Notes under the pieces: model-generated
Databases searched by the model: none
What the model was told of the DNA's origin: nothing
What the model saw: only the letters and a program-made list of their open reading frames with translations
From: Fibrobacteria bacterium
GTDB lineage: Bacteria; Fibrobacterota; Fibrobacteria; UBA11236
Length of the DNA: 64,000 nucleotides
Reading direction: 5' to 3'
Assembly (NCBI GenBank): GCA_039917895.1
Contig: JBDSIO010000219.1
Location: 78 to 64,077 of the forward strand
Program-made: the position numbers and the translations under genes
Shown here: positions 1-64,000 of the stretch, piece after piece
Position numbering within the stretch: the stretch's first letter is position 1
Layout of the letters: each line of letters opens with the position of its first letter

Positions 1-1449
1 CTCGCGCCAATGCAGCAACAGGGTCGCGAATCCGCAAGCGAGCACGGTCAGCGTGAACCACTTGGCCACCCGCCCCACGCCATCCGGAAGGGAACGGCGG
101 CCCGCCACCAAGGTATCGAGGTCGCGGCCCAAACGGGCGATGCGGGTATTTCCCGCGTTACCCCTGGCGATCAGGGCGGCGCGGCCTCGCACGTTGAGAT
201 AGCCCGCCAAAACGGAATCGCCCCGCTGGAACCGCGTCGGGCGGCTTTCCCCGGTCAGCAGGCTGGTGTCCAGCCATGCCTCTCCGGATTCCAAGGCCCC
301 GTCGACCGGCGCGTATTCGCCGCCCAAAAGTTCCACGATATCGCCGTCCTTCACTTGGTCAGCCTCCACGCGTTCGACCCCTTCCTCCCCCGCGGACGGC
401 CGCCGCACCCGCACCAAACCGGGGCGCAGCGCGTCGAACCAACGGCCCTTGAGGGCGAGTCCCGCTTCGAACCGGCGTACGGTCCAGCGTCCCAACAACA
501 GGAAAAAGATCAGGCCGGTCAGGGAGTCGGAGAAATTTCCCGCGCCCCCGGCGGCAAGGGAAGAGACGGTCAGCGCGAAGGACAGGGCGATGCCGATGGA
601 AACCGTGACATCGATGTTGAAGCGTCCGCCCTTAAGAGCGCTCCAGGCCCCGGCGAAGAACGGGAAGGCCGAATACGCAACGGCCGGGATGCTGATCAGG
701 ACGCCCAGGAGGCCGAACCCTTCGATCCAGGCGCGCGACATGCCCTGGAAGGCGCCGAGATAGACCGCCAGGGAAAAGGCCATGGCATTGGCGAAACAGG
801 CCCCGCTCACCGCCAGGCGGTAGAGTAGGGTTTTATCCGGAATGGTTTTGGCTGACGCGGAATCGGTTTTGGGACGGAGCCGGTAACCGAACCCGGCGGG
901 CACGGTGAGAATGTCCTTGAGCGTGGTCAGCTCCGGATCGTATTCGAGGAACGCTTCGCCATGCAGGAAGTCCACGTCGAAAGTCCGGACCCCCGGCGCG
1001 CCTTGGAGTAGGCGTTCCAGCAGCCATCCGCATCCCGCGCAGGCGATTTCCCCGCTGGTCAACGACAGCGCGTGGCGGCCTTGCGATCTGCGGCCCAATC
1101 CCGTGAGAGCGTCGGGTCCGTCCAGCGAGGAGAGGAAGGCGCGGTAATCCTCTCCGATGAAGGCTTGCGGGGCCCTTTTACCGCTCTGCTCCATGAGGTC
1201 GTAGTAGCCGTCCAACCGGGCCTGACGCAACCAGCCGTGGATGGTTCGGCATCCCTCGCAGCAGAAAATGTCGCCCTGCGCGTCTGGGCTGATGGAGCCT
1301 ATGACGAGTTGGCCGCAATGGCAGCAATGGCAGAAGGTTCCGCCTGAACCGGAAATCGCGGAGGTTACCGTGGTCACACTGGCCTGCCCCCCCGGGATCC
1401 CAGGGGCGGAACGGGCGGTATCCGTCTTCCTTCCGGGAACCGCGATCAT
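1..1449 (-). CDS. ccoI: Copper-translocating P-type ATPase (CcoI/FixI-like), N-terminal part only; the C-terminus lies beyond the left window edge
   Basis: Minus-strand translation gives MIAVPGRK...GTFCHCCHCG (Cys-rich N-terminal metal-binding region), then ...ALKGGRFNIDVTVSIGIALSFALT, which resembles the copper-ATPase 'MDVLV(A)LG' membrane motif. The ATG at 1449 overlaps the fixH stop (ATGA). It does not appear in the ORF track because it runs off the edge. Confidence 0.65.
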   Translation of the reverse strand, partial: MIAVPGRKTDTARSAPGIPGGQASVTTVTSAISGSGGTFCHCCHCGQLVIGSISPDAQGDIFCCEGCRTIHGWLRQARLDGYYDLMEQSGKRAPQAFIGEDYRAFLSSLDGPDALTGLGRRSQGRHALSLTSGEIACAGCGWLLERLLQGAPGVRTFDVDFLHGEAFLEYDPELTTLKDILTVPAGFGYRLRPKTDSASAKTIPDKTLLYRLAVSGACFANAMAFSLAVYLGAFQGMSRAWIEGFGLLGVLISIPAVAYSAFPFFAGAWSALKGGRFNIDVTVSIGIALSFALTVSSLAAGGAGNFSDSLTGLIFFLLLGRWTVRRFEAGLALKGRWFDALRPGLVRVRRPSAGEEGVERVEADQVKDGDIVELLGGEYAPVDGALESGEAWLDTSLLTGESRPTRFQRGDSVLAGYLNVRGRAALIARGNAGNTRIARLGRDLDTLVAGRRSLPDGVGRVAKWFTLTVLACGFATLLLHWRE

Positions 1450-2012
1450 CCGTCGACGAAAATCCGGAAGGATTCTTCCATCACGGGTTTGCCCGCGCGT
1501 TCCCAGGTCAGGTGCACGTTCCAATATCCGCGCCGCAACGCCGGACTCGGCACCGACCAGATATACCGGCCGGAATCATCCGCGGAGGCGCGCGGCCCGC
1601 CCAGATTCAAATCCAGGTCCTCGGCCCCGTTGTCGGGCCGGTACAGGCGCGCTTTGCAATCCGTTCCGCCCAGGGATCCGGATCCCGCCTCGGCGCGCCA
1701 AAACGCCCCGTCATGGCGGAAGGTCACGTCCATGCCCGGCGCACGGGCTATTTCAGCGCGCGCCATGCTCCCGTCCAGGTCCAATCCCGAATCGTAATAA
1801 TCGCCCCGCACCAGCTCATGTTTTCCGTGGGACGAAAGCCAGACCAGCAGCCCGTTCGCGCCCGCCACCAGAATAATCAAGATGACCATCGCGATCACCA
1901 GGCCCGGCAGCCCTCGTGGAGCCATGCTCTTGGCCGATTCACCCGCATCATCCGCCGCATCAGCCGGATCAGCCGGATCAGCCTTACCCGCCGCCTCGCC
2001 TAGCGCCCCCAT
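1446..2012 (-). CDS. ccoH: FixH/CcoH-like cbb3 oxidase accessory protein (membrane-anchored)
   Basis: 188 aa with a single N-terminal TM helix (LVIAMVILIILVAGANGLLVWL) and a periplasmic domain. It sits between ccoG and ccoI, where fixH is found in fixGHIS/ccoGHIS clusters, and overlaps both neighbours. Confidence 0.55.
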   Translation of the reverse strand: MGALGEAAGKADPADPADAADDAGESAKSMAPRGLPGLVIAMVILIILVAGANGLLVWLSSHGKHELVRGDYYDSGLDLDGSMARAEIARAPGMDVTFRHDGAFWRAEAGSGSLGGTDCKARLYRPDNGAEDLDLNLGGPRASADDSGRYIWSVPSPALRRGYWNVHLTWERAGKPVMEESFRIFVDG

Positions 2013-3547
2013 GGGCCCGCCAATTCCAGTCCGAAGGGAATCCGGATCGCATCGTCCGCACCATGCCTGAAGGTTCCATCCTTCAGGGACGTAACATTAA
2101 AGGAACCCTCCCTGATGGATCCGGTCTTGTCCGACAGTTCCATCACCACCGCCAACCTTCCCCGCGTGAAACGCGCCAAGGGAACCGTCACCTCCAACGG
2201 CATGGCCAGGGATTGCCCGCCCGCCAGGGCAAAGACCTGCCCATTCCAACTGGAGGTGCCTAAAGGCTCGCCGCTCCAGCCCAGGCGCAGGATGCGTTGC
2301 GCGGTCCCATTGTTGCGCAAATGCAGGGTAAAAGCGTTCCGGACCGAATCGCCGCCAACGCCAACCGCGCCAACCTCGCCAACCACGGGGACCACTCGCA
2401 CCACTCGAACATAAGGCATCGAACCTTTCCGGGTCGCGTCCACGGAAATGACGGGACGACGCAGAATCAAAGCGGCGGAGATGGAGGTCATGACCAGCGC
2501 CAAGCCGGCATAGATGATAAGCCTCCAGGGACGGCCGGAGCGCGGCTTGCCCTGCAATTCACCCAAGGAGGCGTAGCGCACCAGGCCCGTGGGCTTCTTC
2601 CAGGCCGCCATGGTCCTGTCGCAAGCGTCGATGCAGCGGGCGCATCCGATGCACTCCAGTTGCTGGCCCTGGCGGATGTCGATTCCCGTGGGGCAAACGA
2701 GCACGCATTGGCGGCAATCGGTGCAATCGCCGAAGCCTTGACGCGAGCCGCGGGCGCCTTTGCCGCGCTTCTCCCCGCGGGCCGCATCGTAAGCGATCAA
2801 GGAGGTGTTCTCGTCCGGGATCACGCTTTGGAACCGCGCATACGGGCAGACCAGAATGCAGGCCTGCTCGCGGAAGAAGGCGAAGTTGAGATAGAACACG
2901 ATTGCGAAGACCAGCACCAAGGCCAGGCCAGGCCAGTTTTCCGCGGAGGGATGCGCCATGGCCTGGATCAGGTTGGGAGCCCCCCAGGAATAGGCCAGGG
3001 CGGTATTGCCGATCCACCAGGCGACCACGGCGAAGACTGCATGCTTGCCCAGCTTGCGCCCCAGCTTGTCCACGGACCATGGCCCTTCGTCCCGGGCTTT
3101 GCGCCGGGAGGCTTTGCCTTCGAAGAAACGCTCGATAGGCGCGAACACGAATTGCAGGAATACCGTTTGCGGGCAGGCCCAGCCGCACCATAGCCGCCCA
3201 TAGCGGGCGGTAGCGAAAAAGACCATCAGGATGAAGGCGAAGAAAAGGGGCAGGAACATGGGGATGTCCTTGGCCCAGAAATTATTGCCCAACAGCACCA
3301 GTTTGCGGCCCGGCCAATCCGCCAGGATCAGGGGTTGGCCCTGCCAGCGCAGCCAGGGAACGCCGAGGTACAGTACCATCAGCGCCCAGGCCGTACGGGT
3401 GCGGTTCCAGGTGAACTTCCCGGTGATCTCCTTGGGATACAACCAGACGCGCTTGCCGCCGGAACCGATGGTCCCCTGGGCCTCGCCCAGGCGATCGGAA
3501 TTCTCCCCGGAAGGCGCCAGCCATCCGGACGGCAGCGGCGCTATCAC
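2000..3547 (-). CDS. ccoG: CcoG/FixG 4Fe-4S ferredoxin-type cbb3 oxidase accessory protein
   Basis: 515 aa. Multiple TM helices, then CTDCRQCVLVCPTG and CIGCARCIDAC ferredoxin motifs, then a C-terminal FixG beta domain. Its stop overlaps the ccoP start. Confidence 0.8.
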   Translation of the reverse strand: MIAPLPSGWLAPSGENSDRLGEAQGTIGSGGKRVWLYPKEITGKFTWNRTRTAWALMVLYLGVPWLRWQGQPLILADWPGRKLVLLGNNFWAKDIPMFLPLFFAFILMVFFATARYGRLWCGWACPQTVFLQFVFAPIERFFEGKASRRKARDEGPWSVDKLGRKLGKHAVFAVVAWWIGNTALAYSWGAPNLIQAMAHPSAENWPGLALVLVFAIVFYLNFAFFREQACILVCPYARFQSVIPDENTSLIAYDAARGEKRGKGARGSRQGFGDCTDCRQCVLVCPTGIDIRQGQQLECIGCARCIDACDRTMAAWKKPTGLVRYASLGELQGKPRSGRPWRLIIYAGLALVMTSISAALILRRPVISVDATRKGSMPYVRVVRVVPVVGEVGAVGVGGDSVRNAFTLHLRNNGTAQRILRLGWSGEPLGTSSWNGQVFALAGGQSLAMPLEVTVPLARFTRGRLAVVMELSDKTGSIREGSFNVTSLKDGTFRHGADDAIRIPFGLELAGPWGR

Positions 3548-4182
3548 GGCTGCTTTCCCCCCTTTTCCTCCTTTTGCTCGTTTCCCTCCTTTTCATCCAT
3601 AACCCCTTGCGGCGCCTTACCGCCCGCCACGGCATGTCCGCGCAGGCTCAGCACATAGGCGGTCGCCAGGGCAACCTTCTGCGCGCCCAATACCGGATTC
3701 CAGGCGGGCATGCCCTTCTCGGGATACCCATGTGCGATGGAAGCGAGCACCGCTTCCGGTTTACCGCTATGCAGCCAATAGGCGTCGGTGAGATTGGGAC
3801 CGACCACGCCCTGGCCTTGCGCCCCGTGACAGGCGAGGCAGTTCGCCTTGAAGACGGCTTCTCCGCCGGCGATGGATTCCGGAGCGCCGAGAAACTCGGC
3901 CAATTCGGCTCCGGCCACCTCCTTGGGGTGGGAAGCGCCTTCGGCTTTCTCCTCGAGCCGGACGGCGGCGAGGTACTCCGCGGCGCTCCAGCTCAAGGCC
4001 TGGCCTTGGCCGCTCGCCTTAGCCAGCGCCCAACCCTTGCCGGTATAGTAGCCCATGTATAGGAAGGCGAACAGGATGCAAGCATAGAACATGTTGACGA
4101 ACCAATCCGGGAGCGGATTGTCGTATTCCTGGATCCCGTCGTTATCCTGATGGGCTTCGTGGATCCGATCCATTTCTTCCAT
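3544..4182 (-). CDS. ccoP: cbb3 oxidase subunit III (CcoP-like), monoheme variant
   Basis: The N-terminus DGIQEYDNPLPDWFVNMFYACILFAFLY matches the FixP_N domain. There is one CLACH heme-c motif. 212 aa is short for the usual diheme CcoP. Confidence 0.7.
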   Translation of the reverse strand: MEEMDRIHEAHQDNDGIQEYDNPLPDWFVNMFYACILFAFLYMGYYTGKGWALAKASGQGQALSWSAAEYLAAVRLEEKAEGASHPKEVAGAELAEFLGAPESIAGGEAVFKANCLACHGAQGQGVVGPNLTDAYWLHSGKPEAVLASIAHGYPEKGMPAWNPVLGAQKVALATAYVLSLRGHAVAGGKAPQGVMDEKEGNEQKEEKGGKQP

Positions 4183-4185
4183 GGT

Positions 4186-4364
4186 TCAGCCCTCCCGCTT
4201 TCCGGCGTCATCCTGATCCAGGGCCTGACGGGCGAGATCGTCATAGAAAGCACGGGAGCCGGGACGGTAGAGCCACGCAAGCATGGCGCCGCTGGAAACG
4301 AGGAATAACACGAACGAAAACACGGGCCATAAGGTGAGACCGGCCCTCTCCATGACGAGACGGA

Positions 4365-4368
<4 letters not shown>
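4186..4368 (-). CDS. ccoQ: CcoQ/FixQ small membrane subunit
   Basis: 60 aa with one TM helix and an acidic C-terminus. It lies between ccoNO and ccoP, and the ccoNO stop overlaps its start. Confidence 0.5.
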
Positions 4369-6564
<2,196 letters not shown>

Positions 6565-6578
<14 letters not shown>

Positions 6579-6777
6579 GATCGGGAATCCTCGTTTGGGT
6601 CTCGTTTGTGAAACCGGGTTTCAGGGGAAGAGCCTCAGTGGAATCGGAGAAGAGCAGTCGCCAACGCGGACTTTCCAGATCATCGAACTGGCCGTTCCGG
6701 ATTGAGATGATGCAGGCCGCAAGAAATCCTGCGCTGAGCGCCAGGGATACGCCGATCAGAATCACGATGACGGGCAT
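6565..6777 (-). CDS. ccoS: CcoS cbb3 oxidase maturation protein (internal Met start of the listed 104-aa ORF)
   Basis: [37 protein letters not shown] matches the CcoS signature (TM helix followed by SGQFDD-E). The upstream 34 codons of the ORF are Arg-rich and lack this conservation. Confidence 0.6.
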
Positions 6778-7007
6778 CAGTCGGCCTTGCCGGGATACCA
6801 GGCCGCGGCGTCGTGCTTGTCCGGGTACAGGATGGCCGCGGTACGCTCGCCCGATTTGACGCCCATCAGGACGGCGCAAGGCGTTCCGATTCCGAGAATG
6901 CCCGCCAGGATCAGGAATTCCAGGATCCTGCGATTGTCGGTGAAAGGGGCGCGGCCCTCAGTGGCAGCCTGCCGATCCATGTGTTGCGAGTCCATTTGCA
7001 AGTCCAT
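6777..7007 (-). CDS. Small hypothetical membrane protein, translationally coupled to ccoS
   Basis: 76-aa ORF with one TM segment (ILEFLILAGILGIGTPCAVLM). Its TGA stop overlaps the ccoS ATG (TGATG). It overlaps the 3' end of the upstream DsbD_2 gene by about 50 nt, so the call is uncertain. Confidence 0.3.
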   Translation of the reverse strand: MDLQMDSQHMDRQAATEGRAPFTDNRRILEFLILAGILGIGTPCAVLMGVKSGERTAAILYPDKHDAAAWYPGKAD

Positions 7008-7668
7008 ATAGCCTCCAAACTGAAAGTCCCAGGAATGCCGCTCCGAGCATTCCCTGATACAAGCGCCCGGACCACGCCGGACGCGCCGCCGCCCCGCGCG
7101 TGATCACGGCGAAGACGGGCAACGTCGATATTCCAAGCAAAACCATTGCCAACCCGGATTTCCACGCCTGATCGAGCCCCAGGCTCCAGAGAAGCACCGC
7201 ATGCGTGCTCGGACAAGGCAGCAGGCTTGCGGCCAACCCCGCAGGAAAAAGAGCGGCGCGGCCGGCGCGGGAAGCCGATAGAGTGCCGAACCAACGCGAC
7301 GGGAAAACCGCGCCGAGGCGTTTTTCCAGGTTCCATCCCTTGGGCAGCCAGCCCAGCAAACCGAGTCCGAAAAGGGAATAGATAACGGCGAGCGCTACCG
7401 CCGCGAAAATGCGGAATCCGGGAGCGGCCAACCCCGTGAAGAGGTGGCCCAGCAAGCCAATGGCGGCGCCCAATACGCCGTAGCCCGTGATTCTTCCTGC
7501 ATGATAGAGCCAAATGGCCCGTCCGAATCCGCCCCGGGAAGCGAGGAAAAAATGGATGGGCCCGCACATGCCCGCGCAATGGGTGAAGGAGCTCCCGAGG
7601 CCCACGGCAACCGGGAACAATGCGCCAGCGGCGAGCGTCCCTATTGCATTTGTGATCTGTGTTTCCAT
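6958..7668 (-). CDS. DsbD_2 / TauE-SafE-like polytopic membrane protein in the cbb3 cluster
   Basis: 236 aa, about 6 TM helices, with an HCAGMCGP motif typical of the DsbD_2 family (cytochrome c biogenesis-like TM region). This family commonly follows ccoS in clusters with fused ccoNO. Confidence 0.55.
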   Translation of the reverse strand: METQITNAIGTLAAGALFPVAVGLGSSFTHCAGMCGPIHFFLASRGGFGRAIWLYHAGRITGYGVLGAAIGLLGHLFTGLAAPGFRIFAAVALAVIYSLFGLGLLGWLPKGWNLEKRLGAVFPSRWFGTLSASRAGRAALFPAGLAASLLPCPSTHAVLLWSLGLDQAWKSGLAMVLLGISTLPVFAVITRGAAARPAWSGRLYQGMLGAAFLGLSVWRLYGLANGLATHGSAGCH

Positions 7669-7850
7669 TTTAATTATTCTGCGTATCGGTTCCCGATTTC
7701 CAGTCCTAAAGATATCAAGCGGAGCCTTGCCGATTCAGCAACGGAAAATTGCCATATTGCCGAAGCCGATTGCCTTTTTGGCAGCGCGCGGCTTCCGTTT
7801 TTTTGGGTTGAATATTTGTCACAACAAACCCCATCGCGGCGAAAGCGGGA

Positions 7851-9260
7851 ATGAATAACCTTATCCGGACCAAGGAGGCATTCATGTTTTGCATGCGTTT
7901 AGTCCGGATATCCACCATCATGTTCGCCGCGTCCGCCCTCGCGGTTTCGGCCCAAGCCGGCTATCATTTTTTCAATCCCGCCATCGCCGATTCCATTCCC
8001 AAGCTCATTTCGGGCACGGGCCTGTACAAGAACATGGCCACCAAGGAGATCAACGCCGATGTCATCCCCTTCGAGGTGAACGCGCCGCTGTGGACCGACG
8101 GGGCCGTCAAGCAGCGCTACGTGGCCGTACCGGCAGACTCTTCCATTATCTATGACGACACCGCCGACATCTACGCCTATCCGGACCGCGCCATGGTGAT
8201 CAAGAATTTCTCCGTGGACACCATTCCCGGGAATCCCGCCTCCCGCATCCTGTTCGAAACCCGGTTCAGCGGCGTGCGCATCGTGGCCGGCAAGGAGAAA
8301 TGGTACCTGTGGGCCTACCATTGGCGGCTCGATCAGACCGACGCGGATCTGGTGGTGGAATCCGGCGAGAACGCCACCGTGCGTGTCTATCGCAATGGCG
8401 TGAACCAGCCGCCATTCATGAAGAAGTGGCGCTTCCCCAGCAAGTTGCAATGCGCCGCCTGCCATCGCGTTCAGGGCAACGGAGGCCGCCCCGTGCTGGC
8501 CTTCTTCACAGCACAGCTGAACAAACCTCTGTCCGATACCCCGGCCATGAACCAACTCGACCACCTGTTCGACCTGGGCGTGCTCAAGTCCAAGGACGGA
8601 ACCCGGCCGGACTTCTCCAAGGCGCCGAAATGGGCCAACTGGGCCGATAATACCGCATCCCTGGAACTGCGCGCGCGATCCTACATCGCCGCGAACTGCT
8701 CCGGTTGTCACGGCACACGCGGCATCGCCACCTACGCTGCCTTGGGCATCACCTTGGACTATGATTACCATGACATGAAACCGCACATGGACTTTACCAA
8801 GAAAAAGCTCGTCACATCCTTCCCCCTCGACAGCGCCGGACTCGTGGTGCCGGGCAAACCCGAGCGTTCCGTTCTGCTTTACCGCCAGAAGATGCGCAAC
8901 CAGAAGGACATGGATTTCAGCGCCGAGGGCATGGCCATGCCTCCGCTTGGATCTTTCGAACCCGATACCAACGCCATCGGCATGATCAGCCAATGGATCG
9001 TCAGCCTCGACCCCGGCGCCAACGGAATCATCCAGGGGCTGGCGCGCTTCGGGGAGAAGTTCCTGATTCGCGGCAACCTGTTGGAACGTTCGGGCCACGG
9101 GGAATCCGGTTTCCCGGAACGGATCGACCTTGTCGATGTTAAGGGGTCGAAATTGGAGCTCGTTCCCGTGCGTCCCGGAGCCTACCGGATCCCCGAAGGC
9201 GTGAAGGGAATCCATTTCCTTTCCGTGAACGGTCGCATGCTGCAGCGAATCGTGTTCTAG
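7851..9260 (+). CDS. Secreted diheme c-type cytochrome with a ~180-aa N-terminal domain of unknown function
   Basis: Signal peptide MRLVRISTIMFAASALAVSAQA (alternative starts at 7884/7893). Two CxxCH motifs (CAACH, CSGCH). Confidence 0.6.
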   Translation: MNNLIRTKEAFMFCMRLVRISTIMFAASALAVSAQAGYHFFNPAIADSIPKLISGTGLYKNMATKEINADVIPFEVNAPLWTDGAVKQRYVAVPADSSIIYDDTADIYAYPDRAMVIKNFSVDTIPGNPASRILFETRFSGVRIVAGKEKWYLWAYHWRLDQTDADLVVESGENATVRVYRNGVNQPPFMKKWRFPSKLQCAACHRVQGNGGRPVLAFFTAQLNKPLSDTPAMNQLDHLFDLGVLKSKDGTRPDFSKAPKWANWADNTASLELRARSYIAANCSGCHGTRGIATYAALGITLDYDYHDMKPHMDFTKKKLVTSFPLDSAGLVVPGKPERSVLLYRQKMRNQKDMDFSAEGMAMPPLGSFEPDTNAIGMISQWIVSLDPGANGIIQGLARFGEKFLIRGNLLERSGHGESGFPERIDLVDVKGSKLELVPVRPGAYRIPEGVKGIHFLSVNGRMLQRIVF

Positions 9261-9284
9261 AAGGACCGCCAAGTGCGGGAGATG

Positions 9285-10712
9285 TCAAGCATGCCGGAGG
9301 ATCCGCTTCGCGACCTCCTGCGCGGCCTGCTTGCCTTCCCGCACCGCGTTTTCGATTCCGGCGCCGGCATATCCCGTGCCCGCCAGAACGAGGCCAGGAA
9401 ACTCCGATTCCAACCGGGCCTTGGCTGCGGCTAAAGCTTCAGGGTGCCCCGTGTCCAATTGCGGCAGGGCTTCGCGATGGCGGATGCAGGTGAAATCAAG
9501 CGCGGCCCCACGGGGCGTGAGGATGCGTTCGACGGCGCCTATGGACAACTCGCGGACTTCGGCATCCTCCATGGCTTCCACAGCGCGTGAACGGGCTCCG
9601 CCCGCCATCACCCGGACCAGCTCCTCGCTCTCGGGGCAACGCCCGGTGAACATCCGCGAAGGAAGGAAGAGTGACAGGATGCCGAGGCCGGTCCGCCCTT
9701 GCACAAGGCAACCCTCACCCGCGAAACTGCGCGACATATCGCGTTTGCGGTAGGATAGATATCCCAAGGCGATAGGAGCGTAAGGGACTCCTTCGAGGAA
9801 TGACAGGATACCTCGGTGCCTAGGCGAATAGATGGCGGCCAGGCGGCCCGGTGGAATGCATGCGACGATGAAGTCGAAAGCCTCGGGTCCGGATCCTTCC
9901 GCGAATTCCAATTCGGGATCCCCTGAAGCCGATCGGCGCAGAACGAGCACTTCGGCGGATAAGCGGATGCGCACGCCCGCCCACTGAACCGCTTCCGCAA
10001 GGGCATCGACGATGGCCTGGTTGCCGGCTGCTCCAGCCATCATGCCTGGAACCCGCGCGCCCTGGCCGGATCCGGCGCGTACTTTCCGGGCCGCGTCCGA
10101 ACGCCGTCTTTCCCAAAGTCCCCGCGCGAGGCTTCCCCAGCGTCGCTCCAGGGAGTGCAACATGGGAAAGTTGGCGGCCATGCTCATCCGATCGGGATCG
10201 CCGGCGAGGATGCCCGCGCTCATCGGTTCCATGATCGATTCCATGAATCCAGGGCCCGTGCGCCGGCGGAAGAACTCCGCCACGGATTCATCCGCCCGGC
10301 TTCCCTTGCTGATGAAAGGTTCGGCGAGCAGTCGCAAAAGGTTGGAAGGTGAAAGCAGGCGGGCCTTGAGTATTCCCGCCACGGTCCTGGAAAACGGGAC
10401 AATCCGCCGCCCCACCCACAGGCCGAGGTTTCCGGGACCTTCGAAGGTTTCGCACCGGCCGCCGATTCCGCAGGCCTCGATAAGCTCGCGCGTCGCCGGC
10501 GCCGCGGAAGGAAAGGCCAGCGGGCCGGTTTCCAGCAATCGGCCGCGCAGGGTCCGCGTACCGACCAGACCTCCAAGGCGATCTTGTTTTTCATATAAGG
10601 TGACGGAGGCGTTGGGCATCAGCCGGCTCAGCCAGAACGCGGCGGACAAGCCGGTCATCCCGCCCCCCAATACGGCTATCCTCTGGGGTATGATCGGGCA
10701 ATTTTCGGGCAA
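9285..10712 (-). CDS. hemY: Protoporphyrinogen oxidase (HemY-type, FAD-dependent)
   Basis: RIAVLGGGMTGLSAAFWL is a dinucleotide-binding fold right at the N-terminus, and the rest is HemY-like. The track ORF extends to 10958, but that extension is Arg-rich and unconserved. A TTG at 10712 is preceded by GGAGGAGG (7-nt spacer), so I call a TTG start. Confidence 0.65.
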   Translation of the reverse strand: MPENCPIIPQRIAVLGGGMTGLSAAFWLSRLMPNASVTLYEKQDRLGGLVGTRTLRGRLLETGPLAFPSAAPATRELIEACGIGGRCETFEGPGNLGLWVGRRIVPFSRTVAGILKARLLSPSNLLRLLAEPFISKGSRADESVAEFFRRRTGPGFMESIMEPMSAGILAGDPDRMSMAANFPMLHSLERRWGSLARGLWERRRSDAARKVRAGSGQGARVPGMMAGAAGNQAIVDALAEAVQWAGVRIRLSAEVLVLRRSASGDPELEFAEGSGPEAFDFIVACIPPGRLAAIYSPRHRGILSFLEGVPYAPIALGYLSYRKRDMSRSFAGEGCLVQGRTGLGILSLFLPSRMFTGRCPESEELVRVMAGGARSRAVEAMEDAEVRELSIGAVERILTPRGAALDFTCIRHREALPQLDTGHPEALAAAKARLESEFPGLVLAGTGYAGAGIENAVREGKQAAQEVAKRILRHA

Positions 10713-10995
10713 AGGGTTTCCTCCTCCGTTTACGGAGGCGCAAATGATGGGCCATCCGCTCCGGTCCGGTCTTTCGGCCGTATTCCGACGGTTGCCCGCC
10801 CGATGGGCCGATTGCCCGGCCGTTTTCCGGTTCGGCGACACCGCTGGCCCGTGGTCCCGGCATAGACGCATGCGTGTTACGGTCATTTTGGCGTGACGGT
10901 TTGGCATTTTCGCCTTTCTGTCAGGGGCGCGGCGCGGGAATCGCGCGATTTTGCGCACGCGCGAACCCGGAGTGGATTTTGCTTGGGGATGAGGA

Positions 10996-11961
10996 GTGAG
11001 CTATACGCCGTATTCCGCAATTTTGAAAGCAAAGGGATTCTCCGGGACGCGGATCCGTAAGGTCACCTTAAATGGCGGTTTCACTTGCCCGAACCTGGAT
11101 GGATCCAAGGCGCGTGGAGGCTGCACCTATTGCGACAACCGCGCCTTTTCGCCTTCGGCCGCGAACAGGTCGGTTTCGATACGCGAGCAACTGGAAAGGG
11201 GGATGGAATACCAACGCAAGCACCTGCGCGCGGAACGTTTCATCGCCTATTTCCAGACGTTCTCAGGGACCTATGCGCCGGTGGATAAATTGCGCGACTT
11301 GTACCTCCAGGCGTTGGATCATCCCGACGTGATCGGTCTTTCCATCGGTACCCGCCCGGACTGCATTACCGGGGAAATCGCCGACCTGCTGGAGGAAATC
11401 GGACGGAATACCTTTCTTACCCTGGAGATTGGGCTGCAATCCGCCCATGATGATACGCTTCGGCGCATCAATCGCGCCCACGTGTACGGGGAATTCGCGG
11501 AAGCGATGGATCTTTGCGCGGACCGAGGATTCGATCTGTGCATCCACCTGATGCTGGGGCTGCCCGGGGAAAGGCGCTGGCAATATCGCGCCACGGCCCG
11601 CTCCTTGAACAAGTGGCGTTTCCATTCGGTGAAAATCCATCCGGTCCATGTCGTCAAGGGTACGGTACTCGCCCGCCAATACCGGAAAGGGGAGTTCCAG
11701 CCCCTGGAGCAGGGCGAGTATGTGGCGGGATTGGTGGATGTGCTCGAGCGGATCCCGATGGAAGTGGGGGTGCAACGGTTCACGGCGGACGCAACCGGCG
11801 ATTTGCTGATCGCGCCGGAATGGTGCCGGCGGAAATCGGAAATCCAAAAAGCCATGATGGAGGAATTCACCCGGCGCGGATCGCGCCAGGGATCGCTCCT
11901 GGGCGGATGGTCCGGTATCAGGGAAGGGTCCGGAACCGGATATGCCGAAGCCGACGCGTAA
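10996..11961 (+). CDS. Radical SAM protein, TIGR01212 (YhcC-like) family
   Basis: CPNLDGSKARGGCTYCDN motif and the characteristic ~320-aa architecture. Confidence 0.7.
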   Translation: MSYTPYSAILKAKGFSGTRIRKVTLNGGFTCPNLDGSKARGGCTYCDNRAFSPSAANRSVSIREQLERGMEYQRKHLRAERFIAYFQTFSGTYAPVDKLRDLYLQALDHPDVIGLSIGTRPDCITGEIADLLEEIGRNTFLTLEIGLQSAHDDTLRRINRAHVYGEFAEAMDLCADRGFDLCIHLMLGLPGERRWQYRATARSLNKWRFHSVKIHPVHVVKGTVLARQYRKGEFQPLEQGEYVAGLVDVLERIPMEVGVQRFTADATGDLLIAPEWCRRKSEIQKAMMEEFTRRGSRQGSLLGGWSGIREGSGTGYAEADA

Positions 11962-12928
11962 GGGATTTCCGAAAGGAGCGGCGCGCATCCTGGGAGTACT
12001 TCTGGTAACCGGATCCGTATTGGTTGCCTGGATCCGGGTACGTTCGGAACGCACCTTCACGGCCCCGGCCTCCGGTCTTTCCGCCGTTACCGATCCGGCA
12101 GTCATCGCCCGGGGTCGTTATCTGGTCCATGGGCCCGCGCATTGCGCCGATTGCCACGCGCCTCTTGCGCAAAAGGAAATGGTGGACGGAGGACGGGAAG
12201 CGGATCTCTCCGGCGGCTACGCCTTGAATACTTTTCTCGGGGAGATGCGCGCGCCCAACATCACGCCTGACAGCCTTACCGGCATCGGCGCAGTGGACGA
12301 CGCGGCGTTGGTCCGGTTCTTCCGCCACGGCATCGATCGCCGCGGCCGGGTGGGACTGCCGATCATGATGGCGCCGGATCTCGCCGACGCGGACCTGGTC
12401 GCGATCCTTTCCTATCTCCGATCGACGCCGCCGGTACGCCATGCGGTGCCGCCGAGCGGATACAACATCCTGGGGAGAATCACCAAGGCTTTCTTCCTGG
12501 AGCCATTCGCCCCGGACCCTTCGCGGCCTCCCACGCCGCCTCCCGGCCCGACGGCGGCATACGGCGGATACCTTGCCGAAGTGGTGGCCAACTGCGCGTC
12601 CTGCCACACGGCCAGGAACATGAAGACGGGGGAGTACACCGGCCCCCGCTTCGCGGGCGGATTGGAGTTCCGCAAATCCGATGACCCGGATCAGGTCCTC
12701 GTCAGTCCGAACCTCACGCCTGACAGCGCGACAGGCGTCATGGCCCAATGGAGTCTGGAAACCTTCGTTGCGCGCATGCATCAAGGCCGGATCGCGCCAT
12801 GGTCCCCCATGCCTTGGGGACCCTTCGGCAAAATGTCAAAGGACGATCTCACCGCAGTCTATCTTTACCTGCACGATCTCGATCCCGTGAACCGGGAAAA
12901 CCATCCCCCCACAAAGGAGAACCGATGA
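11942..12928 (+). CDS. Membrane-anchored diheme c-type cytochrome
   Basis: N-terminal TM helix. CADCH and CASCH motifs. The C-terminal region resembles cytochrome subunits of membrane dehydrogenases. Confidence 0.65.
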   Translation: MPKPTRKGFPKGAARILGVLLVTGSVLVAWIRVRSERTFTAPASGLSAVTDPAVIARGRYLVHGPAHCADCHAPLAQKEMVDGGREADLSGGYALNTFLGEMRAPNITPDSLTGIGAVDDAALVRFFRHGIDRRGRVGLPIMMAPDLADADLVAILSYLRSTPPVRHAVPPSGYNILGRITKAFFLEPFAPDPSRPPTPPPGPTAAYGGYLAEVVANCASCHTARNMKTGEYTGPRFAGGLEFRKSDDPDQVLVSPNLTPDSATGVMAQWSLETFVARMHQGRIAPWSPMPWGPFGKMSKDDLTAVYLYLHDLDPVNRENHPPTKENR

Positions 12929-13389
12929 CTCCGGTCCATATCCATTTGATGCTGAACCATCTTCCCGTCTTCGCGTCCGCGATCGCCTTACTGCTCCTGG
13001 GCTATGCGCTGGCGCGGGAGCACGAAAGCTATAAGAAGCTGGCTTATGTCATACTGATCGCGGCGGGACTGGCGACTCCGATGGTCTTCTTATCGGGGGA
13101 ACGCAGCGAGGAAAAGGTCGAGGACATCGCCGGGGTCTCCAAGCACGCCCTCCATGAGCACGAAGAGGCCGGGGAAGCCGCGTTGGCGGTCATGCTGACG
13201 CTAGGCGCGGCCGCATTGCTGCAATTGCTCCTCTATGCTTTTCCCAACCTGGCGCGGCTGCGCGGGAAAACCGCGTTCGCAATCTTGCTGGGATCCGCGC
13301 TGGCCCTCGGTTGGGCCGCCTGGACCGCGAAACTTGGAGGCCAGATCCGGCATGCGGAGGAAATGGGCGGGAGCGCCGCCGAGGATTGA
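12925..13389 (+). CDS. Hypothetical 4-TM membrane protein
   Basis: The internal Met (MTPVHIHLMLNHLPVFAS...) overlaps the upstream cytochrome gene's stop as ATGA. The track ORF start at 12748 would overlap the cytochrome's coding sequence. Confidence 0.45.
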   Translation: MTPVHIHLMLNHLPVFASAIALLLLGYALAREHESYKKLAYVILIAAGLATPMVFLSGERSEEKVEDIAGVSKHALHEHEEAGEAALAVMLTLGAAALLQLLLYAFPNLARLRGKTAFAILLGSALALGWAAWTAKLGGQIRHAEEMGGSAAED

Positions 13390-13592
13390 AGACCCTCCGG
13401 GACAAATTGGCACGATGTCATTCGGAAATTGACATCCTGGCCAGGATCGGCGGTAACGCCACCGCATTCTTCCTTTCAGGTTCTTGAAAGCACTAGAAAG
13501 CCACCGAAAGGCCTTCCGCAAGGCCGCGCTGGCCACCGGTTCCGGTCCCGATAGCTGGCACCGGATTTGCATTCCATCCTCGTGGGTGCCGG

Positions 13593-15017
13593 ATGGACGG
13601 TCCCCGTGAGGAGAAGACCGCCATGGCGCCGGTATCGGGTTTGGAAATCATCCAGAAGTACAATTGGCAGGTCCCGCGCTACACGTCCTATCCGCCCGCG
13701 CCCTGCTTCACCCAAAGCCCGGATAACGCCAGGACCCTGGATCTCATCGACCGTTCCAACCAGGTGGGCGCCAAGCATGTCTCCCTGTATTTCCACGTGC
13801 CCTTTTGCCCCAAGCGTTGTCTTTTTTGCGGCTGCCACACGGAGATCGGCAGGCCCGGCGCGTACATCCGCAACTACATGGAAAGCCTGGGCCGCGAGCT
13901 GGATCTCCTTTTGCCCCGCCTGGATAGTAACCGTCCAGTTACCCAGGTGCACTTCGGAGGGGGCACGCCAAACGCCGTCCCCTACGGCTATCTGGACGGA
14001 TTGCTCCGCAAGATCGCAGCGTCGCTGAATCTCGAACCCAAGGCGGAAATCGCCATCGAGTGCGACCCCAACCTGCTCACCTTGGATCGCATCGGGGAAC
14101 TGGCCGGGATGGGATTCAACCGCCTGTCGATCGGCATCCAGGATTTCGATCCGAAGGTGCTGGAGGCGGTCAACCGCCGGTTCCCGAAAGTGGCCCCCAA
14201 GGAAATGTTCCGCCTGGCGCACGAGCACGGCTTCGCCGGAAACAACCTCGACCTGATTTATGGCCTTCCCTATCAGACCGCCGAATCCTTCCGTACCGCC
14301 ATCGATAAGGCTATCGACGCGGGTCCGGATCGGATCTCTTTGTTCCCCTACGCCCACGTGCCTTGGGTGAAGGGCCACCAGAGCAAGCTCCAGGCCTTGC
14401 CGATGGCCGGCGTGGAGGAGCGTCTGAAAATCGCCTGGGAGTCCAGGGAAAGCCTGATGGCTGCGGGTTTCGTCCCCATCGGCATGGATCATTTCGCCCG
14501 GCCCGGGGATGAGCTCGCCATCGCCGCGCGCACCCATGGGTTGCATAGGAACTTCCAGGGCTATTGCACGTCGGCCCGCGCGGGCCAGGTGTATGCGCTA
14601 GGGGCCTCGGCCATCAGCCAACTCCATGAGGGCTACATCCAGAACGTCAAGGATCTGGAGCGCTATTTCGCCGCCGTTAACGGGGGCAGGCTTTCCCACG
14701 AAACCGCCTACCGCATGCGGCCCCAGGACGTGGCGGTGCGCAACATCATCAATGGCCTGCTCTGCGACGGGGAAGCCCGCATCGCCGCCAGCCTCGATGC
14801 GGAAGGTCTTTCCGCGGAGTGGAAGGAAGCCTATCTGGCAACGGCCATGGCGAACCTGGCCCCGTTGTTGGCGGATCATCTCGCCGTTGTCGAAGGCGAT
14901 ATCGTGCGGCTGACCGCGGACGGGCATTACGCCTCGCGTGCCGTGGCCTCGGCTTTCGATCCCATGCTCAAGGCCAAGACCCCGCAGGACGCGCCGCGCT
15001 ATTCGCAGGCGTTGTAA
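13593..15017 (+). CDS. hemN: Oxygen-independent coproporphyrinogen III oxidase (radical SAM HemN)
   Basis: PRYTSYPPA...LYFHVPFCPKRCLFCGCH, then a HemN C-terminal domain. The alternative start at 13623 (MAPVSG) is equally likely. Confidence 0.85.
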   Translation: MDGPREEKTAMAPVSGLEIIQKYNWQVPRYTSYPPAPCFTQSPDNARTLDLIDRSNQVGAKHVSLYFHVPFCPKRCLFCGCHTEIGRPGAYIRNYMESLGRELDLLLPRLDSNRPVTQVHFGGGTPNAVPYGYLDGLLRKIAASLNLEPKAEIAIECDPNLLTLDRIGELAGMGFNRLSIGIQDFDPKVLEAVNRRFPKVAPKEMFRLAHEHGFAGNNLDLIYGLPYQTAESFRTAIDKAIDAGPDRISLFPYAHVPWVKGHQSKLQALPMAGVEERLKIAWESRESLMAAGFVPIGMDHFARPGDELAIAARTHGLHRNFQGYCTSARAGQVYALGASAISQLHEGYIQNVKDLERYFAAVNGGRLSHETAYRMRPQDVAVRNIINGLLCDGEARIAASLDAEGLSAEWKEAYLATAMANLAPLLADHLAVVEGDIVRLTADGHYASRAVASAFDPMLKAKTPQDAPRYSQAL

Positions 15018-15211
15018 TTCCGTCAAGAAATTCCGCTGGAGCTGCCATTGTGGCGCAGCGCCGTGAGGGTCCGCGGGACCGCATGGCGAATCCGCGCACT
15101 GCGGAGCCGTCGGCTGCCGAAACGGTTCTCCCTCCCGACCGGATCGGGATTTGCTTCAGGTTTCCCCTGTGCCACCCTCACAACAGACGTCGCACAGAAA
15201 GGGATTTTAAC

Positions 15212-15631
15212 ATGCGTTTCCATCCGATAGTTGCGGGCATGCTCGCAGTAGCGACCATTGCCGCCGCGAACGGCAAAGCTCTTGGTGGCCATGAGGCCAA
15301 AAAGGCGAGTCAGCTCGAAGAGGGCCGGAAGGTCTTCGAGATCAATTGCGTGGCATGCCATGGAGCCGAAGGCAAAGGGGACGGCGTTGCCGCGGCCGCG
15401 CTCGAACCCAAACCTCGCAATTTCACCGACGCGGCTTATATGAAGGCCCGTCCCGTCGCCACCCTACGCCAAGTCATCACCGAAGGCGGACAAAGCGTAG
15501 GCCTTTCCCCGATCATGGTGGGCTGGAAGGCGTCCCTGACCGGGGACCAGATCGAGTCGGTGCTCAAGTACGTCCAGTCCTTCAGCAAACCGGCCAAGAA
15601 GGGCGCGAAGGTCAAGCAGGCCGCACACTAA
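15212..15631 (+). CDS. Monoheme class I c-type cytochrome (periplasmic)
   Basis: ATG at 15212 is preceded by AAAGGGA. Signal peptide MRFHPIVAGMLAVATIAAANG. One CVACH motif. The listed ORF 14819..15631 has an implausible Arg-rich N-terminal extension. Confidence 0.65.
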   Translation: MRFHPIVAGMLAVATIAAANGKALGGHEAKKASQLEEGRKVFEINCVACHGAEGKGDGVAAAALEPKPRNFTDAAYMKARPVATLRQVITEGGQSVGLSPIMVGWKASLTGDQIESVLKYVQSFSKPAKKGAKVKQAAH

Positions 15632-15664
15632 ACCGGGCCCTTTCGAACGATCCGCCAGGCCTAT

Positions 15665-16165
15665 TCATTCCGGCAAGGCCGGCGGAGCCGTAGTTCTCCC
15701 TCTCCTGGCCGAAATTTCCTCCAACGCCATCCGGAACGCCCCGGGTTGCTTGACGGAGAGAGACAGCTTTACCAGGGCGTACCGTTCCAAAGTTTCCATA
15801 TCCAGCCACCGAGACGCCTCCATCGGAGCGGATAGCGCTTCACAGCCGATGCGGACGCATTCCGGGACCGGCAAACGCCTCTCCCACCCGCTGCAATCTA
15901 CGCTTATACGCTTGGGAGCATCCGCTTCCGGGCACGCCGCCAGGAGCCGTTCCAGACGATTGCGGATAGCCGTCAACTCTTCCCCCGTGTCCGCCGGCAT
16001 CGCCGCCAGTTCGAATCGAGCCGGAACCGGCAGCCATTGCCAGGCCGGCAGGCCGATCTTGAGTCCAACGCAATCCAGTCGATACCGCATAGCCATCGGA
16101 ATGAAACGCAAGTCGCTACGGTACTCACGCTCATATTCGAATAAACTCGCAATCCTAAGCTCCAT
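15665..16165 (-). CDS. Nitrate reductase-associated protein (TIGR02664-like)
   Basis: The N-terminus LFEYEREYRSDLRFIPMAMRYRLDCVGLKIGLPAWQWL resembles that family's conserved N-terminus, recalled from memory. It sits divergent from the Mo-cofactor genes. Confidence 0.45.
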   Translation of the reverse strand: MELRIASLFEYEREYRSDLRFIPMAMRYRLDCVGLKIGLPAWQWLPVPARFELAAMPADTGEELTAIRNRLERLLAACPEADAPKRISVDCSGWERRLPVPECVRIGCEALSAPMEASRWLDMETLERYALVKLSLSVKQPGAFRMALEEISARRGRTTAPPALPE

Positions 16166-16339
16166 GAGCTTCCCCCATTCCGGATTCCTCTAAGGGTCCG
16201 TTAAGTACGCGGGCTGTACCCGCAAGATCCGGGCCTCGACACATTGTCACGATTAATGCAATTCAGACAGCGTCGCTTCCCCGTATTCCGTGAAACCATG
16301 AAAATCTGAACCCGTTCGCGGATTGGAAAATCCGCCAAG

Positions 16340-17614
16340 GTGGTACACGCTTTGCTTCCTTGCGTTCCCATGGTTCCATCAGAGGGGAAAATCCCTGTAC
16401 TCGAGGCGGAACAACGCATTCAGGCGAGTCTGCGCATTCTACCCGCCGAGTCGGTGGAAATGACCGCTTGCGCGGGACGGATCCTACGGGAGCCGATAGC
16501 GGCCGACCGCGCCTATCCGCCAATGGACAAGATATGCATGGACGGGATCGCCATCCGGTTCGGCGACTATTCGGCGGGGACGCGGGAGTTCCGCGTCATC
16601 GGAATCGGCAAGGCGGGTGAGGAGCCGATTCGATCGGCCGGCGACGGCACCTGTTCCGAGGTGATGACGGGAGCACCCTGTCCTTCCGGATACGATTGCG
16701 TGATCCCGATCGAACAGGTCGTTTATTTGGGCGACTTCGCGAACGTGTTACCTGAGCGGTCCGTCAGGCCGGGTCAGAACGTGCACCGGATGGGAAGCGA
16801 TTGCGCAGCCGGCCGGTTTTTGTTGTCCGAAGGCCAGCGCCTCAACGCCGCAAGAATCGCGATCGCGGCATCAGTGGGCATGACAAGCCTCAAAGTGACC
16901 CGCCGTCCCGTGATCCGCGTAATCGCGACCGGCGACGAAATCGTTGGCCCGGGAAAGGGTCCGATGCCTTGGCAGCTAAGGCAATCCAACGCCCCGGCGC
17001 TCGCAGCCATGATGTCAGGCTTTGCGAGCGTGGAAACGCAATGGGTGCGAGACGATCCCGACGCGCTTCGCGAAAGCATCGGCTGGGGGCTGGAAGGTAC
17101 GGATTTGTTCGTCCTTTCCGGGGGGGTCTCCGCGGGGAAATTCGATTTCGTACCCGCCGCGCTCGAAAGCGCCGGAATCACGCGAAGTTTCCACAAAGCG
17201 GCGATCCGTCCCGGCAAACCGCTTTGGTTCGGCCTGACTTCGGACGGCCGGCCGGTATTCGGACTGCCCGGCAATCCCGTGTCCTTCCTGATTTGCCTGC
17301 GCAGGTTCGTATTGCCGTTGTTGCATGGGATGTCCGGCGCCGCGGCCCCTCTCCGCGCCTCCCGCATCCGTCTGGGTTCCGAAGTAAACGCGCTTCCGGG
17401 CCAAACCCACTTCCTACCCGTTCAATGCATGCGGGCGAATGACGGAGGGTCTATCGCCGTACCTTGCCCGACCAACGGCTCCGGTGACTTTTGCGGCCTG
17501 GGGAATTCGGACGGCTTCGTGGAAATCGAACCAGCCCCGCTTACCGGCTCCCGTCCGCACCGCTCACCTATCGTCGCAGGGGACTCCGTCCCATGGTTTC
17601 CCTGGGAAGGTTGA
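16340..17614 (+). CDS. moeA: Molybdopterin molybdotransferase MoeA
   Basis: MoeA N-terminal, MoCF-binding (GGVSAGKFDF) and C-terminal domains are present. Its stop overlaps the moaA ATG. Confidence 0.8.
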   Translation: MVHALLPCVPMVPSEGKIPVLEAEQRIQASLRILPAESVEMTACAGRILREPIAADRAYPPMDKICMDGIAIRFGDYSAGTREFRVIGIGKAGEEPIRSAGDGTCSEVMTGAPCPSGYDCVIPIEQVVYLGDFANVLPERSVRPGQNVHRMGSDCAAGRFLLSEGQRLNAARIAIAASVGMTSLKVTRRPVIRVIATGDEIVGPGKGPMPWQLRQSNAPALAAMMSGFASVETQWVRDDPDALRESIGWGLEGTDLFVLSGGVSAGKFDFVPAALESAGITRSFHKAAIRPGKPLWFGLTSDGRPVFGLPGNPVSFLICLRRFVLPLLHGMSGAAAPLRASRIRLGSEVNALPGQTHFLPVQCMRANDGGSIAVPCPTNGSGDFCGLGNSDGFVEIEPAPLTGSRPHRSPIVAGDSVPWFPWEG

Positions 17615-18571
17615 ATGCGCTTCCGAACGGTTCCGCGCCTTATTGACAAGCATGGCAGGGTGATGCGCAAACTCCGGGTTTCCCTCACCGATGCCTGCAA
17701 CTACCAATGCTTTTACTGTATGCCGGCCCGTCCCGTGTTCACGCGGAAGGGATTACTGCTTGAACCCAGCGAATACCGCGCCCTGTGCGGATCCCTGGTC
17801 GCCGCCGGAATCGAGGAGCTAAGGATCACCGGCGGCGAGCCAACGGTGCGTCCCGGGTTCGAAAGCATCCTGGAGAACCTGGGCGGGTTGCCGGTACGCC
17901 GCAAGGGTATCACCAGCAATGGGCACCTGTTGGCGGGGCATCTCCGATTTCTCAAAGCAAACGGCTGGAATAGCATCAATATCAGCCTCGACAGCCTGGA
18001 TCCGGGCCGGTTCGCGAGCATTACCGGGGGTGGGGATTTCCGCACCGTGATGGCTTGCATCGAAAAGGCGGCGGGACTGGGTTTGCGCGTCAAGGTGAAC
18101 AGCGTCGTGATGAGAGGTGTGAATGATGACGAGTTGGAGGATTTCACGGAATGGGGGGCGCGCTCCGGCATTGAAGTCCGTTTCCTGGAATACATGCGCA
18201 TCGGACCGGATCTCGCCCGTCACCCTCAGCGCTTCATGAGCGCGGAAGAAATGATTTCCGCCCTCCGCCGCAAATACCATCTGGAACCCTTGCGGGCGGC
18301 GCCGGATTCGACGGCGCTCCTCTTTGGCACGGATTCCGGCGCAAAGTTGGGATTCATCGCTTCGGAATCCAAGGCCTTCTGCGCGACGTGTTCCCGCCTC
18401 AGGCTTTCAGCCACCGGCGTCCTGCGCGCCTGCGTGATGAACCCGGAAGGGATTTCCATCCGCCATGCTTCGCCGGATGATCTGCCCGGAATCTTCGCGA
18501 AGGTGATGGGAATGAAACCGCTGATCCACCCCGATTCCAATCCGCTGCCGATGCATGCCCTGGGAGGATGA
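17615..18571 (+). CDS. moaA: GTP 3',8-cyclase MoaA (radical SAM)
   Basis: LRVSLTDACNYQCFYCMP radical SAM motif and a C-terminal MoaA Fe-S Cys triad (CATCSRLRLSATGVLRAC). Confidence 0.85.
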   Translation: MRFRTVPRLIDKHGRVMRKLRVSLTDACNYQCFYCMPARPVFTRKGLLLEPSEYRALCGSLVAAGIEELRITGGEPTVRPGFESILENLGGLPVRRKGITSNGHLLAGHLRFLKANGWNSINISLDSLDPGRFASITGGGDFRTVMACIEKAAGLGLRVKVNSVVMRGVNDDELEDFTEWGARSGIEVRFLEYMRIGPDLARHPQRFMSAEEMISALRRKYHLEPLRAAPDSTALLFGTDSGAKLGFIASESKAFCATCSRLRLSATGVLRACVMNPEGISIRHASPDDLPGIFAKVMGMKPLIHPDSNPLPMHALGG

Positions 18572-18660
18572 GAATGGCTGGCGGTTTGGGCATCCGGCGG
18601 TAGAGCCGGTCGCCGATAACGACTACGAACGCGGCGTAATGCCGCCAAGAAAGGAACGGA

Positions 18661-18921
18661 ATGATTGAGACATCGGTGGGATTGGATGTTACCGTGGAGT
18701 ACTTCGCGCTGTTCCGCTCGTGCGCCAGGAAAAGCTTGGAGAAAATCCATCTCGATGAAAGCGCGCCGGCCGCTTTGTATGATGCGTTGCGCGCGCGATA
18801 CCGGTTTCCCTTGGCTAAGGAACTCGTCCACCTGGTTGTCAACGACGAGTACTCGCCTTGGGATAAAGCGCTCCAGCCGGGGGATCGGGTCGTGTTCATT
18901 CCGCCCGTTTCGGGAGGTTGA
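18661..18921 (+). CDS. moaD: Molybdopterin synthase sulfur-carrier subunit MoaD
   Basis: 86 aa ending in Gly-Gly (PPVSGG). It overlaps the moaE start. Confidence 0.7.
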   Translation: MIETSVGLDVTVEYFALFRSCARKSLEKIHLDESAPAALYDALRARYRFPLAKELVHLVVNDEYSPWDKALQPGDRVVFIPPVSGG

Positions 18922-19442
18922 TCATGTTCCGTCTTACGGAAGCACCCATCGAAATCCGCGCCATGCGCGATACCTTGTCGAATCCCGCTTGCGGCGGCTT
19001 CGTCTCTTTCGAGGGCCGGGTACGCAACCACCATCAGGGTTCGGAAGTCGTTAAACTGGAATATGAAGCCTATCCCAAGCTGGCCATCTCCGAAGGGAAC
19101 CGGATCCTGGCGGCTCTCAAGCAGAAGTACGGACTTTCCGGCATCCTCTGCGTCCACCGCACAGGTGAATTGAGCGTAGGCGAGATTGCGGTCTGGATCG
19201 GGGCCATCGGCGTACACCGACGGGAATGCTTCGCGGCCGTCTCCGAGGCCATGTCGCTCATCAAAGAGTCGGTGCCCATTTGGAAGCACGAGTGGTACGC
19301 CAATGGGGACGATGAGTGGGTGCGCTGCAGCCACGAGCATGAGGAAGCCCCGGCGGACCAGGTCATTCGTCACGGACGGCCTCCGTCCGGTCCGCACCCG
19401 GTTGCTACGATAATGAAGGAGGACGGGCGACGCCGCTACTGA
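18918..19442 (+). CDS. moaE: Molybdopterin synthase catalytic subunit MoaE
   Basis: MoaE fold signature region (FEGRVRNHHQG...LEYEAYPKLA...IWKHEWY). Confidence 0.8.
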   Translation: MIMFRLTEAPIEIRAMRDTLSNPACGGFVSFEGRVRNHHQGSEVVKLEYEAYPKLAISEGNRILAALKQKYGLSGILCVHRTGELSVGEIAVWIGAIGVHRRECFAAVSEAMSLIKESVPIWKHEWYANGDDEWVRCSHEHEEAPADQVIRHGRPPSGPHPVATIMKEDGRRRY

Positions 19443-19608
19443 TCCCGGCATTCTTCCTTACGGCCCTCTTGTATGCCGGGGCCGGGTTCGCCGGAGGTTC
19501 GACTTATCTGGCCCTGCTGGTGTTGCTGGGATGGAAGACCGGAGGCATCGCCTCCATGGCTCTGATTTGCAATTTGCTGGTCGCCGGCCAAGGTCAAACC
19601 GCGTGCTG
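19442..19608 (+). pseudogene. Remnant of a TauE/SafE-family permease N-terminus (no start codon, truncated after ~55 codons)
   Basis: The reading frame IPAFFLTALLYAGAGFAGGSTYLALLVLLGW... resembles the first TM/Gly-rich motif of TauE-family transporters. It has no ATG and ends at a TGA at 19606. Confidence 0.25.
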
Positions 19609-19714
19609 AGATATTGGACCGCGGCATTGGTGCTGGCCGCGGCAGCGCGTATTCTCTGGCAATCCCGTTAACTCGAAGGTTACCAAGCTTCCGGAAGTCC
19701 GCGCCCCGCGGACG

Positions 19715-20405
19715 CTACTTGGCGCAGTCCGCTCCCAACGCGCAGTTCATGGCCTCGTCCTTCAGGGATTCGCCATCCACCCAATCGGCGGGGACGACTT
19801 GCAGGTTCATGCGCGCGCACTCCCGCGCGACCAGCTCCGCGACCCAGGCGAATACCGGCCCGTAGAACAGGCTGGCCTCCACGCCCGGACGCCGCGCGAT
19901 GGCACCGACGAAGCGGCCTAGATGCTCCCTCAGGAATTTACGTAAAGCGTCCCCCACGATTTCCGCGCCTTCGGCATCGTTCGCCTCGGTCAGGTGCACG
20001 TCCTTCATGAGCATCAGGGAGTAGAACTCCAGTTCGATGCCCACATGATCCAGCATTTCCATGCCGTCGAGGGACGCATCCAACTCGAATCCGAAGGCCC
20101 GGTAGAACCCGGCGATATCCGACAGCTCGGTACCCTTGGCCATGGCGCGGCGGCGGTCGTATTCGGTTTCATAGATGGGATTGGAATCCTTGCCGTTGTC
20201 GAAGATGGAGATGTATTCGGATTGCAAATCCCGGATCACGTCCTTGGAGGTCCATTTCAGGATCAGGGCCCGCAACGCATCGGGCATCCGGATGTCGCCA
20301 TCGTCCAGGAGAACCGGGACGTTTCCGGAAATGAAGTCCATGGGATAGGAGGTCAGGATCGAAGCCAGTACGAAGGGGGCGGGTCTGCTATCCATGTCAG
20401 TCATG
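19715..20405 (-). CDS. TorD/NarJ-family redox-enzyme maturation chaperone (NxrD-like)
   Basis: TorD-like helical protein. The internal Met start (MTDMDSRPAPF...) at 20405 is placed just downstream of the gamma subunit stop. The longer track ORF start (20572) would overlap the gamma gene by about 175 nt. Confidence 0.65.
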
Positions 20406-21257
20406 CTCGATTTTAAAGGGTTTCCAGGCCATGGTGATGGATTTGCGGGAGCCGACTTCGTCCGCGCCGCCTTGCCAGACCGCCAAGCCGAAAGAGGATC
20501 CTTCGCCCTCCACCAGCACCGATCCCCCAGGGCAGTTGATGGCGCGGGCGACGACCACGGTCCATTCCCCATCCTTCCAGGCCCCGCGGCCGGAGGAGTT
20601 GCCTCCGGCGGTCACCACGGAAGTCCCGAAGCCCTCGGCCATCATTTCGTCGACCGCATGCTTGCGGCTCGCCTGGGGATTTCCCGAGGCGACGGCCGGG
20701 GAGAAGGTTTCCGTTTCGGCTTGGGTGGCGGGTTTCAAACGGCCGCGATCGGGGAATTCGTTGGGATAGATATCCGATTGCAGGTTCGGATAAATCTCCT
20801 TTACCGTTTTCTTCCCAACCAGCTCGTCATGCTGGTATTGCGCCCGCCAATGGAAGATATGCACGGGATTCTTGGGGCCGCCCATGAAGATGGGCGGAGG
20901 CACGGCATTGTCCAGCACCGGGAATTCCAAGGCGACGGCGTCGGAAAACTCGGCCAGACGGCCCGCCTCCGAGGCTTCCCTATCGGCCCAGCGCAGCCGG
21001 TAAGCGATGTACTTGCCGTCGTGGACGATCTGGACCTTCACCTTTTCCGTTTCCGCCTTGTCCGGCTTGGGCTTGGCTATCATCTGCGCCATCAGCGCCA
21101 CCTCCGCCTCGGGAACGCCTTTCCAGTAATCCGCATCGACCTGCGGGGGCTTGGAAAGGTCCGCGGCGATTTTATGGACCTGGTAATCAGCGGCCCCGGC
21201 CAGGGAAAAGCAGAGCGTCGCGAAGGAAATCGAAGCATATGTCGTCAGCGGATTCAT
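20397..21257 (-). CDS. Gamma subunit of a type II DMSO-reductase-family enzyme (EB_dh heme-b domain; NxrC/EbdC/DdhC-like), soluble and periplasmic
   Basis: Sec signal peptide (ASISFATLCFSLAGAA), no TM anchor, and an EB_dh-type domain. It lies immediately downstream of the beta subunit. Confidence 0.65.
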   Translation of the reverse strand: MNPLTTYASISFATLCFSLAGAADYQVHKIAADLSKPPQVDADYWKGVPEAEVALMAQMIAKPKPDKAETEKVKVQIVHDGKYIAYRLRWADREASEAGRLAEFSDAVALEFPVLDNAVPPPIFMGGPKNPVHIFHWRAQYQHDELVGKKTVKEIYPNLQSDIYPNEFPDRGRLKPATQAETETFSPAVASGNPQASRKHAVDEMMAEGFGTSVVTAGGNSSGRGAWKDGEWTVVVARAINCPGGSVLVEGEGSSFGLAVWQGGADEVGSRKSITMAWKPFKIEHD

Positions 21258-21266
21258 CCCGTCTCC

Positions 21267-22397
21267 TCAGGGTGTGTTGTTTCTGGAAACCTTCAGCTTT
21301 TCGTCGAACGCTGCCCTCTCGAAAATCGGCTCCGTGACCGGTACCCGGACGATCTCGTCGCCCTTCTCGTCGAACCCCATGGCAATGCCGTCCTTCACCT
21401 TGAAGCCGTGCATGATGCGATCGGTGCTGCCGATCAGGACCATAAGGCCTTGGGCCACGGGATCGTTCTTAAGGTTCTTGTAGTTCTCGATGGCCTTGTC
21501 GACCTTCGGCCCGAACATCTGAAGCAGGTAGTCCCGGTCCGCATGGATGGGCGGGATGTAATAGATGTTCGGTTCCAGGCCCAGCTGCGGATAATACGGC
21601 AGGGCCAATTCCTTATTGTGGATCAGATAGTCGATGGGATTGTCCTGGCGGATGTTCCACGGCGGGTTCACAAACCCCATCACCCGGATCTTGCCGATGC
21701 AGTTCTGAACGCACATCGGCTGGTAGCCTTTTTCCACGGCCGGATAGCATCCAATGCATTTCTCGCTCGTCCGCGTATGCGTGTTATACATGGATTTCTT
21801 GTAAGGGCAGGCCCGCACGCATTCTCCGTAGCCCTTGCAGCGGCTCTGGTCGATTAGGACGATACCGTCCTCCTCGCGCTTGTAAATGGCCTTGCGCGGG
21901 CAGGAGGCCAAGCAGGCGGGATAGGTGCAATGCGCGCAGGTGCGCGGCAGGTAGAAGAACCACTTGTCGTGAGGCAGGTTGATTTCCTGGCCCGTGGTCA
22001 CGTTGCCCAGGCAATCATCCTCGCCGTTGTTCGGGTACATCCAGTCTTCGTCCTTGGGCGCGAAGTGGGCGACCACCTCGTTGGCGCCGGCCGCTTCGAA
22101 AATCGTCTTGCCGTAGTACGGTTCCTTCGCCTTCCAGGCCTGGGCACCCAGCTTTTCCAGCACGCGGACGTCCCAGGCCAACGGATAGGAGCCGTAGGGC
22201 TTGGTCTCCACGTTGTTCCAGAACATGTACTCCTGGCCCTTGCCGCTGGTCCAGGTGGTCTTGCAGGCCAGCGAACAGGTTTGGCAAGCGATGCACTTGT
22301 TCAAATCGAATATGATGGACCACTGCCGTTTGGGACGGGATTCCGCATAGGGATATTCCATCTCGCGCTGCAAGTGCCAATTCTTCACCTTTGCCAT
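21267..22397 (-). CDS. nxrB: Beta subunit (4 Fe-S clusters) of a NarH/NxrB-type molybdoenzyme
   Basis: CIACQTCSLAC..., CAHCTYPACLASCP, CKGYGECVRACP and CIGCYP motifs. 376 aa, 4 nt downstream of the alpha subunit. Confidence 0.85.
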   Translation of the reverse strand: MAKVKNWHLQREMEYPYAESRPKRQWSIIFDLNKCIACQTCSLACKTTWTSGKGQEYMFWNNVETKPYGSYPLAWDVRVLEKLGAQAWKAKEPYYGKTIFEAAGANEVVAHFAPKDEDWMYPNNGEDDCLGNVTTGQEINLPHDKWFFYLPRTCAHCTYPACLASCPRKAIYKREEDGIVLIDQSRCKGYGECVRACPYKKSMYNTHTRTSEKCIGCYPAVEKGYQPMCVQNCIGKIRVMGFVNPPWNIRQDNPIDYLIHNKELALPYYPQLGLEPNIYYIPPIHADRDYLLQMFGPKVDKAIENYKNLKNDPVAQGLMVLIGSTDRIMHGFKVKDGIAMGFDEKGDEIVRVPVTEPIFERAAFDEKLKVSRNNTP

Positions 22398-22400
22398 GCC

Positions 22401-25400
22401 CTATCCCTTCTTCTTCATGTAATGGCCCTTCAAGTATTCCTTCATGGCCTGGTTCTCGTAGGTGGGCCGGAAGCCCAGCGCCGCCGGGCGCCAAACTCCC
22501 TGCCCCCCCAAACCGCCCGGTTCGGCCTTGGTGATCTTCACGAAGGATTCGCGCGGCGCCCCGGTGGGGCAATGGATATCCGCCGCGAAACCCTTTTCGA
22601 TGCCTTGCCCGAACATGGTCTTGTGAACCAGGGTCTCGGTCATCTGCGTGGGCCGCAGCCATGCGCGCGTGGCGCTCTGGTGCGATCCGTACCGGTACAT
22701 GGACTGGTAGTTGGTTTCCGGGCTCTTCGCCAGGCCGTCGGGACGCGTCTCGGCCCCCTTCACGCTGCCGAAGGTGGAGCCGTACATGTTATGCCAGGTG
22801 CGCGTCACGCCACGGGGCGTTCCCGGGTAGTATCGCGCGCGCAGCATCAGCCGCGCGACCTTGTATTCCTCCGTGCCCGGCTTATGGCCGCGGAAGGGCC
22901 GATCCTCCGGATCCGCGTCGATCCAGACGTAGTCCCCGTCCTCCACGCCAATGGCCTTGGCGTCCAAAGGGTTGATGTCCACGTAACCTTCCACCACGGA
23001 GGGCATGCGCTTGTCATGGCGGTAGACGTCGCCGAAAGGACCGAACCAGATGGCGTTGATGTCCGTATCCACCGGGGTGGAATGCGCACCGTGCCGGTAC
23101 TTGGGAGTATGGTAGATATGCGTATAGTTCTTGAGCTTGAGCGGGTGCTCGCTCTTTAGCATCTCTTCCGCCGACATCATCACGTTGCGCGCTTGGCGGG
23201 TTTCGGAACTGACGTCCTTTTCGTCGAATCCGTAGTCCTTGGGCGACTTGAAACGCATGGCTGCGTGCTTTTTGCCGACGATGACGTTGGGCTCGTGCGG
23301 GGTGGAATCGACCGGCTCCCGGTAAATAACCATGTTCTCGCCGCCCTCGATGAATTCGACTTCGGGCCGGTAGAACTCGAGTCGCCCGGATTTGGTGTGC
23401 CAGGGTTTTTCCGACTTCGCCTGCTCATACGACGAGATGCGGGGATAGGTGCGGTTGTTCATCAGGGTCGGTATGCCCTGCTTGGCCTTGTCCTCCATGT
23501 CCCCGATGGTGTTTCCCTTCAGCGTCGCGGACGCGCTGACGATGCGTTGCAGATATTCGGAGGTGTTGTTTTCCAAAACGAACTTCCACATGTCGGACAT
23601 GCGCTTATCGCCCGTGACCTTGGCCATGGCATTGGCGACGCCGGCGATGATCTCCACGTCCGCCCGGGTGTCGAATATCCGCTCCATCGGGGTACGCGGG
23701 AATACCTGCAGAAAGGGGTTGGAACAGGATCCGCACATGTCCGGGTGCTTGAATTCGGCCCAGGAATCGCAGGCGAAGACCAGGTCGGAGTATTCGCAGG
23801 AACCGGTCCACCACCAGTCCGAATAGGCGATGAACTCCAGCTTCGGCAGGGTGTTGTTGACCACGTCGTAGTGCCATTTGATGTTGCCGATCACGGAGTT
23901 GGAATTGTTCAGCCACATGGCCTTGGTCGGCGCCGGCATATGGCCATCGCCGGTGAACATCTTGTCTCCCACCTTCAAGGGGCGATCCCCGTAGTTGAAA
24001 TAGTGGAGCGATTCGTAATGGCTGTATTTCTTGACCGTGGGCTTTCCGCCCGCTTCCAGCTGGAGGTTGAAGGGGTCCTCGGCCGCATAGACCGGCTCCC
24101 CGCCGATCAGGGCAGTACGGTAATTGCCCGCGTAGCTGCCTACGTTGCCACCGGGAAAGCCGACATTGCGGGTGAGCGCCGCCACCATGAAAATGGCGCG
24201 GTCCTTGAGATCGGCATTGAAGAACTGGTTGGGACCCATGCCGCATGCGAAGATGGTTTTTTCCTTGTTCTTCGCGATCTCCTTCGCCAGCTTGATGATG
24301 CCCGTGGCCGGGCACCCGGTGATTTGCGAGACCAGCGCCGGCGTCATGTTGGCGTCGAGGTATTCCTTGGTGAGGCTGTATACCGTCCGGACCTCGACCT
24401 CGCTTCCGTCGATGAGCTTGACGCGCGCCCGGTGCTTCAACTCCACGGAAGCTTTGAGCGCCTTGGCATGGTCGCCGTAGTCGTCCCGGGTTACGGGAAC
24501 GTAATTCTTCGTCTTCTTGTCGAAGACGACGAAGGGCTTGAAGTCGCCGCGCATGGATTCCGGCACGAACTGGGCGGCCTGCTCCATGCCGGGCAGCGGC
24601 TTTTCGCCTTTCTGCATGAACTTGACCGAGGTCAATTCCGGATCCTTATATCCAGCGATGAACTCGTCCGGCCGCAACGGCTGCAACGTGTCCAGTCGGA
24701 CCAGGAAAGGGAAGTCGGTCTTGTTCTCTACGAAGTCCTTGTCGTAGAGGTTTCCGGCCATGATGACCTGGCACAATCCCAAGGCGAACGCCGGATCCGT
24801 GCCGGGGCGGATGATCAGGACGTCGTTGGCCTTGGACGCCGTGGCGCTGTACTCCACGGTGACCGCAACCGTTTTGGTCCCCTTCAGCCGCGCTTCGGTC
24901 ATCCAATGCGAATCCGGCATCTTGGTCGTGATCCAATTCATGCCCCACACGATGAGGAGCTTCGAATGCTCCACGGTGAAAAGGTCGAAATCATTGGTTT
25001 GCTGTCCCGTGACCATGGGATGCCCGGGCGGCAGATCCGTATGCCACGAATAGGAGTCCCAACCCCGGCCCCCGGTGGCCTTGTCCGGACCGACGCCGCG
25101 GATCTTGGAATCCAGAAGCGCGAGCATGTTGGCGAATCGGTACAGCCCGAAAATGCGCGTCGCGCCAAGGAAGGCCATGCCGCCGCGGAATTTCAGGGTC
25201 TGCACGCCCGCGCCTTCCATGGAGTGGATCATGGCAGGATCGTAATTTTGCGCCTTGAGGTACTCCTCCCCCTGCTTGCCGGAATAGGCCGTTGCGATGT
25301 TGGTCATGGTCTTGGCCGCGTACTCATAAGCCTGGTCCCAGGGAAGCCGAAGCCATTTATCCTTGCCGCGTTGGAAATATTTCGCATCCGGTTTTCCCGT

Positions 25401-25880
25401 CCCGGCGTCGCGGGGGTAACCGGCGTCGGCCCATTCCTTGAAGCCGCGCCGGATCATGGGCGCTTTGACGCGCCGGTCTCCGTAGAACCTGCGAACCAGG
25501 GCCAGGCCCTTTTGGCAGATGCGCGGATCCCAGCGGTGGGAACTCTGATTGCCGTACAGATCCACGGCCTTGCCGTATCCGTAGCTAGGACCGATGCGTT
25601 GCAGTACACCGTTCTTGACCTTGGCCTTGAGCAGGCAATTGTGGGTATCGTTGGGCGCGCACAGGAAGACGAATTCCGAATCATGCTCGAAAATGTTGCG
25701 ATAGGTCTTCTCCCAATCCCGATCGGGATATGCGGCCAGGGGATTTTCGATTGCGGTTGGCTTGAAATAGCGCAGCGGGGTCGCATCCGCCCATTTGGCC
25801 GCGGCCAGCGAGCCGCCGGCGATGCCCATGCCCTTGATGAAGCTGCGGCGACTGACGCCTTTGTTCTTATCCTCGTTCAT
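22401..25880 (-). CDS. nxrA: Alpha subunit of a Tat-exported NarG/NxrA-like Mo-bisPGD enzyme (periplasmic nitrite oxidoreductase / periplasmic Nar type)
   Basis: 1159 aa. Twin-arginine signal [19 protein letters not shown]. The N-terminal Fe-S region reads C-x3-D-x3-C-x39-C (an Asp variant). The large size and periplasmic targeting fit NxrA of Nitrospira/anammox/Nitrospina rather than cytoplasmic NarG. The direction of catalysis cannot be read from the sequence. Confidence 0.8.
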
Positions 25881-26227
25881 GCTTTTTCCTCCAAATGCGT
25901 ATTGAGCCGGGCGGGTTCGCCGGTAAGGATGGAATAGACGCGGTCCGCGGGCCAGGTTTCCGAGCGATCGACAATCAGTCCTCCGGATGGATCCGAACGG
26001 ATGGCGAAGTACTGGTCAGCAATCCCGCCTGCAAGTCCAGGGCGGTAACTGCGCGCCCTTAGGCCCTCGGGATGCGACTCCACCATGACGGTTCCGGATC
26101 CGGCGAGCCGTTCTTCTCCCAGCGGATAATGTGAGATGCGTCCGATGTCCACGGGTCCGGCAGGAGCGGCCTGCGGCGACGCGTGGAATGCACCGAACAG
26201 AAAATCCCTGCGGTCGATGGGTTTCAT
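25877..26227 (-). CDS. Small hypothetical protein with a twin-arginine-like N-terminus, translationally coupled to nxrA
   Basis: 116 aa starting MKPIDRRDFLFGAF..., with no Cys. Its stop overlaps the nxrA start (ATGA). Codon usage is normal. Confidence 0.4.
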   Translation of the reverse strand: MKPIDRRDFLFGAFHASPQAAPAGPVDIGRISHYPLGEERLAGSGTVMVESHPEGLRARSYRPGLAGGIADQYFAIRSDPSGGLIVDRSETWPADRVYSILTGEPARLNTHLEEKA

Positions 26228-26230
26228 GCT

Positions 26231-27064
26231 TCAGCCACCTGTGGTCCCCAATACAGCCTGGGGGGTCACGTCCTTGACGGCCAGACCCGGGAATTTCTCC
26301 TTGATCATCCCGTCGAATTTATGAGCCAGCAGCCCTCCGTTTCCGCACAGCGGATCCGTGGACATGCCGAATTCGAAAAACAGCGTTCCTTCGCGAAAGC
26401 CCTTCAAGACCAGGGCGATTCCCGTGGTGCGATGAAAATAGGCCGCGATTTCGAACAGCTCCATCGCCATATGCTCCGGGACCGGGCCCCAGGCCGGGGA
26501 ATCGGCGCCCGGCGCCGCAGCTTCGGTGTAGAACACGTCCAGGCAATTGGCATCGCCATGGCGCGCGCTCGCATGTCTCACGAAACGTTCCTTTTCCCCA
26601 AGGCCCATGACCAAACCATCCATGGCTTCGCGCCAATAGTCGCATGCATACGAACCGACAGACCGGCAGAATCCGCACTCGTTGCGGGTGAGTACGCATG
26701 CGCCGGCGCGTTCGCTCCAATCTCCTTTGGCACATGGGATTCCAGAGACCTCCAACAGCCCGCGGAAGTCCCCGGTCTCGAAAGTCAATCCGAGCCTTTT
26801 GGCGAAGCCCAGCGCAAGTTTCCTGCTGTTATCGAAAACCCCCCGCAGAACGGCGTTTTGCGCTCCGGTCGACGAGGAACGGGTAGCGGCTCCGTCCACG
26901 GCACACACGGCCTCCAGGAGTCGCTTTTCCGAATCGGGATCGGCTGCTTCGGGAATGGATGCCTCAGGGCAACCGGACCTCAGGGCGGAAAGCCGAGCCG
27001 ATTGCCACCGCCGGTTGAAGTCCTCGATCTCGTTTTGCGGAACGATTGGGGGAAATTGCATCAT
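26231..27064 (-). CDS. Cysteine-rich hypothetical protein (putative metal/Fe-S binding); first gene of the nxr operon
   Basis: 278 aa from MMQFPPIV. Cys cluster ...GIPCAKGDWSERAGACVLTRNECGFCRSVGSYACDYW. It ends 3 nt before the small Tat protein gene. I prefer the internal start at 27064 to the track start at 27160 because it shortens an unconserved N-terminus. Confidence 0.4.
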   Translation of the reverse strand: MMQFPPIVPQNEIEDFNRRWQSARLSALRSGCPEASIPEAADPDSEKRLLEAVCAVDGAATRSSSTGAQNAVLRGVFDNSRKLALGFAKRLGLTFETGDFRGLLEVSGIPCAKGDWSERAGACVLTRNECGFCRSVGSYACDYWREAMDGLVMGLGEKERFVRHASARHGDANCLDVFYTEAAAPGADSPAWGPVPEHMAMELFEIAAYFHRTTGIALVLKGFREGTLFFEFGMSTDPLCGNGGLLAHKFDGMIKEKFPGLAVKDVTPQAVLGTTGG

Positions 27065-27443
27065 TGTCCTTATCGAGCAATTCCGAGGCCATTGCCATTT
27101 ACGCGCAATCGGGTCCGATTTCGCGGCGCGAACCGTAGTTCGGAATCCCCAATCCGGCATCTTGGCAAAATCGGCAATGAAACCGTGACATTGTTACCGG
27201 TAACCTGTACGTTTCGTTGGGATCGGCGCACAACCTCCAAAGCGGAAAAATCCGTTTGCATACCGCTGCCATCCGCGATTCTGAAAATGGGCGGCCGCCA
27301 TAGGGCGATTGGGAATAAAATCAAAGTTTCGATCTTTTTAATTTAAAACGTTATCGTGATCGCACTATTTGCAATCGACCCGGACGGGGATCCGGCCGGT
27401 CGGAAAGCATTCCCAACAATAACCCCGTTCCGCTGTTGTTGCC

Positions 27444-27457
27444 TTGATCCGGATCAA
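27444..27457. promoter_or_regulatory. Perfect Crp/Fnr-family box TTGATCCGGATCAA
   Basis: TTGAT-N4-ATCAA palindrome in the divergent region between the Crp/Fnr-family regulator gene and the nxr operon. Confidence 0.4.
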
Positions 27458-27595
27458 GTCCGACCCGGCCTTCTTTCGCGTTGCACCGACGGAGCGCTGC
27501 TTTTGGACATAAGCTTCCGGATTGCCAAAATGACCGTAGATAAAGCGGTCCGGGTGGCCTCGGCGCGGCTACCTCTTTTAAGAGAGGAGGTGCCA

Positions 27596-28288
27596 TTGGA
27601 AATCATCAGAAGGATTCTGAATTCCGCACCCCTGTTCGCCGGACTGGGCGCGAGCGGCTGCGGTGAACTCGCGCCTCTGTGCCGCCTGAAGCCGCTGGCG
27701 AAGGATCAGGTTCTGTTCCGGCACGGAGAAAAAAGCCATGCCTTCTTCATCGTGCATTCCGGAGCCATAAATCTCCACCGTCTCGATTCCAAAGGGCGGG
27801 AAATCGTGCTGCGCCTGTTCCACCCTGGCGATTCCCTGGCCGAAGGCACGCTTTGCGGTCTCGCTGAGTATCCCGCCCATGCCAAAGCCGTGGAAGCAGG
27901 CCAGGTCCTGTCCATCGACCGGATCGGCTTCCTCCGCTACATGCAATCGCATCCGGACATGCCCATTCGGATCCTGGATTCAATCGACAAACGGAATCGT
28001 TACTTCATCGAGCAACTGGAAAGGCTTCAGGGACGGGAATCGGGTGACCGCCTGGTCGCCTGGCTGCTGGATAGCGCGCGGCAAGCGCACCCTGCCGGCG
28101 GGCATTCCATTTCCCTGCGACATCCGAAGAAGGTGCTGGCGGCCGAACTCGGCGTCACTCCGGAGACCCTGTCCCGGTCCTTCGCAGATTTGCGGGACAA
28201 GCGGATTATCACCGTGGAAGGCCGCGACATAACCATCACCGATATGGATGCCCTGCGCCGATCCGGCTGCGGCGCCAGGGAAACCTGA
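27596..28288 (+). CDS. Crp/Fnr-family transcriptional regulator (Dnr/NnrR-like; no N-terminal FNR-type Cys cluster)
   Basis: cNMP-binding beta-roll plus a C-terminal HTH (VLAAELGVTPETLSRSF). A TTG start at 27596 is preceded by AGAGGAGGTG. The alternative ATG at 27530 is possible, but the track start at 27356 is not supported. Confidence 0.65.
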   Translation: MEIIRRILNSAPLFAGLGASGCGELAPLCRLKPLAKDQVLFRHGEKSHAFFIVHSGAINLHRLDSKGREIVLRLFHPGDSLAEGTLCGLAEYPAHAKAVEAGQVLSIDRIGFLRYMQSHPDMPIRILDSIDKRNRYFIEQLERLQGRESGDRLVAWLLDSARQAHPAGGHSISLRHPKKVLAAELGVTPETLSRSFADLRDKRIITVEGRDITITDMDALRRSGCGARET

Positions 28289-28312
28289 ATCCGGGTTCCG
28301 CGGGAATTCCCG

Positions 28313-28897
28313 TCAGCCCGATTTGCACCAAAGCGTATCGACATAGCGCTTCGAGCGCGCGAGGATGCGTTCCACCCGCGCCAGACCTTCGGACCCGTGG
28401 CTTGCGTTCCAATCGCTATCCACGCGATGAAACGCCTCGCCCAACAGGTCGAGTTCCGTCGGGCCGAGGATTTCGCGCGCGATGCCGAACACGCAATGGT
28501 TCTCCTTCTGGATATGCGCGCGCAGAAGGCGCGCGTAGGCGTCGCATACCAAGGCGATTTCCTTCCAATCCGGACCGCCCGGCGCAAACGCCGGGTCGAG
28601 CAACGACCCCGCCAGGGAAACCAATTGGCGTCCTTTCACATGCTCCAGCCGCATGGTTCCGGTGGGTCCGCCGATGACCGGCATCCCCCGCATTTCCAGG
28701 GCGGGAAACAGGTATTCTTCTTCCTTGGCATGATGACTAACGTCCGTGAACTCCCTGAGGAACCACAGAATTTCGGTGAGCAGGTCCCGGTCCGAAAAGG
28801 CGCCGACGGAAGCCGCCTCGGCAATGGCCTCGAGTCCGTCCAATACGCATTCCACCTTGCGGTGCTCTTCCTTCAGCATTTCGATTGGATCAGACAC
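28313..28897 (-). CDS. Hemerythrin-domain (HHE cation-binding) protein
   Basis: 194 aa with H/E pairs typical of hemerythrin-like domains (EEHRKVE, HHAKEE, LEHVKGRQ...). It is the last gene of the long minus-strand array. Confidence 0.6.
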   Translation of the reverse strand: MSDPIEMLKEEHRKVECVLDGLEAIAEAASVGAFSDRDLLTEILWFLREFTDVSHHAKEEEYLFPALEMRGMPVIGGPTGTMRLEHVKGRQLVSLAGSLLDPAFAPGGPDWKEIALVCDAYARLLRAHIQKENHCVFGIAREILGPTELDLLGEAFHRVDSDWNASHGSEGLARVERILARSKRYVDTLWCKSG

Positions 28898-28910
28898 GTC
28901 GGTTTTCCCT

Positions 28911-30236
28911 TCAGAAATTGAAGGTGGGCATTACGTAGAGGTTGTATCCCGGCCGGTAATCCTGGTCCGGACCCAAGCCCGCGGCCGCCAGCGCGACGGC
29001 GCCGTCACCGGGTAGAAAGATCCCCCCGCCGAAATGGATGTTCGCCTTGGGATGGATGGTGATCTGGATTTCCAGGTCGGCTTCCTGTCCATAGGGTTCG
29101 TCAATGGCGGCCGGCGCATTCTGAGGGAGAAAGAAATGGTATTGCGGCTTCACCTGGACGCGAGCCGCCCCGGCGGGTCCTCGCACGCAGGCGAAATCGC
29201 CGTCAAGCCGAATGTCCAAGACGCCATAGGCGGGATTAACGACGAAGTAATCCATCCAGCCGAAATAGGCATGGGCAAAATAATAGGAGGCCCGGTAGGC
29301 CGTGGCCCGGTCGTCGGACGGATCGTCGTCACCGCTCATGATGTCCAGTCCCGCATTCACCTTGTGCGCCCCCAACACGGCTCCGGCGCGCAACGCCAAT
29401 TGGAAGGCCGCGCTCGTCAGGTTTCGCCCGGCGGATAGCTCTCCGGTCTGCCAGATGAATTCCTCTTCGTAAACGAACTGTCCCAAGCGGCCGGCCAGCC
29501 GTTCTCCGGCATAGACGAGATCGTAATTGCGTACGCTTAGGCCTCCGTAGCTCCCGGCCAGGCGCGCCTGGTCATAAAACATGAACGCGTCGGCCTGATG
29601 GCCATCCGCGAGTTTGCGGTTGTAGAACAGCCCGGTCAGCAGCAGGTGGTCGTCGACGGCTTTTTCCGCGGAATCGCGCACCAAATAAGCCAGGGCGGTC
29701 AGGTTGTCCGGACCCGCATCGTAGTTGGCCGAAACGCCGTCGAAGGAGCGGGAGGTCGCGCTCCATTCCAACGTACTCAAGAACCGGCCAGACCCGAGCG
29801 AAAGCTTTTGGCGGCCCAGCGCGGCCGTAACGGGACCCTCCTTTAAGGTGGCGTAGCCCTGCAGCAGGTCCATGCCTTTGCTGTTGCCCACCGAGGCCGC
29901 TGCCGGATTGGTCGCGGGCACGGACGGCTCAGACCCCATGTATCGGGAGTCTTGGATTTCCAGGCGGATACCTGTCCGTTCAAAAGGAGCGCCCGAATAG
30001 GCCAGACGCGACCTCAAAAAAGTGTTCAGGAAAGGCTTGTTGGCATCGTCGTCGCGAACAGCCTTCTGATCGAATTCCGTGCGCGTTCGGAGCTGTCCGG
30101 AGAAGCCGAAGGCGGCGGGTGGAGGCGGCGCGAACGGGGACTCCCCAGGGGGCGCGGCGGCAATCGGACCCGCGAAAATCGTCAGCACCGCGGCGATGGC
30201 CGGGGTCCGGATCGGAACAGTCGTAATGGATTTCAT
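28911..30236 (-). CDS. Outer-membrane beta-barrel protein (alginate-export/porin-like)
   Basis: Signal peptide. Amphipathic beta-strand pattern. C-terminal ...YVMPTFNF with a terminal Phe typical of OMPs. Confidence 0.55.
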   Translation of the reverse strand: MKSITTVPIRTPAIAAVLTIFAGPIAAAPPGESPFAPPPPAAFGFSGQLRTRTEFDQKAVRDDDANKPFLNTFLRSRLAYSGAPFERTGIRLEIQDSRYMGSEPSVPATNPAAASVGNSKGMDLLQGYATLKEGPVTAALGRQKLSLGSGRFLSTLEWSATSRSFDGVSANYDAGPDNLTALAYLVRDSAEKAVDDHLLLTGLFYNRKLADGHQADAFMFYDQARLAGSYGGLSVRNYDLVYAGERLAGRLGQFVYEEEFIWQTGELSAGRNLTSAAFQLALRAGAVLGAHKVNAGLDIMSGDDDPSDDRATAYRASYYFAHAYFGWMDYFVVNPAYGVLDIRLDGDFACVRGPAGAARVQVKPQYHFFLPQNAPAAIDEPYGQEADLEIQITIHPKANIHFGGGIFLPGDGAVALAAAGLGPDQDYRPGYNLYVMPTFNF

Positions 30237-30498
30237 TGAATCCTCCCGGAGCGGGACTCAAGCAAGAAACATTCCCGCAGCCCTACCCTTCCAATCCAGG
30301 CATATACCCTTGTTTCCGCGGTGGAAGCCCGGCGGCAAACGCCCCGAATTGCAAAAACGGCGTGGAAGGGGGCGCGGCGCATGCCAACCTGGCACGCGCC
30401 GCCGCGTCGCAACCCTGATACAACCGTTTCCATCCGGCCCGGGGATCCAAACCGGCCCGGGATGGGTAACTCCATGGATACCCATGGGGGCTCCGCAT

Positions 30499-33400
30499 TC
30501 ATCCATGGCCGTGGAAATTCCCGGAAGCGGACCAATGGGTCATCGCCTGATCGATGTCCGCGGCATCCACCCGCGTCCTACCCTCGCCCTTGGCGCGGCG
30601 TTCGATTTCCTTCATTACCATGGGACGGATGAAGTCCGGGATGCGGGAAGTGCGGGCCGTGGCCGCTTCGCTCCACTCCAGCTCCGGCGCCATCTTGGCG
30701 GAGCCATCACCCCAGCTCCCGTATTTTCCGTCCATGATCTCCAGATCCACCACGTCCGCTCCTCCCGCGCGCGCCCATTTCTCGACGCGGCAGCGCGTCA
30801 TGGTGCGCATGAAGCCTTCCGGTACCCGTTCCAGCCTTTGCAGGGCTTCGGGTTTCCAGGCCAGGGTCTTGAAAGCGGAAGACTTGGCCTGGGCGCGCTT
30901 TTCCGCGCTCAAGCGGACGAAATGCCCGGTGCCGCAATTGGCGCAGACCGTCGGTTTGGCGCCGTCCAGGATAATGCCGCACAGGTGGCATTCCCAAGGA
31001 GCGATCTCCGAGGCATCGGAGGCTTCCGGCGTTGCGCTTGCCTGGGCGGAAGTTCGGGCCGGATCCGCGGAAGGGGTCGCGGCATGCGGGTTGGCGCCTT
31101 GGCCATGGGCATGCGGATTGACGCCATGGGCGTGGATATGACCATGCGCCCCGGGGTCTCCTTGGCCCGATCCCGTCATGCTTGCATGCATCTTCTCCCG
31201 GGCCTTGCCCAGCCCCGCTTCCGCCACCTCCAAGGTGATTTCCTTCGTTCCGGAGTTCAGGGCGTGTTCCTCCACCATGTTTTTCGCGGCCTTGCGCATG
31301 AATCCATCCGGCACCCGTTCCAGGCGCTTGACGGCATCTTCCGTCCAGGCCGGTCCTCCGAAGGCGTCGGAGGATATCGCCCCGGGCGCCGCTTCGGCGG
31401 CGGATACGGGGGCTGCGGGAGCAAGATCCGCGGTAGTGGGAACGGCGGTTGGCGCAGCGCCGATGCCGGCGGCGCGCAATTCGGCCTCCACCATCTCCAG
31501 GGTCACGGCCGTGATACGTTGGGTCAATGCCCGTTTTTCCAGGCGGTTGCGGATCTGCGCCGTCACCGTCGCATCCCCGGACTTTTCCAACAGGGCCAGC
31601 GCGGATTTCTCCCACATCAATTGCCGATCCCCCAGAGTTTCCAAGGACTGCCCTTCGCTGACGATGGCGCTTTCCAGCAGCTTGAACATATGCCCGCCCA
31701 TGCCGCAGATAGGGCAGGACTGGGGCCGGGATCCATGATGGACGTGGCCGCAGGCCTGGCATTTGAAGCTCAAGGCGATCTTGTCGTGGGAATCGCGCTC
31801 CTTGCCCTCGTCCGTGTCCACGATGCCCATGCGGGCCAGCGCAGCGGGAGGCAGCAGGGTTTTCAGGGCCGCGTTCAGGATCGACTCCGTGACCACGGTA
31901 TGGCCTTCGGCCACGCAATAGTTCTGGATCGCTTTCATCGCCATATTCTGCGCCATGGCCGGCACCCGTTGCATGCGGGCCTTGGCCTCGGTGGTCCAAC
32001 TCACGGTCTCCTCGGCCTGGAATTCCACCGGAGGCTTGGCCTTGGAATCCACCACCAATATGTTGCAGGGCGCCAGGCGGCACAGGTTCTCGGTGTTGCC
32101 GCCGATGTCCATGTCCTCGTCGCTATGGAAGCCGATACGGCCCACCACCAGCAGCCAGGGCGGCTCAGCCTTGACGAGCTGCAGGATCTTTTCGAAGGGT
32201 TTGCCATCCAACAAACGGATCTCGATGGCTACGCCCGCCTCTTCGGCCAGCCGCTTGGCGATGTTCAGGTAGGACTGGTAGATCTTGGCCAGCCCCGAGT
32301 CGATGATGTCTTCATGTAGCTTCTCCTGCTCTTCGAACTTGAAGACCTTACGCGCCTTTTCGGTGAGGGTCTTGTTCAGGCTTTTGAACATGGCATAATG
32401 GAAATAGGGGTCGAAGGCGGATACCGCCAGTACTTTCTTGTCCAATGTCTTCGCGAGCCGCATGGCCCGCTGCAGGCCGCCCCAGCTTCGGATGCTGCCG
32501 TCCAGGCAGACTATGATGGTGTCGGAGACGTTCTCTTCCACGGACATGCGCGTAAGCAGGACATCGCGGCGGACGCGGCGCAGCATGCGCTCGGCGACGG
32601 TGCCCAGTTGGGAATTGCCCACGCGGCCGACGCCGTGCGCGCCCAGGGCCACGAGATCGTAATCGTTGGCCGCGATGTCCTCGGCCATGGCCTTCCAATT
32701 CTTGCCTTCCAGGCTCACGGCGGCGAACTCCAGGTTATCGGTCTTGCAAGCGCCGGACATGGCCTCCAAATACGAGTCCGTGATCAGCTCCAGCCCTTTG
32801 GTGATCAGGCTGTCGTGGATCTTGCGCTGGCGGTTAAGTTCCTTCTCCTTCTGGAACTCCTCCGGAAGTCCGCCTTCCATGGCGCGGAAACGGTTGTCGT
32901 GCATCTTAGCCGCATACACGTGGCTGCCGATCATGCGGGCGCCTTCGCGCTTGCCGATCAGCATGGCCGTGCGCATGGCCTCGTTGGAAGGGACGGAACT
33001 GTCCAGGCCCACGTAAATGCGCGAGTATTTCCAGTCTACCGCCTTGGGCGCGGCTTCCCCATCGGGATGGGAGCCGGGCGCCTGGAAGGAGGGAACCGTT
33101 GCAGGGACGGCCTCAGCGGCCTCGGCAGCTATGGCGGTAACGGTGGCCGGGGCGGCCGCGGCGGCTATTGCAGACGGGGCGGAAGGGGCGGTTGCCGCAG
33201 CCGCCTCTAGGGTCGCGGCAGTTGCGGTCCCGGCGTCCTTCGGCCGCTCCAAAACCTCGCGGGCCTCCTTCATCAGTTCCATGGTGATGCGCGTGAACCC
33301 GCGCCCCTTGGCGTATTTTTCGATCTGCTCGGTGATGAACTGGCGGATCATGCCCGGGGCCCGGTTGATGGATTCAATGGCCTCGGGCTCCCATTCCATA

Positions 33401-34152
33401 CCGCCTTTGGAAGGCAGCATCACGATCTTACCGTCCTTTTCCGGAACCCGGAAAGGAGTCTTGTCGTGGATGGATGAGATCCAGAATACATAGGCGTAGG
33501 GGAATTCGTGTTGGGCGATATGGAAGCTGTCGTACTCGAACATTACGCGCGCCAGCTTCACGAATTCATGTCGCGGATCTTCCGGACCGATCACCTCCAC
33601 GGCCGCGTTGACCTGGAAGCTGATGTAGTCCGGGGCGTTGCCGGTATAGTGCAAAGCCGCCAGGGGCGTGGCCGAGATATTCCTGAAGGTGGTCTTTTCG
33701 AAAATCTCGAGGCTGCTCAGCGATCGGTAGTCGACCTTCTCCCGATCGAAATAGAAGCTGGAAACGGCTTTCAGCCTTTCCTGCAACGATTCCTGCCAGG
33801 GACGGCCGCGGGTGCGTTCAATCGTCTCCTTGAACAGGTTGACGTAGGATTCCAGGTATTCCCGCTTGGGCAGGAAGCCCACGCCTTTGTTGCCGCAATT
33901 GAACGGAAAGGTCTGGCCGCGCGCCTGGGTGATCATCACGGGCAGGTGCGAAGTGAAAAAGGCGGGATTCCCCTTTCCCAACAGCTTGTCGTACATGGCG
34001 CGGCGGCCTTGTTCGATCCACTCTATGTACCGCTCCGGCAGGCTTTCCATCGGCAGGTCGACCGGTCCCTCGGCCAGTTCCACGCGAAGGCGATCTCCTG
34101 CGACTACGACCTTGGGCAGGCCCTGAAATTGTCTGGCCGTATTCTGCTGCAT
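30499..34152 (-). CDS. 1217-aa multidomain protein: N-terminal ~270-aa unknown domain, six PCP_red-like repeats (protochlorophyllide-reductase ChlB C-terminal-domain-like), tandem universal stress protein (Usp) domains, two rubredoxin-like zinc ribbons, and Ala-rich and His-rich linkers
   Basis: Repeats of the form (L/M)xW(T/E)xEAxxRLxR(V/I)PxFxRxxxxxxxExxAxxxGxxxITxExxxxA occur six times (e.g. VSWTTEAKARMQRVPAMAQNMAMKAIQNYCVAEGHTVVTESILNA; PAWTEDAVKRLERVPDGFMRKAAKNMVEEHALNSGTKEITLEVAEAG). The Usp motifs are IYVGLDSS...GAHGVGRVGNSQLGTVAERMLRR and IIVCLDGS.... The zinc ribbons are CQACGHVHHG...CPICG and CHLCG...CANCG. There is an HGHIHAHGVNPHAHG His-rich segment. Confidence 0.7.
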   Translation of the reverse strand: MQQNTARQFQGLPKVVVAGDRLRVELAEGPVDLPMESLPERYIEWIEQGRRAMYDKLLGKGNPAFFTSHLPVMITQARGQTFPFNCGNKGVGFLPKREYLESYVNLFKETIERTRGRPWQESLQERLKAVSSFYFDREKVDYRSLSSLEIFEKTTFRNISATPLAALHYTGNAPDYISFQVNAAVEVIGPEDPRHEFVKLARVMFEYDSFHIAQHEFPYAYVFWISSIHDKTPFRVPEKDGKIVMLPSKGGMEWEPEAIESINRAPGMIRQFITEQIEKYAKGRGFTRITMELMKEAREVLERPKDAGTATAATLEAAAATAPSAPSAIAAAAAPATVTAIAAEAAEAVPATVPSFQAPGSHPDGEAAPKAVDWKYSRIYVGLDSSVPSNEAMRTAMLIGKREGARMIGSHVYAAKMHDNRFRAMEGGLPEEFQKEKELNRQRKIHDSLITKGLELITDSYLEAMSGACKTDNLEFAAVSLEGKNWKAMAEDIAANDYDLVALGAHGVGRVGNSQLGTVAERMLRRVRRDVLLTRMSVEENVSDTIIVCLDGSIRSWGGLQRAMRLAKTLDKKVLAVSAFDPYFHYAMFKSLNKTLTEKARKVFKFEEQEKLHEDIIDSGLAKIYQSYLNIAKRLAEEAGVAIEIRLLDGKPFEKILQLVKAEPPWLLVVGRIGFHSDEDMDIGGNTENLCRLAPCNILVVDSKAKPPVEFQAEETVSWTTEAKARMQRVPAMAQNMAMKAIQNYCVAEGHTVVTESILNAALKTLLPPAALARMGIVDTDEGKERDSHDKIALSFKCQACGHVHHGSRPQSCPICGMGGHMFKLLESAIVSEGQSLETLGDRQLMWEKSALALLEKSGDATVTAQIRNRLEKRALTQRITAVTLEMVEAELRAAGIGAAPTAVPTTADLAPAAPVSAAEAAPGAISSDAFGGPAWTEDAVKRLERVPDGFMRKAAKNMVEEHALNSGTKEITLEVAEAGLGKAREKMHASMTGSGQGDPGAHGHIHAHGVNPHAHGQGANPHAATPSADPARTSAQASATPEASDASEIAPWECHLCGIILDGAKPTVCANCGTGHFVRLSAEKRAQAKSSAFKTLAWKPEALQRLERVPEGFMRTMTRCRVEKWARAGGADVVDLEIMDGKYGSWGDGSAKMAPELEWSEAATARTSRIPDFIRPMVMKEIERRAKGEGRTRVDAADIDQAMTHWSASGNFHGHG

Positions 34153-34203
34153 ATCGATTCCTTCCGTCCGCCGTTCGTCCGCGGTTCGTCCACTCTACAA
34201 CAG

Positions 34204-35493
34204 CTATTTGAAATGGAAGCCGAGTTCGGCTTCCCGTTCGCGCTTATGGCGCGTCATCAATTCCGGAGTTACGGGTACGCCTTCGGTCCGGGCCCGCGCC
34301 TCCAACTTCCGTTTCACCACCGGCCTCAGGAACAACGGCAGCTTGGACAGCCGTTCCCGCGCTTCGGGGGTCCATACGACTTCCGTGTCCCCGTCCGGTT
34401 TCCGCACCGGTATGATCGCGCCCCCGGCCGGCTCGTATTCACAGCTGGGGTCTTCCGCCATGAGATTTCCCTTGGCCAGGGATCGGGCCCGGCAGCCCCC
34501 GCACACCAGCTTGTATTCGCAACCGCCGCAACGGCCCTCCAGCAGGGCCGGATTGCGCATGGAGGCCAGCAGCACCGAGTCGTCCCAGATCTTCCAGAAA
34601 CCGTCCCGTCGTACATTCCCGGCGGAAAGTTCCATGTACGGGCAAGGGGTGATCTCCCCTTTGGGGGTGATGCGGCAATAATGGCTGCCCGCCAGGCAAC
34701 CGCCGCCGTCGTAACCTTCGGCGCGCGTGTAGGGCGATGCGGGATCGGCTTGATGGAGGATGCGCTTGAAATGGGGCGTGCAGCGCGTTTGCACCAGGAT
34801 GCCTTTGGCCGTGGGTTGGATGGCGGCGATTTCCTTGAGCGCGGCTTCATATTCCGCGGCCGAGAGATCCATGGAGCCTTCGCCCCGGCCCACGCAGACC
34901 AGGAAGAAGAAATTGATGATGGACGCGCCGAGTTCGCGGGCCATGTCCACGGCTTGCGCAATCTCGCTCCGGTTCCATCGCGTTATCGTGAAGTGGATCT
35001 GGGCATGCATGCCGGCCGCGCGGCAATGTTTTACCGCCTCGCAAGTCCTGGCGAAAGCGCCGGGCATGCCCCGGAAAGAATCGTGGGCGCCGGGACGGAT
35101 GGAGTCCAGGCTGATCCCCATGCCTTCCAGGCCCGCCGCCCTGAGTTCCTCCGCGCGCTTGCGGTTCACCAGCACCCCGTTCGTGCCCAGCACCATCCGC
35201 AGACCCGCCTCCACTCCGGCCTTGACGAACCCGTCCAGGCCCGGATGCAACAGGGGTTCGCCTCCGGTGAGCACGATGATGGTACCCGGCGCCCGCGCGC
35301 CGATGTCGCGGAACAGGGATGCGACCTCCTCATCGGCCATCTCCCCGTCCATGACCGACGCCCGTTGGGTGGCGTCCATATAACAATGGGCGCAATTCAG
35401 GTTGCAACGCCGGGTCAGGTTTACGGCCACCAGGTACGGTTCAAACTCCCGCTCCCCGCGCCGTTCTTCCTTTTTTCCCGTTTCCATCGGCAA
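34204..35493 (-). CDS. Radical SAM / SPASM-domain enzyme (AhbC/NirJ/PqqE-like) with a C-terminal PCP_red-like domain
   Basis: CNLNCAHCY (CxxxCxxC). The SPASM Cys-rich region is GGGCLAGSHYCRITPKGEITPCPYM...CGGCEYKLVCGGCRARS. The C-terminal VVWTPEARERLSKLPLFLRPVVKRKLEARARTEGVPVTPE matches the repeat family in the adjacent 1217-aa protein. Confidence 0.75.
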   Translation of the reverse strand: MPMETGKKEERRGEREFEPYLVAVNLTRRCNLNCAHCYMDATQRASVMDGEMADEEVASLFRDIGARAPGTIIVLTGGEPLLHPGLDGFVKAGVEAGLRMVLGTNGVLVNRKRAEELRAAGLEGMGISLDSIRPGAHDSFRGMPGAFARTCEAVKHCRAAGMHAQIHFTITRWNRSEIAQAVDMARELGASIINFFFLVCVGRGEGSMDLSAAEYEAALKEIAAIQPTAKGILVQTRCTPHFKRILHQADPASPYTRAEGYDGGGCLAGSHYCRITPKGEITPCPYMELSAGNVRRDGFWKIWDDSVLLASMRNPALLEGRCGGCEYKLVCGGCRARSLAKGNLMAEDPSCEYEPAGGAIIPVRKPDGDTEVVWTPEARERLSKLPLFLRPVVKRKLEARARTEGVPVTPELMTRHKREREAELGFHFK

Positions 35494-35524
35494 CCCCGCA
35501 CCCTGTCCCGCTATCGCGGGCGGT

Positions 35525-36241
35525 TTAATACTCGAAGGCGACTTTCGCGTCCTTGCCCGCTTCCACCTTCACCTGCACGGTTTTCGCGCCCAGGGCCTCA
35601 TGCCAGATCTTCAACGTATAGGTTCCCGCGGGCACGTCGGCCAATATGAACTCCCCGGCCGGTCCGGTCACCGCCGCGTAGGGATGCGGCAAGGCCCAGA
35701 TGTATCCCTGCATGAAATCATGGGCATCGCACTCCACCGAGATCAGGCCTTCCTTGCGGAGGATTTTGGTGTTTTCCACGACCTGGCCCTTCTTAGGCAG
35801 CGCCATGTTGATCAGGTTCTTCTTGGCCGCGCCGTCCACCAGGTAGAAGTGCGAATTGTGGAGCATGTCGTCGTCGTTGCGCACTTTCAGGGTCGCGCCC
35901 ACCGGGGCCACAAGTACGTGGGGAGTGAACTTGCAATTGGTGTTGTCGTAGAAGATTTCGCCTGCCGCGGCTTTCTTGCCTTCCGCAATCTTGTCGATCA
36001 TCACCACGGCGAATTGGAGGCCGCCGCCCGCTCCCGTCACGTATTTTTGGGCCGCGATCTTGGCGCCGCACTGCTCCGGATTCTTGCTGACCACTTTCAT
36101 CTCGTCCGCCGGGGCCTTCCCTTTGATCTTGATGGCCCCGCTGATGCTGCCGCCGTTGGCGACGGCGATCTCCTTGTATTGCGCCGAGGCCGCCACGGCT
36201 CCGGCCAGCATGAACGCGCATAAGGTATTGATGGTTTTCAT
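35525..36241 (-). CDS. Periplasmic cupredoxin-like (type 1 copper) protein
   Basis: Signal peptide MKTINTLCAFMLAGAVAASA (RBS AACGGAGGA before the ATG at 36241). Candidate copper ligands are H in MLHNSHF and the C-x2-H-x2-M motif (VECDAHDFMQG), as in amicyanin/pseudoazurin. Confidence 0.5.
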   Translation of the reverse strand: MKTINTLCAFMLAGAVAASAQYKEIAVANGGSISGAIKIKGKAPADEMKVVSKNPEQCGAKIAAQKYVTGAGGGLQFAVVMIDKIAEGKKAAAGEIFYDNTNCKFTPHVLVAPVGATLKVRNDDDMLHNSHFYLVDGAAKKNLINMALPKKGQVVENTKILRKEGLISVECDAHDFMQGYIWALPHPYAAVTGPAGEFILADVPAGTYTLKIWHEALGAKTVQVKVEAGKDAKVAFEY

Positions 36242-36281
36242 TTCGATCCTCCGTTTTGGGATGGGTTTTCCATGGCTGGGC

Positions 36282-37394
36282 TCAGAAGAAGACATGCAGC
36301 CTTCCCACGATCTGGTTCTGGTTGTCCGCCGTGCTCTGAGGTATCCAATCGTTTTTCCGGTAATACAATCCCACCTGCAGGAATTGCATGATGAAGGGTT
36401 CGACGCCTACCACCACGCGGGTCTGATTGCTTTGCGCCTGGGGGATTGCCGTATTGCGCCAGAAGGACTCGTAGGTGACCTTGAAATTAAGTCCCTGCAT
36501 GGGCAGGAAGTCGACCTCGGTGTAGTCCTCGACCTTGTCGATGCCCTCATCCTTGGTGTAGTCGCGCTCCCCCAGGATGGTGAACATGCCCAAGGTGGTG
36601 CCGGCGAAAACGCCGTAAGATCCTTTGGTTTCCTTGAATTCCTTGGTAAGTTCCTTACTGTAGGAACCGCCCAGCCTGACGGTGCGCAGCACGGGCACTT
36701 CCCTGAACACGAAGGAGCCGACGCTCATCCATTTGGTCTGGGTGATGGAACTGACCAGGGACAGCGGCCCGGGTTCGAATCCCATTTCGTATGCCAGGGC
36801 CGTGGAACTGTAAGTGTAGCCGGTGAAGTTGCGCACGAAGGCATCATCGTCCATGAGCCGGTATCCGTATGGAAGCAGCATCTGGCCGAATTTCAAGTAG
36901 CTGTTGGCGGGCAGGGAAATCATGCTCCAGAGTTCGCGGAAGCCGCCTGCGGACATGTCCTTGTCGTAGTAAAGCTTCAACCGATCCTTGATCAGATCCA
37001 TCTCCACGTATAGGTTCTTCTCCTTGAAGGTGCCGGCGTTCCAGTTCCCCTCCACCATGCGCGCCGAATCCCCGGGGTTGGCGGGTTTGGTGGTGAACTG
37101 GCGGAGATACGCCTGTTCGATGCGGAAATTCGCACCCAGGGAGACGGAGTTGTTCAGCTTCGGATCGAAGGAATTGAGGTTCTTCTGCGCGAGTGTGGAA
37201 GCCACCAGCAGCTTGTATTGCGTATACACCTCTCCGAACTCGGTCCGCTTGCCGCCCCCCGTCCGGTTTACGTGGCATTGGCTGCATTTGAATCCCGTTC
37301 GGACGGCGATATAGGGCTCGGCGGAAACCAATCCGGTGGCCAGCAGGAACACGATCGCGATAGGTTTCCAGGGCATTGACGTTGACCGTTGCAT
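36282..37394 (-). CDS. Fused monoheme cytochrome c / outer-membrane beta-barrel (Cyc2-like cytochrome-porin)
   Basis: Signal peptide. A single CSQCH motif within about 15 residues of the predicted mature N-terminus. The remaining ~330 aa form alternating amphipathic beta-strands ending ...GRLHVFF (C-terminal Phe). This architecture matches Cyc2-type iron oxidases. Confidence 0.45.
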   Translation of the reverse strand: MQRSTSMPWKPIAIVFLLATGLVSAEPYIAVRTGFKCSQCHVNRTGGGKRTEFGEVYTQYKLLVASTLAQKNLNSFDPKLNNSVSLGANFRIEQAYLRQFTTKPANPGDSARMVEGNWNAGTFKEKNLYVEMDLIKDRLKLYYDKDMSAGGFRELWSMISLPANSYLKFGQMLLPYGYRLMDDDAFVRNFTGYTYSSTALAYEMGFEPGPLSLVSSITQTKWMSVGSFVFREVPVLRTVRLGGSYSKELTKEFKETKGSYGVFAGTTLGMFTILGERDYTKDEGIDKVEDYTEVDFLPMQGLNFKVTYESFWRNTAIPQAQSNQTRVVVGVEPFIMQFLQVGLYYRKNDWIPQSTADNQNQIVGRLHVFF

Positions 37395-37402
37395 ATCCGC
37401 GC

Positions 37403-38134
37403 CTAGTTCCTTCCCGTGATCCAGGTTTTAATGGTTTGGATGTCCTCGTCGGAGAGGGGCGCCGCCGCTTCGGCCGGCATCCTTACGCCGTAGGGCGGGG
37501 TCGCCTTGAAGATCTTCAGGAACAGGTAGCTGCTGTCCGGTACCCCCGGCAGCACCCGCATCATATTGATGTTTTTTACCGTCAGCATCTCGATCGACTT
37601 GATGTTGACCAGGCTGTCCCACGCCGCGCCCGATTCCAGAGTCAGCCTGGTTTGCATAAATCCGGTGCCGCCGGGCTTGATGTGGCATTTCTCGCAATGG
37701 GTCTTGAAGATGGGCAGCACGTTGGCCGTGAAAAAAGCCCGGTCCAGGCACTCCACCGGCTTGGGGAGCCTGGAACAATCGATGCAGCGCGAGGGAGGAT
37801 TGGGGAGTAGGCAAGAGTCCACTGCCACGCAACGCGCGGGAGGATTGGGCAAAGCGCAGGAATCGGGCACAGCGCAGCGCGCGGGGGGATTGGGGAGCAG
37901 GCAAGAATCCACCGCCAGGCAACGCGCGGGAGGATTGGGCAGAGCGCAGGAATCGACGACGCAGCCGGCTGAGGCGGGATTCGCGATGCAGGGATTCGGC
38001 TTGATGAGAGCTCCGCCGGCGGTCAGACCCACGCCGTCTCCGGCTTTCATGCAGGCGATGAACAGGGCGGGAATAACGATGGCAGCCGCCAGCAGTCGGG
38101 ATTTCCCGCGCAGCCCTTGTTGCAAGCGGTTCAT
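37403..38134 (-). CDS. Lipoprotein c-type cytochrome with five tandem Cys-containing 14-15-aa repeats
   Basis: Lipobox (ALFIAC). Repeats DSC(A/L)LPNPPARC(L/V/A)AV occur five times, followed by a class I cytochrome c domain with CEKCH. It overlaps the downstream cytochrome gene (ATGA-type coupling at 38131-38134). Confidence 0.6.
   Translation of the reverse strand: MNRLQQGLRGKSRLLAAAIVIPALFIACMKAGDGVGLTAGGALIKPNPCIANPASAGCVVDSCALPNPPARCLAVDSCLLPNPPARCAVPDSCALPNPPARCVAVDSCLLPNPPSRCIDCSRLPKPVECLDRAFFTANVLPIFKTHCEKCHIKPGGTGFMQTRLTLESGAAWDSLVNIKSIEMLTVKNINMMRVLPGVPDSSYLFLKIFKATPPYGVRMPAEAAAPLSDEDIQTIKTWITGRN
37790..37975. repeat. Coding tandem repeat (~42-45 nt unit, 5 copies) inside the lipoprotein cytochrome gene
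   Basis: Repeated cgcgcgggaggattgggcaaagcgcaggaatc-like units are visible on the + strand and encode the Cys-Pro-rich peptide repeats. Confidence 0.6.
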
Positions 38135-39153
38135 GGCGTCACCTCCGTGTCTTTCGTGAACAGGATGAAAAAGGGATTCGGCTTACGGATCAGGGAGCGG
38201 ATGTAATGGACCAAGGCCCATTTCCTTTTTTCCCCAAGGGCGTTCCGCTGTTCGGCCGGCATTTTTTGCAACGCTGCTTCCGTCGGTTGGGTGAGCAGCC
38301 AAGCCTGCAACTGATCGATTTCGGCGGCCGGATAGGCTTCCTTGTACTTGACCGGATCCACCGTAGCGTCTCCGGAAATGAGGAAACCGTCGAGAGCGTA
38401 GGCGGGCATGGGCGTGCCGTTGAGGCCGGTGGTGAAGGTGCGGTACAGGGTCCCGGCGTCGTTCCCCGCCTTGTAGCGATACGCGGTCAGGTTCCAGGGG
38501 AGGATTTTGCGGCCCCAGTCATCGTCCAGGGTCTTACCGGATTTCCCATCGCCTTTGCCGGAGCCGCCGTGGCAGGCCCAGCATTCCATCAGCATGTACA
38601 CCAGCTTGCCCTCCTTTACCGCTTGCGGAGTACTCTCGGGAACCGCGGGAACCTCCATGGGGGAGGGCGCGCCTTCCTTGAAATCCGGAGAAAAAGTCTT
38701 GAGGAAGGCGACCACGTCCAGGCGCTCCTGCAGGGTAAGAGTCGTCCCCCAGGCCGGCATCTGCGTTCCCGGAACCCCTTTTTCCACGATGGCCAGCAGA
38801 TCCGCATCGGTGGGCAGCTCTCCGCTCGGGGTCGAACGGAATTTGAACATGCCCGCGGTGAAATCGCGCGGCCGCGGATTCAGGTATTGGCCCGCGGCGC
38901 TCCGGCCGTCGCCGTTTTCGCCATGGCAGGCCGCGCAGGATTTGGAGTAGACGGCTTCGCCCCGGGACAGGGAAGGCGATGACAAAGCCGCCTGGGCGGG
39001 CCCGGAGGCGGCGCTTGCCCCGTGTAATGCCACGATGGCGGCAAAACCGATCGCCCGCGAAAGACGGCCGGACAGGTTGAGGGGATAGGCATTCAAGATG
39101 TACCTCCCGTTTCTCTCATTCATGGGTGGATACCACATCAAATTCCATACCAT
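38131..39153 (-). CDS. Periplasmic diheme c-type cytochrome
   Basis: Signal peptide. CAACH and CWACH motifs. Alternative starts at 39138/39123. Confidence 0.65.
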   Translation of the reverse strand: MVWNLMWYPPMNERNGRYILNAYPLNLSGRLSRAIGFAAIVALHGASAASGPAQAALSSPSLSRGEAVYSKSCAACHGENGDGRSAAGQYLNPRPRDFTAGMFKFRSTPSGELPTDADLLAIVEKGVPGTQMPAWGTTLTLQERLDVVAFLKTFSPDFKEGAPSPMEVPAVPESTPQAVKEGKLVYMLMECWACHGGSGKGDGKSGKTLDDDWGRKILPWNLTAYRYKAGNDAGTLYRTFTTGLNGTPMPAYALDGFLISGDATVDPVKYKEAYPAAEIDQLQAWLLTQPTEAALQKMPAEQRNALGEKRKWALVHYIRSLIRKPNPFFILFTKDTEVTP

Positions 39154-39312
39154 ATTTCCTGGTGTTTATTGCGGAACCGGGAAGCTTCGGTTTAAGGATG
39201 GTTGGGCTCATAAGCTTCAATCTATCCGCGGCCGTTGCTTCGCGGATTACGCGAAAAATGCCAGCTTGGCATGCATTCCGGCCCCATTTTGGTCCTTATG
39301 GCACGCATTGGG

Positions 39313-40845
39313 CTAACGCTTGGATGCGGCGGCGCGCCTGCGCAGGAACCAGATGAGACCGGCTTCCAGCACGATGGCCAGGGCGGCCCGCTTCGAAGCC
39401 GGGGCCAGGGGATTCTCCGCGCGGGCCGGCTTCAGGTACAAGGTAAACCAGGAGGTTACCCCACGGGAGCTGCCCGTCTCGCGCGACAATCCGTCCCAGA
39501 CGGAAAAAGCGATGGGCGCGAAGCCTCCGGGCTCGAAGGCATACCGTCCAGGCTCGGACCGTTTGCGCGTGAACACGGCCCACCATTCCCCGTCCGCATA
39601 ACCCGCGTCGACGCTGATCGTTCCGGGAATCCGCGCCAGGTTTCCCGCGCCCTTAGCCGCATAAACCTCACCCGTATCCGTGCCGAGATCGCGGAACCAG
39701 AGCTCGGCGGGATTCCGCTTGTCGCCGGAAAGGAAGTAGGGTTTACCCGCCCCTTCGATGGCCTTGCCGGGAATCTGAATGGCGATGGCATCGGAAAATA
39801 CCGCCCCGGAATCGCTGCCGGCCGCGTCAATGGGACTATTGGCGCCTTTGCGTTGCGCGCTCATATCGTGCCAGGAGACCAGCACGGAAACGTAGTCGCT
39901 ATCGTAAACGGCCCTCACCTCCACGGCGTTGGCCGCTGGAAAGAAATCCCTGCGCGCTTCGATCACCTGGCCGACCACGGGGAACAAGGCCGGCTTCGCA
40001 CGGGTGAAGGCGTCTCGCCCCGGCTTGGATCCCAATTCGCCGGGAACGGCCTCGGCCGTCACCAATGAAGCGTATCCGGGTTCGTCGCCGGGACTCAGCG
40101 AATGGATGTAGTCGACCAAGGCCCAGCGATCCTTTTCCTCGATGGAGGCCGTGTAGCTGGGCATTGGCGTGCCGTTGAGCCCGGTCATGATGGTGCGGAA
40201 GATATCCTCGCGCCGGGGCCCGCCGCGGAAGGTCCAACGCCGCGTCAGATCCGCGGGCCGGATGGCGTGGCCCCAATCGTCGTTCAGGGTCGGTGCGGAC
40301 TCCCCGTCGCCGCGGCCCAGCTTGCCATGGCAGTCCATGCATTTGTTCTCGACGAAGAGTTTGCTGCCCCGCTCCGCCGATTCCTTGCTGAAAGCCGGAG
40401 GCTTAACAGCGGCGATGGGTTTGGGGTGGTTGGCGGTATCGGCGAAATCGGAATTGAAGCCCTTGATGAAGGCGACGAGATCGCCAAGCTCTTCTTCGGA
40501 AAATTCCGGCCAGGCCGGCATACCCGTATAGGGCATGCCGCTCCGGATGATGGATTTCAGATCCGCATCGGTGGGAGATTCCCCGCTTTCCGTGGTGCGG
40601 ATTTTGAACGATCCCGAGGTGAAATCGCGCGGCAGCGGCCGGAAGAACTCCGCCCCGTCCCCCTTGCCCTCGCCGCCCGTACCATGGCATTGGGAGCACT
40701 TGTCCAGGTAGATGGCCTTGCCCGCCGCGGCCCGGGCATCCGTAGCCGGCGCGTCCGCCGCGCGCGCAATGGGAGCGTAGGAAAGCGCGGCCGAGATCAC
40801 ACCCGCGAGGGCGAGGGTAGCGGAAAGCCTGCGATGGGTATTCAT
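39313..40845 (-). CDS. Membrane-anchored diheme cytochrome c fused to an EB_dh-like heme-b domain (NxrC-like gamma-type subunit)
   Basis: Signal peptide. CSQCH and CMDCH motifs. The C-terminal half has EB_dh-like segments (VRAVYDSDYVSVLVSWHD..., AIAIQIPGK, PYFLSGDKRNPAELWFRDLG, FSVWDGLSRETGSSRGVTSWFTLYL). A C-terminal TM helix AALAIVLEAGLIWFLRRR follows. Confidence 0.55.
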   Translation of the reverse strand: MNTHRRLSATLALAGVISAALSYAPIARAADAPATDARAAAGKAIYLDKCSQCHGTGGEGKGDGAEFFRPLPRDFTSGSFKIRTTESGESPTDADLKSIIRSGMPYTGMPAWPEFSEEELGDLVAFIKGFNSDFADTANHPKPIAAVKPPAFSKESAERGSKLFVENKCMDCHGKLGRGDGESAPTLNDDWGHAIRPADLTRRWTFRGGPRREDIFRTIMTGLNGTPMPSYTASIEEKDRWALVDYIHSLSPGDEPGYASLVTAEAVPGELGSKPGRDAFTRAKPALFPVVGQVIEARRDFFPAANAVEVRAVYDSDYVSVLVSWHDMSAQRKGANSPIDAAGSDSGAVFSDAIAIQIPGKAIEGAGKPYFLSGDKRNPAELWFRDLGTDTGEVYAAKGAGNLARIPGTISVDAGYADGEWWAVFTRKRSEPGRYAFEPGGFAPIAFSVWDGLSRETGSSRGVTSWFTLYLKPARAENPLAPASKRAALAIVLEAGLIWFLRRRAAASKR

Positions 40846-41654
40846 TCCGCGCGCTCCTGGGCCCTGGGTTTCTGCCCCGTGAACCGGTAGAGGAATAGGA
40901 TGACGTCCCAGATTTCATCCTCGGAAAGGAATTTCTCCCAGGCCGGCATCGCCGAGGCCCAAGGAGTAGACTCTTCGGGAAGGCCCGGACCTCCCTTCGC
41001 GATGCGCCAGAAGAGGTAGGACTCCTGCAACATGGCGATGGTGGTGGGATCCTGGAAATTGGCGGGCAGGGGATCGAAGCCGTGGGAATGGATGCCGTCC
41101 CCTTTCAGGTTGTCCCCGTGGCAGAACACGCAGTTCCGGTAATACACCTTGCGGCCGTCCGCCACGTGCGCGTCGAAGGCCGCCGCATCCTTGTCCTCCA
41201 GCTCCCGAAAGGGATTCGACGCCGTGAGCAGGTTGATCTTCTTGCCCTTGAAATCCATCTCCCCCGGCGGGGCGGGATGGATGGTGCGCGCATTTGCCGG
41301 GGCCGCCACCTCCCGCGAGGCGTCTCGGTAGGCCGCGTAGCCGGCCAGCAAAGGGATGATCGCGGCCAAGGTCCAGAGCAACGGGGCGAAACGCCGTTCC
41401 GTAAAGAAGCGCAGCAGGGCAAGCGAAGCCGTGCGCAAGCGTCCCGAATCCGCCGAGAGATAGATGAGCAGCACGGCCGTGAGCACGGCCAGGTATAGGC
41501 CGATGATGGACGAAGGCAGCGGCGGCGTCAACGCGTAATTCAAGACCAGGAAGAATCCCGACCACCAGGCCCCCATCCAGACGAGGATGGGCGGCTTCAG
41601 GAAGCGCAGTCCTATCAGCACCAGCAGAACGGGCCCGAGTATCAGCAGGTTCAC
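40842..41654 (-). CDS. Polytopic membrane protein with a C-terminal monoheme cytochrome c domain
   Basis: Four predicted TM helices followed by CVFCH. Its start overlaps the upstream gene's stop and its stop overlaps the downstream gene's start. Confidence 0.6.
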   Translation of the reverse strand: MNLLILGPVLLVLIGLRFLKPPILVWMGAWWSGFFLVLNYALTPPLPSSIIGLYLAVLTAVLLIYLSADSGRLRTASLALLRFFTERRFAPLLWTLAAIIPLLAGYAAYRDASREVAAPANARTIHPAPPGEMDFKGKKINLLTASNPFRELEDKDAAAFDAHVADGRKVYYRNCVFCHGDNLKGDGIHSHGFDPLPANFQDPTTIAMLQESYLFWRIAKGGPGLPEESTPWASAMPAWEKFLSEDEIWDVILFLYRFTGQKPRAQERAE

Positions 41655-42469
41655 CGCTTCCCCCTTTGCGCGGAAAGGTACGCGACCATGGCCTTGATGT
41701 CCCCGGCGGAGGTCTTGTCGTAGAATCCCGATGCCTTGAGCGTATTGGCCATCAGGCCCTTGGGATATCCCTTGGGCGTTACCGCATCCGGATCCATGAT
41801 GGATTCGGAGATCAGGCTGGGTTTGAGACGCTTGCCGACATCGAAGAGACTGGGGCCCACCAGCTTGCCGGGCTGATCCAGCCTATGGCAACCGGCGCAT
41901 CCGTTAACGGTCAACAACTCCTTGGCGGTCCTGGGGACCGTGGTTGCCGCGGAAGCGGCCGGGGCGGCCGGACCATCATTTGCGACCGTACCGGAGGGCG
42001 AAAACGCGTGACGGGTCAGCATAGTGACGTTCGGCGTACCGCCCAGGCTTTGCAAGTAGGCGATCACGGCCATGATTTCCCCGTCGGAAAGATTGATGGG
42101 CGGCCCATGGATGGGGGGCATGCCGGGGCTGTAGCCTTCGACGATGAAAGCGTTGGGTTCGTAGATGGACTGGGCCAGGTACTCCACATCCGACATTCCC
42201 GGCCTTTGCTTGCCGGCGCGGGCGCCGATGCCGCCCAGATCCGGGAACCGCCCGGGCTTGTCCGATCCGATGGTATGGCAGCCCAGGCAGGTGCCCTTAC
42301 CGCCCACGATTTCCTGGCCGGCCTGGACCAGGTCATCCGTGGTCATGTCCGCACGTACCTCCAGATCCTTGGGAGGGTGGACCTCCTTCTGCGGGACCAT
42401 CTGCCCGATGTAGGCGTAGAACGCCGTGACCAGCACGGTGAAGAGGATGATCTTCAATACGTTGATCAT
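41651..42469 (-). CDS. Membrane-anchored diheme c-type cytochrome
   Basis: This is the real 272-aa gene embedded at the C-terminal end of the artifactual 695-aa track ORF. It starts MINVLKIILFTVLVTAFYAY (TM helix), then CLGCH and CAGCH. Its ATG at 42469 overlaps the upstream gene's TGA (ATGA). Confidence 0.6.
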   Translation of the reverse strand: MINVLKIILFTVLVTAFYAYIGQMVPQKEVHPPKDLEVRADMTTDDLVQAGQEIVGGKGTCLGCHTIGSDKPGRFPDLGGIGARAGKQRPGMSDVEYLAQSIYEPNAFIVEGYSPGMPPIHGPPINLSDGEIMAVIAYLQSLGGTPNVTMLTRHAFSPSGTVANDGPAAPAASAATTVPRTAKELLTVNGCAGCHRLDQPGKLVGPSLFDVGKRLKPSLISESIMDPDAVTPKGYPKGLMANTLKASGFYDKTSAGDIKAMVAYLSAQRGKR

Positions 42470-44520
42470 GGCGCCGCCTCCTTCCCCGTGTCCCAATCCT
42501 TGCGGCCCGAAAGGCTGGTGAGCCAGAAGACGATGGAGATGAAGGCGAAGAAGATCAGCACCGTCACCGACACCACGATGGAGGCGAACCCCAGGGTGGG
42601 CGTGAAGGCGTCGACGGATTCGTCCCGCATCACCCCGTAGACGTGCCAATGCTGGCGGATGCCGGAGCGGACGTAGCCCATCAGCCCCATCAGCCAGGTG
42701 AAGGTGATGGCGATGAGGATCAGCGCGTATTGCGAGCGCATCGGCATTTTCCCCCAGCGGATTTCGCCCGTGGTGCGCGCGTTGCGGAACATGAAAATGT
42801 CGATGACGGTCACGGAGATCATGGCCGTGAGCACCGAAGCGACCTGGGGGACGGAAAGCCGGATGCGCACCTTGGCTTCCACGAAATAGCCCAGCACGCC
42901 CAGGGCGATCACAAAGAGCGCGGTGAGGGCGAAAATCAGGAACTGGGCCAGGTTGCCTTTGGCGGCCCAAGGCGCGATGGATCGCTTGTTGCCCCGGCGG
43001 TAGAGCAGGAAGCTGACATAGGTGGTCAGGATCAGGATGTTCACGGCGGTGTTCTTGGCCGACATCACTCCCAGCACGCCCAGGGCGGGATGATGCGCGC
43101 CGCCCATCTTGCGCGCCTCCTCCACGGTAGCCACCAGGGAATGCGGCGTCGCCCACACCAGGAAGCACACCGTGATCGAGCCCAGCAGCCATTTGATGAA
43201 CTTGCGGAAGCGTTCCGCCCCTTCGATGCGTTCCATGCCCAGCCACAGGTAATAGTTGGCGGCCAGGAACAGGGTGCCGATCAACACCGCCTGGATGATG
43301 AAAAGCCAGGAGAAAGCGCCGCCCATCAGGGTCATGCCCATGTTCTGGGAATAGGCGTAGATCTCCTTGCCCAGCCAATACCCCGCGAAAGGCAGCGGGA
43401 GCAGGGCGCTGATGGCGATGAAGTTTCCGATGTACCCCATCCAGTCGTAATGGGCCCGTTCCTCGTCCGTCTTGGCCCCCATGAACTTGAAAGCGCCGTA
43501 AGCTCCCGCGATGGATCCGCCGAAGGCGATATTGGCGATCAGACGATGCACGTTGATGGGCATCCAGGTGAAGTTGTGCACCGCCTGCCAGCGGTTGACC
43601 AGTTCGCCCGACTGGGTGATTCCATTGGGGGAATTCATGAAGGTGAGCCACGCATCCGCGATGCAGATGATGGCGACCCCGACCAGGTTGAGGCAGACGC
43701 CGAGGGCCAGGTGCACGCGCGGATGGAACTTTCCCCAACCGTAATAGTAGGCGTACATGAAGATGGCCTCGGCGAAGAACAGGGCTACATAAGGCATGAA
43801 GGTCCAGCTGAAGATGGAGACCAGGTAGGCGGTCAGTTTGGGATACAGAATCAGTAGCATAAAGGTGAGCATCGCGCCCAGGGAGGCCGTGAACGAAAAG
43901 GACGTGGACAGCAGCTTGGTGAATTCATGGGCGAGATGATCGTATTTGCGATCCTTGGTGCGGTACCCGATGTATTCGATGGTCAAGGCGAACATGGGCA
44001 CCGCCAGCACGAAGGCGGCGAACATCAAATGCAGCTGGGCCACGATCCAGATGGCCACGCGGCTGCCGATGACCGGGAACCTGCGGTAAGCGGGTTCGGA
44101 GCCGGGTTTGGTATTCGCGTAAACCTTGGGCGGCTGCGCAACCGGCGCGCCTGGAGCATGGGCCTTGAGTATCCAGGTCACGATGGTAGTGATGTCCTCG
44201 ATGGAAAGCGCGGGATGGGCCGGCATGGGCACGGCGCCCCAGGCCCCCGCGCCTCCGGCATGCACCTTTTCCGCCAATCGGGCGATGTCGGCCGTACCGT
44301 ATTTCGCCGCGATTTCCTTGAAGGCGGGTCCCACCACCTTATGGTCCGGCTGATGGCACACGAGGCAATCGCTCTGCTTCATCAATTCCTGGGCATTCTG
44401 GGCCTTCTGGGCCTTCACGGCCTCCTCACCCCCTGCCGGCGCGGCTCCGAGACACAGCAACGCCAACAGCGCCGCCAACCGCCAAGCAAAGCGTTTCCGG
44501 CGGATGATTCCCTGATCCAT
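42466..44520 (-). CDS. Cytochrome c551/c552-like domain fused to a cytochrome bd-like (CydA-related) polytopic membrane protein; putative novel terminal oxidase or quinol-interacting module
   Basis: 684 aa. Signal peptide. CLVCHQPDHKVVGPAFKEIAAKYG...IVTWIL is a class I cytochrome c domain. At least 12 TM helices follow, similar to the cytochrome bd subunit I family. It is the first gene of the array. Confidence 0.65.
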   Translation of the reverse strand: MDQGIIRRKRFAWRLAALLALLCLGAAPAGGEEAVKAQKAQNAQELMKQSDCLVCHQPDHKVVGPAFKEIAAKYGTADIARLAEKVHAGGAGAWGAVPMPAHPALSIEDITTIVTWILKAHAPGAPVAQPPKVYANTKPGSEPAYRRFPVIGSRVAIWIVAQLHLMFAAFVLAVPMFALTIEYIGYRTKDRKYDHLAHEFTKLLSTSFSFTASLGAMLTFMLLILYPKLTAYLVSIFSWTFMPYVALFFAEAIFMYAYYYGWGKFHPRVHLALGVCLNLVGVAIICIADAWLTFMNSPNGITQSGELVNRWQAVHNFTWMPINVHRLIANIAFGGSIAGAYGAFKFMGAKTDEERAHYDWMGYIGNFIAISALLPLPFAGYWLGKEIYAYSQNMGMTLMGGAFSWLFIIQAVLIGTLFLAANYYLWLGMERIEGAERFRKFIKWLLGSITVCFLVWATPHSLVATVEEARKMGGAHHPALGVLGVMSAKNTAVNILILTTYVSFLLYRRGNKRSIAPWAAKGNLAQFLIFALTALFVIALGVLGYFVEAKVRIRLSVPQVASVLTAMISVTVIDIFMFRNARTTGEIRWGKMPMRSQYALILIAITFTWLMGLMGYVRSGIRQHWHVYGVMRDESVDAFTPTLGFASIVVSVTVLIFFAFISIVFWLTSLSGRKDWDTGKEAAP

Positions 44521-44865
44521 GCTACCCCTCGATGCCTATGGGTTTTCCCGACCCAGGGAACCCCGCCCCACCGGCCGAACCCGCGCCTTGCGTTCAGAGT
44601 TGAGGCAAAGCAATTCGCGCACCATTCCGTGTAGGGGATCCACGTGCCGCCCAAAAACGGGATTCAGGGCGATGCTGGCAGCATGTCGCCGCAACCAGTC
44701 GGTCCTAGGTCGCGGAACCCTGTCAGAATGGCAACCCAGCTGCAAATTCGCGCATGCCCCTCACGGCAATCCCGGCTCGGGGACGGTTCGGAAGGACTGG
44801 CAAAACCCGCGCGCAAATTGTCAGGAGAAAATCGATGCTACCGCGATCCCGCCCTTGATACCTTT

Positions 44866-44920
44866 ATTGCAAGGCGGACCAAGTTGCAAGGCGGACCAAG
44901 TTGCAGGACCAAGTTGCAAA
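44866..44920. repeat. Direct repeat array, four copies of (A)AGTTGCA(A) / GGACCAAGTTGCA, in the divergent intergenic region
   Basis: The sequence reads tTTGCAAGGCGGACCAAGTTGCAAGGCGGACCAAGTTGCAGGACCAAGTTGCAAAACG. The TTGCA half-sites are spaced 17, 17 and 13 bp. The array lies upstream of nnrS and on the far side of the cyt c-bd-like operon promoter region. Confidence 0.5.
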
Positions 44921-46175
44921 ACGAACAACACAGGACGAACGGACGAAAATGATTCAGGCCCTCGCTTCTAAAACCGCCAAACCATCCGCCATCGATTGGC
45001 AAGGCCTCCGTCAGGAGCCCTACCGCCTGCTGTTCCCACTCGGCATCTCGCTCGCCGCCGTCGGTATCGGCCTATGGATCCCGTTCTACCTGTGGCCGGA
45101 AGCCGTCGGCTTTCCCGGCCAGGCGCATGCGGTCATCCTGATCCAGGGCTTTCTGTTGTGCTTCATCTTCGGCTTCCTGGGAACCATGATGCCGAAGGTG
45201 CTGGGTGTGCGTCCGCTCAACACCCCGCAATTCGCCATCTTCCCCATCGCCCTCGTCGGCCTCGCCGTCGCCTCCTTGGCCGGCGCCCCGCGCCTGGCCC
45301 AGATCCTGCATCTCTGCTTGCTAGCCAATTTCGCCGTTTTCATCGCCCTGCGGTTCCCGCGCCGAACTTCGAATCCGCCACCGGCATTCGCGTTCATCGC
45401 CGTGGCCATGCTCGCCGACATCGCGGGCACCCTCCTAAAGTTGGCGGCGCTCTCCGATCTGCTCGGGGCCACCGCCTCGCGGGCCGGCGCGCTCCTGCAA
45501 TACCAGGCCTTTCCCTTGCTTCTCATCCTGGGCGTGGGAGGCTTCCTGCTGCCGAAGCTGTTCGCCAACGGCCCCATCGATCCGGCCTCCTTGCGCGACT
45601 CCGCGGCTTCAGGACCGGGACGCCCGCTGGCGCTCGCGGCGCTCTTCCTGATCAGCTTCGGCGTGGAAATCCTTTCCCTGCATCGCGGGTACGGAGACGC
45701 CGGCTTGCGCGCGGCTTACGGCCTGCGGGCCGCGGTGTGGATCTGGTTCATCCTCCGCGACATCCGGATCCATAAAGTCCCCGGCAAGCTGCCGCTCTAT
45801 CTCTTCGGAGCCCGCGTTTCGCTCATCGTGATCGGAGCAGGACTGCTGCTGCCCGTTTTCCGCCCCGCCTATTTGCTGGCCTGGGAGCACGTGATCTTCC
45901 TTTCCGGATTCCTGCGGCTCACCCTGTCCATCGCTTCGCGCGTGGTTGCGGCCCATTCCGGCCGCCTGGAGATCCTGGGCCTGCACCGCAAGAAGGTGCG
46001 CGTCTACGGGATGCTGATCGTTTTTGCCATGTTCACGCGCATCGCATCCGACTTCTGGCCCAAAAGCCATTGGATGCATATCGCCATCGCCGCCGCCGTG
46101 GCCATGACCGCCATCGCGATCTGGTCCGGCATCTTCTTTCCCTTGTTGCGGGTGCATCCCGGCGGGAAGGTCTGA
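44901..46175 (+). CDS. nnrS: NnrS-family heme-copper membrane protein (NO-stress associated)
   Basis: About 400-aa polytopic membrane protein with NnrS-like conserved His positions. The alternative start at 44949 is plausible. Confidence 0.7.
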   Translation: MQDQVAKRTTQDERTKMIQALASKTAKPSAIDWQGLRQEPYRLLFPLGISLAAVGIGLWIPFYLWPEAVGFPGQAHAVILIQGFLLCFIFGFLGTMMPKVLGVRPLNTPQFAIFPIALVGLAVASLAGAPRLAQILHLCLLANFAVFIALRFPRRTSNPPPAFAFIAVAMLADIAGTLLKLAALSDLLGATASRAGALLQYQAFPLLLILGVGGFLLPKLFANGPIDPASLRDSAASGPGRPLALAALFLISFGVEILSLHRGYGDAGLRAAYGLRAAVWIWFILRDIRIHKVPGKLPLYLFGARVSLIVIGAGLLLPVFRPAYLLAWEHVIFLSGFLRLTLSIASRVVAAHSGRLEILGLHRKKVRVYGMLIVFAMFTRIASDFWPKSHWMHIAIAAAVAMTAIAIWSGIFFPLLRVHPGGKV

Positions 46176-46180
46176 GCACG

Positions 46181-46250
46181 CACCTCAATCATCCTCCATC
46201 ATCCTCAATCGTCCTCAATCGTCCTCAATCGTCCTCAATCGACCTCAATC
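46181..46250. repeat. Seven tandem 10-bp units (TCCTCAATCG and variants) in the 5' leader of nrdJ
   Basis: acctcaatca tcctccatca tcctcaatcg (x4) acctcaatca, between the nnrS stop (46175) and the nrdJ start (46263). Confidence 0.55.
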
Positions 46251-46262
46251 AAAAGGAACGGC

Positions 46263-49200
46263 ATGAAGTTCACCAGGCGGTTCACGGCAGAGGGATCCGA
46301 CCCCTACGACGCATTCCAATATGAAACCCGGACCTCCAGGATCCGCGGCGCGGGCCAGAGCGAAGCGCTCGAGGTGGAGGTTCCGAAGACCTGGTCCCAG
46401 ACCGCGGCGGACATCCTCGCCCAGAAATACCTGCGGCGCAAGGACGCGGAGGGACGCCCGGGAGAGAATTCGGTGAAGCAAGCCGTGGACCGGCTGGCGG
46501 GATGCTGGACGCATTGGGGCGCGAAGCTGGGATACTTCGATACCCCGGCCGATGAACGCGCATTCCATGATGAAACAGTGCACATGCTGCTCGCGCAGAT
46601 GGCCGCCCCGAATTCACCGCAATGGTTCAACACCGGCCTGCATTGGAAGTACGGAATTACCGGCGGAGCGCAAGGGCACTACTACGTGGACCCGGCGGAT
46701 GGCTTCGTGAAGGCGTCCGCCGACGCCTACTCCCGGCCGCAACCGCATGCTTGCTTCATCCAATCGGTCGAGGACGATCTGCTCGGCGCCAACGGACTCT
46801 ATGGATTGCTCGCCAAGGAAGGCCGGATCTTCAAATACGGTTCTGGGACCGGAACCAATTTCAGCGCCATCCGGGCCGCGGGCGAACCGCTCATGGGGGG
46901 CGGGAATTCGTCGGGCCTCATGTCCTTCCTCAAGGTGTTCGATCGCGCCGCCGGCGCCATCAAATCGGGAGGCACCACGCGTCGCGCCGCCAAGATGGTC
47001 TGCCTGGATCTGGATCATCCCGAGATCGAGGATTTCATCGCCTGGAAAAGCCGCGAAGAGGCCAAGGTGGCGGCCCTCGTGGCCGGTTCCAGACTTATCC
47101 GTTCGCAAATGCGCGAGTCCAAGGTCACGGCGGACGGCCGCGCCCCCGTGGGCGCCGTCGGAACGGAGGGAGCCCCCGGAATATCGGGAATCGCGGGAAC
47201 GGAATTCATCCCCGAAGGCCTCCTACAACGCAACGCCTCCCTGATCGCACAAGGTTTGGTTCCGCCGGTGATGGACGAATTCGATTCCGGGTTCGAAGGC
47301 GAAGCCTACGCCACCGTCAGCGGCCAGAACTCCAACAACTCCGTACGCGTTCCCGACGCCTTCCTCACCGCCGCCCTGGAAGACGGGGACTGGAACCTCA
47401 CCGCGCGCACCGACGGCAAGGTGATGAAAACCGTAAAGGCCCGGGCCCTGCTCGACAAGGTTTCGCTGGCGGCCTGGGAAAGCGCCGACCCGGGGGTGCA
47501 GTTCAGCGACACCATCAACCAATGGCATACCTGCCCGGCGGACGGCCCCATCCGCGCCTCGAATCCCTGCTCCGAATACATGTTCCTGGACGACACGGCC
47601 TGCAACCTGGCCAGCCTGAACCTGGTGCGCTTCCAGGACGCGGACGGCAACCTCAAGATCGAGGACTTCCGCCACGCCATCCGCATCTGGACCGTGATCC
47701 TGGACATCTCCGTGGGCATGGCGCAATTCCCTTCCCCGGAGATCGCCCGCCGCACCCATGACTTCCGCACCCTGGGATTGGGCTACGCCAATCTGGGCGC
47801 GTTCCTCATGCGCGCGGGCATTCCCTATGACAGCGCGCGCGCCGCCGCCTGGACCGGGGGCATCACCGCCATCCTGGGCGGAACGGCTTATGCCGCGTCG
47901 GCTGAGCTGGCGAAGGCGTTGGGGTCTTTCCCACGCTTCGAACCCAACCGCGCGGACATGCTGCGGGTCATCCGCAATCACAACCGCGCCGCGTTGGGCG
48001 AAAAAGGAGGTTTCGAGGGTCTGACGACGGAACCCCTGGGTCTGGACCCGGATTCGTGCCCGGCCGACCTGGCCGCGGCGGCCCGGGACGCCTGGGGAGA
48101 TGCCCTGGCGGCGGGGGAAACCCACGGGTACCGTAATGCTCAGGTTACCGTGCTGGCGCCGACAGGAACCATCGGGCTGGTAATGGATTGCGACACCACC
48201 GGCATCGAACCGGATTTCTCCCTGGTCAAGTTCAAGAAACTGTCCGGGGGCGGCATGCTGAAGATCGTGAACCGCTCCTTGCCGGTCGCCTTGCGCCGTC
48301 TCGGCTACGACTCCCGTCAGGCCTCCGCCATCGTAGCCTATTGCCTGGGTTCGGGCACGCTGGAAGGCGCGCCCTACATCGACGCCCCGACGCTGGCCCT
48401 TCGCGGCTTCCCCGCCGACCGCATCGCCGCCGTCGAGCAGGCGCTGGGGCGCAGCCTTTCCCTGCAGGACGCGTTCTCCCCTTACGTGCTCGGAGAGGAT
48501 TTCCTCAAGTCCCTCGGCATCCCCGCGTCCGAGGTCGCGGCCGGCGGCCAGGAGATCCTTGAGGACCTGGGATTCTCCGCCGCCGAAATCGATCTCGCCG
48601 ACCGCGTCATCTGCGGCAGCCAGACCGTGGAAGGCGCGCCTTTCCTGGAACCGGAACATTACGCGGTCTTCGACTGCGCCAATCCCTGCGGGCGCGGCAC
48701 CCGTTGCGTCTCCCCCGCCGGGCATCTCAACATCATGGCCTCGGCCCAGCCCTTCCTGAGCGGCGCCATCTCCAAAACCGTGAACCTGCCGGCGGAAGCG
48801 TCCGTGGCTGATGTGGAAGGCGTCTATCTCGCCGCCTGGCGCATGATGATCAAAGCCGTGGCCGTCTACCGGGACGGAAGCAAATTGTCGCAGCCCCTCA
48901 ACTCCAAGGTCCGCAAACAGGAAGCCGCCCCCGCGATCCATCGCAAGGAGGCGGGTTGCGCGGCCGTCGGCCGTCCGCAGCCCGCCCAGAAGGCACCGGG
49001 GGCCTCCGGGGCTCCCGCCGCCACACTCGCCGCCTCTCTCGCCACAATCACCCCATCGGCCCTCACCCAGGCCCCTTCGCCCGCTCCGGCCCCCGCGCCG
49101 CAACCCGCGCTCCAGTCTCCCTGCCGGCCCGCGGTGCGCATCCGCTTGCCCACCCGCCGCGGTGGCTATGTGCAGGAGGCGACCATCTCCGGCCACAAGG

Positions 49201-49742
49201 TGTTCCTGCGCACGGGCGAATACCCGGACGGCACCCTGGGCGAGATCTTCATCGACATGTACAAGGAAGGCGCGGCCTACCGGGGTATCCTCAACTGTTT
49301 CGCCGTGCTCACCTCCAAGGCCCTGCAATACGGAGTGCCGCTGGAGGAGCTGGTCGACACGTTCACGTTCACGCGCTTTGAACCCGCGGGTCCGGTGGAG
49401 GGCCATGACAACATCAAGCAGTGCACGTCCATCCTCGATTTGATCTTCCGCGCCTTGGGGTCGACCTATCTGGGCAAGACCGATTTCCTGCATATCAAGC
49501 CAGTGGACGTGCGCGGACCTGCCGCCTCCGTTCCCGCGGAAGTTCCGCTGTCCCATCCCGCGCCGGTCATGGCCATGGAAGCAGCCGCTGTGCGGGGCGG
49601 GGAAGGTTCCTTGGCGAAGGATCAGGCGAGGAAGGCGGGCTATACCGGGGAGAGCTGCAGTTCCTGTGGGTCGGTGCGGGTGAGGCGGAATGGCACTTGC
49701 GTGGTGTGTGAGGATTGCGGCACCACGAGCGGGTGCTCGTGA
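46263..49742 (+). CDS. nrdJ: Adenosylcobalamin-dependent (class II) ribonucleotide reductase NrdJ, long form with a C-terminal zinc ribbon
   Basis: N-terminal RNR ATP-cone-less class II fold. Catalytic region ...NPCSEYMFLDDTACNLASLNL.... C-terminal CSSCGSVRVRRNGTCVVCEDCG ribbon. Confidence 0.9.
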   Translation: MKFTRRFTAEGSDPYDAFQYETRTSRIRGAGQSEALEVEVPKTWSQTAADILAQKYLRRKDAEGRPGENSVKQAVDRLAGCWTHWGAKLGYFDTPADERAFHDETVHMLLAQMAAPNSPQWFNTGLHWKYGITGGAQGHYYVDPADGFVKASADAYSRPQPHACFIQSVEDDLLGANGLYGLLAKEGRIFKYGSGTGTNFSAIRAAGEPLMGGGNSSGLMSFLKVFDRAAGAIKSGGTTRRAAKMVCLDLDHPEIEDFIAWKSREEAKVAALVAGSRLIRSQMRESKVTADGRAPVGAVGTEGAPGISGIAGTEFIPEGLLQRNASLIAQGLVPPVMDEFDSGFEGEAYATVSGQNSNNSVRVPDAFLTAALEDGDWNLTARTDGKVMKTVKARALLDKVSLAAWESADPGVQFSDTINQWHTCPADGPIRASNPCSEYMFLDDTACNLASLNLVRFQDADGNLKIEDFRHAIRIWTVILDISVGMAQFPSPEIARRTHDFRTLGLGYANLGAFLMRAGIPYDSARAAAWTGGITAILGGTAYAASAELAKALGSFPRFEPNRADMLRVIRNHNRAALGEKGGFEGLTTEPLGLDPDSCPADLAAAARDAWGDALAAGETHGYRNAQVTVLAPTGTIGLVMDCDTTGIEPDFSLVKFKKLSGGGMLKIVNRSLPVALRRLGYDSRQASAIVAYCLGSGTLEGAPYIDAPTLALRGFPADRIAAVEQALGRSLSLQDAFSPYVLGEDFLKSLGIPASEVAAGGQEILEDLGFSAAEIDLADRVICGSQTVEGAPFLEPEHYAVFDCANPCGRGTRCVSPAGHLNIMASAQPFLSGAISKTVNLPAEASVADVEGVYLAAWRMMIKAVAVYRDGSKLSQPLNSKVRKQEAAPAIHRKEAGCAAVGRPQPAQKAPGASGAPAATLAASLATITPSALTQAPSPAPAPAPQPALQSPCRPAVRIRLPTRRGGYVQEATISGHKVFLRTGEYPDGTLGEIFIDMYKEGAAYRGILNCFAVLTSKALQYGVPLEELVDTFTFTRFEPAGPVEGHDNIKQCTSILDLIFRALGSTYLGKTDFLHIKPVDVRGPAASVPAEVPLSHPAPVMAMEAAAVRGGEGSLAKDQARKAGYTGESCSSCGSVRVRRNGTCVVCEDCGTTSGCS

Positions 49743-49993
49743 TCGGATGCCTTAAGGAAACTTCAAGGATTGTGAGGCATCCTTCGCATACCAACCGAGT
49801 TCCGGGTCGACTTTCGCCGAGAAAATCGCATTCCAATGTTCTTTTGGGGTGGCCACATTGATCTCCGATAAAAAATCTTGGCTTTCGGGTTTCTTGATTG
49901 GAAAGATACAGGCTCTCTGCCTGGATTCCCGGGACACGGCTTTCGCTTACAAACCTGTAACCGGAGCACATGCCTTTTCCCGGCATCCAGGCG

Positions 49994-50776
49994 TTAGAAG
50001 TCCTTCTTCTCCAGCCGTCGGAAAAACCAGACGGTCGGCAGCGCGACCCAAAGGGTGAGGGCTCCCAGCGCGGTGGTGATTCCCAGGGTGGTCCCGAAGA
50101 ACCTCCGGAACACCGCGCCGGTATATCCCAGCAGCACGGAGGCGTCCAACTGCATCAGCACCAGGATACGTTCCAGGTCCACGGGATTGAGCAGGATAGC
50201 GCCGATGGTGAACCGGTCCAGAGGGTAATCAGAAAAACTGGTCAGGATGAAAAGCAATCCGCCGTCGTACAGGAATACCATGAACAGCCACAGGACCAGG
50301 CTGGTGGAAAATCCGCGCAAGCGATCTTCAACGGTCAGAGCGATCAGGAACGCCAGCGCCAGGAAACTCAGATGGAGCAGGATCCCGCCGCCCAGGAAAA
50401 TTACCAGCATCAGGATATCCGCGCCGCCGTGGAATCCCGCGGCCACGGTGGGAATCCCGAGCCCCAGTCCGAAAGCCAGGCTGAGCGCCAGCGATAGGGC
50501 GAGGCCTTGGCCGGCCAGCAGCGCCTTGCGGCTCACCGGTTGGGCCAGCATCAGCTCCTGGAACCCCCGGGACTGGTAGAAATACAAGGTTCCGAAAACG
50601 ATGGCGCACAAAGGCGCCAGGAACAGGACCAGGCTCAACAGGGCGCCCAATCCGGCGGAACTGGTGGTGGCGAACTGCATCAGTCCGTATCCCGCCGCCA
50701 GGTAGAAAAGGAAATACGCCCCGATGAAGCGGCTGCGGAAAAGGTCTTTGAGGCAGAACGCCAGCACGGCCCTCAC
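49994..50776 (-). CDS. nosY: ABC-2-type permease NosY
   Basis: 6-TM ABC-2 permease located after nosF. I call a GTG start at 50776 that overlaps the nosF stop (GTGA). The track ORF start at 51130 would overlap nosF by about 350 nt. Confidence 0.6.
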   Translation of the reverse strand: MRAVLAFCLKDLFRSRFIGAYFLFYLAAGYGLMQFATTSSAGLGALLSLVLFLAPLCAIVFGTLYFYQSRGFQELMLAQPVSRKALLAGQGLALSLALSLAFGLGLGIPTVAAGFHGGADILMLVIFLGGGILLHLSFLALAFLIALTVEDRLRGFSTSLVLWLFMVFLYDGGLLFILTSFSDYPLDRFTIGAILLNPVDLERILVLMQLDASVLLGYTGAVFRRFFGTTLGITTALGALTLWVALPTVWFFRRLEKKDF

Positions 50777-51507
50777 GGCTTGCCCGCGGGCCCTTCGGCC
50801 GGTGCTTCCAGGCCCGCGGCGACGCTGCGCTCGAAAAGCCCGATGTCCGTGCCCATGCCGGGCATGTCCTTGGCCGGGACCGCGTGCACCTTCCCTTCGC
50901 GCAGAAAGGCCAGGGTATCGGCCAGCTCCCACAAATCCCCGAGCATGTGCGTCGAGAGCAGGATGCATTTGCCTTGGCCCCGTTCCCGCTTCAACAAATC
51001 CACCAGCTTCAGCCGCGAGGCGGGATCCAGGCTGGCCGTGGGCTCGTCCAGGACCAGGATCGGCGCATCGAACGCCACGGCCAGGGTCGCGTTCACCTTC
51101 TGCTTCATCCCGCCCGACAGGGTTTTCCACTTCTGGTCCAGGAACCCGTCTACGCCCATTTCCCCGCCCCTCTTGAAATCAGGAGTGATCTTGCGGACCT
51201 GGGAAACCAGTTTGGCGATTTCCCGCACCGTCAGGTTTTCCGGGAATCCGGGATATTGGGGCATGTAACCGATATGTTTCCTATAGTCGGGCCCTTTGCG
51301 GACATCGTCGCCCATCACGCGGATGGACCCGGTTTTGAAAACGTGCAGTCCGAGCAGGCAGCGCATGAAGGTGGATTTTCCGCTTCCGTTGGATCCGAGA
51401 ATCGCCGTCACCGTTCCGGGCCGCGCCTCCAACGAAAACCCGCGCAGAACCCGTTTCCTGCCATAGGACTTTTCCAGATCGAGTACGCTCAATGGGACCG
51501 CGTTCAT
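50773..51507 (-). CDS. nosF: ABC transporter ATP-binding protein NosF
   Basis: Walker A (GSNGSGKST), ABC signature (LSGGMKQK) and Walker B (ILVLDEPT). Its start overlaps the nosD stop. Confidence 0.8.
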   Translation of the reverse strand: MNAVPLSVLDLEKSYGRKRVLRGFSLEARPGTVTAILGSNGSGKSTFMRCLLGLHVFKTGSIRVMGDDVRKGPDYRKHIGYMPQYPGFPENLTVREIAKLVSQVRKITPDFKRGGEMGVDGFLDQKWKTLSGGMKQKVNATLAVAFDAPILVLDEPTASLDPASRLKLVDLLKRERGQGKCILLSTHMLGDLWELADTLAFLREGKVHAVPAKDMPGMGTDIGLFERSVAAGLEAPAEGPAGKP

Positions 51508-52865
51508 GAGGCTTTCCTGGCCGCCCGCACGATAGGCATCATCGGCTGCCGATCTTCCAGGGTGGGCGGCGATAAAGTAGGGAACATCCTTTCCAGGATG
51601 TTGAGCAAGGTCACGAAATGGCTACGCAACAGCACCATGGCCTGGGGATGGTTCTGCATGATGGCCGGAAAAAGCTCCACGGGCCGGTGCGGGATATCCC
51701 CGATGCCGTCCTTATCCAGGTCCCAACCCTGATAGTGATCCCAGGTGTTCCCGCTGAAGGTGTTGGTGTTTTCCGGGCTGGCGTTGTAGGCCAGATCGAA
51801 GGTGTTGTTCGTGAACCGGTTTCCCGTGTAGCTATTGGCGTCGCAATCCGAAACGATGCGCAATCCCCAGCCATTGTCCTTGAAAAGGTTTCCGGCAAGC
51901 GTAATACGGCTGCTGGCTTCCTGGAAAACCGCCACGGTGTTGCGTTCGAACACATTGTCCTCGATCCGGCTCCCGGTAATCGATTTAAGCAGCAGGCCGT
52001 AGCTCGCGGCTCCCCAGTTCTTCTCGAAACGGTTGCCCCGCATGTCGACTTTCCGGGAATACATCACGGCCACGCCGGATCCGTTGGTCCGGAAGGTATT
52101 GCGCAGGTAGGTGTTGCCGTGGGCGTACATGAAATGCAGGCCGTAACGGACATTTCCCTCGCATACATTGCCGATCACCATGCTGTTCCCGGTGAATTCC
52201 AGATAGATGCCGTCCCGGTGCCCGCGGATGGTATTGTCCTCGATCGTCACGCTGTCGCTTTTCCAGAAATGCAGGCCGTTTCCATTTGCCGTTTCCTTGC
52301 CCCGCAGGCCTTCGAATACATTCCCTTTCACGGTCACGCGCTTGACATGGGCGCCATAGACGCCGAAGAAATCGTGTTCGAAACGGTTACCCTCGATGCG
52401 GGCATCCGCCGCTTCCGTGACCCAGATGGCCCCGCATTCCCTGAGGTAGTTGACCCCGACTCCGCGGAAAACGAGGCCGCGGACCGTCACGCCGTCCGCG
52501 CGGATGTCCAGGATGGTTTCCCCGCCTTGGGCGTCTAAAACGGGCCAGCCCTCTCCCTGGATGGAAACGCGTTTGCGGATGATCATGCCTTTTTCCGGAT
52601 ACGTCCCGGGCGCCACATGGATGAAGTCGCCGGCGCGGCTCGCCTCCAAGGCTTCACCGAGGCGGGCATAGGAACGGCCGGCGCCTACGAACAACGTATC
52701 CGCGGACCAAACGGGAGGGTTCGCGATGAGGAACAGGAAAAGCAAGGCGGCGGATCGGAAAGCCGGGGACGAGCGAGAAGATCGAAACGATCGAGAAACT
52801 CGATAATGTCGTGAAGATCGTGAAGATCGTAAGGGTCGTGAAGGTTGAAAGGGCATATGCGGCAT
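51504..52865 (-). CDS. nosD: NosD periplasmic parallel beta-helix copper-insertion protein
   Basis: Repeated right-handed beta-helix motifs (GNxFExN..., IEDNxFExN). The signal peptide starts at the internal Met MPHMPF... (52865), 6 nt after the upstream gene's stop. The track start at 53114 would overlap the upstream gene. Confidence 0.8.
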   Translation of the reverse strand: MPHMPFQPSRPLRSSRSSRHYRVSRSFRSSRSSPAFRSAALLFLFLIANPPVWSADTLFVGAGRSYARLGEALEASRAGDFIHVAPGTYPEKGMIIRKRVSIQGEGWPVLDAQGGETILDIRADGVTVRGLVFRGVGVNYLRECGAIWVTEAADARIEGNRFEHDFFGVYGAHVKRVTVKGNVFEGLRGKETANGNGLHFWKSDSVTIEDNTIRGHRDGIYLEFTGNSMVIGNVCEGNVRYGLHFMYAHGNTYLRNTFRTNGSGVAVMYSRKVDMRGNRFEKNWGAASYGLLLKSITGSRIEDNVFERNTVAVFQEASSRITLAGNLFKDNGWGLRIVSDCDANSYTGNRFTNNTFDLAYNASPENTNTFSGNTWDHYQGWDLDKDGIGDIPHRPVELFPAIMQNHPQAMVLLRSHFVTLLNILERMFPTLSPPTLEDRQPMMPIVRAARKAS

Positions 52866-52870
52866 GGCCC

Positions 52871-53950
52871 TCAGAGCTTTTGCAGGGCGCTCCATGGCAG
52901 CAGATCCCCGCCCACCCGTCCTTGATAAGCCAAAGCGGAATCCCTGGATTGGAAGGCGGCGAGCGAACTGCCCATTGGACTCGGGATATGGCCGCCCTTC
53001 AGGAAGAAACCCGCATTCGCGTCCATCACCCCTGTCTCCGGGCGGCTCCAGTCCGATACGAACAACGCTTCCCCGGAGCGCAAAGGCCTCGATTTCAAGT
53101 CTTCCATGAGGCATTCTATGGCGTCGTATACGAAGACCTTTCCCTTTTCATTGATGCGCTGAGCCGCAAAGCCCTTCTGCACCAAAGTCATCTTGCAAAA
53201 GTGGCAGGCATCCTCTCCCCAATGGAAGACAACCGGTCCGGACCTGCCGCACCCGGAGAATAATAGGCCTAAAGTCAGGACCGCGGCCGTTACCTGCGGA
53301 ATTCGCGACTTCCCCAGGCCGATTTTCCATCCCCAACTCCGCGAAAGGGCAACCGCCAGGGACAAGGCGATCAGTACGCCGCCGAGAAAAAGCAGGTATC
53401 CGCCCAGGGCTGGCCAGGAAGTCGAAAGGAAATTCAGGAGTTTGGCCTCGCCGATCAATGGCGGCTGATAGCTCATCCCCGGCACCTTGATGGCCGCCAT
53501 CGGATTCAAATCATGCCCGTAGTCGTATTCCCAATTCCAGAAATCGTACATCCCGTACGCCCCCAGACCAGTCAAACCGGAAAGCAGGGCTCCGGTCGAC
53601 CAGGCCTTCGGCCTGAATGCGGCGATGAAACAGAGGAAGGCGAAGAGCAGGGTCAGAGGCATGATGAAGCGCAGCTCGGGGATGGACTCGGGGACGATCT
53701 TCTTCATGCCGATATAGTGGTTGAGTTCGTTGATGATATCCAGATCATGGGGGTTCTCGCCGACGATGGTACGAGTCCAGATCTGCATTCCCATCCCTTC
53801 GGGGTATTGCGGCGCATCCAAAGTGATGCGCCACATGGGGAAGAAAAGCGATGCGAGCAATGCGATCCCCGCCAGGACCAGCAGGAGGGACTCCAGCAAG
53901 GAGCGGCCTTTGTCCAAGTCCGCAGCCTCTTTCCGGCCGACGAGTATCAT
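52871..53950 (-). CDS. nosL: Polytopic membrane domain (NosB-like position) fused in-frame to a NosL copper-chaperone domain
   Basis: 359 aa. The N-terminal ~225 aa have 4-5 TM helices. An internal lipobox-like LLFSGCGRSG follows, then a NosL-like domain (VFHWGEDACHFCKMTLVQKGFAAQRINEKGKVFVYDAIEC...FLKGGHIPSPMGSSLAAFQSR). Confidence 0.55.
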   Translation of the reverse strand: MILVGRKEAADLDKGRSLLESLLLVLAGIALLASLFFPMWRITLDAPQYPEGMGMQIWTRTIVGENPHDLDIINELNHYIGMKKIVPESIPELRFIMPLTLLFAFLCFIAAFRPKAWSTGALLSGLTGLGAYGMYDFWNWEYDYGHDLNPMAAIKVPGMSYQPPLIGEAKLLNFLSTSWPALGGYLLFLGGVLIALSLAVALSRSWGWKIGLGKSRIPQVTAAVLTLGLLFSGCGRSGPVVFHWGEDACHFCKMTLVQKGFAAQRINEKGKVFVYDAIECLMEDLKSRPLRSGEALFVSDWSRPETGVMDANAGFFLKGGHIPSPMGSSLAAFQSRDSALAYQGRVGGDLLPWSALQKL

Positions 53951-53973
53951 GATTGTCCCTTAATCCTTTTCCT

Positions 53974-55989
53974 TCAGGTTCCGTCTTTGAGGGGGTCGTC
54001 TTCCTTACCGGTCGAAAAAGTCAGGTCGACCTTTTCACCCGGAGGGGAAATGCGGATGTAACCCTGCATTTCCTGATGCAGCGCGGAGCAGAAATCCGTG
54101 CAATAGAAGGGAATGACGCCGACCCGGTTCGCCACGAACTTTATCGTACGGGTCTGGCCGGGCATGATTAGAAGCTCCGTGGCCTGGGCCCCCATCATCG
54201 CGAAGCCATGAGGCACGTCCCAATCCTGCTCCAGATTGGTGATGTGGAAATACAAGGTGTCGCCGAGGACGGGGCCTTCGATATTGTCCGGCACGAAATG
54301 GCTGCGGATTACGGAAGCATAGATATGCACCGCCTTGCCTTTGCGCTCCACGCGGGCTTCCTTCTCGCTCTTGATGGCGTCGGGATGATGGTTTTCGGTC
54401 AACTTGAAGATTTTCACGCTGTTCGGCTCGACCAGCGCGGCCGGCAGCGCTTGCGCATAATGCGGCTCCCCGCTGGTGGGAAACTCGGAAAGCAGTTTCA
54501 TCTTCTCGCCGGTGATGTCGATCAGCTGGGAGGACTGCGTCAACTCGGGGCCGGTGGGAAGGTAACGGTCTTTGGTGATCTTGTTCAGAGCGATCACATA
54601 TTTTCCGTAGGGCTTGCGCGTATCGCCCATCGGCACCATCAAATGGCCGATGGCGTAATAGCAAGGGATCCGATCGAGGATTTCCCAGGTTCCCAACTTC
54701 CACTTCACGATTTCCGAGGACAGGAACATGGAGGTGTAGGCATTGCCCAACCCGTCAAATTCGGTATGGAGGGGGCCAAGCCCGGGCTTGTCCACTTCTC
54801 CGGCCAGTACCTGGTCGTACTTCAGGATGGGAATGCCCATCGCGTCGCCGTCGAAAGCCTTCGCTTCGATGGCCTGGAGCATCTTGGTGAAGGAATGGAC
54901 CGGGATCACACTGGCCAGCTTGCCGCCCGCGACGATGTACTCCCCCGTAGGGTCAACGTCCACGCCGTGCGGGGACTTGGGAGTGGGCAGATAATACACG
55001 ATATCGGGGCATTCCGCCGGCGTAATCATGCGCACCTTGCGGCGGATCTCGCTTACGGCGGTCTGAGTGGCTTCATCCAGATAATTGTCGAAGTGGGTGC
55101 CTTCCACGTCCCGGCCTTTGCCGGCGGCCACGCAGGCCTCGGCCTTTTTCCAATTGATGGCCGCGATGAAGTCCTTGTCGCGCTGGGACGCGTTCACTTC
55201 CTTGAGGGTATGGGCCTGTTCCACATTGTAGGATGAGAAGAACGCCCAATCCTTGGAAGGTCCCTTGCCGCAATGGGCCTTGTCGTAGTCGAAGCCGGGA
55301 AGGAGGATCTGGAACGCCACGGCCATGCGGCCGGTCGCCTTGTTCACGGAGACGAAGGACATGGCGGCCTTGAAGTCCTTGGCGTAGTTGCGGATGGCCT
55401 CGCTGACCTGGGGAATGGGAACGGAGAAGCGCGTGCCTGCCACCAGGTATTCGGAGTTTTCCGTGGTGAAAGGGGAGCTGTGGTTGCCAGCGCTGTTCGG
55501 GATTTCAATCGTCTCCACCGTCTCGAAGGTGCGCAGGTCGATGCGCGCGATGCGCGGGGTATTATTGCCGTTGATGAATACATACTTCCCGTCCACCTCG
55601 CCGTTGGTTTGCGAGAGCTGCGGATGATGGGCATCGTCCCACGGAATGAAGCCGAAGCTGGTATTCAAAAGCGCCTTGGTCTCTTCGGAATACCCATAGG
55701 CGTTTTCCGGATTCTGCGAGAACACGGGGATAACCCGCAGCGTCCTCCCGGAGGGCAGCCCCACCACGGACAGTTGTCCGCTGAAGCCTCCGGAGAAGAA
55801 TCCGTACAATTCATCATGGGTTCCCGGGGCGACGTAGACTTTCTGCGCCGCATCCCCGGAAATTCCCGGGGCCGCCTTGCGGGCGACCTGCTTTTCGCAC
55901 CCGGCGAGGGACGCCAGGGCAATCCCGGCGATACCGATGGCCGTCATCCGCTTTGACCATACCTTTTTCACTTGTACTCCTTTTCGCAT
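53974..55989 (-). CDS. nosZ: Nitrous oxide reductase NosZ, clade II (Sec-type lipoprotein signal)
   Basis: Seven-bladed propeller region with conserved His for CuZ. C-terminal CuA motif FYCTDFCSALHQEMQGYIRI. The signal MRKGVQVKKVWSKRMTAIGIAGIALASLAGC lacks RR. Alternative starts at 56040 and 55947. Confidence 0.9.
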   Translation of the reverse strand: MRKGVQVKKVWSKRMTAIGIAGIALASLAGCEKQVARKAAPGISGDAAQKVYVAPGTHDELYGFFSGGFSGQLSVVGLPSGRTLRVIPVFSQNPENAYGYSEETKALLNTSFGFIPWDDAHHPQLSQTNGEVDGKYVFINGNNTPRIARIDLRTFETVETIEIPNSAGNHSSPFTTENSEYLVAGTRFSVPIPQVSEAIRNYAKDFKAAMSFVSVNKATGRMAVAFQILLPGFDYDKAHCGKGPSKDWAFFSSYNVEQAHTLKEVNASQRDKDFIAAINWKKAEACVAAGKGRDVEGTHFDNYLDEATQTAVSEIRRKVRMITPAECPDIVYYLPTPKSPHGVDVDPTGEYIVAGGKLASVIPVHSFTKMLQAIEAKAFDGDAMGIPILKYDQVLAGEVDKPGLGPLHTEFDGLGNAYTSMFLSSEIVKWKLGTWEILDRIPCYYAIGHLMVPMGDTRKPYGKYVIALNKITKDRYLPTGPELTQSSQLIDITGEKMKLLSEFPTSGEPHYAQALPAALVEPNSVKIFKLTENHHPDAIKSEKEARVERKGKAVHIYASVIRSHFVPDNIEGPVLGDTLYFHITNLEQDWDVPHGFAMMGAQATELLIMPGQTRTIKFVANRVGVIPFYCTDFCSALHQEMQGYIRISPPGEKVDLTFSTGKEDDPLKDGT

Positions 55990-55990
55990 T

Positions 55991-56485
55991 TTATATTCCG
56001 TCGTGCTTCCTGAAATATTCCAGCAACGCGCGGGCATCATCCTCGGTGGCGATGACCGACATCTGGGTCATGTATTCGCCCAACAGGGCCTTGGCGGTCG
56101 GGTCGCTCTGCGTCATTCCGGCGGGATTCATGATCATGTTCATGACCCACTCGGGGGTGCGGCGTTTGGTAACGCCGGCCAGGGCGGGACCGACGTAGCG
56201 CGCGTCCATCTTATGGCAAGCCGAGCAGGTGCCGGAGAAAATCTTCTCCCCTTTGGTAACCAGGTTTTCATCGAGCGCGCCGATGGCGACGGAGTGGATG
56301 GGGCCTACGCCTTTGGAGGCCGCCTGATCTTCCGTCTTTGGCTCCGCGGCGGGAGACTTGGCTTCCGGAGCGGCCTCTTTCTTGTCGCATCCGGCGAGAA
56401 AAAACCCCAGGGACAGCGCGATCGCAACACCCAATTTCATCACCGCCCCGTTGGTTTTTTCGTTTGCCTTGTCCTTAGTACGCAT
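55991..56485 (-). CDS. Lipoprotein monoheme c-type cytochrome upstream of nosZ (clade II nos-cluster cytochrome)
   Basis: Lipobox LGFFLAGC. One CSACH motif with a downstream Met ligand region. Alternative starts at 56551/56440. Confidence 0.6.
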   Translation of the reverse strand: MRTKDKANEKTNGAVMKLGVAIALSLGFFLAGCDKKEAAPEAKSPAAEPKTEDQAASKGVGPIHSVAIGALDENLVTKGEKIFSGTCSACHKMDARYVGPALAGVTKRRTPEWVMNMIMNPAGMTQSDPTAKALLGEYMTQMSVIATEDDARALLEYFRKHDGI

Positions 56486-56692
56486 GTCCGTATACCCTTC
56501 TTTCCTGCTTCGACCCGGGGTCCTGATTCCGGAGTCCCATCGAATACCCATGTTTAAAGCAAGGGCGATGCCAGCCTTGATTGACAGGTTTCAGCATTGA
56601 TTGGTGACAAGAGCGCTGGGATATGCCGGGATTAGATCCTGGAATTGCCTATCTGACAATCGGAACGGCATTAAGGCAAGTAGGCGAGGATT

Positions 56693-57199
56693 TTAGGGAA
56701 AGCCACGGACCAAGATCACGGCGGCGAATACCGCCAACACCCCCAGCATAAGAACAACGCGGCCGAACCGTGAGGCCCGCCTACGCGCGGCCGCGGCCGA
56801 CGCGGTGCCGGGTTGCTCCAGGATGATTTTCGCCGCCCTTGGCCCCAGATAGAAATCGTGGAAGGCGCTGATGACGATAAGGGATGCGACCAAGCTCAAC
56901 TTGATGGCAAGCGCTTTTCCGAATCCCCCATGGAATATCGCGCCGGTCAGGCATGCTTCCCAGCCTATGCCGCGGAGCCCCAGGTTGGCGCAACCGGTGA
57001 CGATCAGAACCGCCAGGCTCGCCCAGCCCACCGTACGGTAGCGCATCACGATTGCCCGCATGACCCCGGCGGATACGAGGGTGGCGCCGGGCCGGTGGAC
57101 CAGAGGCACGAGCACCAAGGCGATGAATGCGGCGCCGCCCAGCCATACCGCGGCGGCCAGGATATGCATCCAGACGGAGACTAGATAAAGTGCGTGCAT
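56693..57199 (-). CDS. CopD-like small polytopic membrane protein
   Basis: 168 aa, 4-5 TM helices, with a CopD-like motif HILAAAVWLGG. Confidence 0.35.
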   Translation of the reverse strand: MHALYLVSVWMHILAAAVWLGGAAFIALVLVPLVHRPGATLVSAGVMRAIVMRYRTVGWASLAVLIVTGCANLGLRGIGWEACLTGAIFHGGFGKALAIKLSLVASLIVISAFHDFYLGPRAAKIILEQPGTASAAAARRRASRFGRVVLMLGVLAVFAAVILVRGFP

Positions 57200-57495
57200 G
57201 GCCTTCGCGCTCCCGGCTTCAAGGTGTCGCGTTCACGGTCCTGATTAGGCCGGCCAGGGTTCCGCATGGCAATACGGAAATCATAACACTTCATGGGAGC
57301 GTTTATTCTCGCAGGTCCCCACCGATGTCGCGCCATTTTGGCAAAGGGGTGCAGGGAGTCCTCGGTGCCAAAATGCCCAGGGAAAACCGTCGAGATGCCG
57401 ATTGCTCCCGGATATCATTTAAGACAACAAGGAGACGAAACATGGCATACCTGGCCGGTAATCTGCACTTGGACAAGGACCCGGAGCGCTGAAAC

Positions 57496-58353
57496 ATGAA
57501 GACGCAAAACCTGTTATTCGGAATGCTTGTCAAACGGATGGAAGCGGAGTCGCTCCGTTGGCTTGAAAAGAGCGCGTTTCAAATCCGCTCCGCTCCCGAA
57601 GAGCGCCTGCTTTACGCCACGTATAGCGCCGCCATCCGGTATTCGGGAAAAGGGCCGTTGCATCCGTCGGAATCCGAGCTGCTGCAAGCCGCGGACCTGG
57701 TTCCGGGATGGGACCCAGGGGACTGGACGCTGGACCAGGCGGCCCGCATCGCCCTGTTGCTTTCGCTGCCCGCAACGGCCAAGTCGGCGCGGTGGATGGA
57801 CGCCATCTACCAGACTTCCGATCTGGGCGAAGCGCTGGCCCTCATGAAGGCCCTGCCCTTGCTGCCCTTGCCCGCCGAGCATCTGGAACGCGCACGCATG
57901 GGCGCGCGCAGCAACGTGAAATCCCAATTCGAAGCCGTTGCCGTGCGCAACCCTTTTCCAGCCCGCCATTTCGATGAAGCCGCCTGGAACCAATTGGTCT
58001 CCAAGGCGATTTTCGTCGAGACTCCATTGCGCGCCATTACCGGACTCGATGAACGCGGCAACCGCGCGCTCAACCGGATCCTGACCGACCTGGTACGGGA
58101 ACGCCGGGCCGCCGGCCGGACCTTCGACCCGTGGCTTTACCGCTGCATCGCGGTCTCGGCCGATGGCGCCGAACTGGACCTTTTGGAATCGCTCCTGGAA
58201 TCAGGTTCCCCTCTTGAACGGGAAGCCGCGCTTGGGGGCTTGGCCCGCAATCCCTCCCCGCGCGCCGCGCTGATGGCGCGCGACGCCTCCACAAGCCAAC
58301 CCGCCACCCCGGATAGCCGACCGATAATGGAGCACCCGTCCCATGTCCGATAA
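57496..58353 (+). CDS. Hypothetical helical protein (possibly EboA-like); its stop overlaps the downstream TatD-family gene
   Basis: 285 aa with no recognisable catalytic motifs. The downstream gene overlaps its 3' end by 11 nt. The EboA-like label comes only from the adjacency with a TatD hydrolase and my recollection that the ebo operon begins eboA-eboB (TatD). Confidence 0.3.
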   Translation: MKTQNLLFGMLVKRMEAESLRWLEKSAFQIRSAPEERLLYATYSAAIRYSGKGPLHPSESELLQAADLVPGWDPGDWTLDQAARIALLLSLPATAKSARWMDAIYQTSDLGEALALMKALPLLPLPAEHLERARMGARSNVKSQFEAVAVRNPFPARHFDEAAWNQLVSKAIFVETPLRAITGLDERGNRALNRILTDLVRERRAAGRTFDPWLYRCIAVSADGAELDLLESLLESGSPLEREAALGGLARNPSPRAALMARDASTSQPATPDSRPIMEHPSHVR

Positions 58354-59233
58354 GAAAATCCGCCTGATCGACCCGCACATCCACATGGTATCCCGCACCA
58401 CGGCCGACTACGAGGCCATGGCCGAGGCCGGCATCGTGGCCGTCATCGAACCGTCCTTCTGGGTCGGCCAACCACGCACCCAGGCCGGCACCTTCCTGGA
58501 TTACTTCTCTTCGTTGGTGGGTTGGGAAAGATTCCGCGCCACCCAATTCGGCATCCATCACTATTGCACCATCGGCCTAAACTCCAAGGAGGCCAACAAC
58601 GAAGCCTTGGCGGAACAGGTCATGGATCTGATCCCGCGCTTCGTGGGCAAGGAGGGCGTGGTCGCCATCGGCGAAATCGGCTACGACGAGATGACCGCGA
58701 TTGAAGACAAGTATTTCCGCCTGCAGTTGGAACTGGCAAAGGATCTGGACATGCCGGTGATGATCCATACGCCGCACCGTAACAAGCAGGCGGGCACTTC
58801 GCGAAGCATGGACGTATGCCTGGAGCACGGACTGTCGCCGGGGCGCGTGGTCATCGACCACAACAACGAAGAGACCGTCAAAGAAGTCCTCGATCGGGGC
58901 TTCTGGGCCGGCTTCACGATCTATCCAAAAACCAAGATGGATCCGGCGCGCATGACAGCGCTGGTGAGACAGTACGGGCCGGAACGAATCCTGGTGGACT
59001 CCAGCGCCGATTGGGGCATCAGCGATCCCCTGGCGGTGCCCAAGACCGCGCGCCTGATGTTGGATTCGGGGATCCCGGCCGACGACGTGGATGCCGTCTG
59101 CTACGGCAATGCCCTGCTCGCCTATGGGCAATGCGGGCAGATGCGCGAAAGCGATTGGCTGCATCCCTGTTCGTTCGACGCCTCGGATTCGTTTTCCGGC
59201 AACGGCGTCGCCCGTGGCCAACCCTTGGACTGA
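58343..59233 (+). CDS. TatD-family metal-dependent hydrolase
   Basis: IDPHIHM metal-binding motif and TIM-barrel hydrolase His/Asp/Glu pattern (…MIHTPH…, …DHNN…). Confidence 0.65.
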   Translation: MSDKKIRLIDPHIHMVSRTTADYEAMAEAGIVAVIEPSFWVGQPRTQAGTFLDYFSSLVGWERFRATQFGIHHYCTIGLNSKEANNEALAEQVMDLIPRFVGKEGVVAIGEIGYDEMTAIEDKYFRLQLELAKDLDMPVMIHTPHRNKQAGTSRSMDVCLEHGLSPGRVVIDHNNEETVKEVLDRGFWAGFTIYPKTKMDPARMTALVRQYGPERILVDSSADWGISDPLAVPKTARLMLDSGIPADDVDAVCYGNALLAYGQCGQMRESDWLHPCSFDASDSFSGNGVARGQPLD

Positions 59234-59376
59234 CCTGGAATCAACCATCCTGCCATTCTGTCAAATCAGCGCCGCGCTTTCCCGAACCTTTGTGAGAATG
59301 CCCGCCATTCCCTTCACGGAGAATCGAAATCGGACCCGGCACGGGTATTGCTCAATAACTTGGGGGAGGTATTACC

Positions 59377-60096
59377 ATGAGCATCGTGAACAAGGACATG
59401 ACCGTCGAGGAAATCATCGCCCGATTTCCCCCGGCCGGTGAAGTATTCGAAACCGTTGGAATCGATTATTGTTGCGGCGGCAAATCCACTTTGGAAATGG
59501 CCTGCAAAGTCCGCGGCATCAACGTGTCCCTGGTCCTGGACCGGCTCGATAAACAGGCGGGTCCCGGGCCCGCGTCCGCTACCCCCGAAGCTTTCGAATC
59601 GCTTTCCGCCTCCGCGCTCGCGGACCATATCGAACAAACGCACCACCAACCGCTATGGTCGGAACTGGATCGCCTCGACGCCTTGTCCGCCAAGGTGGCG
59701 CGGGTCCATGGCGCCAAGGAACCCCGGCTGACCGCCGTGCGCGAGGTCTTCCTGGAATTCGCGCACGATCTTTCCGAGCACATGGTCAAGGAAGAGCGGA
59801 TCCTTTTTCCATTGATCCGCAGTCTGGAATCTTCCAGACCGGAAGCCGGCTCCCACTGCGGTTCCGTGGTCAATCCCATCCGACAGATGGAATCGGATCA
59901 CGAACAGGCCGAAGCCGCCCTGGTCCATCTTCGCGAACTGACCGATGGATACAAGCCGCCGGATTACGCCTGTTTTTCCTACCGCTCCCTGTTGACCGGT
60001 CTGGAGCATATGGAAGCCGATCTCCGCGAATACATGCGCAAGGAATCCCTATACCTGTTTCCCAAAGCCGTCGAATTGGAACGCGCCCATGCGTGA
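59377..60096 (+). CDS. ytfE: Iron-sulfur cluster repair di-iron protein (RIC; YtfE/ScdA family)
   Basis: N-terminal ScdA_N motif (VGIDYCCGG) and a C-terminal hemerythrin-like domain with H/E ligands (HHQPLW, EFAHDLSEHMVKEE, MESDHEQAE). Confidence 0.8.
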   Translation: MSIVNKDMTVEEIIARFPPAGEVFETVGIDYCCGGKSTLEMACKVRGINVSLVLDRLDKQAGPGPASATPEAFESLSASALADHIEQTHHQPLWSELDRLDALSAKVARVHGAKEPRLTAVREVFLEFAHDLSEHMVKEERILFPLIRSLESSRPEAGSHCGSVVNPIRQMESDHEQAEAALVHLRELTDGYKPPDYACFSYRSLLTGLEHMEADLREYMRKESLYLFPKAVELERAHA

Positions 60097-60163
60097 TCGG
60101 GATTCCTATCCGACACGCCCGCCGCGGGCGCATTCCGTCACAAACAACCACCCAGGAGAATAA

Positions 60164-60403
60164 ATGCAAGTCGAACACCATGACCTACATCGCGAGTTCC
60201 CGGAATTCAGCGCCAAGATCCACGATCTCAAGACCACGGACGCCCATTTCGCCAAGCTGTTCGAGAAATACGATGCATTGGATCACGAAATCCGCAGGAT
60301 CGAGAATGCCGGGTCCTTGATCGGGGACGTCGAATTGGAGGCGAAAAAGCTGAATCGCGTGCATCTCAAGGATCAATTGTACAACCTGCTCCGGAGTGCT
60401 TAG
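60164..60403 (+). CDS. DUF465/YdcH-like small protein
   Basis: 79-aa coiled-coil protein. Motif HFAKLFEKYDALDHEI. Confidence 0.4.
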   Translation: MQVEHHDLHREFPEFSAKIHDLKTTDAHFAKLFEKYDALDHEIRRIENAGSLIGDVELEAKKLNRVHLKDQLYNLLRSA

Positions 60404-60437
60404 GCGCCACTTGGCGGTCTGACGGAATGGAAGGGAT

Positions 60438-60875
60438 TCAATAATCCGCTATTCCCTTCTCCCGGGAATAGTCGAGGATGTGCGCCAAAGTCGTATCCTC
60501 CGCCCATGCAACGAATTGCCTGTTCAATTGCGACCAGCTTCCGTGCATGGGACACGGCCTGCTCTCGCGGCATCGGCCCCAACCGAAAACGCAATCGGAA
60601 AGCCCCTTTTCATAACCCATCGCTTCCAGGATAGTCCCGTAGGTGATCCTGCCCGGCGGGCGGGACAGCCGGAATCCTCCTCCATGCCCTTTTATGGAAA
60701 CCACCAGACCGGCCTTGACCAACTTGCGCAAGATCTTCTGCAAATAGTGCAATGGGACCCGCGTCTTTTCCGCGATGGCAACCGCGCGGAGCGATTGCGA
60801 TTTCGGCAAAAAAGAAATCAGGGACATGGCCCTGAGAGCGTATTCGGAAGTACTGGTCAGCTTCAATGAAATCAC
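60438..60875 (-). CDS. nsrR: Rrf2-family transcriptional regulator, NsrR-like (NO-sensing Fe-S)
   Basis: An Rrf2 HTH (LKLTSTSEYALRAM...) and three Cys (CVFGWGRCRESRPCPMH). A GTG start at 60875 is preceded by AAGGAGG (5-nt spacer). The longer track ORF start at 60962 is less likely. Confidence 0.65.
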   Translation of the reverse strand: MISLKLTSTSEYALRAMSLISFLPKSQSLRAVAIAEKTRVPLHYLQKILRKLVKAGLVVSIKGHGGGFRLSRPPGRITYGTILEAMGYEKGLSDCVFGWGRCRESRPCPMHGSWSQLNRQFVAWAEDTTLAHILDYSREKGIADY

Positions 60876-60944
60876 TTCACCCTCCTTCGGCCGTGCCAGA
60901 TTGTCCTGCTTTAAAAATAGAAATCGATGCCCGCCCTTCCTATT

Positions 60945-60962
60945 ATGGACATAAAGGTCCAT
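60945..60962. promoter_or_regulatory. Inverted repeat ATGGAC-ATAAAG-GTCCAT in the nsrR-norC divergent region (candidate Rrf2/NsrR operator)
   Basis: Perfect 6-bp arms with a 6-bp spacer, flanked by direct GAAATCGA repeats. It lies 22 nt upstream of the norC start. Confidence 0.35.
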
Positions 60963-60983
60963 TGAAATCGAAAAGGAAACTCA

Positions 60984-61700
60984 ATGTTAAGCAAATCGCA
61001 GGCTAAAGCCTTCTTCATCGGGGGGACCCTCATTTTCGGGAGCATATTCATCGCGCTCACCATCGACTCGATGAAGCAGGTGCCTACCCGCACCCACGAG
61101 GAAAAGATGACCGCGCAAGTGGTCCGCGGGAAGAAGATCTGGGACAAGAACAATTGCATGGGGTGCCACACCTTGTTCGGCGAGGGCGCCTACTACGCCC
61201 CCGAACTCACCAAGGCCTTTGATCGGCGGGGCGGGCCCTGGCTGAAGGTGTTCCTGAAGGATCCCGAAGCCATGTTCCCGGGCCAGCGGAAGATGGTGAA
61301 TTACCATTTCAACGATGCGCAGATCGAGGAAGTGATCGCCTTCCTGAAATGGTGCGGCGAAGTCGACCTGAACGGGTTTCCCGCGAAACCGCCCCTGCGG
61401 GATTTGATGATCAAGCCCGCGGCGGCCTCGTCGACCCCGGCGGTTTCCCGCGCCGCCGGTCCACAACCGGGCATTTTCGGGGCCCTATGCGTCGCCTGCC
61501 ATTCCATAGGAGGCCAGGGGGGCGCCGTAGGTACCGCCCTCGACTCCGTATTCGCCCGCAAAACACGGGATGAAATCGCCATCTGGATCGCCGATCCCGC
61601 CAAGGTCAAGCCCGGCACTCTGATGCCCAAGCTGCCCTTGGCCCAGGATCAGATTGACAGCCTCGCCGACTATCTCACATCCTTCGGAGGTGCCCGTTGA
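60984..61700 (+). CDS. norC: Nitric oxide reductase subunit C with an extra C-terminal cytochrome c domain (diheme NorC)
   Basis: N-terminal TM anchor plus a NorC-like CMGCH domain, then a second class I cytochrome domain with CVACH. 238 aa, whereas NorC is usually about 150 aa. Confidence 0.7.
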   Translation: MLSKSQAKAFFIGGTLIFGSIFIALTIDSMKQVPTRTHEEKMTAQVVRGKKIWDKNNCMGCHTLFGEGAYYAPELTKAFDRRGGPWLKVFLKDPEAMFPGQRKMVNYHFNDAQIEEVIAFLKWCGEVDLNGFPAKPPLRDLMIKPAAASSTPAVSRAAGPQPGIFGALCVACHSIGGQGGAVGTALDSVFARKTRDEIAIWIADPAKVKPGTLMPKLPLAQDQIDSLADYLTSFGGAR

Positions 61701-63025
61701 AGTTCAAGTCGCAACAAATCGCCTATTGGTACTTCGCCACGGCATTGCTTTTTTTCAGCCTGCAAATCGTGTACGGTTTCATCATGGCCTTCGCGCATAT
61801 CGGCTACGATGTGCTGCATCCCTTCATCGCCTTCAATACGGCCCGCGCCGTCCACACCAACCTGCTGGTCGTGTGGCTGATAACCGGGTTCATGGGGTCG
61901 GCCTATTTCATGATTCCGGAGGAAAGCGACCGCGAATTATGGTCGCCCAAGCTCGCCATCGTGCAACTTATCGCCTTGATCGCCGTGGGCGTCACGGCCG
62001 TAATCGGCTTCCACTTCAATTGGTGGGAAGGCCGCAAGTTCCTGGAAATCCCCAGGGAACTCGATTACCTGGTGGTAGTGGACATCCTCGCTTTCCTGTT
62101 GAACATCGGCATGACCATTTTCAAGGGCAAGCGGTTCACCAGCACGGCCCTCGTCCTATACATGGGCCTGCTTTTCGCGGCCCTCCTCTACCTGCCCGGC
62201 ATGCTCGACTTCGACAACCAGACCCGGGATTCCTTCTACCGCTGGTGGGTGGTGCACCTTTGGGTCGAGGGCGTCTGGGAACTCATCATGGGCGGCATCC
62301 TCTGCTACCTCCTGATCAAACTGACGGGCGTCGACCGGGAGGTCGTCGAAAAATGGCTCTACGTCATCGTCGGACTGACCTTCGTTTCGGGCATCCTGGG
62401 CACGGGGCATCACTACTACTACATCGGCACGCCCAAGTATTGGCTTTTGATCGGAGGCATCTTCTCCGCCCTGGAGCCCATCGCCTTCCTGGCCATGGCC
62501 ATCGCCGCGGTGACCATGGTGCGCAAGGGGGAGCGCAAACATGAGAACCGGCTCGCCTTGAGCTGGACCTTGGCATGCGCCATCCTGTCCTTCGTCGGCG
62601 CCGGGTTCCTGGGAATCGCCCATACCATACCGGGAGTCAACTTGTACACCCATGGAACGCTGGTCACGGCCATGCACGGGCATCTGGCTTTCTGGGGCGC
62701 CTACGCCTGCATCAACCTGGCGATGATGGCGTACGCCATGCCCCTGCTGACGGGCCGCAAGCTCTTCGACACGGCGGGTTCGCTCTGGGCCTTTTGGCTG
62801 TCCAATGTCGGCATGGTTTCCATGACCGGCGCCTTGGCGGTGGCGGGAGTAAGCCAGGTCATGCTGGAAAGGCGCATGGGCCTGGATTTCATGACCGTGC
62901 AACGGGAAATCGAGGTCCACTTCATCGGCATGGTATTGGCGGCAAGCCTGTTCAGCCTGGGTATCTTCCTCTTCGTGCTCAATTTCATACGCTACGGGAC
63001 GCCCAGATGGGAAGGCCCCAAATGA
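61697..63025 (+). CDS. norB: Nitric oxide reductase large subunit NorB (cNOR)
   Basis: 12-TM heme-copper oxidase-like fold with conserved His clusters (HTNLL..., HHYYYIG, HGHLAFWGAY). It overlaps norC and norQ. Confidence 0.9.
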   Translation: MKFKSQQIAYWYFATALLFFSLQIVYGFIMAFAHIGYDVLHPFIAFNTARAVHTNLLVVWLITGFMGSAYFMIPEESDRELWSPKLAIVQLIALIAVGVTAVIGFHFNWWEGRKFLEIPRELDYLVVVDILAFLLNIGMTIFKGKRFTSTALVLYMGLLFAALLYLPGMLDFDNQTRDSFYRWWVVHLWVEGVWELIMGGILCYLLIKLTGVDREVVEKWLYVIVGLTFVSGILGTGHHYYYIGTPKYWLLIGGIFSALEPIAFLAMAIAAVTMVRKGERKHENRLALSWTLACAILSFVGAGFLGIAHTIPGVNLYTHGTLVTAMHGHLAFWGAYACINLAMMAYAMPLLTGRKLFDTAGSLWAFWLSNVGMVSMTGALAVAGVSQVMLERRMGLDFMTVQREIEVHFIGMVLAASLFSLGIFLFVLNFIRYGTPRWEGPK

Positions 63026-63810
63026 ATGGGCCCGCTCCCTGCGTCCCCTATTACCTGTCCACCGACAGGGAGGAGGAGGTATTTCTCTGCGCTTACCGGA
63101 ACAAGCTGCCTTTGATGCTCAAGGGACCAACGGGCTGCGGCAAGACGCGCTTCATCGAATACATGGCCGCCACGCTGCAACGGCCCTTGATTACCGTCTC
63201 CTGCAACGAAGACACCACCGCCACCGATTTGCTGGGCAGGCATTTGTTCAAGGGCGGCGATACCGAATGGTGCGACGGCCCGTTGACCCGGGGCGTGCGC
63301 CAGAACGCCATCGTCTACCTGGATGAGATCGCCGAAGCCCGCTCCGACGCCATGGTCGCCATCCATCCTCTCACGGATTACCGTCGCGAGCTGTTCCTGG
63401 ACCGGACGGCGGAAACGCTCACGGCGCAACCGGAATTCATGTTGGTGGTTTCCTACAATCCCGGGTACCAGAAAAGCCTGCGTGAATTGAAGCCCTCGAC
63501 GCGGCAACGTTTCGTCGGCCTGAGTTTCGGGTATCCGAGCGAGGATCAGGAAGCGGCGATCGTCGTACGGGAATCGGGAGTGGATGCGAAAGTTGCGCGC
63601 ACCTTGGTGAAAATCGGGAAAAGGATCCGCGGCCTCAAGGAGCTTTCGCTCATGGAATCGGCCAGCACGCGGTTGCTGATCGCCGCCGGCCTGCTGATCC
63701 GGGGCGGACTGCCTCCCCGGTTAGCCTGCTTCACCGCCATGGCCGAACCCCTCACCGACGACGTCGACGCCCGATCGGCCTTGAAGCAGCTGATCGATAT
63801 TTCCATTTGA
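63022..63810 (+). CDS. norQ: NorQ/NirQ/CbbQ AAA+ (MoxR-type) ATPase
   Basis: Walker A (GPTGCGKT) and Walker B (IVYLDEI). The ATG overlaps the norB TGA. Confidence 0.85.
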   Translation: MNGPAPCVPYYLSTDREEEVFLCAYRNKLPLMLKGPTGCGKTRFIEYMAATLQRPLITVSCNEDTTATDLLGRHLFKGGDTEWCDGPLTRGVRQNAIVYLDEIAEARSDAMVAIHPLTDYRRELFLDRTAETLTAQPEFMLVVSYNPGYQKSLRELKPSTRQRFVGLSFGYPSEDQEAAIVVRESGVDAKVARTLVKIGKRIRGLKELSLMESASTRLLIAAGLLIRGGLPPRLACFTAMAEPLTDDVDARSALKQLIDISI

Positions 63811-63841
63811 AGACGGTATATCCGGACGATTCGGGGGCTGA

Positions 63842-64000
63842 ATGATAGAGTGGGAAGAAGGAATTTTCAGGGCGGGACGCGCGGTGGCGGACGCCGTGTG
63901 GAACCGTCCGCGCCGAAAACCCTTCCTGCAAGCCGAGGCCGGCCTCGGGGCCATGCGGATGGAGCTTTTTTATTACGCCCATCTGCTAGCCGGAGAATCC
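63842..64000 (+). CDS. norD: Probable NorD (VWA-domain NOR activation protein), 5' end only, continues beyond the window
   Basis: The ATG at 63842 opens MIEWEEGIFRAGRAVADAVWNRPRRKPFLQAEAGLGAMRMELFYYAHLLAGES with no stop before the window end. Its position after norQ fits norCBQD. Confidence 0.4.
   Translation, partial: MIEWEEGIFRAGRAVADAVWNRPRRKPFLQAEAGLGAMRMELFYYAHLLAGES

Follow-up and report, generated by a model that had tools for sequence, protein, structure and literature searches.

A single open reading frame of 1217 amino acids occupies the minus strand near the middle of the 64,000-nucleotide stretch of Fibrobacteria DNA that was analysed (the window). Its product was found to be 100% identical to a deposited protein, P0001, from a Fibrobacteria MAG in a database search, and was predicted to be cytoplasmic, with neither a signal peptide nor a TM segment. 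The fused architecture was seen in at least eight independent assemblies, and the GC content across the gene (30499-34152) ranged from 0.55 to 0.665 without a break; there was thus no sign that this giant ORF results from misassembly. The features located in the gene and in its operon were as follows.

30499..34152 (-), whole ORF, 1217 aa plus stop, ATG start
33418..34152 (-), N-core, predicted PNPOx-like split beta-barrel, residues 1-245
33244..33402 (-), PCP_red repeat 1, residues 251-303
33019..33240 (-), Ala/Pro-rich low-complexity linker, fusion junction, residues 305-378
32533..33012 (-), Usp domain 1, residues 381-540, canonical G-2x-G-9x-G-T nucleotide motif
32038..32523 (-), Usp domain 2, residues 544-705, motif G-2x-G-9x-G-G
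31849..32007 (-), PCP_red repeat 2, residues 716-768
31681..31767 (-), rubredoxin-like Cys4 ribbon 1, residues 796-824 (C798, C801, C813, C816)
31465..31623 (-), PCP_red repeat 3, residues 844-896, degenerate, without the R-V-P motif
31198..31356 (-), PCP_red repeat 4, residues 933-985, top Pfam match
31003..31197 (-), His-rich linker, residues 986-1050, predicted disordered, unconserved
30913..30996 (-), rubredoxin-like Cys4 ribbon 2, residues 1053-1080 (C1055, C1058, C1070, C1073)
30709..30867 (-), PCP_red repeat 5, residues 1096-1148
30529..30684 (-), PCP_red repeat 6, residues 1157-1208
34204..35493 (-), partner radical SAM/SPASM gene, AhbD/NirJ2 type, 51 nt upstream of the giant
35525..44520 (-), upstream part of the operon, exported/membrane redox proteins
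35525..36295 (-), CarboxypepD_reg protein
36282..37394 (-), Cyc2-like monohaem porin candidate
39313..40845 (-), cytochrome c/EB_dh haem b protein
42466..44520 (-), cytochrome bd-like oxidase with an N-terminal haem c domain

The original prediction, made from the DNA letters, had described six PCP_red-like repeats, tandem Usp domains and two zinc ribbons. Pfam profiles returned significant matches to both PCP_red (PF08369; E 1.4e-50, 169.5 bits compared to a cut-off of 32.5, six stretches) and Usp (PF00582; E 2.8e-26, two stretches above threshold with a tandem Usp fold), confirming the first two of these features. The positions of the PCP_red repeats were set by an HMM made from those repeats, which ended the first two at residues 302 and 767. 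The repeats share 23-42% identity with one another, contain an invariant Trp, and far exceed chance expectation; each repeat position is kept in orthologues from other phyla. Their predicted fold matched the PCP_red NMR structure 2kru with pLDDT >90, as expected if they adopt the ChlB C-terminal fold. To our knowledge, PCP_red otherwise occurs only in the tetrapyrrole enzyme BchB/ChlB, as a single copy at the C terminus of a nitrogenase-like subunit. In contrast, the giant has six copies and no nitrogenase-like domain, and was rejected as a BchB/ChlB protein (TIGR01278, 86.6 compared to 490; NF002789, 98.2 compared to 509), only the last ~50-65 positions of these models being matched. In the DPOR literature accessible to us, a role is given only to the helix upstream of PCP_red, and the protein-protein contact that the original prediction ascribed to the domain in ChlB/BchB found no confirmation there. 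The repeats appear to move between partner proteins: a gammaproteobacterial radical SAM protein carries four of them, and Nitrospirota encode a protein built solely of PCP_red repeats.

The Cys4 ribbons were classed as rubredoxin-like, a term used here for two CxxC knuckles ~11 residues apart together with a profile match above threshold. The CxxCG...CPxCG knuckle pattern is present twice in the giant, and the RUBY_RBDX profile (PF21349; E 5.5e-7, two stretches) scored marginally above its cut-off (29.4 and 26.5 bits, respectively); the NCBIfam rubredoxin-like model NF045720 stayed under its own (34.5 compared to 45). The sequence would also allow these ribbons to hold Zn instead of Fe, which counts against reading them as an electron relay. 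The predicted His-rich stretch, HGHIHAHGVNPHAHG, is present at residues ~1003-1016. However, the linker that contains it was modelled as disordered (model residues 614-668, pLDDT <50), and the stretch is not a conserved feature because it is missing from the orthologue P0004, which is 74% identical to the giant.

At the N terminus, residues 1-245 gave no match to Pfam, even at E ≤1. The unrecognised domain of ~270 aa described earlier therefore has no Pfam counterpart, but it measures ~245 aa and its modelled fold is a PNPOx-like split beta-barrel, a flavin- or haem-binding fold. Sub-threshold PNPOx matches were found only in divergent relatives (P0315, 27.4 bits; P0310, 23.8 bits; cut-off, 28.1). 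Known split barrels of this type, including HupZ, HutZ and ChuZ, share ~10% sequence identity with the N-core, which differs from them in having two inserted helices and many invariant residues peculiar to it (H69, N88-K89-G90 and H211 among them, with C86 nearly invariant). At the sequence level the N-core represents a new family of the PNPOx-like fold. Its nearest architectural analogy is with split-barrel flavoproteins fused to rubredoxin, such as the Moorella high-molecular-weight rubredoxin.

The giant is a true gene fusion, specific to Fibrobacteria, of two halves that SAR324, Delta and Verrucomicrobiota-labelled genomes encode as separate genes. The boundary lies at the residue 305-378 linker; the first half consists of the split barrel and one PCP_red, and the second of the tandem Usp pair, then PCP_red, then twice a Cys4 ribbon followed by two PCP_red. 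Moreover, the split barrel is joined to tandem Usp plus PCP_red in at least three differing orders (Rosetta-stone fusions). Only tandem Usp plus PCP_red recurs in every family member. The split barrel was not found in the Nitrospirota, gammaproteobacterial, Dormibacterota or actinobacterial loci, nor the ribbons in the gammaproteobacterial Usp partner, so any electron relay through these domains cannot be universal in the family. The arrangement had been thought undescribed. It is not unique, since databases contain more than 500 relatives of the core, from many phyla and bearing only the name "universal stress protein", but none of them has been characterised and no published work on the Usp plus PCP_red family was found.

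The partner radical SAM protein was likewise predicted to be cytoplasmic and has a C-terminal PCP_red domain of its own. Its best NCBIfam matches were NirJ2 (290.4 bits) and AhbD (TIGR04545, 289.7 bits), followed by AhbC, NirJ and NirJ1. Residues 21-355 spanned the full length of both top models (AhbD, 339 positions; NirJ2, 326 positions), with scores below the equivalog cut-offs of 500 bits. AhbD/NirJ2 is therefore the closest family by profile score, but the curated threshold excludes the protein from it, and the reaction may differ from that of AhbD/NirJ2. The CX3CX2C motif is found at residue 30 (CNLNCAHC). At residues 322-351 there is a CX2CX5CX2CX16C motif (CGGCEYKLVCGGC-X16-C), which is of the AhbD auxiliary-cluster type, defined as a C-terminal CX2CX5CX2CX17C (PMC10114771). 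The protein is thus like AhbD/NirJ2 in both motifs and in its cytoplasmic location. In contrast to them, it adds a PCP_red domain outside those models, has a dedicated multi-domain partner and sits in bd-like oxidase operons. AhbD reportedly requires both an electron donor and an electron acceptor, and no accessory protein for it is described in the review that states this (PMC10114771).

A radical SAM/SPASM gene with PCP_red was adjacent in 18 of the 20 distinct loci seeded by the Usp/PCP_red protein, and the Usp/PCP_red gene was adjacent in all three distinct loci seeded by the radical SAM protein; the two genes frequently overlap. With PCP_red on both proteins, these findings support the expectation that the giant co-occurs and works with its SPASM neighbour. 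The two exceptions (L021 and L023), without an adjacent radical SAM gene, count against this reading. In one lineage the radical SAM gene is translationally coupled to the gene of a HemY-family oxidase: in a gammaproteobacterial locus (L025) it is overlapped by 4 nt by this gene, whose product passes its curated cut-off (227 compared to 98 bits), and a homologous gene overlaps it likewise in L027. A link of the pair to tetrapyrroles is drawn from this coupling, from the profile scores and auxiliary motif of the radical SAM protein, from the presence of PCP_red in BchB/ChlB and from a CopD/HemJ-like membrane protein after the pair in Nitrospirota loci.

The radical SAM protein and the giant are the sole cytoplasmic products of the operon, all others being exported, and four or five c-type cytochromes are encoded in 35525..44520. 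Operons for bd-like oxidase and cytochrome c accompany the radical SAM/Usp pair in five or six lineages (Fibrobacterota, SAR324/Delta, Verrucomicrobiota-labelled, gammaproteobacterial and Dormibacterota loci); no bd-like oxidase was found within 10 kb of the pair in Nitrospirota loci. The outer-membrane porin to which the original prediction drew attention was conserved in none of 28 loci, and the hemerythrin and molybdoenzyme neighbours were likewise not conserved. Canonical HemN and HemY are also encoded in the window, indicating that ordinary haem b synthesis is independent of the radical SAM/giant system.

Given the conserved radical SAM linkage, a maturation or redox-partner role in this cytochrome-rich operon, as suggested at the outset, was the best reading of the data, and metal delivery by the giant found no specific support. 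Because the radical SAM neighbour is near-constant and the bd-like oxidase operons are frequent, the giant probably serves haem synthesis or modification as a redox and assembly partner. As a whole mechanism, a cytoplasmic multi-domain accessory of an AhbD/NirJ-type radical SAM tetrapyrrole enzyme is our leading but tentative explanation, to which we give a little under an even chance. The mechanism that we infer comprises physical interaction through PCP_red, electron transfer, the identity of cofactor and substrate, and the destination of the product. The PCP_red modules, one on the enzyme and many on its partners, would join the enzyme, the split-barrel site and the Cys4 centres in a complex, and may also touch the tetrapyrrole. 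The split barrel and ribbons would either donate an electron for SAM cleavage or accept one from oxidative side-chain chemistry, and the Usp pair would make activity dependent on nucleotide status. Haem, or a modified form of it, would be the product and would go to the co-encoded bd-like oxidase and cytochrome c chain. The arrangement suggests that AhbD-type enzymes can carry built-in redox partners.

A more far-reaching version is possible but doubtful. In it, radical SAM-PCP_red proteins and their Usp/PCP_red partners, with or without the split barrel, would be an unrecognised haem-tailoring and insertion machine supplying a non-standard haem to the cytochrome c-dependent bd-like (OR-N/OR-C) oxidases of Nitrospira, Manganitrophaceae, SAR324, Endoriftia-type symbionts and these Fibrobacteria. 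PCP_red would then be a general assembly or handling module of tetrapyrrole pathways, and the BchB/ChlB copy one instance of it. The OR-N/OR-C oxidases have been proposed to act as terminal oxidases in nitrite and manganese oxidisers and in many uncultured lineages, and their cofactors, assembly and activity are so far putative. A conserved cytoplasmic module linked to such operons, composed of an AhbD-like radical SAM protein and a dedicated partner with nucleotide-binding, Cys4 and split-barrel domains, is a testable candidate for making or inserting the haems of these oxidases. It also gives PCP_red a first functional context beyond chlorophyll synthesis.

The Usp pair raises the alternative of a nucleotide-sensing regulator, which we regard as unlikely as a full account. 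The pair would sense ATP, cAMP or another nucleotide and, via PCP_red, switch the radical SAM protein or a respiratory complex under low-oxygen, NO or energy stress, the giant itself having no electron-transfer or substrate-handling role. The nucleotide motif is canonical G-2x-G-9x-G(S/T) in Usp domain 1 (GAHGVGRVGNSQLGT) and has G replacing S/T in Usp domain 2 (GRIGFHSDEDMDIGGNT); its glycines are invariant in both domains (54 sequences), and the pair is by motif predicted to be of the ATP-binding (UspFG/MJ0577) type. The closest folds were the ATP-binding Rv2623 of M. tuberculosis and TTHA0350 of T. thermophilus, and c-di-AMP-binding Usp domains (KdpD) were also among the structural matches; Usp domains are able to bind cAMP as well (Rv1636). 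That tandem Usp plus PCP_red alone is universal in the family would fit such a sensor, as would the setting of the gene, since the window constitutes a low-oxygen/denitrification island in which a Crp/Fnr regulator and the hemerythrin lie close by. However, Rv2623 and TTHA0350 are proteins of ~270-300 aa with no further domains, whereas the Usp pair of the giant lies inside a 1217-aa redox-domain protein and its helical regions, unlike theirs, bear many His, Asp and Glu residues invariant across phyla. Regulation leaves this invariance unexplained, together with the recurrent fusion to a cofactor-type split barrel and rubredoxin-type Cys4 knuckles. Nucleotide sensing is compatible with the redox and assembly partner reading, in which it can fit as a component.

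It is rather improbable that the giant is instead a haem or tetrapyrrole carrier, a HemW-like chaperone or buffer whose split barrel and PCP_red domains would bind finished haem or its tetrapyrrole intermediates and pass it from the radical SAM protein to the membrane bd-like oxidase and the cytochrome export machinery. The structural relatives of the split barrel do include the haem binders HupZ, HutZ, ChuZ, KtzT and MSMEG_6519, and the only other known setting of PCP_red is a tetrapyrrole enzyme. HEAT/PBS-lyase-like repeat proteins recur beside the radical SAM/Usp pair, and in Nitrospirota loci a CopD/HemJ-like membrane protein follows it. The precedent is HemW, a dedicated radical SAM haem chaperone serving respiratory nitrate reductase (PMC10114771). 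As a cytoplasmic Fe-S protein supplying haem to a membrane respiratory enzyme, HemW is a functional analogue of the system of the giant, but it belongs to an unrelated fold family (HemN-like), and haem binding by the giant is putative.

Far less credible is the idea that the radical SAM/SPASM enzyme acts on the PCP_red repeats as its protein substrate (RiPP-like or protein cross-linking), which would make the giant a precursor with multiple cores or a structural protein that becomes modified. Many SPASM enzymes act on peptides with repeated motifs, the PCP_red repeats contain the invariant Trp, and the peptide maturases WgkB and PqqE were among the weaker NCBIfam matches of the radical SAM protein. 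Tetrapyrrole-type models outscored them two to three times, however, and the repeats are well folded by prediction, old and individually conserved. PCP_red also occurs on the enzyme itself and in BchB, where radical SAM plays no part.

Finally, there is next to no likelihood that the giant is an assembly artefact or a generic stress protein lacking any specific tie to its neighbours: the public annotation reads 'universal stress protein' only, but the gene linkage is kept across at least six lineages, and the recurrence of the fused architecture and its unbroken composition speak against an artefact. The redox and assembly partner reading gives more than 500 'universal stress proteins' a new label.

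The giant ORF and the radical SAM gene located 51 nt upstream of it were annotated as follows:

30499-34152, minus strand, giant ORF of 1217 aa with an ATG start
34204-35493, minus strand, radical SAM/SPASM-PCP_red enzyme, matched over its full length by the NCBIfam models NirJ2 (290 bits) and AhbD (289.7 bits)

The giant protein was identical to P0001, a deposited Fibrobacteria MAG protein whose sole name is 'universal stress protein'. Each of the domains named in the original prediction was confirmed by Pfam, with six stretches of PCP_red (E 1.4e-50; residues 251-302, 716-767, 844-896, 933-985, 1096-1148 and 1157-1208), two of Usp (E 2.8e-26) and two of the rubredoxin-like RUBY_RBDX (E 5.5e-7). 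The Cys4 sites were found at C798/801/813/816 and C1055/1058/1070/1073, and both are built from rubredoxin-type knuckles (CxxCG...C(P)xCG). The NCBIfam BchB models matched only with their last ~50-65 positions, far under the cut-offs, indicating that the giant protein is not BchB. The His-rich stretch that had been pointed out does exist, but disorder is predicted for the linker that contains it, and an orthologue of 74% identity lacks the stretch. The repeat-to-repeat identities lend no clear support to an internally duplicated 'ribbon plus two PCP_red' supermodule. A promoter and terminator scan returned 1 promoter-like site versus 4.4 expected and 23 terminator-like sites versus 16.7 expected. 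Every domain of the giant protein falls within a known family or fold, and the N-core, its N-terminal PNPOx-like split β-barrel, is a new sequence family among split barrels.

The next NCBIfam matches of the radical SAM enzyme after NirJ2 and AhbD were AhbC, NirJ and NirJ1. All five scores are under the equivalog cut-offs, and by curated thresholds the enzyme is not an AhbD equivalog. Peptide maturase models scored two to three times lower than the tetrapyrrole-type models. The enzyme contains CX3CX2C at residue 30 and CX2CX5CX2CX16C at residues 322-351, the latter being the type of auxiliary-cluster motif reported for AhbD (PMC10114771). PF08369 was present in all of its best 120 relatives, some of which carry the JGI label 'AdoMet-dependent heme synthase', and the ~675-aa radical SAM protein of Endoriftia-type Gammaproteobacteria has four PCP_red-like repeats of its own. 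At one locus of this gammaproteobacterial type (L025), a HemY-family protoporphyrinogen/coproporphyrinogen oxidase gene (227 bits versus a curated cut-off of 98 bits) overlaps the radical SAM stop codon, and a homologue occupies the same position at L027. A PDB sequence search with the enzyme returned distant SPASM enzymes only and no AhbD structure.

A core of tandem Usp plus PCP_red was found in more than 500 database relatives from Fibrobacterota, SAR324, Nitrospirota (hosts including Nitrospira sp. and Ca. Manganitrophaceae), Dormibacterota, Actinobacteria, Gammaproteobacteria and Verrucomicrobiota-labelled MAGs. The typical relative has 680-900 aa and begins exactly at Usp1. The split barrel with PCP_red is a separate ~300-aa gene immediately upstream in SAR324, Delta and Verrucomicrobiota-labelled loci, and an Ala/Pro-rich linker joins it to the Usp part in at least eight independent Fibrobacteria-type assemblies. 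Misassembly of the giant gene, raised beforehand as a possible objection, was not borne out, as no compositional break was seen across it and the fusion recurs in those assemblies. When 1.84 billion representatives were scanned in full by HMMER with the N-module (N-core plus PCP_red repeat 1), 59 clusters were obtained at E ≤ 1e-30. Further fusion orders among the hits were N-core-Usp-Usp-PCP_red, N-core-Usp-Usp, Usp-Usp-PCP_red-N-core and PCP_red x3-N-core. Such varied orders are a classic Rosetta-stone signal for joint action of the split barrel, the Usp pair and PCP_red. PCP_red as a repeated, mobile module is new. Full-text literature searches turned up no description of proteins that combine PCP_red with either Usp or radical SAM domains, and neither gene is mentioned in a bd-superfamily preprint or in comparative papers on Nitrospirales and Nitrospinota.

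The window operon proteins were then compared with all ORFs of 28 fetched loci, representing 23 distinct places. The radical SAM/SPASM-PCP_red gene adjoined the Usp gene in 18 of the 20 distinct loci reached via the Usp protein, the exceptions being one in Actinobacteria (L021) and one in Dormibacteraceae (L023). The Usp gene was likewise adjacent in all three distinct loci reached via the radical SAM protein, and in many cases the stop codon of one gene overlaps the start codon of the other. Of the original placement of the giant gene between a SPASM radical SAM gene and a porin gene, the former side was therefore conserved, but the porin was a neighbour in 0/28 loci. The hemerythrin, Crp regulator and molybdoenzyme of the window were also conserved neighbours in 0/28, and the molybdoenzyme, porin and hemerythrin are accordingly placed outside the module. 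Twelve of the 23 places (Fibrobacterota, SAR324/Delta, Verrucomicrobiota-labelled, Gammaproteobacteria and Dormibacterota) had a cytochrome bd-like oxidase no more than 10 kb away, together with c-type cytochromes, among which there was usually a cytochrome c/EB_dh protein. HEAT-repeat and CarboxypepD_reg proteins were recurrent neighbours across several lineages. An AhbD-like radical SAM enzyme with a dedicated multi-domain partner is new, as is the repeated coupling of this module to bd-like oxidase operons.

In the operon running from 44520 to ~30499, all products except the radical SAM enzyme and the giant protein have a signal peptide, a TM segment or CxxCH. The two are the sole cytoplasmic products among exported redox proteins, as expected of maturation factors. 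Our tentative interpretation is that the giant protein serves a tetrapyrrole radical SAM enzyme of the AhbD/NirJ type as its accessory subunit, with assembly, redox and nucleotide roles in haem supply to the oxidase and cytochromes. The PCP_red modules, which both the enzyme and every one of its partners carry and which evolution has shuffled among them, would provide the contacts that assemble the complex. The split barrel, with flavin or haem as putative cofactor, and the rubredoxin-like centres may carry electrons to or from the clusters of the enzyme, and the Usp pair may couple its activity to nucleotide status. AhbD is reported to require an electron donor as well as an electron acceptor, and an AhbD-like radical SAM enzyme has been put forward for the decarboxylation of coproheme under anaerobic conditions (PMC10114771). 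The product would be haem or a modified haem, with the bd-like oxidase and cytochrome chain as presumed clients. Of this model, the folds, fusions, gene linkage, sequence motifs and cellular location are established, while the contacts, cofactors, electron flow, substrate and client are inferences. The window encodes canonical HemY and HemN, so that ordinary haem b would probably not depend on the AhbD-like enzyme. Against these details, the split barrel and ribbons are not universal across the Usp/PCP_red family, the radical SAM gene is absent at two loci, and no nearby oxidase was found at any of the five Nitrospirota loci. The DPOR papers examined do not define PCP_red as a protein- or substrate-contact element; they describe substrate contact only for BchB helix residues 398-420, upstream of PCP_red.

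That the giant protein is a pure nucleotide-sensing regulator agrees with the universal presence of the Usp core in the family but fails to fit the fusions to redox domains, and we consider it unlikely. A haem carrier or chaperone, for which HemW would be a precedent and the haem binders related to the split barrel an argument, appears quite unlikely. It is highly improbable that the PCP_red repeats are substrates of the radical SAM enzyme, because they are folded, ancient, carried by the enzyme itself and also found in BchB. An artefact or unrelated stress protein is contradicted by the recurrence and gene linkage and can practically be dismissed.

Several homologous loci of the accessory-subunit candidate and its enzyme contained additional genes:

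L019 14419-15922, L022 12142-13605, L018 13426-13953 and L024 11667-12194, the two extra Nitrospirota/Manganitrophaceae-type genes
L023 8001-17335, operon headed by the Usp/PCP_red gene, with an ABC transporter, two bd-like subunits, Rieske, cytochrome b and cupredoxin
L021 8808-9077, Fer2 2Fe-2S ferredoxin (89 aa) directly after the Usp/PCP_red/ribbon gene
L016 12442-14640, L025 3311-5767 and L027 3287-5779, HEAT/PBS-lyase-like repeat proteins of 730-830 aa
L028 17595-19311, protein of at least 828 aa with a hydrazine-synthase-alpha-like domain (PF18582)

In the Nitrospirota loci the radical SAM gene is directly followed by that of a small CopD/HemJ-like membrane protein with weak similarity to CopD, DUF4149 and UPF0093 (HemJ), and two of the five add a PCP_red-only protein with three or four repeats. 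A ChlI/Mg-chelatase-like AAA+ gene lies near the module in L019 and L022. In the Dormibacteraceae MAG (L023), the Usp/PCP_red gene is first in its operon, with no radical SAM gene found nearby, and the ABC transporter beside the bd-like genes recalls CydDC. A P450 and an FAD monooxygenase lie near the actinobacterial gene (L021). The large HEAT/PBS-lyase-like proteins adjoin the module in SAR324 and Gammaproteobacteria, and the PF18582 protein is close to the operon that holds the bd-like, radical SAM and Usp genes in a Verrucomicrobiota-labelled MAG.

The gene content of the window is that of a low-oxygen and denitrification island:

2000-18571 and 44901-63810, respiratory/denitrification genes: CcoG-like, fused cbb3 CcoN-CcoO, HemY, HemN, MoeA, MoaA, NnrS, NosD/NosL/NosZ, ScdA/RIC, NorB-like COX1 protein and NorQ
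19715-25880, minus strand, type II DMSO-reductase-family enzyme: alpha 1159 aa, beta 376 aa, NarJ-like chaperone
35525-36295, minus strand, exported CarboxypepD_reg-domain protein, 256 aa
36282-37394, minus strand, 370-aa protein with a signal peptide, just one CxxCH (residue 37) and C-terminal '...LHVFF'
37403-38134, minus strand, lipoprotein-like protein, 243 aa, in which five Cys-rich 'DSCxLPNPPxRC' repeats in tandem precede one CxxCH

The type II DMSO-reductase-family enzyme is Nar/Nxr-like and under every equivalog cut-off. A Nitrospira/anammox NXR locus with two nxrA genes was rejected; the second 1159-aa ORF (46263-49742) encodes a B12 ribonucleotide reductase. The window has a single EB_dh haem b (gamma-like) domain (39313-40845, minus strand), which is fused to a dihaem cytochrome c and belongs to the bd-like oxidase operon, separate from the DMSO-reductase-family genes. 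The CarboxypepD_reg-domain protein has a possible type-1 copper motif (H...C-x2-H-x2-M, 'ECDAHDFM'), and its homologues adjoin the Usp/radical SAM pair in Gammaproteobacteria and Verrucomicrobiota-labelled loci too. The 370-aa protein, without Pfam or NCBIfam matches and conserved in Fibrobacteria-type loci only (7/28), resembles a Cyc2-type fused monohaem cytochrome-porin; if this candidate is of that type, the bd-like oxidase may be supplied by Fe(II) oxidation or by electrons taken up from outside the cell. The only family match of the lipoprotein-like protein was a weak one to cytochrome c. The listed 695-aa ORF at 41651-43738 (minus strand) is an over-extension overlapping the bd-like oxidase gene, and comparison with L015, another homologous locus, makes a small cytochrome c gene with its end at 41651 the probable true annotation.

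Follow-up and report, generated by a model that had tools for sequence, protein, structure and literature searches.

The locus described here raises the question of what a radical SAM enzyme does when it ends in a small domain that recurs several times in the protein encoded next to it, and of whether the two proteins work together. The window is the whole stretch of DNA that was analysed (64,000 nucleotides of a Fibrobacteria bacterium assembly, GCA_039917895.1, contig JBDSIO010000219.1); coordinates are those of the window, and all features lie on its minus strand unless stated otherwise. The first-pass annotation had suspected a dedicated partnership acting on a heme, a novel cofactor or a protein. 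Comparison across 84 loci of the family points to an undescribed heme-handling module: a gene pair recurring in many phyla, usually beside a bd-like oxidase cluster.

The open reading frame of the radical SAM gene spans 34204..35493, where the TTG at 35493 marks only its upstream limit. The public gene call starts at the ATG at 35487 and gives a 427-aa protein (34204..35487) with 100% identity and coverage to an entry from a “Fibrobacteria bacterium” MAG (P0001); this identity, Pfam and NCBIfam define it as an AhbD/NirJ2-like radical SAM/SPASM protein with a PCP_red tail, and its AF2 model has a mean pLDDT of 88.1. The radical SAM core (residues 22-182, 34942..35424; PF04055, E 2.4e-24) carries C28-x3-C32-x2-C35, which is invariant in the family alignments and has the CX3CX2C form that serves as a criterion of AhbD/NirJ2. 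The SPASM domain was recognised by Pfam at residues 264-323 (E 3.5e-7) within an eight-cysteine region (34441..34782), the spacing of which predicts two auxiliary clusters. C236, C264, C282, C320, C323, C329, C332 and C349 are all present and family-invariant, in agreement with the full SPASM region noted earlier, and the complete cysteine set of core and SPASM region is far beyond chance. At the C-terminus, one PCP_red unit (residues 372-413, 34249..34374; PF08369, E 6.2e-10) scored 39.4 bits, above the gathering score of 32.5. Residues 370-409 of this tail read VVWTPEARERLSKLPLFLRPVVKRKLEARARTEGVPVTPE; W372, A376, L380, P384, F386 and R388 are invariant or nearly so in the family alignments, and the model gives the tail a pLDDT of 88-96.

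The best NCBIfam models for the protein were NirJ2 (TIGR04055, 290.5 bits) and AhbD (TIGR04545, 289.7 bits), followed at a distance by AhbC (171 bits), NirJ (170) and PqqE (105); the cut-offs of AhbC (650 bits) and NirJ (TIGR04051, 515 bits) were not reached. It should be added that the protein also lies below the curated AhbD/NirJ2 equivalog cut-off, with 290 against 500 bits, and its function may therefore have diverged. The Endoriftia homologue scored 317 and 322 bits with the AhbD and NirJ2 models, and fusions of AhbD with AhbA/B likewise remained under the cut-off (366-498 bits). The SPASM spacing in the family alignments, CX27CX17CX37CX2CX5CX2CX16C, fits the published AhbD motif CX20-33CX17CX36-37CX2CX5CX2CX17-35C (PMC10452713) save for the last spacer, one residue short of the range. 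The protein thus shares CX3CX2C and a near-identical eight-cysteine spacing with AhbD/NirJ2 of Methanosarcina barkeri, Desulfovibrio vulgaris and Firmicutes, and differs from the tail-less AhbD-type relatives examined in its PCP_red tail.

In a neighbour-joining tree of 137 cores, calculated without a distant outgroup, the PCP-tailed proteins formed one clade of 36 leaves amid AhbD-like sequences (bootstrap 42/60). A sister relationship of NirJ2 to this clade was seen in one such tree and dropped at a bootstrap of 3/60. Of the tail-less relatives among the best 150 representatives at 50% identity, 21 are fusions of AhbD with the siroheme decarboxylase AhbA/AhbB. Scores and cysteine pattern taken together, the core is AhbD/NirJ2-like, i.e. 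of the heme b synthase type, and not PqqE- or AhbC-like. The initial label of “AhbC/NirJ/PqqE-like” consequently held for the radical SAM/SPASM architecture and for the tetrapyrrole-modifying group, both borne out by Pfam and the NCBIfam scores, and had to be narrowed as to the family. NirJ (heme d1) and AhbC belong to the same superfamily branch of SPASM enzymes that modify tetrapyrrole side chains; the present protein, however, matches them much more weakly, and the Pfam scan of its neighbours revealed neither NirS nor other d1 genes.

A RiPP-like maturation had also been put forward; on such a reading the enzyme would be a SPASM maturase that modifies, by crosslinking or otherwise, a co-encoded cytochrome, cupredoxin or small precursor, with PCP_red serving substrate or chaperone recognition. 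The structure search with the model matched only generic SPASM enzymes (PqqE, SuiB and anSME; the PDB holds no AhbD structure), and this fold, along with the position of the gene inside an operon of exported redox proteins, would suit such a role. PqqE and MftC are SPASM enzymes likewise encoded beside proteins thought to form complexes with them; PqqD and MftB, however, are RRE peptide chaperones, whereas the shared element here is PCP_red and no peptide substrate is evident. The radical SAM core begins at residue ~20 and no RRE/PqqD-like domain was found in the protein. Furthermore, the gaps between the gene and its two neighbours (37 and 51 nt; measured from the stop codon of the partner to the radical SAM core, the median across loci is 25 nt) leave no room for a precursor gene, and a search of the vicinity for a small precursor-like ORF yielded none that was credible, the small ORFs nearby being compositional junk. 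RiPP maturase models gave at most 131 bits against 290 for AhbD/NirJ2, the nearest relatives are fused to siroheme decarboxylase, and the recurrent HemY-type neighbour described below would be left unexplained. We therefore regard a maturase as very improbable and retain the tetrapyrrole-directed reading.

The adjacent gene (30499..34152), orthologues of which adjoin the radical SAM gene across phyla, encodes a 1217-aa protein composed of a split barrel, one PCP_red unit, tandem Usp domains and an array of PCP_red units with rubredoxin-like knuckles. The N-terminal PNPOx-like split beta-barrel (about residues 1-245, 33418..34152) matched structures of split-barrel proteins of the HupZ/PNPOx fold, of the flavin- or heme-binding kind; in SAR324 and Nannocystaceae it makes up a protein by itself, about 305 aa long. 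It is followed by PCP_red unit 1 (residues 252-297, 33262..33399), found by Pfam and modelled with high pLDDT as a beta-alpha-alpha-beta-alpha module, and by the Usp pair (about residues 380-701, 32050..33015; PF00582, E 2.8e-26, two stretches). The predicted ATP motif of the latter, G-2x-G-9x-G-[ST], is represented by GAHGVGRVGNSQLGT at residue 504 and kept in 58 of 62 partner orthologues. PCP_red units 2-6, located with Pfam and a repeat-built HMM, start at residues 717, 845, 934, 1097 and 1158 (30538..32004), and two CxxC...CxxC rubredoxin-like knuckles are situated at residues 798 and 1055 (RUBY_RBDX, E 5.5e-7); like the split barrel, they are an addition to PCP_red and Usp that the partner has in this lineage. 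Six repeats had been counted in this protein initially; five of them are clear (Pfam PCP_red, E 1.4e-50, 169.5 bits, five stretches), whereas the sixth, starting at residue 845, has decayed: its P-x-F-x-R motif is missing, and it came up only with the HMM built from these repeats.

Is this shared domain a matter of one genome? The PCP_red tail was present in 84 of 84 family loci, with Pfam confirming it in Endoriftia, Brocadia and Anammoxibacter. A second PCP_red protein, usually a tandem Usp with the ATP motif, was encoded no more than 400 bp from the radical SAM gene in 60 of the 82 non-redundant loci, from about a dozen phyla, and a Usp domain occurred within the same distance in 53. The pair was seen in Fibrobacterota, SAR324, Gamma- and Alphaproteobacteria, Nitrospirota, Methylomirabilota, Myxococcota, Latescibacterota, Gemmatimonadota and Planctomycetota. 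The radical SAM gene comes first in loci of the Fibrobacterota/SAR324 type, including the window, and the Usp partner in most others (e.g. Proteobacteria, Nitrospirota); adjacency is kept in both gene orders, and the stop and start codons of the pair often overlap. The comparison therefore backs the dedicated partnership suggested by the first-pass annotation. A firm placement of the core inside a family such as NirJ, with the tail spread over unrelated contexts, had been named as grounds for doubting it; what we found is a tail that is standard for the clade, but in contexts that are related to each other.

The tail had been taken for one more copy of the neighbour's repeat, and it is indeed the same domain. 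Its nearest unit in other loci, however, is another radical SAM tail in 77 of 81 cases, so that the units are positionally orthologous; the tail is an old lineage of its own and not a fresh copy of the partner's repeats. The number of units in enzyme and partner varies, from 3+4 in Gammaproteobacteria and 1+6 in the window to 3+1 in Nitrospinota, and PCP_red units appear to have been redistributed between the two proteins.

The same module of ~45 residues forms the C-terminal domain of BchB/ChlB (PF08369) and the small proteins 2L09 (the stand-alone Asr4154) and 2KRU. BchB resembles the present enzyme in that PCP_red is attached to an Fe-S enzyme acting on a tetrapyrrole, the substrate being a presumed one in our case; unlike in BchB/ChlB, the domain is here placed on a radical SAM enzyme and multiplied two to six times on a Usp protein. 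The loci provide the first recurring context of PCP_red outside chlorophyll synthesis. A helix of BchB covers its substrate (PMC4071322) and is not clearly the PCP_red domain; this statement on the C-terminal helix was the only one on the role of PCP_red found in the DPOR literature, and it is not used as evidence here.

These parallels also allow for PCP_red without a contact role, as an independent module that binds a ligand, either a tetrapyrrole or an acidic electron carrier, for each protein alone, with the Usp protein regulating the operon products instead of being a subunit. The occurrence of PCP_red at the end of BchB, another tetrapyrrole enzyme, and as stand-alone small proteins accords with this, and so does the abundance of conserved Arg/Lys in the units. 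Usp proteins beside operons induced at low O2 have been read as regulators in Nitrospira marina (PMC8115632). Furthermore, in anammox bacteria and some Nitrospinota and Planctomycetota the tailed enzyme has neither a Usp/PCP partner nor a bd-like cluster nearby, and neither association is therefore obligatory. Against these points, immediate adjacency in both gene orders, often with overlapping stop and start codons, is typical of subunits, and the apparent redistribution of units between both proteins would be hard to reconcile with modules that serve each protein alone. On balance we hold independent modules to be unlikely, and prefer a shared PCP_red element that joins enzyme and partner.

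In the window, the radical SAM gene, its partner and the respiratory genes form one tightly spaced minus-strand string in which no terminator separates the genes; terminator and promoter scans of it were at chance level and are taken to say only that the string is uninterrupted. The cytochromes and the cupredoxin, initially said to be downstream, in fact lie upstream within this string. The string's first gene (42466..44520) encodes a fusion of cytochrome c and a bd-like oxidase subunit I of the OR-N type (Cyt_bd_oxida_I, E 1.2e-20), a family described in bioRxiv 10.1101/2021.01.16.426971. It is followed by two cytochrome c genes (40842..42400; Pfam), the start of the second being uncertain, and by a dihaem cytochrome c fused to an EB_dh (haem b) domain (39313..40845; Pfam), a recurrent neighbour of the radical SAM family. 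A Cyc2-like cytochrome-porin candidate, a Cys-repeat protein and a cytochrome c, all three exported, occupy 36282..39153 (Pfam and homologue comparison). Lastly, 37 nt upstream of the radical SAM gene, there is a cupredoxin-like protein (35525..36295; Pfam), predicted to be periplasmic and with a CarboxypepD_reg-like C-terminus; its CDAHDFM motif is kept in 37/37 homologues, and the gene co-occurs with the radical SAM gene in 32 of 82 loci.

This setting is not peculiar to the window, as genes for bd-like oxidase, cytochrome c-EB_dh, cupredoxin or NxrA-like proteins were found in 25 of the 35 loci whose flanks reach 6 kb or more on each side. The window resembles the OR-N clusters of Nitrospira, Nitrospina, anammox bacteria and Manganitrophus (Murali et al.; Luecker et al.) in its bd-like subunit, cytochromes c, EB_dh, cupredoxin and NXR-like genes nearby, and a uspA is likewise listed for the Kuenenia OR-N cluster. 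None of the papers on OR-N oxidases, Manganitrophus, Nitrospina and N. marina mentions the radical SAM/PCP_red pair, and a literature search returned nothing relevant on PCP_red/PF08369, on bd-like oxidases combined with radical SAM, or on AhbD in Nitrospira and anammox bacteria; the link of the pair to OR-N clusters is new as far as the literature was searched. Discussion of the bd-like clusters, which occur in nitrite oxidisers, anammox bacteria, manganese oxidisers and many sulfur oxidisers, goes back more than 10 years. That a radical SAM enzyme of the heme-synthase type, together with its Usp/PCP_red counterpart, travels with them across phyla offers a testable handle on which heme the OR-N complexes contain, and on who makes that heme.

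Heme genes are the second recurrent company of the pair. A HemY-type porphyrinogen oxidase adjoins the radical SAM gene in 32 of 82 loci (TIGR00562, 227 bits, cut-off 97.85). The window has a HemY-type gene at 9285..10958 (195 bits with the same model and cut-off) and, on the plus strand, HemN, the oxygen-independent coproporphyrinogen III oxidase, at 13593..15017 (TIGR00538, 389 bits, cut-off 325); in an 80%-identical relative (locus L085) both kinds of gene lie beside the pair, the HemY-type one about 2.7 kb from the partner gene. The HupZ/PNPOx fold of the partner's N-terminal domain adds to this heme link. Neither the window nor any of the 84 loci contains an AhbA/B-like ORF, which speaks for no association with the siroheme route. 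Unlike AhbD, the enzyme never adjoins AhbA/B/C, its neighbours being the Usp/PCP_red, HemY-type and bd-like oxidase genes. Ferrochelatase was rejected as a module member, with a single occurrence in 84 loci, and this rarity, together with the absence of AhbA/B, counts against the reading favoured below in that it leaves coproheme without an evident source. The step from coproheme to heme b proposed for the enzyme, and its HemY-type neighbour, mirror the last steps of the ChdC/HemQ plus CgoX/HemY pathway; in contrast to ChdC/HemQ, the protein is unrelated, the proposed chemistry is oxygen-independent, and the module contains no coproporphyrin ferrochelatase.

The same evidence bears on a plainer reading, namely a housekeeping AhbD, a coproheme decarboxylase that works without oxygen in a pathway of the coproporphyrin type, the tail of which docks a general reductant such as ferredoxin, with neighbours that reflect heme demand only and neither a dedicated complex nor a special product. 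Several family members are labelled “AdoMet-dependent heme synthase” by JGI, and the frequent HemY-type neighbour accords with this reading. In anammox bacteria, strictly anaerobic organisms whose heme demand is very high, the gene stands alone and encodes three PCP_red units. AhbD is also found in organisms with the CPD pathway that have no other Ahb enzymes (review, PMC13564367). Of a housekeeping enzyme, on the other hand, one would expect neither a multi-PCP_red Usp neighbour conserved in 60 of 82 loci nor bd-like, EB_dh and cupredoxin clusters in 25 of 35, across a dozen phyla. The window, moreover, has HemN and a HemY-type enzyme, and heme b could therefore be made without AhbD, a point that tells against the reading favoured below as well. 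HemQ and AhbD enzymes are described as largely absent from those Proteobacteria in which the classical pathway operates (PMC5095920); the module is nevertheless carried by many Gamma- and Alphaproteobacteria, and an AhbD-type enzyme is hereby identified in a group where such enzymes are thought to be largely missing. We consider a housekeeping role rather unlikely and favour a specialised one.

Drawing on domain content, clade, conserved adjacency and the link to heme and respiratory genes, we give about an even chance to a heme-directed AhbD-type enzyme that needs no oxygen and has the Usp/PCP_red protein as its dedicated partner, the two serving the co-encoded respiratory complex. The enzyme would be a cytoplasmic member of the AhbD (heme b synthase) lineage and, like AhbD, most likely abstracts hydrogen from the propionate side chains of an iron tetrapyrrole, leading to oxidative decarboxylation without O2. 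We infer that its substrate would be coproheme, converted to heme b or a close variant, while the two predicted auxiliary [4Fe-4S] clusters would take the electron away. The PCP_red units may hold enzyme and partner in one complex, in which the latter would act as a nucleotide-gated scaffold and/or as a device for handing over electrons or tetrapyrrole. The pair would in this way supply or mature heme for the putatively co-transcribed bd-like oxidase/cytochrome c-EB_dh/cupredoxin complex.

A bolder extension, which we regard as speculative and quite improbable, is a dedicated side branch of heme synthesis, constituted by the tailed enzyme and its Usp/PCP_red partner and joined in Proteobacteria by a HemY-type oxidase of their own. 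It would produce or pass on an iron tetrapyrrole of a non-standard kind, e.g. a coproheme derivative that is partly decarboxylated or some other modified heme, as the active-site cofactor of OR-N bd-like oxidases and EB_dh cytochromes, and PCP_red would be its tetrapyrrole hand-off domain.

It should also be recorded that a HEAT-repeat (CpcE/NblB-like) protein, absent from the window, is common in the proteobacterial and SAR324 modules.

The region under study holds a single minus-strand ORF, for which the public gene call sets the start at the ATG at 35487, giving a radical SAM/SPASM protein of 427 aa (34204-35487) identical to the protein annotated as 'radical SAM protein' on the Fibrobacteria MAG contig that makes up the window. 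Pfam assigned residues 22-182 to Radical_SAM, 264-323 to SPASM and 372-413 to one unit of PCP_red (PF08369; E 6e-10, over the gathering score), and the tail sequence quoted in the first-pass annotation was found in the protein. The AlphaFold model had a pLDDT of 88 overall and of 88-96 in the tail, the linker before the tail being less confident, and by comparison with the PDB it resembled generic SPASM enzymes only, since no AhbD structure exists.

The best NCBIfam models were NirJ2 (290.5 bits), which we take to be AhbD under its Firmicute name, and the AhbD 'heme b synthase' (289.7 bits), followed by an uncharacterised family (230), AhbC (171), NirJ (170) and PqqE (105), and none of these models reached its curated cut-off. 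Models of RiPP maturases gave at most 131 bits, and we consider it very unlikely that the enzyme is a protein or peptide maturase. The family-invariant cysteines read CX3CX2C plus CX27CX17CX37CX2CX5CX2CX16C, which, save for one spacer short by one residue, exactly matches the full SPASM motif of AhbD, CX20-33CX17CX36-37CX2CX5CX2CX17-35C, which binds two auxiliary [4Fe-4S] clusters (PMC10452713). Search with the core only against 1.84 billion representatives returned 795 proteins at E <= 1e-30; among the best 150, PCP_red was present in nearly all those scoring above ~250 bits and in none of those below, and all tail-less relatives scanned were AhbD/NirJ2-like, one of them passing the NirJ2 cut-off. 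Furthermore, 21 of these 150 (P0207, P0209, P0219, P0227, P0235, P0267 and others, all cluster representatives) were single polypeptides in which AhbD is fused to the siroheme decarboxylase subunits AhbA and/or AhbB. These undoubted heme-pathway fusions scored 366-498 bits, below the AhbD equivalog cut-off, which is therefore strict and misses real pathway members, so that a score under it is compatible with AhbD-like chemistry. Taken together, these comparisons show a catalytic core of AhbD type that has three cluster sites. It should be added that the enzyme class is already known, and some pipelines label its members 'AdoMet-dependent heme synthase'. We regard a plain housekeeping AhbD as a rather unlikely explanation.

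In the tree of 137 cores, calculated by neighbour-joining only with 60 bootstrap replicates, tailed sequences formed one clade of 36 leaves (42/60), its sister group being without support. No tail was detected in four leaves of this clade, of which one looks cut off where the core ends and another, P0175, carries a histidine-kinase ATPase domain at its end instead. The architecture of radical SAM, SPASM and PCP_red was common to more than 120 protein clusters. Scanning of 185,579 species genomes returned 581 relatives, from which the 80 best matches to the query, not a random sample, were kept as loci; these came from Nitrospirota, Nitrospinota, anammox Planctomycetota, Methylomirabilota, gammaproteobacterial sulfur oxidisers, Zeta- and Alphaproteobacteria, SAR324, Myxococcota, Gemmatimonadota, Latescibacterota and others. 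The enzyme carried one or more PCP_red units in 84/84 loci, in agreement with Pfam for the representatives (one unit in 61 loci, two in 3, three in 18). On these comparisons of predicted proteins, the PCP_red tail is the clade-defining feature.

Downstream of the radical SAM gene, 51 nt past its stop at 34204, the minus strand next encodes the 1217-aa partner (30499-34152), in which Pfam detected PCP_red (E 1.4e-50), a pair of Usp domains and one rubredoxin-like knuckle. The earlier statement that both neighbours share one domain was thus borne out, and that of six repeats in the giant stands for five Pfam stretches, the sixth unit being decayed and seen, like a second CxxC...CxxC knuckle, by eye and with an HMM built from the repeats. 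The partner is modular, with its N-terminal ~300 residues encoded by a gene of their own in SAR324 and Nannocystaceae; the rubredoxin knuckle occurred in 19/62 partners and the ATP-type Usp motif G-2x-G-9x-G-[ST] in 58/62. A second PCP_red protein lay within 400 bp in 60 of the 82 non-redundant loci, with tandem Usp in 53 of those 60, at a median of 25 nt between the partner stop codon and the start of the conserved radical SAM core. The order of genes depends on lineage, with the radical SAM gene first in the window and SAR324 and the Usp protein first in Proteobacteria and Nitrospira. The conserved neighbour thus combines a PCP_red module with a predicted nucleotide-binding Usp tandem.

The tail had been taken for one more copy of the neighbour's repeat; the domain is indeed the same, but recent copying is contradicted, since its closest relative in other loci was again a radical SAM tail unit in 77/81 cases (43% identity among these tails vs 33% to partner units). 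The units are positionally orthologous, and the tail is hence an old, separately maintained element. Tailed enzymes stand beside unrelated genes in Brocadia-type anammox bacteria, some Planctomycetota and some Nitrospinota. PCP_red might be an independent ligand-binding module and the Usp protein purely regulatory, which we hold to be unlikely, slightly more so than the housekeeping AhbD; physical association of enzyme and partner, taken alone, is itself given less than an even chance.

Between 44520 and 28313 every gene is read from the minus strand, the gaps are short and no terminator-like site falls between genes, the order being: cytochrome c-bd-like oxidase subunit; three cytochromes c, among them a fusion with an EB_dh haem b domain; a further cytochrome c; a Cys-repeat protein and a Cyc2-like cytochrome-porin candidate; a cupredoxin-like protein, the radical SAM enzyme and the partner; a porin and hemerythrin. 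This string is the OR-N 'bd-like oxidase' cluster, as in Nitrospira, Nitrospina, anammox bacteria and Manganitrophus, and Endoriftia, SAR324 and other lineages have the same gene set around the pair. With neighbours annotated partly by HMMs derived from proteins of the window, the 35 loci flanked by 6 kb or more on either side contained the bd-like subunit in 18 cases, EB_dh in 13, cupredoxin in 18 and NxrA-like in 7, at least one of them in 25. Moreover, a HemY-type porphyrinogen oxidase adjoined the enzyme in 32/82 loci (TIGR00562, 227 bits vs a cut-off of 97.85). The pair is recurrently linked to HemY-type oxidase and to bd-like/cytochrome c-EB_dh/cupredoxin genes. In the open-access text on OR-N clusters no mention of a radical SAM gene or PCP_red was found; uspA is listed in the Kuenenia nxr cluster. 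A dedicated branch making a non-standard heme for OR-N oxidases seems quite unlikely to us.

In the window, ~20 kb separates the pair from the HemY-type gene (9285-10958) and from a bona fide HemN (13593-15017). In L085, a relative with 80% identity, both genes come within a few kb after the partner gene. An NXR/Nar-like set is absent at the corresponding position in L085, and the NXR-like and molybdenum-cofactor block (16-28 kb) therefore looks as if it had been inserted between the partner gene and the HemY/HemN genes. In Proteobacteria HemQ/AhbD are largely absent and the classical pathway makes no coproheme (PMC5095920), so that HemY-type adjacency there would fit, suggestively, a module needing its own coproporphyrin route. 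Ferrochelatase was found at one locus only of the family, which is a gap in this picture, and AhbA/B at none. A HEAT-repeat protein of ~800 aa with CpcE/NblB-like (bilin-lyase type) repeats is a module member in Gammaproteobacteria, Alphaproteobacteria and SAR324 (loci L001/L003 and others) and was not found in the window.

We propose that the enzyme would oxidatively decarboxylate propionates of an iron tetrapyrrole in the manner of AhbD and independently of O2, that PCP_red units may tie it to the partner, which could gate or serve the reaction by ATP sensing, flavin/rubredoxin electron transfer or substrate/product hand-off, and that the module would serve the co-encoded respiratory complex. 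As a whole, this explanation has in our judgement about an even chance; that the enzyme is tetrapyrrole-directed, taken alone, is more probable than that. Against the searchable open-access literature, the clade-defining tail, the matching Usp/PCP_red partner and the systematic tie of the pair to bd-like oxidase clusters and HemY-type genes are new, and the long-standing bd-like oxidase puzzle becomes open to specific experiments.

Several further features were observed. Directly upstream of the radical SAM gene, the 'CarboxypepD_reg-like' protein (35525-36295, minus strand) carries a type-1 copper-like motif, CDAHDFM, kept in 37/37 homologues adjoining the family, and probably corresponds to the cupredoxin described for NXR clusters. 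With its signal peptide, one CxxCH motif (residue 37) and lack of any Pfam match, the 370-aa product of 36282-37394 (minus strand) is laid out like Cyc2-type fused cytochrome-porins (iron-oxidation type), for which it is a candidate; the only homologues seen were those of the close relatives L005 and L085. In the 243-aa exported protein at 37403-38134 (minus strand), a 45/90-bp tandem repeat (DNA 37784-37957) encodes four Cys-rich 'C(A/L)LPNPPARC' units, which precede a weak cytochrome c-like domain. The heme-related cluster at 9285-15017 comprises HemY-type oxidase, MnmL/YtqA tRNA radical SAM, cytochrome c and HemN, in the order seen next to the pair in L085; in 14 loci the gene after the HemY-like one encodes a membrane-anchored protein of ~110 aa. 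The periplasmic NXR/Nar-like set (TAT-signal NxrA-like of 1159 aa, NxrB-like, EB_dh NxrC-like and NarJ-like chaperone) occupies 16340-25880 with MoeA and MoaA, and a 309-aa ORF without Pfam match (26231-27160, minus strand), a candidate gene, has the NxrA-like gene on one side and a CRP/FNR-like regulator on the other. On the plus strand, an NnrS-family membrane protein (44901-46175) is divergent from the adjoining bd-like oxidase gene, likewise in L085; next comes a class II ribonucleotide reductase (46263-49742) that includes a TSCPD domain.

Follow-up and report, generated by a model that had tools for sequence, protein, structure and literature searches.

A cytochrome-porin remotely related to the Cyc2 iron oxidases in a cytochrome operon of a Fibrobacteria bacterium

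In the 64,000-nucleotide stretch of DNA from a Fibrobacteria bacterium analyzed here (the window), a tightly packed operon, with a bd-like oxidase gene first and a gene for a multi-PCP_red protein last, encodes a secreted protein that joins one c-type heme site (Cys12 and His16, counted in the mature chain) to an outer-membrane barrel of 16 strands resembling OprP. The family of this cytochrome-porin is large, lacks annotation and stands apart from the Cyc2 iron oxidases, to which it is remotely related. Its most likely role is that of an outer-membrane conduit for the uptake of electrons, probably from Fe(II), which would feed periplasmic carriers and terminal oxidases. This role is proposed by analogy and is not shown; no experiment has been done on any member of the family, and we consider that the proposal could as easily prove wrong as right.

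The gene for the Cyc2-like porin with its fused monoheme segment lies on the minus strand at 36282-37394 (NCBI ABIW76_10335), and its product is 370 aa long from the longest ORF or 364 aa from the NCBI start. The array on this strand is headed by a gene at 42466-44520 (684 aa; PF01654 and PF00034) for a cytochrome c fused to a membrane protein like subunit I of cytochrome bd, which we call the bd-like oxidase. It is followed by two cytochrome c genes, at about 41651-42469 and at 40842-41654 (270 aa; assigned by domain matches). The start of the former is uncertain and was placed from its domains and from synteny with the locus L125; the mechanical ORF extends to 43738 and overlaps the bd-like gene, and the cytochrome c domains are confined to its C-terminal part. 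Then come a diheme cytochrome c with an EB_dh/DMSO-reductase-type-II gamma (heme b) domain and a C-terminal hydrophobic anchor (39313-40845, 510 aa), a periplasmic diheme cytochrome c assigned by Pfam (38131-39153, 340 aa) and, overlapping the latter by 4 bp, a lipoprotein monoheme cytochrome c (37403-38134, 243 aa), whose stop codon is 8 bp upstream of the porin gene. The porin gene is followed by that of a secreted cupredoxin with a type-1 copper site and a transthyretin-like (CarboxypepD_reg) domain (35525-36241, 238 aa; ABIW76_10330), by that of a NirJ2/AhbD-like radical SAM/SPASM enzyme with a C-terminal PCP_red domain (34204-35493, 429 aa), and by that of a 1217-aa protein with five PCP_red domains, two USP domains and a rubredoxin-like domain (30499-34152). 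From 44520 to 30499 these minus-strand genes are tightly spaced or overlapping, with a gap of 159 bp before the diheme gene at 38131-39153. Both the porin and the cupredoxin are recorded as 'hypothetical protein' in NCBI.

The block from the bd-like gene to the gene of the 1217-aa protein, with which the conserved Fibrobacterota block ends, is syntenic at 50-60% identity in the loci L125, L128 and L131 of other Fibrobacterota. The bd-like gene heads the array, and the radical SAM gene is syntenic, in these three loci and also in L129, where the contig ends inside the radical SAM gene.

The porin begins with a Sec signal peptide (residues 1-25; 37320-37394, minus strand), with cleavage after VSA as judged by eye from the sequence. 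The heme-binding segment AEPYIAVRTGFKCSQCH (37272-37322, minus strand) directly follows the cleavage site, so that the heme-binding Cys and His become residues 12 and 16 of the mature chain. They belong to C37-S-Q-C-H41 (37272-37286), the only CxxCH of the protein. In an alignment of 40 homologs with 43-80% identity, the mature N-terminus EPY is invariant and opens the invariant pattern E-P-Y-x3-R-x-G-x-K-C-S-x-C-H-x-N-x2-G-G-x2-R-T. No sixth heme ligand is evident in the porin. The predicted 16-strand barrel occupies residues 84-370 (36285-37145, minus strand) and ends with a C-terminal Phe. With the 40-homolog alignment, AlphaFold2 produced a closed barrel of 16 strands with a pLDDT of 80-95 over residues 84-369, the best structural match of which is the anion porin OprP. 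Many Arg, Lys, Glu and Asp residues of the barrel are invariant, and a strongly conserved loop with the sequence LLPYGxRLMDDxAFxRxxTGYTY (about residues 173 to 195) falls where loop L3 of porins lies in the sequence. The first 76 residues were modeled with low confidence, as expected in the absence of the heme from the model; the pLDDT of the heme segment was only 33-48, and its placement relative to the pore is therefore undetermined.

The first-pass annotation of this region had claimed a signal peptide, a single CxxCH near the mature N-terminus and a beta-barrel ending in Phe, all of which held. It had also stated that its reading would be refuted by a structure prediction without a closed barrel, or by affiliation to a non-redox porin family in which CxxCH is not conserved. 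The predicted barrel is closed, and the result on this point is in favor of the reading. Pfam and NCBIfam searches gave no match for the porin and thus no affiliation to a non-redox porin family, and CxxCH is conserved throughout the family. A sequence search of the PDB found only a chance likeness of 17 residues, KCSQCH..GG, to mitochondrial cytochrome c.

The criteria of Keffer et al. for Cyc2 are the fused architecture, the motif A-x-P-x-F-A-R-[Q/K]-[T/Y] before CxxCH, P-x-L downstream of it, and a minimum length of 365 aa (PMC8406198). The motif before CxxCH served as the inclusion filter for Cyc2 (PMC8406198), and the length is the FeGenie filter; most Cyc2 members have at least 400 aa. 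The porin of the window does not meet the core PxFAR[QK][TY], as it reads A-E-P-Y-I-A-V-R-T, which retains the spacing and the A, P, A and T of the motif and has I for F, V for R and R for [QK]. The P-x-L after CxxCH is absent as well: CSQCH is followed by VNRTGGGKRTEFG, and TGGG-x-R is conserved in its place. For a quantitative comparison, GTDB genomes were scanned with a back-translated pattern of the published motifs. This gave 120 loci, 117 of them with a Cyc2 by the HMM built here, from hosts that include Acidithiobacillus, Sideroxydans, Gallionella and Leptospirillum. The alignment and the HMM were made from 84 full-length motif-defined sequences; with lengths measured from a point 8 residues ahead of the FAR motif, the median of the set was 428 aa. 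With this HMM, the porin of the window reached 2.5 bits, the top scorer among the 40 aligned family members 11.6 bits and the best representative of the wider family (P0386) 23.5 bits; the canonical Cyc2 in the locus L154 reached an E value of 2.9e-59. Strict membership in Cyc2 therefore fails, because of the score of 2.5 bits, the altered motif and the lack of P-x-L.

Evidence for a remote relationship was found by more sensitive comparisons. When an HMM of the Cyc2 N-terminus was run on all ORFs of the window, the porin ranked first with 12.7 bits, and all others, c-type cytochromes included, had at most 6.4 bits. In hhalign, the heme region matched Cyc2 with 96% probability (E 4e-9, score 43.3), and 100 column shuffles scored 10.6 +/- 3.0, with a maximum of 27.8. 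The heme segment aligns to A-x-P-x-F-A-R-[QK]-[TY]-G-x-x-C-x-x-C-H of Cyc2 with identical spacing (T-G-x-x-C). Over the full length, the match was collinear to the C-terminal Phe, with 79% probability and an E value of 1.6e-5. Family members such as P0370 (AVPRFAARTGLPCSACH) are closer to the Cyc2 motif and score 18-23 bits with Cyc2 HMMs. On the basis of the spacing, the hhalign results, these intermediates and the rank with the N-terminal HMM, we regard the porin family as a remote sister of Cyc2, separate from it and outside its published definition. The claim of the first-pass annotation that the protein has the defining architecture of Cyc2 held in part: 'Cyc2-like' is apt in view of the architecture, the heme position, the OprP-like barrel and the match of the heme region, and strict membership failed on the motifs and the HMM. 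Because the motifs are unmet and the porin of the window shows no similarity at the HMMER level, any transfer of function from Cyc2 rests on remote homology and gene context. The Cyc2 of M. ferrooxydans PV-1 oxidizes Fe(II), and Keffer et al. noted that the function of divergent Cyc2 clusters is uncertain and that many canonical Cyc2 homologs occur in organisms not known as iron oxidizers (PMC8406198).

An exhaustive profile search recovered 1344 cluster representatives (50% identity) of the porin family at E <= 1e-3, 739 at <= 1e-10 and 233 at <= 1e-30. Almost every complete sequence has a length of 345-415 aa. The N-terminal CxxCH was present in 130 of the 148 representatives examined, the remainder being nearly all fragments, and the family consensus before the heme site is AEPY[LIFM]A[VIL]R. 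No member examined has a Pfam domain or a name beyond 'hypothetical protein'. Among the named sources, the close relatives are Fibrobacterota, and a branch at about 29% identity, with about 2000 sequences alone, comes from soil Steroidobacteraceae and other Gammaproteobacteria.

Gene neighborhoods were surveyed at 86 loci of the porin family. In 65 of them the flank was long enough to show the gene immediately upstream of the porin, and in 59 of these 65 that gene encodes a lipoprotein monoheme cytochrome, which was found in 0 of 117 canonical Cyc2 loci. We conclude that the near-universal partner of the porin family is this cytochrome, which the first-pass annotation had not singled out, and not the cupredoxin. 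It has the lipobox LFIAC, a conserved C-x-x-GDGxGL and four to five DSCxLPNPPxRC repeats; in the family, the lipobox Cys is invariant and is followed by G-x-G-x-G-L. The C-terminal heme domain is PSCyt1-like; CxxCH, MP and W are invariant as well. The diheme cytochrome is found upstream in 16 of 47 loci. Of the 117 canonical Cyc2 loci, 15 have a member of the same diheme family beside Cyc2, and the arrangement is often Cyc2-diheme-cupredoxin. The diheme protein of the window (38131-39153) is homologous to PDB 6h5l chain B (E 2e-50), which we take to be Kustc0457, the diheme partner of a HAO-like protein. As this was its only strong PDB relative, an identity as a c4-type Cyc1 was rejected. Less frequent neighbors downstream of the porin gene are a monoheme cytochrome c (3 of 56 loci) and, directly downstream, a Sulf_transp gene pair (5 of 56 loci), the latter being a hint at other substrates.

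The cupredoxin carries the type-1 (blue) copper ligand set His ... Cys-x2-His-x2-Met, made up of H128 (35858-35860, minus strand) and the motif C171-x2-H174-x2-M177 (CDAHDFM; 35711-35731, minus strand). All 33 homologs compared have H128, H174 and M177, and at least 90% of them have C171. The model has the expected beta-sandwich fold with a pLDDT of 92.5, and the family profile matched amicyanin in the PDB at E 4e-5. The earlier claim of a secreted cupredoxin with C-x2-H-x2-M ligands thus held. A rusticyanin identity was rejected, as no specific affiliation was found in sequence or structure. The proposed partnership of porin and cupredoxin received comparative support, since the cupredoxin is downstream of the porin in 11 of 56 loci of the porin family, and the same cupredoxin family is beside canonical Cyc2 in 31 of 117 loci, with C-x2-H-x2-M kept in 29 of 35 ORFs. 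In three loci (L154, L156 and L158), a canonical Cyc2 and its cupredoxin lie 1.3 kb from a diheme-lipoprotein-Cyc2-like-cupredoxin module. Both porin families therefore share periplasmic partners, which among the arguments from gene context speaks most strongly for a function of the same kind.

A terminal oxidase (bd-like or cbb3) was encoded within the flank in only 7 of 23 long-flank loci. The adjacent oxidase is bd-like in the window, L125, L128, L129 and L131, and of the cbb3 type in L002, L126 and L144; the window also has a cbb3 oxidase at 4365-6578. Further respiratory genes in the window encode NosZ, NosD, NnrS and an NxrA-like subunit that scores 927 bits with Kuenenia NxrA (7b04_B). 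The first-pass annotation had placed the porin-cupredoxin pair inside an NXR-associated array. The presence of NXR in the window was confirmed. In L125, L128 and L131, the syntenic relatives examined, the 7-10 kb flanking the porin gene contain no NXR, so that NXR association as a conserved feature was rejected. Among the genomes examined, the NXR link is local to this one; the conserved context is a bd-like or cbb3 oxidase with a cytochrome operon.

The closest known systems are the Cyc2 proteins, among them A. ferrooxidans Cyc2, M. ferrooxydans Cyc2PV-1 and Leptospirillum Cyt572 (Keffer et al. 2021, PMC8406198), and the Acidithiobacillus rus operon (cyc2-cyc1-cup(AcoP)-coxBACD-rus). Like Cyc2, the porin has a signal peptide, a single CxxCH with its Cys at mature residue 12, and a 16-strand barrel with OprP/OprO as best solved template and an aromatic residue at the C-terminus; the heme of A. 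ferrooxidans Cyc2 uses His16 (bioRxiv 10.1101/2021.03.22.436458). A periplasmic diheme cytochrome c, a cupredoxin and a terminal oxidase are co-encoded in both cases. Unlike in Cyc2, the FAR[QK][TY] core is [IFLM]A[VMIL]RT and P-x-L is N-x-T-G-G-G-x-R in the porin family, and the mature porin of the window is shorter, with about 345 aa against a Cyc2 median of about 420. With MtrCAB and MtoAB/PioAB the system has in common an outer-membrane barrel, heme-mediated electron transfer and a lipoprotein cytochrome partner (cf. MtrC), but it lacks the 20-28-strand barrel of the MtrB/PioB type that houses a separate multiheme cytochrome. It differs from the phosphate-selective porins OprP/OprO in its 16% identity and the lack of a Pfam porin match; OprP has no heme segment, and the context of the window operon is redox and not phosphate uptake.

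Because the operon combines a blue-copper protein, cytochromes and an oxygen reductase, the porin probably carries electrons from outside into respiration. In the scheme we propose, the heme segment, which is inferred to sit in or under the barrel, would oxidize a reductant from outside, most likely dissolved Fe(II), by analogy with Cyc2; Fe(II) oxidation is untested. The electron would pass to the lipoprotein cytochrome anchored under the barrel, with probable His/Met ligation, next to the diheme cytochrome and/or the cupredoxin, and would end at the bd-like enzyme of the same operon or at the cbb3 oxidase. Since the window encodes cytochrome-c-linked N-oxide enzymes, anaerobic acceptors are conceivable, and the nearby cytochrome-c-dependent reductases, namely the NXR-type enzyme and NosZ, may be possible end points. 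The evidence for inward flow consists of class-I-type cytochromes c and blue copper partners together with adjacent terminal oxidases. The earlier proposal of a candidate for metal oxidation or electron uptake is thus supported for a 'Cyc2-like' protein, and Fe(II) oxidation remains an inference.

It is possible that the same architecture works outward and exports respiratory electrons to Fe(III)/Mn(IV) complexes, humic substances or electrodes. Porin-cytochrome conduits can work in either direction, electron transfer in the A. ferrooxidans Cyc2 chain is reportedly reversible (bioRxiv 10.1101/2021.03.22.436458), and the organism is clearly a flexible respirer. However, the partners are of kinds that usually have high potential (blue copper, probable His/Met monoheme c), the co-encoded enzymes are O2 reductases and not multiheme proteins of the quinol dehydrogenase type, and one heme makes no long-range wire to insoluble acceptors. 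We give this explanation very little weight. An alternative that is less remote, but still unlikely, is the oxidation of a different reductant (Mn(II), a reduced sulfur compound, or a nitrogen oxide species such as nitrite or NO), with the conduit acting as a heme-gated anion or cation porin that serves the neighboring N-oxide enzymes. The match of the barrel to OprP, its many invariant charged residues, the NXR, NnrS and NosZ of the window, and the occasional Sulf_transp neighbors speak for it. On the other hand, genuine Cyc2, too, has OprP as its best template (PMC8406198), so this match does not discriminate, NXR is missing from the flanks of L125, L128 and L131, and the partners in common with canonical Cyc2 suggest the same chemistry.

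A non-respiratory function, in which porin and cupredoxin form a ferroxidase-like pair that takes up or detoxifies iron by oxidizing Fe(II) at the cell surface or in the periplasm (cf. the EfeO/FtrB type), seems highly improbable. The copper site is of the classical His/Cys/His/Met electron-transfer type, the cassette sits among five more cytochrome genes and a terminal oxidase gene, and the operon has no recognized permease gene and none like EfeU/FtrC. Convergence, whereby an ordinary porin independently gained an N-terminal heme peptide and the function of Cyc2 could not be transferred, might be argued from the full-length profile match of just 79% probability, HMMER scores of the window porin at noise level and a barrel identity of only about 14%. 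Against this, the heme position is identical (mature Cys12/His16), and the pattern A-x-P-x-hydrophobic-A-x-basic-T-G-x-x-CxxCH ... FG matches with the same spacing, far above shuffles; intermediate sequences exist, and partner families are common to both. This explanation, too, is very doubtful. None of the four (outward flow, another substrate, iron uptake or detoxification, convergence) can be excluded without biochemistry.

A bolder version of the electron-uptake reading would join a two-component wire across the outer membrane with a two-heme relay, nitrate- or N2O-dependent iron oxidation and heme tailoring. In such a version, the fused heme would lie inside the barrel and the invariant N-terminal C-x-GDGxGL segment of the lipoprotein would dock into or through it, a relay that canonical Cyc2 is without; Fe(II) or another extracellular donor would reduce oxygen as well as the periplasmic, cytochrome-c-linked NXR-type enzyme and NosZ in this Fibrobacterota lineage; and tailoring or delivery of the heme would fall to the adjacent AhbD/NirJ-like radical SAM enzyme and to the PCP_red proteins. 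That all of this is true jointly is very unlikely.

The principle of a fused cytochrome-porin is itself known. In the literature searched for Cyc2 with Fibrobacter or other FCB-group phyla, this porin family was not described. What is apparently undescribed is a large unannotated family excluded by the published Cyc2 filters, its motif AEPY-hydrophobic-A-x-R-x-G-x-K-C-S-x-C-H-V-N-x-T-G-G-G, a barrel shorter than that of canonical Cyc2, and a lipoprotein cytochrome as obligatory partner. For recognizing iron-oxidizing bacteria in genomes and metagenomes, the principal genetic marker is Cyc2. As the porin family fails the published motif filter and is at the noise level of the Cyc2 HMM built here, surveys based on such filters probably miss it, and its hosts include phyla that are not linked with iron oxidation. 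If its members do oxidize Fe(II), or take up electrons more generally, estimates of the iron cyclers in soils and sediments would change, and the obligatory lipoprotein cytochrome partner would provide a new and simple model of electron transfer across the outer membrane.

Two partner families of the Cyc2-like cytochrome-porin are also found beside the canonical porin. In Acidobacteriota, Gemmatimonadota and other phyla, the genes after canonical Cyc2 often encode a diheme cytochrome and a cupredoxin/transthyretin-like fusion of the same families as in the window (canonical loci L005-L124; examples of the module are L005, L008, L011, L046, L097 and L108). A cupredoxin of the window family was present in 31 of the 117 canonical Cyc2 loci, and we found no description of this recurrent module in the literature searched. 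Three further loci (L154, L156 and L158, about 1800-8800) hold both porins: 1.3 kb downstream of a canonical Cyc2 (KIPAFARMYKTGCSTCH...PKL) and its own cupredoxin comes a module of diheme cytochrome, lipoprotein cytochrome, Cyc2-like porin and cupredoxin, so that the two porin families occur together in a single cluster, as paralogous modules. In locus L004 (998-2954), ahead of the cytochrome-porin cassette, a cupredoxin from the family seen in the window (motif CDIHTHM) forms a pair with a 416-aa protein lacking both CxxCH and a Pfam match. Judged from its sequence alone, the latter is possibly a heme-less porin.

Within the cassette, the lipoprotein cytochrome (37403-38134, minus strand) has a Cys-rich sequence, DSC-x-LPNPP-x-RC, repeated in tandem four to five times between its lipobox and heme domain, and its orthologues in other lineages (135-170 aa) are without these repeats. 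After the cupredoxin gene, on the minus strand at 30499-35493, there are a radical SAM/SPASM enzyme with a fused PCP_red domain, which is NirJ2/AhbD-like at 290 bits, under the equivalog cut-offs, and then a 1217-aa protein in which the PCP_red domain occurs five times. Radical SAM genes resembling this one also adjoin distant members of the Cyc2-like family and one canonical cluster of Cyc2, diheme cytochrome and cupredoxin (L187, L188, L205, L152 and L046). It is possible that this enzyme has a role in the tailoring or supply of a tetrapyrrole. Directly downstream of the cassette, 5 of the 56 loci (L002, L126, L127, L132 and L144) have a pair of Sulf_transp (YeeE/YedE-like) genes, which hints at a connection with sulfur compounds in certain lineages. 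An outer-membrane barrel gene of the Alginate_exp type (28911-30236, minus strand) lies 262 bp past the operon. The mechanical ORF of the cytochrome c gene (41651-43738, minus strand) overlaps the first gene of the operon, a cytochrome c fused to a cytochrome bd subunit-I-like protein, and thus the gene itself probably starts near 42469.

The window of this Fibrobacterota MAG also contains a complete periplasmic NXR-type operon (19715-25880, minus strand), in which the alpha subunit has a TAT signal and matches Kuenenia NxrA (7b04_B) over its full length with 927 bits, together with a beta subunit, an EB_dh gamma subunit and a NarJ-like chaperone. The enzyme may oxidise nitrite or reduce nitrate. 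Further respiratory genes, at 2000-6578, 16340-17614, 44901-46175, 51504-56040 and 61697-63025, encode a fused cbb3 CcoNO, FixG, MoeA, NnrS, NosD with a NosZ-like propeller protein, and one more COX1-family protein. The window is a respiratory island, and because of these genes we infer that the host is a versatile respirer of oxygen and N-oxides.

Follow-up and report, generated by a model that had tools for sequence, protein, structure and literature searches.

The gene at 37403..38134 (minus strand) of the window, the whole 64,000-nt stretch of DNA that was analysed, encodes a predicted 243-aa lipoprotein with one haem-binding domain and, between its lipid anchor and this domain, an array of paired cysteines. 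The best explanation of this protein, to which we give a probability of about 0.55, is a tethered monohaem cytochrome c on a stalk of C-x8-C disulfide loops, which is labile in copy number and sets the reach of the haem domain. The gene (ABIW76_10340 in the NCBI MAG 'Fibrobacteria bacterium') is taken from the ORF list, and its product is a 100% match to P0001. A Shine-Dalgarno sequence, GGAGGTG, lies 5 nt before the start, which overlaps the upstream gene by 4 nt (ATGA, the upstream stop and its own start). Another ORF on the same DNA (37566-38159, plus strand, 197 aa) was discarded as a side effect of the repeat, since it is the minus-strand frame for which there are conserved homologues bearing haem motifs. 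Relatives compared are 15 sequence homologues and about 50 positional orthologues. The preliminary description of a lipoprotein that carries a c-type cytochrome domain behind N-terminal Cys/Pro repeats is borne out by the lipobox Cys28, the haem motif CEKCH, and the C-x8-C array.

The signal peptide with its lipobox (38051..38134, minus strand; identified from the translation and a lipobox regular expression) reads MNRLQQGLRGKSRLLAAAIVIPALFIA, followed by C28. It contains R3, R9, K11, and R13, then LLAAAIVIPALFIA-C28, which matches the lipobox expression. The lipobox, AIVIPALFIAC, ends at Cys28 and presumably conforms to the PROSITE-style lipobox pattern. Cys28 is invariant in the 15 homologues and in all orthologues compared (A1, A3). 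By these features the protein is a predicted bacterial lipoprotein, i.e., a substrate of Lgt and LspA that would be lipidated at Cys28. The residue at position +2 after this cysteine is Met and not Asp, which by the E. coli rule would direct the protein to the outer membrane, a rule not established for Fibrobacterota. The lipobox is followed by a second conserved segment, MKAGDGVGLTAGG (38012..38050, minus strand), recognised by its conservation across distant orthologues. Its family pattern is C-x(0-4)-G-[DSN]-G-x-G-L-x3-G, in which G32 and G34 are invariant and G36, L37, and G41 nearly invariant among distant orthologues. This GDGxGL motif is kept whatever type of linker follows and is a possible docking or sorting segment.

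The C-terminal monohaem domain (aa 130-243; 37406..37747, minus strand) is recognised by a weak Pfam Cytochrome_CBB3 match and by its conserved residues. The haem-attachment motif CEKCH (aa 147-151; 37682-37696, minus strand) is an invariant CxxCH, and Met219-Pro220 (37475-37480, minus strand), also invariant, supplies a putative distal haem ligand, Met219. In alignments of homologues, the invariant positions of the domain are C147, C150, H151, M219, P220, W238, and I239. The match to Cytochrome_CBB3 (PF13442) scores 21.6 bits (E=2.8e-4), under the cut-off of 27, and a weak match recurs in 12 of 15 members. The best profile match in PDB, cytochrome c6, is marginal (E=0.16). An AlphaFold2 (AF2) model has a mean pLDDT of 61.6 and a C-terminal helix at 229-240, and a Foldseek search of PDB with this model returned no significant match. 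Thus the class I cytochrome domain of the preliminary description is supported by the invariant CxxCH and distal Met-Pro but not by the profile score. Judged by sequence, the domain is a divergent relative of the class I c-type cytochromes (PF00034/PF13442 clan) rather than a recognised member.

The spacer between the two conserved parts (aa 49-129; 37748..37990, minus strand) consists of six C-x8-C units with 12 cysteines. The six loops lie at 37961-37990, 37919-37948, 37874-37903, 37829-37858, 37784-37813, and 37748-37777 (minus strand), and the Cys spacing along the linker is 8,4,8,5,8,5,8,5,8,2,8. Four of the units form a tandem array of near-identical 15-aa (45-nt) repeats, DSC[AL]LPNPP[AS]RC plus three residues (aa 61-120; 37775..37954, minus strand; TRF and unit alignment), which is flanked by two divergent units, CIANPASAGC (aa 49-58) and CSRLPKPVEC (aa 120-129). 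The approximately 45-nt array first noticed in the DNA is therefore real, with four near-identical units instead of five and with twelve cysteines instead of ten; its limits shift from 37790-37975 to the 37784-37957 given by TRF. TRF reports a period of 45 (3.8 copies, 73% match) and a period of 90 (1.9 copies, 91% match). This 90-nt super-period is also seen in the units themselves, since units 1 and 3 are 93% identical in nucleotides while other pairs are 64-73% identical. In a six-frame translation the C-x8-C array is unique within the window.

The loop sequence is under strong purifying selection. Among eight units from two genes, the core DSCxLPNPPxRC shows 113 synonymous against 34 nonsynonymous codon differences, and the nonsynonymous changes are confined to three positions. 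Such constraint on the LPNPP loop exceeds what a passive spacer needs and may point to a particular conformation or to a partner that binds the loop. The array is neither fresh nor near-perfect, so that rapid slippage-type change of unit number is unlikely.

The unit number does vary among homologues, as had been suspected. Members of the family carry 3-9 C-x8-C units, of which close relatives have 2-4 of the LPNPP type, and lineage-specific duplications of units are found in at least five lineages (P0005, P0009, L001, P0138, and L010). In 27 of 27 linkers of the C-x8-C type the number of cysteines is even, from 6 to 18. The gaps in these linkers alternate: 8 residues within a loop (rarely 10, 11, or 13) and 2-7 between loops. 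Insertions inside loops are tolerated in L006. Positional orthologues keep the lipobox, the GDGxGL motif, and the haem domain, and differ in their linkers. Some have short Cys-free linkers of 29-43 aa, others have a 57-aa Pro/Asp-rich linker or a 141-aa linker with a beta-sandwich-like insert, and the C-x8-C arrays span 76-155 aa. L014 and L015 have a Cys-free linker in otherwise identical clusters. The long C-x8-C linkers occur mostly in loci that also carry a bd-like oxidase cluster.

No family covers the array in Pfam or NCBIfam searches of all members, a phmmer search of PDB sequences with the linker gave 0 matches, and the profile search of PDB gave nothing over the array apart from the marginal cytochrome c6. 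A phmmer search of 1.84 billion representative proteins with the linker gave 11 matches, of which one (P0138) is a true relative and 10 are unrelated low-complexity or probably non-coding translations. Because this search added only one member of the same family, the idea of a general-purpose module common to other protein families was rejected. Literature searches on Fibrobacter Cyc2, on bd-like oxidase with Cyc2, and on lipoprotein cytochrome tethers yielded no account of this lipoprotein cytochrome family, and PMC10654088 makes no mention of the relevant phyla. The statement that no characterised cytochrome has such an N-terminal module thus stands for Pfam, NCBIfam, PDB sequences, and the literature searched.

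The genes around the lipoprotein cytochrome suggest its partners. Directly downstream is a fused haem-porin (36282..37394, minus strand). It has a signal peptide and one CSQCH close to the mature N-terminus, and its barrel has 16 strands in an AF2 model (pTM 0.69), for which the best Foldseek matches are OprP (2o4v) and OprO (4rjx/4rjw). The haem-porin has at least 366 homologues, is 364-370 aa long, and is encoded next to the lipoprotein cytochrome in about 40 of the 80 genome loci. Cyc2 is likewise a 16-strand OprP/OprO-like porin, of at least 365 aa, and its signature is AXPXFAR[Q/K][T/Y] 5 aa before CXXCH and PXL 4 aa after it (PMC8406198). The haem-porin resembles Cyc2 in its signal peptide, the one CXXCH near the mature N-terminus, the barrel, and the length of about 365 aa. 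It differs in having AEPYIAVRT, which agrees at 5 of 9 motif positions and is offset 3 rather than 5 residues upstream of CXXCH, and in lacking the PXL motif. Its modelled architecture is Cyc2-like and its sequence falls outside the strict Cyc2 signature, so iron oxidation, or any particular substrate, is at most a possibility. Directly upstream is a 340-aa dihaem cytochrome c (38131..39153, minus strand; two Pfam Cytochrom_C domains), which is kept in this position in most loci. The conserved order is bd-like oxidase, c-cytochromes, dihaem c, lipoprotein cytochrome, and haem-porin, and the window is rich in genes for respiration of O2 and N-oxides. A radical SAM/SPASM enzyme (34204-35493) is encoded two genes downstream and is conserved in several loci with C-x8-C linkers; its nearest relatives are AhbD and NirJ2, which are haem and haem-d1 enzymes, and it carries the tetrapyrrole-associated PCP_red domain. 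Genes for Dsb proteins or other thiol oxidoreductases are absent among the ORFs scanned in the 64-kb window, a point against disulfide formation.

We propose that the protein is a Sec-exported, lipid-anchored monohaem cytochrome c built of four parts: the lipidated Cys, the GDGxGL segment, a hypervariable spacer, and the haem domain. Each C-x8-C unit would close on itself by an intramolecular disulfide from Cys i to Cys i+9, nearest-neighbour pairing being the most likely arrangement. Closed units would make a string of small, proline-rich, protease-resistant loops, i.e., a semi-rigid stalk, whose length would be altered by tandem duplication and loss of units and would set the range over which the haem domain moves about its anchor. 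The haem domain would ferry electrons between the haem of the outer-membrane porin and the c-cytochromes and bd-like oxidase of the cluster; these partners and the direction of electron flow are inferred, and the protein may sit on the periplasmic face of the outer membrane, on the inner membrane, or on the cell surface. The region is read as a spacer and not as a chemical site because positional orthologues use Cys-free or folded linkers in its place. The C-x8-C linker is most likely one member of a set of interchangeable spacers used by a cytochrome family that partners an outer-membrane haem-porin. A closed loop also makes the chain shorter, and selection may therefore act on something other than 'reach'. 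In the AF2 model of the whole protein (15-sequence alignment), the array has a pLDDT of 40-60 and no meaningful Foldseek match, and no structural conclusion on the loops is drawn from it.

The constraint on the loops, above the need of a passive spacer, could also mean that they switch. The six C-x8-C latches may be open under reducing or anoxic conditions and closed under oxic ones; opening would make the stalk longer or looser or change its binding of a partner, so that electron flow through the porin module tracks redox state or O2. The precedent is MtrC, a lipoprotein cytochrome that also works with a porin, in which a CX8C motif is a redox-active disulfide and an O2 switch (PMC4486940, PMC9973256). 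The C-x8-C spacing is the same as in MtrC, and the long C-x8-C linkers tend to occur at bd-like oxidase loci in a window rich in respiratory genes. However, MtrC is a decahaem protein whose motif is one loop within a folded beta-barrel domain and not a tandem linker, the likeness is in spacing alone, and L014 and L015 are Cys-free in otherwise identical clusters. We consider such a switch unlikely. A specific form of it, an extensible tether in which each latch holds about 10 residues and redox state or O2 sets the reach or the choice of partner, is quite unlikely. If true, reduction of all six disulfides would lengthen the contour by roughly 15-20 nm (an estimate, from about 3 nm per loop), giving a switch that works in several steps where the CX8C oxygen switch of MtrC has one, and that gates a Cyc2-like outer-membrane conduit.

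The purifying selection on the loop sequences would also suit a protein exposed on the cell surface, as MtrC, OmcA, and PgcA are, whose Pro-rich loops form a protease-proof stalk or bind a mineral or a partner. Repeats rich in disulfides are a typical feature of extracellular proteins, and the conserved motif after the lipobox might act as a sorting signal. In PgcA, Pro-Thr repeats serve as tethers and bind metal oxides, namely Fe(III) oxides (PMC10570954). Still, no export machinery or signal is identified for this route, the other cytochromes of the cluster appear periplasmic, and in orthologues with short linkers the haem domain would be held close to the membrane whichever face it is on. 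We consider surface exposure quite unlikely.

The cysteines had also been suggested to bind metal, for example as a copper- or iron-chelating tether. Twelve reduced thiols could hold Cu(I), Fe, or another thiophilic metal, and both the many regularly spaced cysteines and the metal/redox-related cluster fit such a role. But, judged by the unit logo, the array units lack CxxC and CxC motifs as well as His or Met partners, the cysteines are strictly paired at a fixed 8-residue spacing, and no metal-binding family was matched in Pfam and NCBIfam searches. The Cys-free linkers of L014 and L015, again, occur in the same type of cluster. Moreover, paired cysteines of exported proteins are normally oxidised by Dsb systems. 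Of the two chemistries first proposed, disulfides fit better because the Cys count is even in 27 of 27 linkers, the loop of eight residues is near-constant while the inter-loop gap varies, and the CX8C of MtrC is a precedent; nothing in the analysis points to chelation of Cu or Fe, which is markedly improbable.

Disulfides could instead form between chains, so that the array zips two or more copies in parallel into a dimeric stalk. The period of 15 aa, rich in Cys and Pro with two Cys per unit, recalls the hinge of human IgG3, which has 15-residue Cys/Pro repeats. Such a hinge is very unlikely here, since spacing is conserved within units and variable between them, which favours closed loops, the loop insertions of L006 would break the register of a zipper, and the CX8C precedent in MtrC is intramolecular. 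It is more improbable still that the radical SAM/SPASM enzyme cross-links the Cys repeats through thioethers, as happens in ranthipeptides and QhpC. Its gene is conserved in several C-x8-C loci, but enzyme and repeats each also occur without the other: L014 and L015 combine the enzyme with a Cys-free linker, while L013, L017, and L033 have C-x8-C units and no such enzyme within 4 kb. In addition, the enzyme is related most closely to haem and haem-d1 enzymes, and the substrate would be a Sec-exported lipoprotein. Finally, tandem repeats can be miscounted in short-read MAG assemblies, yet a collapsed or expanded array is almost certainly not the case here, since a second assembly of run SRR26386590, from Logan, agrees at 100% identity across positions 35903-38731 of the window, the reading frame is unbroken, the units can be told apart by their 7-36% difference in DNA, and homologous arrays with 2-4 LPNPP-type units come from independent metagenomes.

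A stalk of disulfide loops would be an unusual variant of a known design, the tethered cytochrome, and not a new kind of system. In the crystal structure of MtrC, an outer-membrane lipoprotein cytochrome, the CX8C disulfide closes an 8-residue loop (PMC4486940). MtrC, OmcA, MtrF, and UndA resemble the present protein in being lipoprotein cytochromes whose partner is an outer-membrane porin and in having the C-x8-C spacing (PMC4486940, PMC9973256). In MtrC, however, the motif occurs once, in the flavin-related beta-barrel domain III of a decahaem protein, whereas here it occurs six times in tandem as the linker of a monohaem protein from which such a domain III is absent. PgcA of Geobacter sulfurreducens, a lipoprotein described as a 'haem-tethered redox string' with low-complexity Pro-Thr repeats (PMC10570954), has a lipid anchor, a proline-rich tandem-repeat tether, and monohaem domains as well, a likeness of architectural class and not of homology family. 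It differs in its three haem domains, its Cys-free (Pro-Thr)n repeats, and its extracellular release.

Membrane-tethered carriers are also found in Rhodobacter (cytochrome c_y) and, as lipoprotein cytochromes c of Gram-positives, in Bacillus (c-551) and heliobacteria (c-553). These have a membrane anchor (a transmembrane helix in c_y), a low-complexity, Ala/Pro-rich, Cys-free linker, and a class-I-type monohaem domain, and act as mobile carriers kept near their partners. No sequence relationship to them is detected, and the present protein differs in its C-x8-C tandem linker and in its outer-membrane haem-porin partner. Neisseria H.8-type lipoproteins (the lipid-modified azurin Laz, and Lip) have linkers of AAEAP pentapeptide repeats. 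They offer an outer-membrane lipoprotein redox carrier with imperfect tandem repeats of variable number between anchor and domain, although these Ala/Glu/Pro repeats have no Cys and a cupredoxin forms the redox domain.

Electrons have to cross the cell envelope, and tethered carriers are a solution to this that recurs; current understanding of them is not overturned by the cytochrome described here. The effects of tether length and stiffness on electron transfer have mostly been studied with engineered linkers. This family provides a natural series in which the scaffold is conserved and the linker is short, Pro/Asp-rich, a folded domain, or a string of 3-9 disulfide-type loops. The string of C-x8-C loops is itself a compact motif that could serve as a rigid, protease-resistant, or redox-responsive linker. 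The Cyc2-like haem-porin next to it is uncharacterised and widespread in Fibrobacterota, KSB1, Calditrichota, Gemmatimonadota, and Latescibacterota. The conserved three-gene module of dihaem c, lipoprotein c, and haem-porin is a candidate outer-membrane electron-transfer route in phyla for which none has been characterised.

The gene at 37403-38134 (minus strand) starts 5 nt after a Shine-Dalgarno sequence (GGAGGTG), and its ATG and the upstream gene's stop codon overlap as ATGA. Its 243-aa product is 100% identical to 'hypothetical protein ABIW76_10340' from a Fibrobacteria MAG. A signal peptide with lipobox (AIVIPALFIA-C28) is followed by a conserved segment (MKAGDGVGLTAGG; 38012-38050, minus strand), a Cys/Pro-rich region (aa 49-129), and a C-terminal domain in which CEKCH occupies aa 147-151 and an invariant Met-Pro aa 219-220. 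This domain is under the Pfam thresholds and, judged by its sequence, appears to be a divergent class-I-type cytochrome c. Tandem Repeats Finder detects the array at 37784-37957 with periods of 45 (3.8 copies) and 90 (1.9 copies, 91% match). The translation has four near-identical units, each DSC[AL]LPNPP[AS]RC followed by three residues (aa 61-120; DNA 37775-37954), flanked by the divergent units CIANPASAGC and CSRLPKPVEC. The linker contains in total six C-x8-C units and twelve Cys. The preliminary description of a Cys/Pro tandem array was thus essentially right, although its counts, five repeats and ten Cys, need correction. It would have been refuted by an artefactual repeat or by one absent in all homologues. 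At the DNA level, identity among the four units is no more than 64-93%, which is low enough for assembly to distinguish them. The Logan assembly of run SRR26386590 (2829 nt) matches positions 35903-38731 identically, repeat included, which excludes assembly error for practical purposes, and lipobox, Cys repeats, and haem domain are common to all 15 of 15 homologues from independent metagenomes. Across all frames of the window, this C-x8-C array is the only one. An antisense 197-aa ORF over the gene is a by-product of the repeat.

The linker rules were drawn from 27 distinct homologue sequences with a C-x8-C-type Cys linker. In all 27, the number of linker Cys is even (6 to 18), and the gaps between them alternate strictly: 8 residues (rarely 10, 11, or 13), then 2 to 7. 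Therefore, the real repeat unit is the C-x8-C loop, which exists in 3 to 9 copies per protein with the consensus C-x-[LA]-[NPD]-P-x-[PAL]-[AP]-[GR]-C (108 units). Variation in repeat number, earlier considered plausible, is found in close relatives, where LPNPP-type units number 2, 3, or 4. Recently duplicated units are lineage-specific in the homologues P0005, P0009, and P0138 and at locus L010, and at L001 a two-unit block has been duplicated. These separate duplications indicate that copy number changed repeatedly. The repeat peptide is under constraint, with strong purifying selection on the loop sequence. Across the 12-codon core of eight LPNPP units (from this protein and from P0002 of locus L087) there are 113 synonymous vs 34 nonsynonymous codon differences, and replacements are confined to three positions.

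The gene immediately downstream (36282-37394, minus strand) encodes a 370-aa protein that matches neither Pfam nor NCBIfam. Its sequence features are a signal peptide, one CSQCH close to the start of the mature protein, and Phe as the C-terminal residue. AF2 models it with 16 beta-strands (pTM 0.69), and the top hits of the model in the PDB are OprP and OprO, which are also the structure matches reported for Cyc2 by Keffer et al. (PMC8406198). However, AEPYIAVRT is found three residues upstream of CXXCH, while the Cyc2 signature AXPXFAR[Q/K][T/Y] is five residues upstream (PMC8406198), and the PXL motif of that signature is missing. Since the fold matches but the signature fails, the modelled protein is best described as a putative haem-porin of Cyc2 architecture, not a Cyc2. 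It has at least 366 homologues, all annotated as 'hypothetical', in FCB-group phyla (Fibrobacterota, KSB1, Calditrichota, Gemmatimonadota, Latescibacterota, and others).

A lipoprotein cytochrome c is found directly upstream of the haem-porin in about 40 of the 80 genome loci retrieved with the porin. These cytochromes share the motif C-x(0-4)-G-[DSN]-G-x-G-L-x3-G after the lipobox and the same haem domain, and differ solely in the stretch between. This spacer may be Cys-free with 29-43 residues (KSB1-like and many Fibrobacteria loci), Pro/Asp-rich with 57 residues (L014 and L015), 141 residues long with a beta-sandwich-like insert (Calditrichota, L040-L042), Cys-rich in another pattern (L043), or a C-x8-C array of 76-155 residues. 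Because the orthologues differ only there, the array appears to be one of a number of interchangeable sequences that can fill the hypervariable spacer of a protein whose two ends are conserved. At L040-L042 the beta-sandwich-like insert is about 110 aa and replaces the repeat linker; another orthologue, P0156 (110 member sequences), instead bears a Big_5 Ig-like domain at its C-terminus. Whether or not they contain Cys, long spacers are mainly found where a locus also has the CarboxypepD_reg-like, radical SAM, and PCP_red genes together with the large cytochrome cluster; short ones are found in minimal loci (dihaem c, lipoprotein c, and porin). The post-lipobox motif is the best-conserved part outside the haem motifs (L006-L085 and P0147-P0164 orthologues), is kept under every linker type, and may be a docking or sorting signal. 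Three short-linker orthologues (P0157, P0158, and P0162) have one C-x8-C inside this motif, e.g., GDGVCLNTDGNDTCG. From this, positions i and i+9 of the segment seem to lie close in space, and the finding hints at a possible origin of the loop unit. When the linker was searched with phmmer against 1.84 billion representative proteins, a single further true member emerged, and the module seems to have arisen within this family and not to be shared with others. P0136 and P0142 are unrelated predicted 'proteins' built of repeats containing CALPNPPRWRVVSREG. They look like a translated repetitive DNA element, and the shared CALPNPP string seems coincidental.

Export by Sec brings c-type cytochromes into the oxidising compartment needed for their maturation. 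The best-supported reading is that an intramolecular disulfide closes each C-x8-C into a small proline-rich loop, because Cys pairing is strict, loop length is conserved while inter-loop length varies, L006 tolerates insertions inside loops, and Sec export leads to such a compartment. A crystallographic precedent is the CX8C of MtrC, which forms a disulfide (PMC4486940). We infer that the stapled loops would be strung between lipid anchor and haem domain, that the latter would serve as a carrier on a tether, linking the porin haem with the cluster's other cytochromes and bd-like oxidase, and that the tether would be adjusted through unit duplication and loss. A passive spacer alone leaves the strong purifying selection unexplained; from this selection it seems that the loops either have to adopt a certain conformation or make contact with something. 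The CX8C of MtrC also acts as an oxygen switch (PMC9973256), and from the like spacing a redox-gated tether is attractive; clusters with Cys-free linkers (L014 and L015), however, argue that the Cys are dispensable for basic function, and a multi-latch, redox-extensible tether is improbable. Alternatively, the linker may be a surface-exposed stalk or mineral-binding module, on the model of the Pro-Thr repeats of PgcA (PMC10570954). Metal chelation, an option in the preliminary description, gained nothing positive: the units have neither CxxC motifs nor His or Met partners, and the protein matched no metal-binding family. An inter-chain zipper fits poorly with the variable inter-unit spacing. 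Modification of the linker by the radical SAM enzyme is contradicted by the co-occurrence of enzyme and linker types, and the enzyme resembles tetrapyrrole-modifying enzymes.

On the minus strand, the cluster runs from a cytochrome bd subunit-I-like protein to which a cytochrome c domain is fused N-terminally (42466-44520) through two cytochromes c, a dihaem cytochrome whose haem domain is of the ethylbenzene-dehydrogenase type, and a dihaem cytochrome c to the lipoprotein and the haem-porin. A CarboxypepD_reg/cupredoxin-like protein, a radical SAM/SPASM protein, a 1217-aa protein, and an alginate-export-type porin follow. The same order is found again in other Fibrobacterota contigs. The bd-like fusion is similar to 'bd-like' oxidases that have been discussed in Nitrospirota. 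The 695-aa ORF overlapping it (41651-43738, minus strand) has probably been called too long, since the cytochrome c found there in related loci has 161-280 aa. The CarboxypepD_reg-like protein (256 aa; 35525-36295, minus strand) has a weak cupredoxin/amicyanin-like match in its mid-region and a C-terminal CarboxypepD_reg-like beta-sandwich, and its gene is kept immediately downstream of the haem-porin in long-linker loci. The radical SAM/SPASM protein (34204-35493, minus strand) has a C-terminal PCP_red, and its nearest matches are the haem enzymes AhbD and NirJ2, with scores far under their cut-offs. The 1217-aa protein (30499-34152, minus strand) has five PCP_red, two Usp, and a rubredoxin-like domain. 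In several Fibrobacterota loci, the genes for these two keep synteny with the cytochrome cluster; tetrapyrrole or haem modification by the pair is a guess. The whole window is a respiratory island, with genes at 2000-6578, 22401-25880, 27356-28897, 44901-49742, 51504-56040, and 61697-63025 encoding a fused CcoN-CcoO cbb3-type oxidase, a FixG-like protein, a molybdopterin oxidoreductase, a Crp-family regulator, hemerythrin, NnrS, class II ribonucleotide reductase, NosD, a NosZ-like propeller protein, and another COX1-family protein.

By analogy, the protein may function in the manner of tethered cytochromes already described. Cytochrome c_y, Gram-positive lipoprotein cytochromes c, the PgcA 'redox strings', and the lipid-modified azurin of Neisseria, which carries AAEAP repeats, come closest; sequence membership in these groups was not found. 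In agreement with the earlier statement that no characterised cytochrome is known to have this N-terminal module, nothing comparable to the tandem C-x8-C linker turned up in Pfam, NCBIfam, PDB sequences, or the searchable literature. Its most likely function, spacer of a tethered cytochrome, is no surprise to a specialist. The protein sits within a widespread, uncharacterised haem-porin module, its family and partner porin are both undescribed, and the series of variable spacers is useful experimentally.
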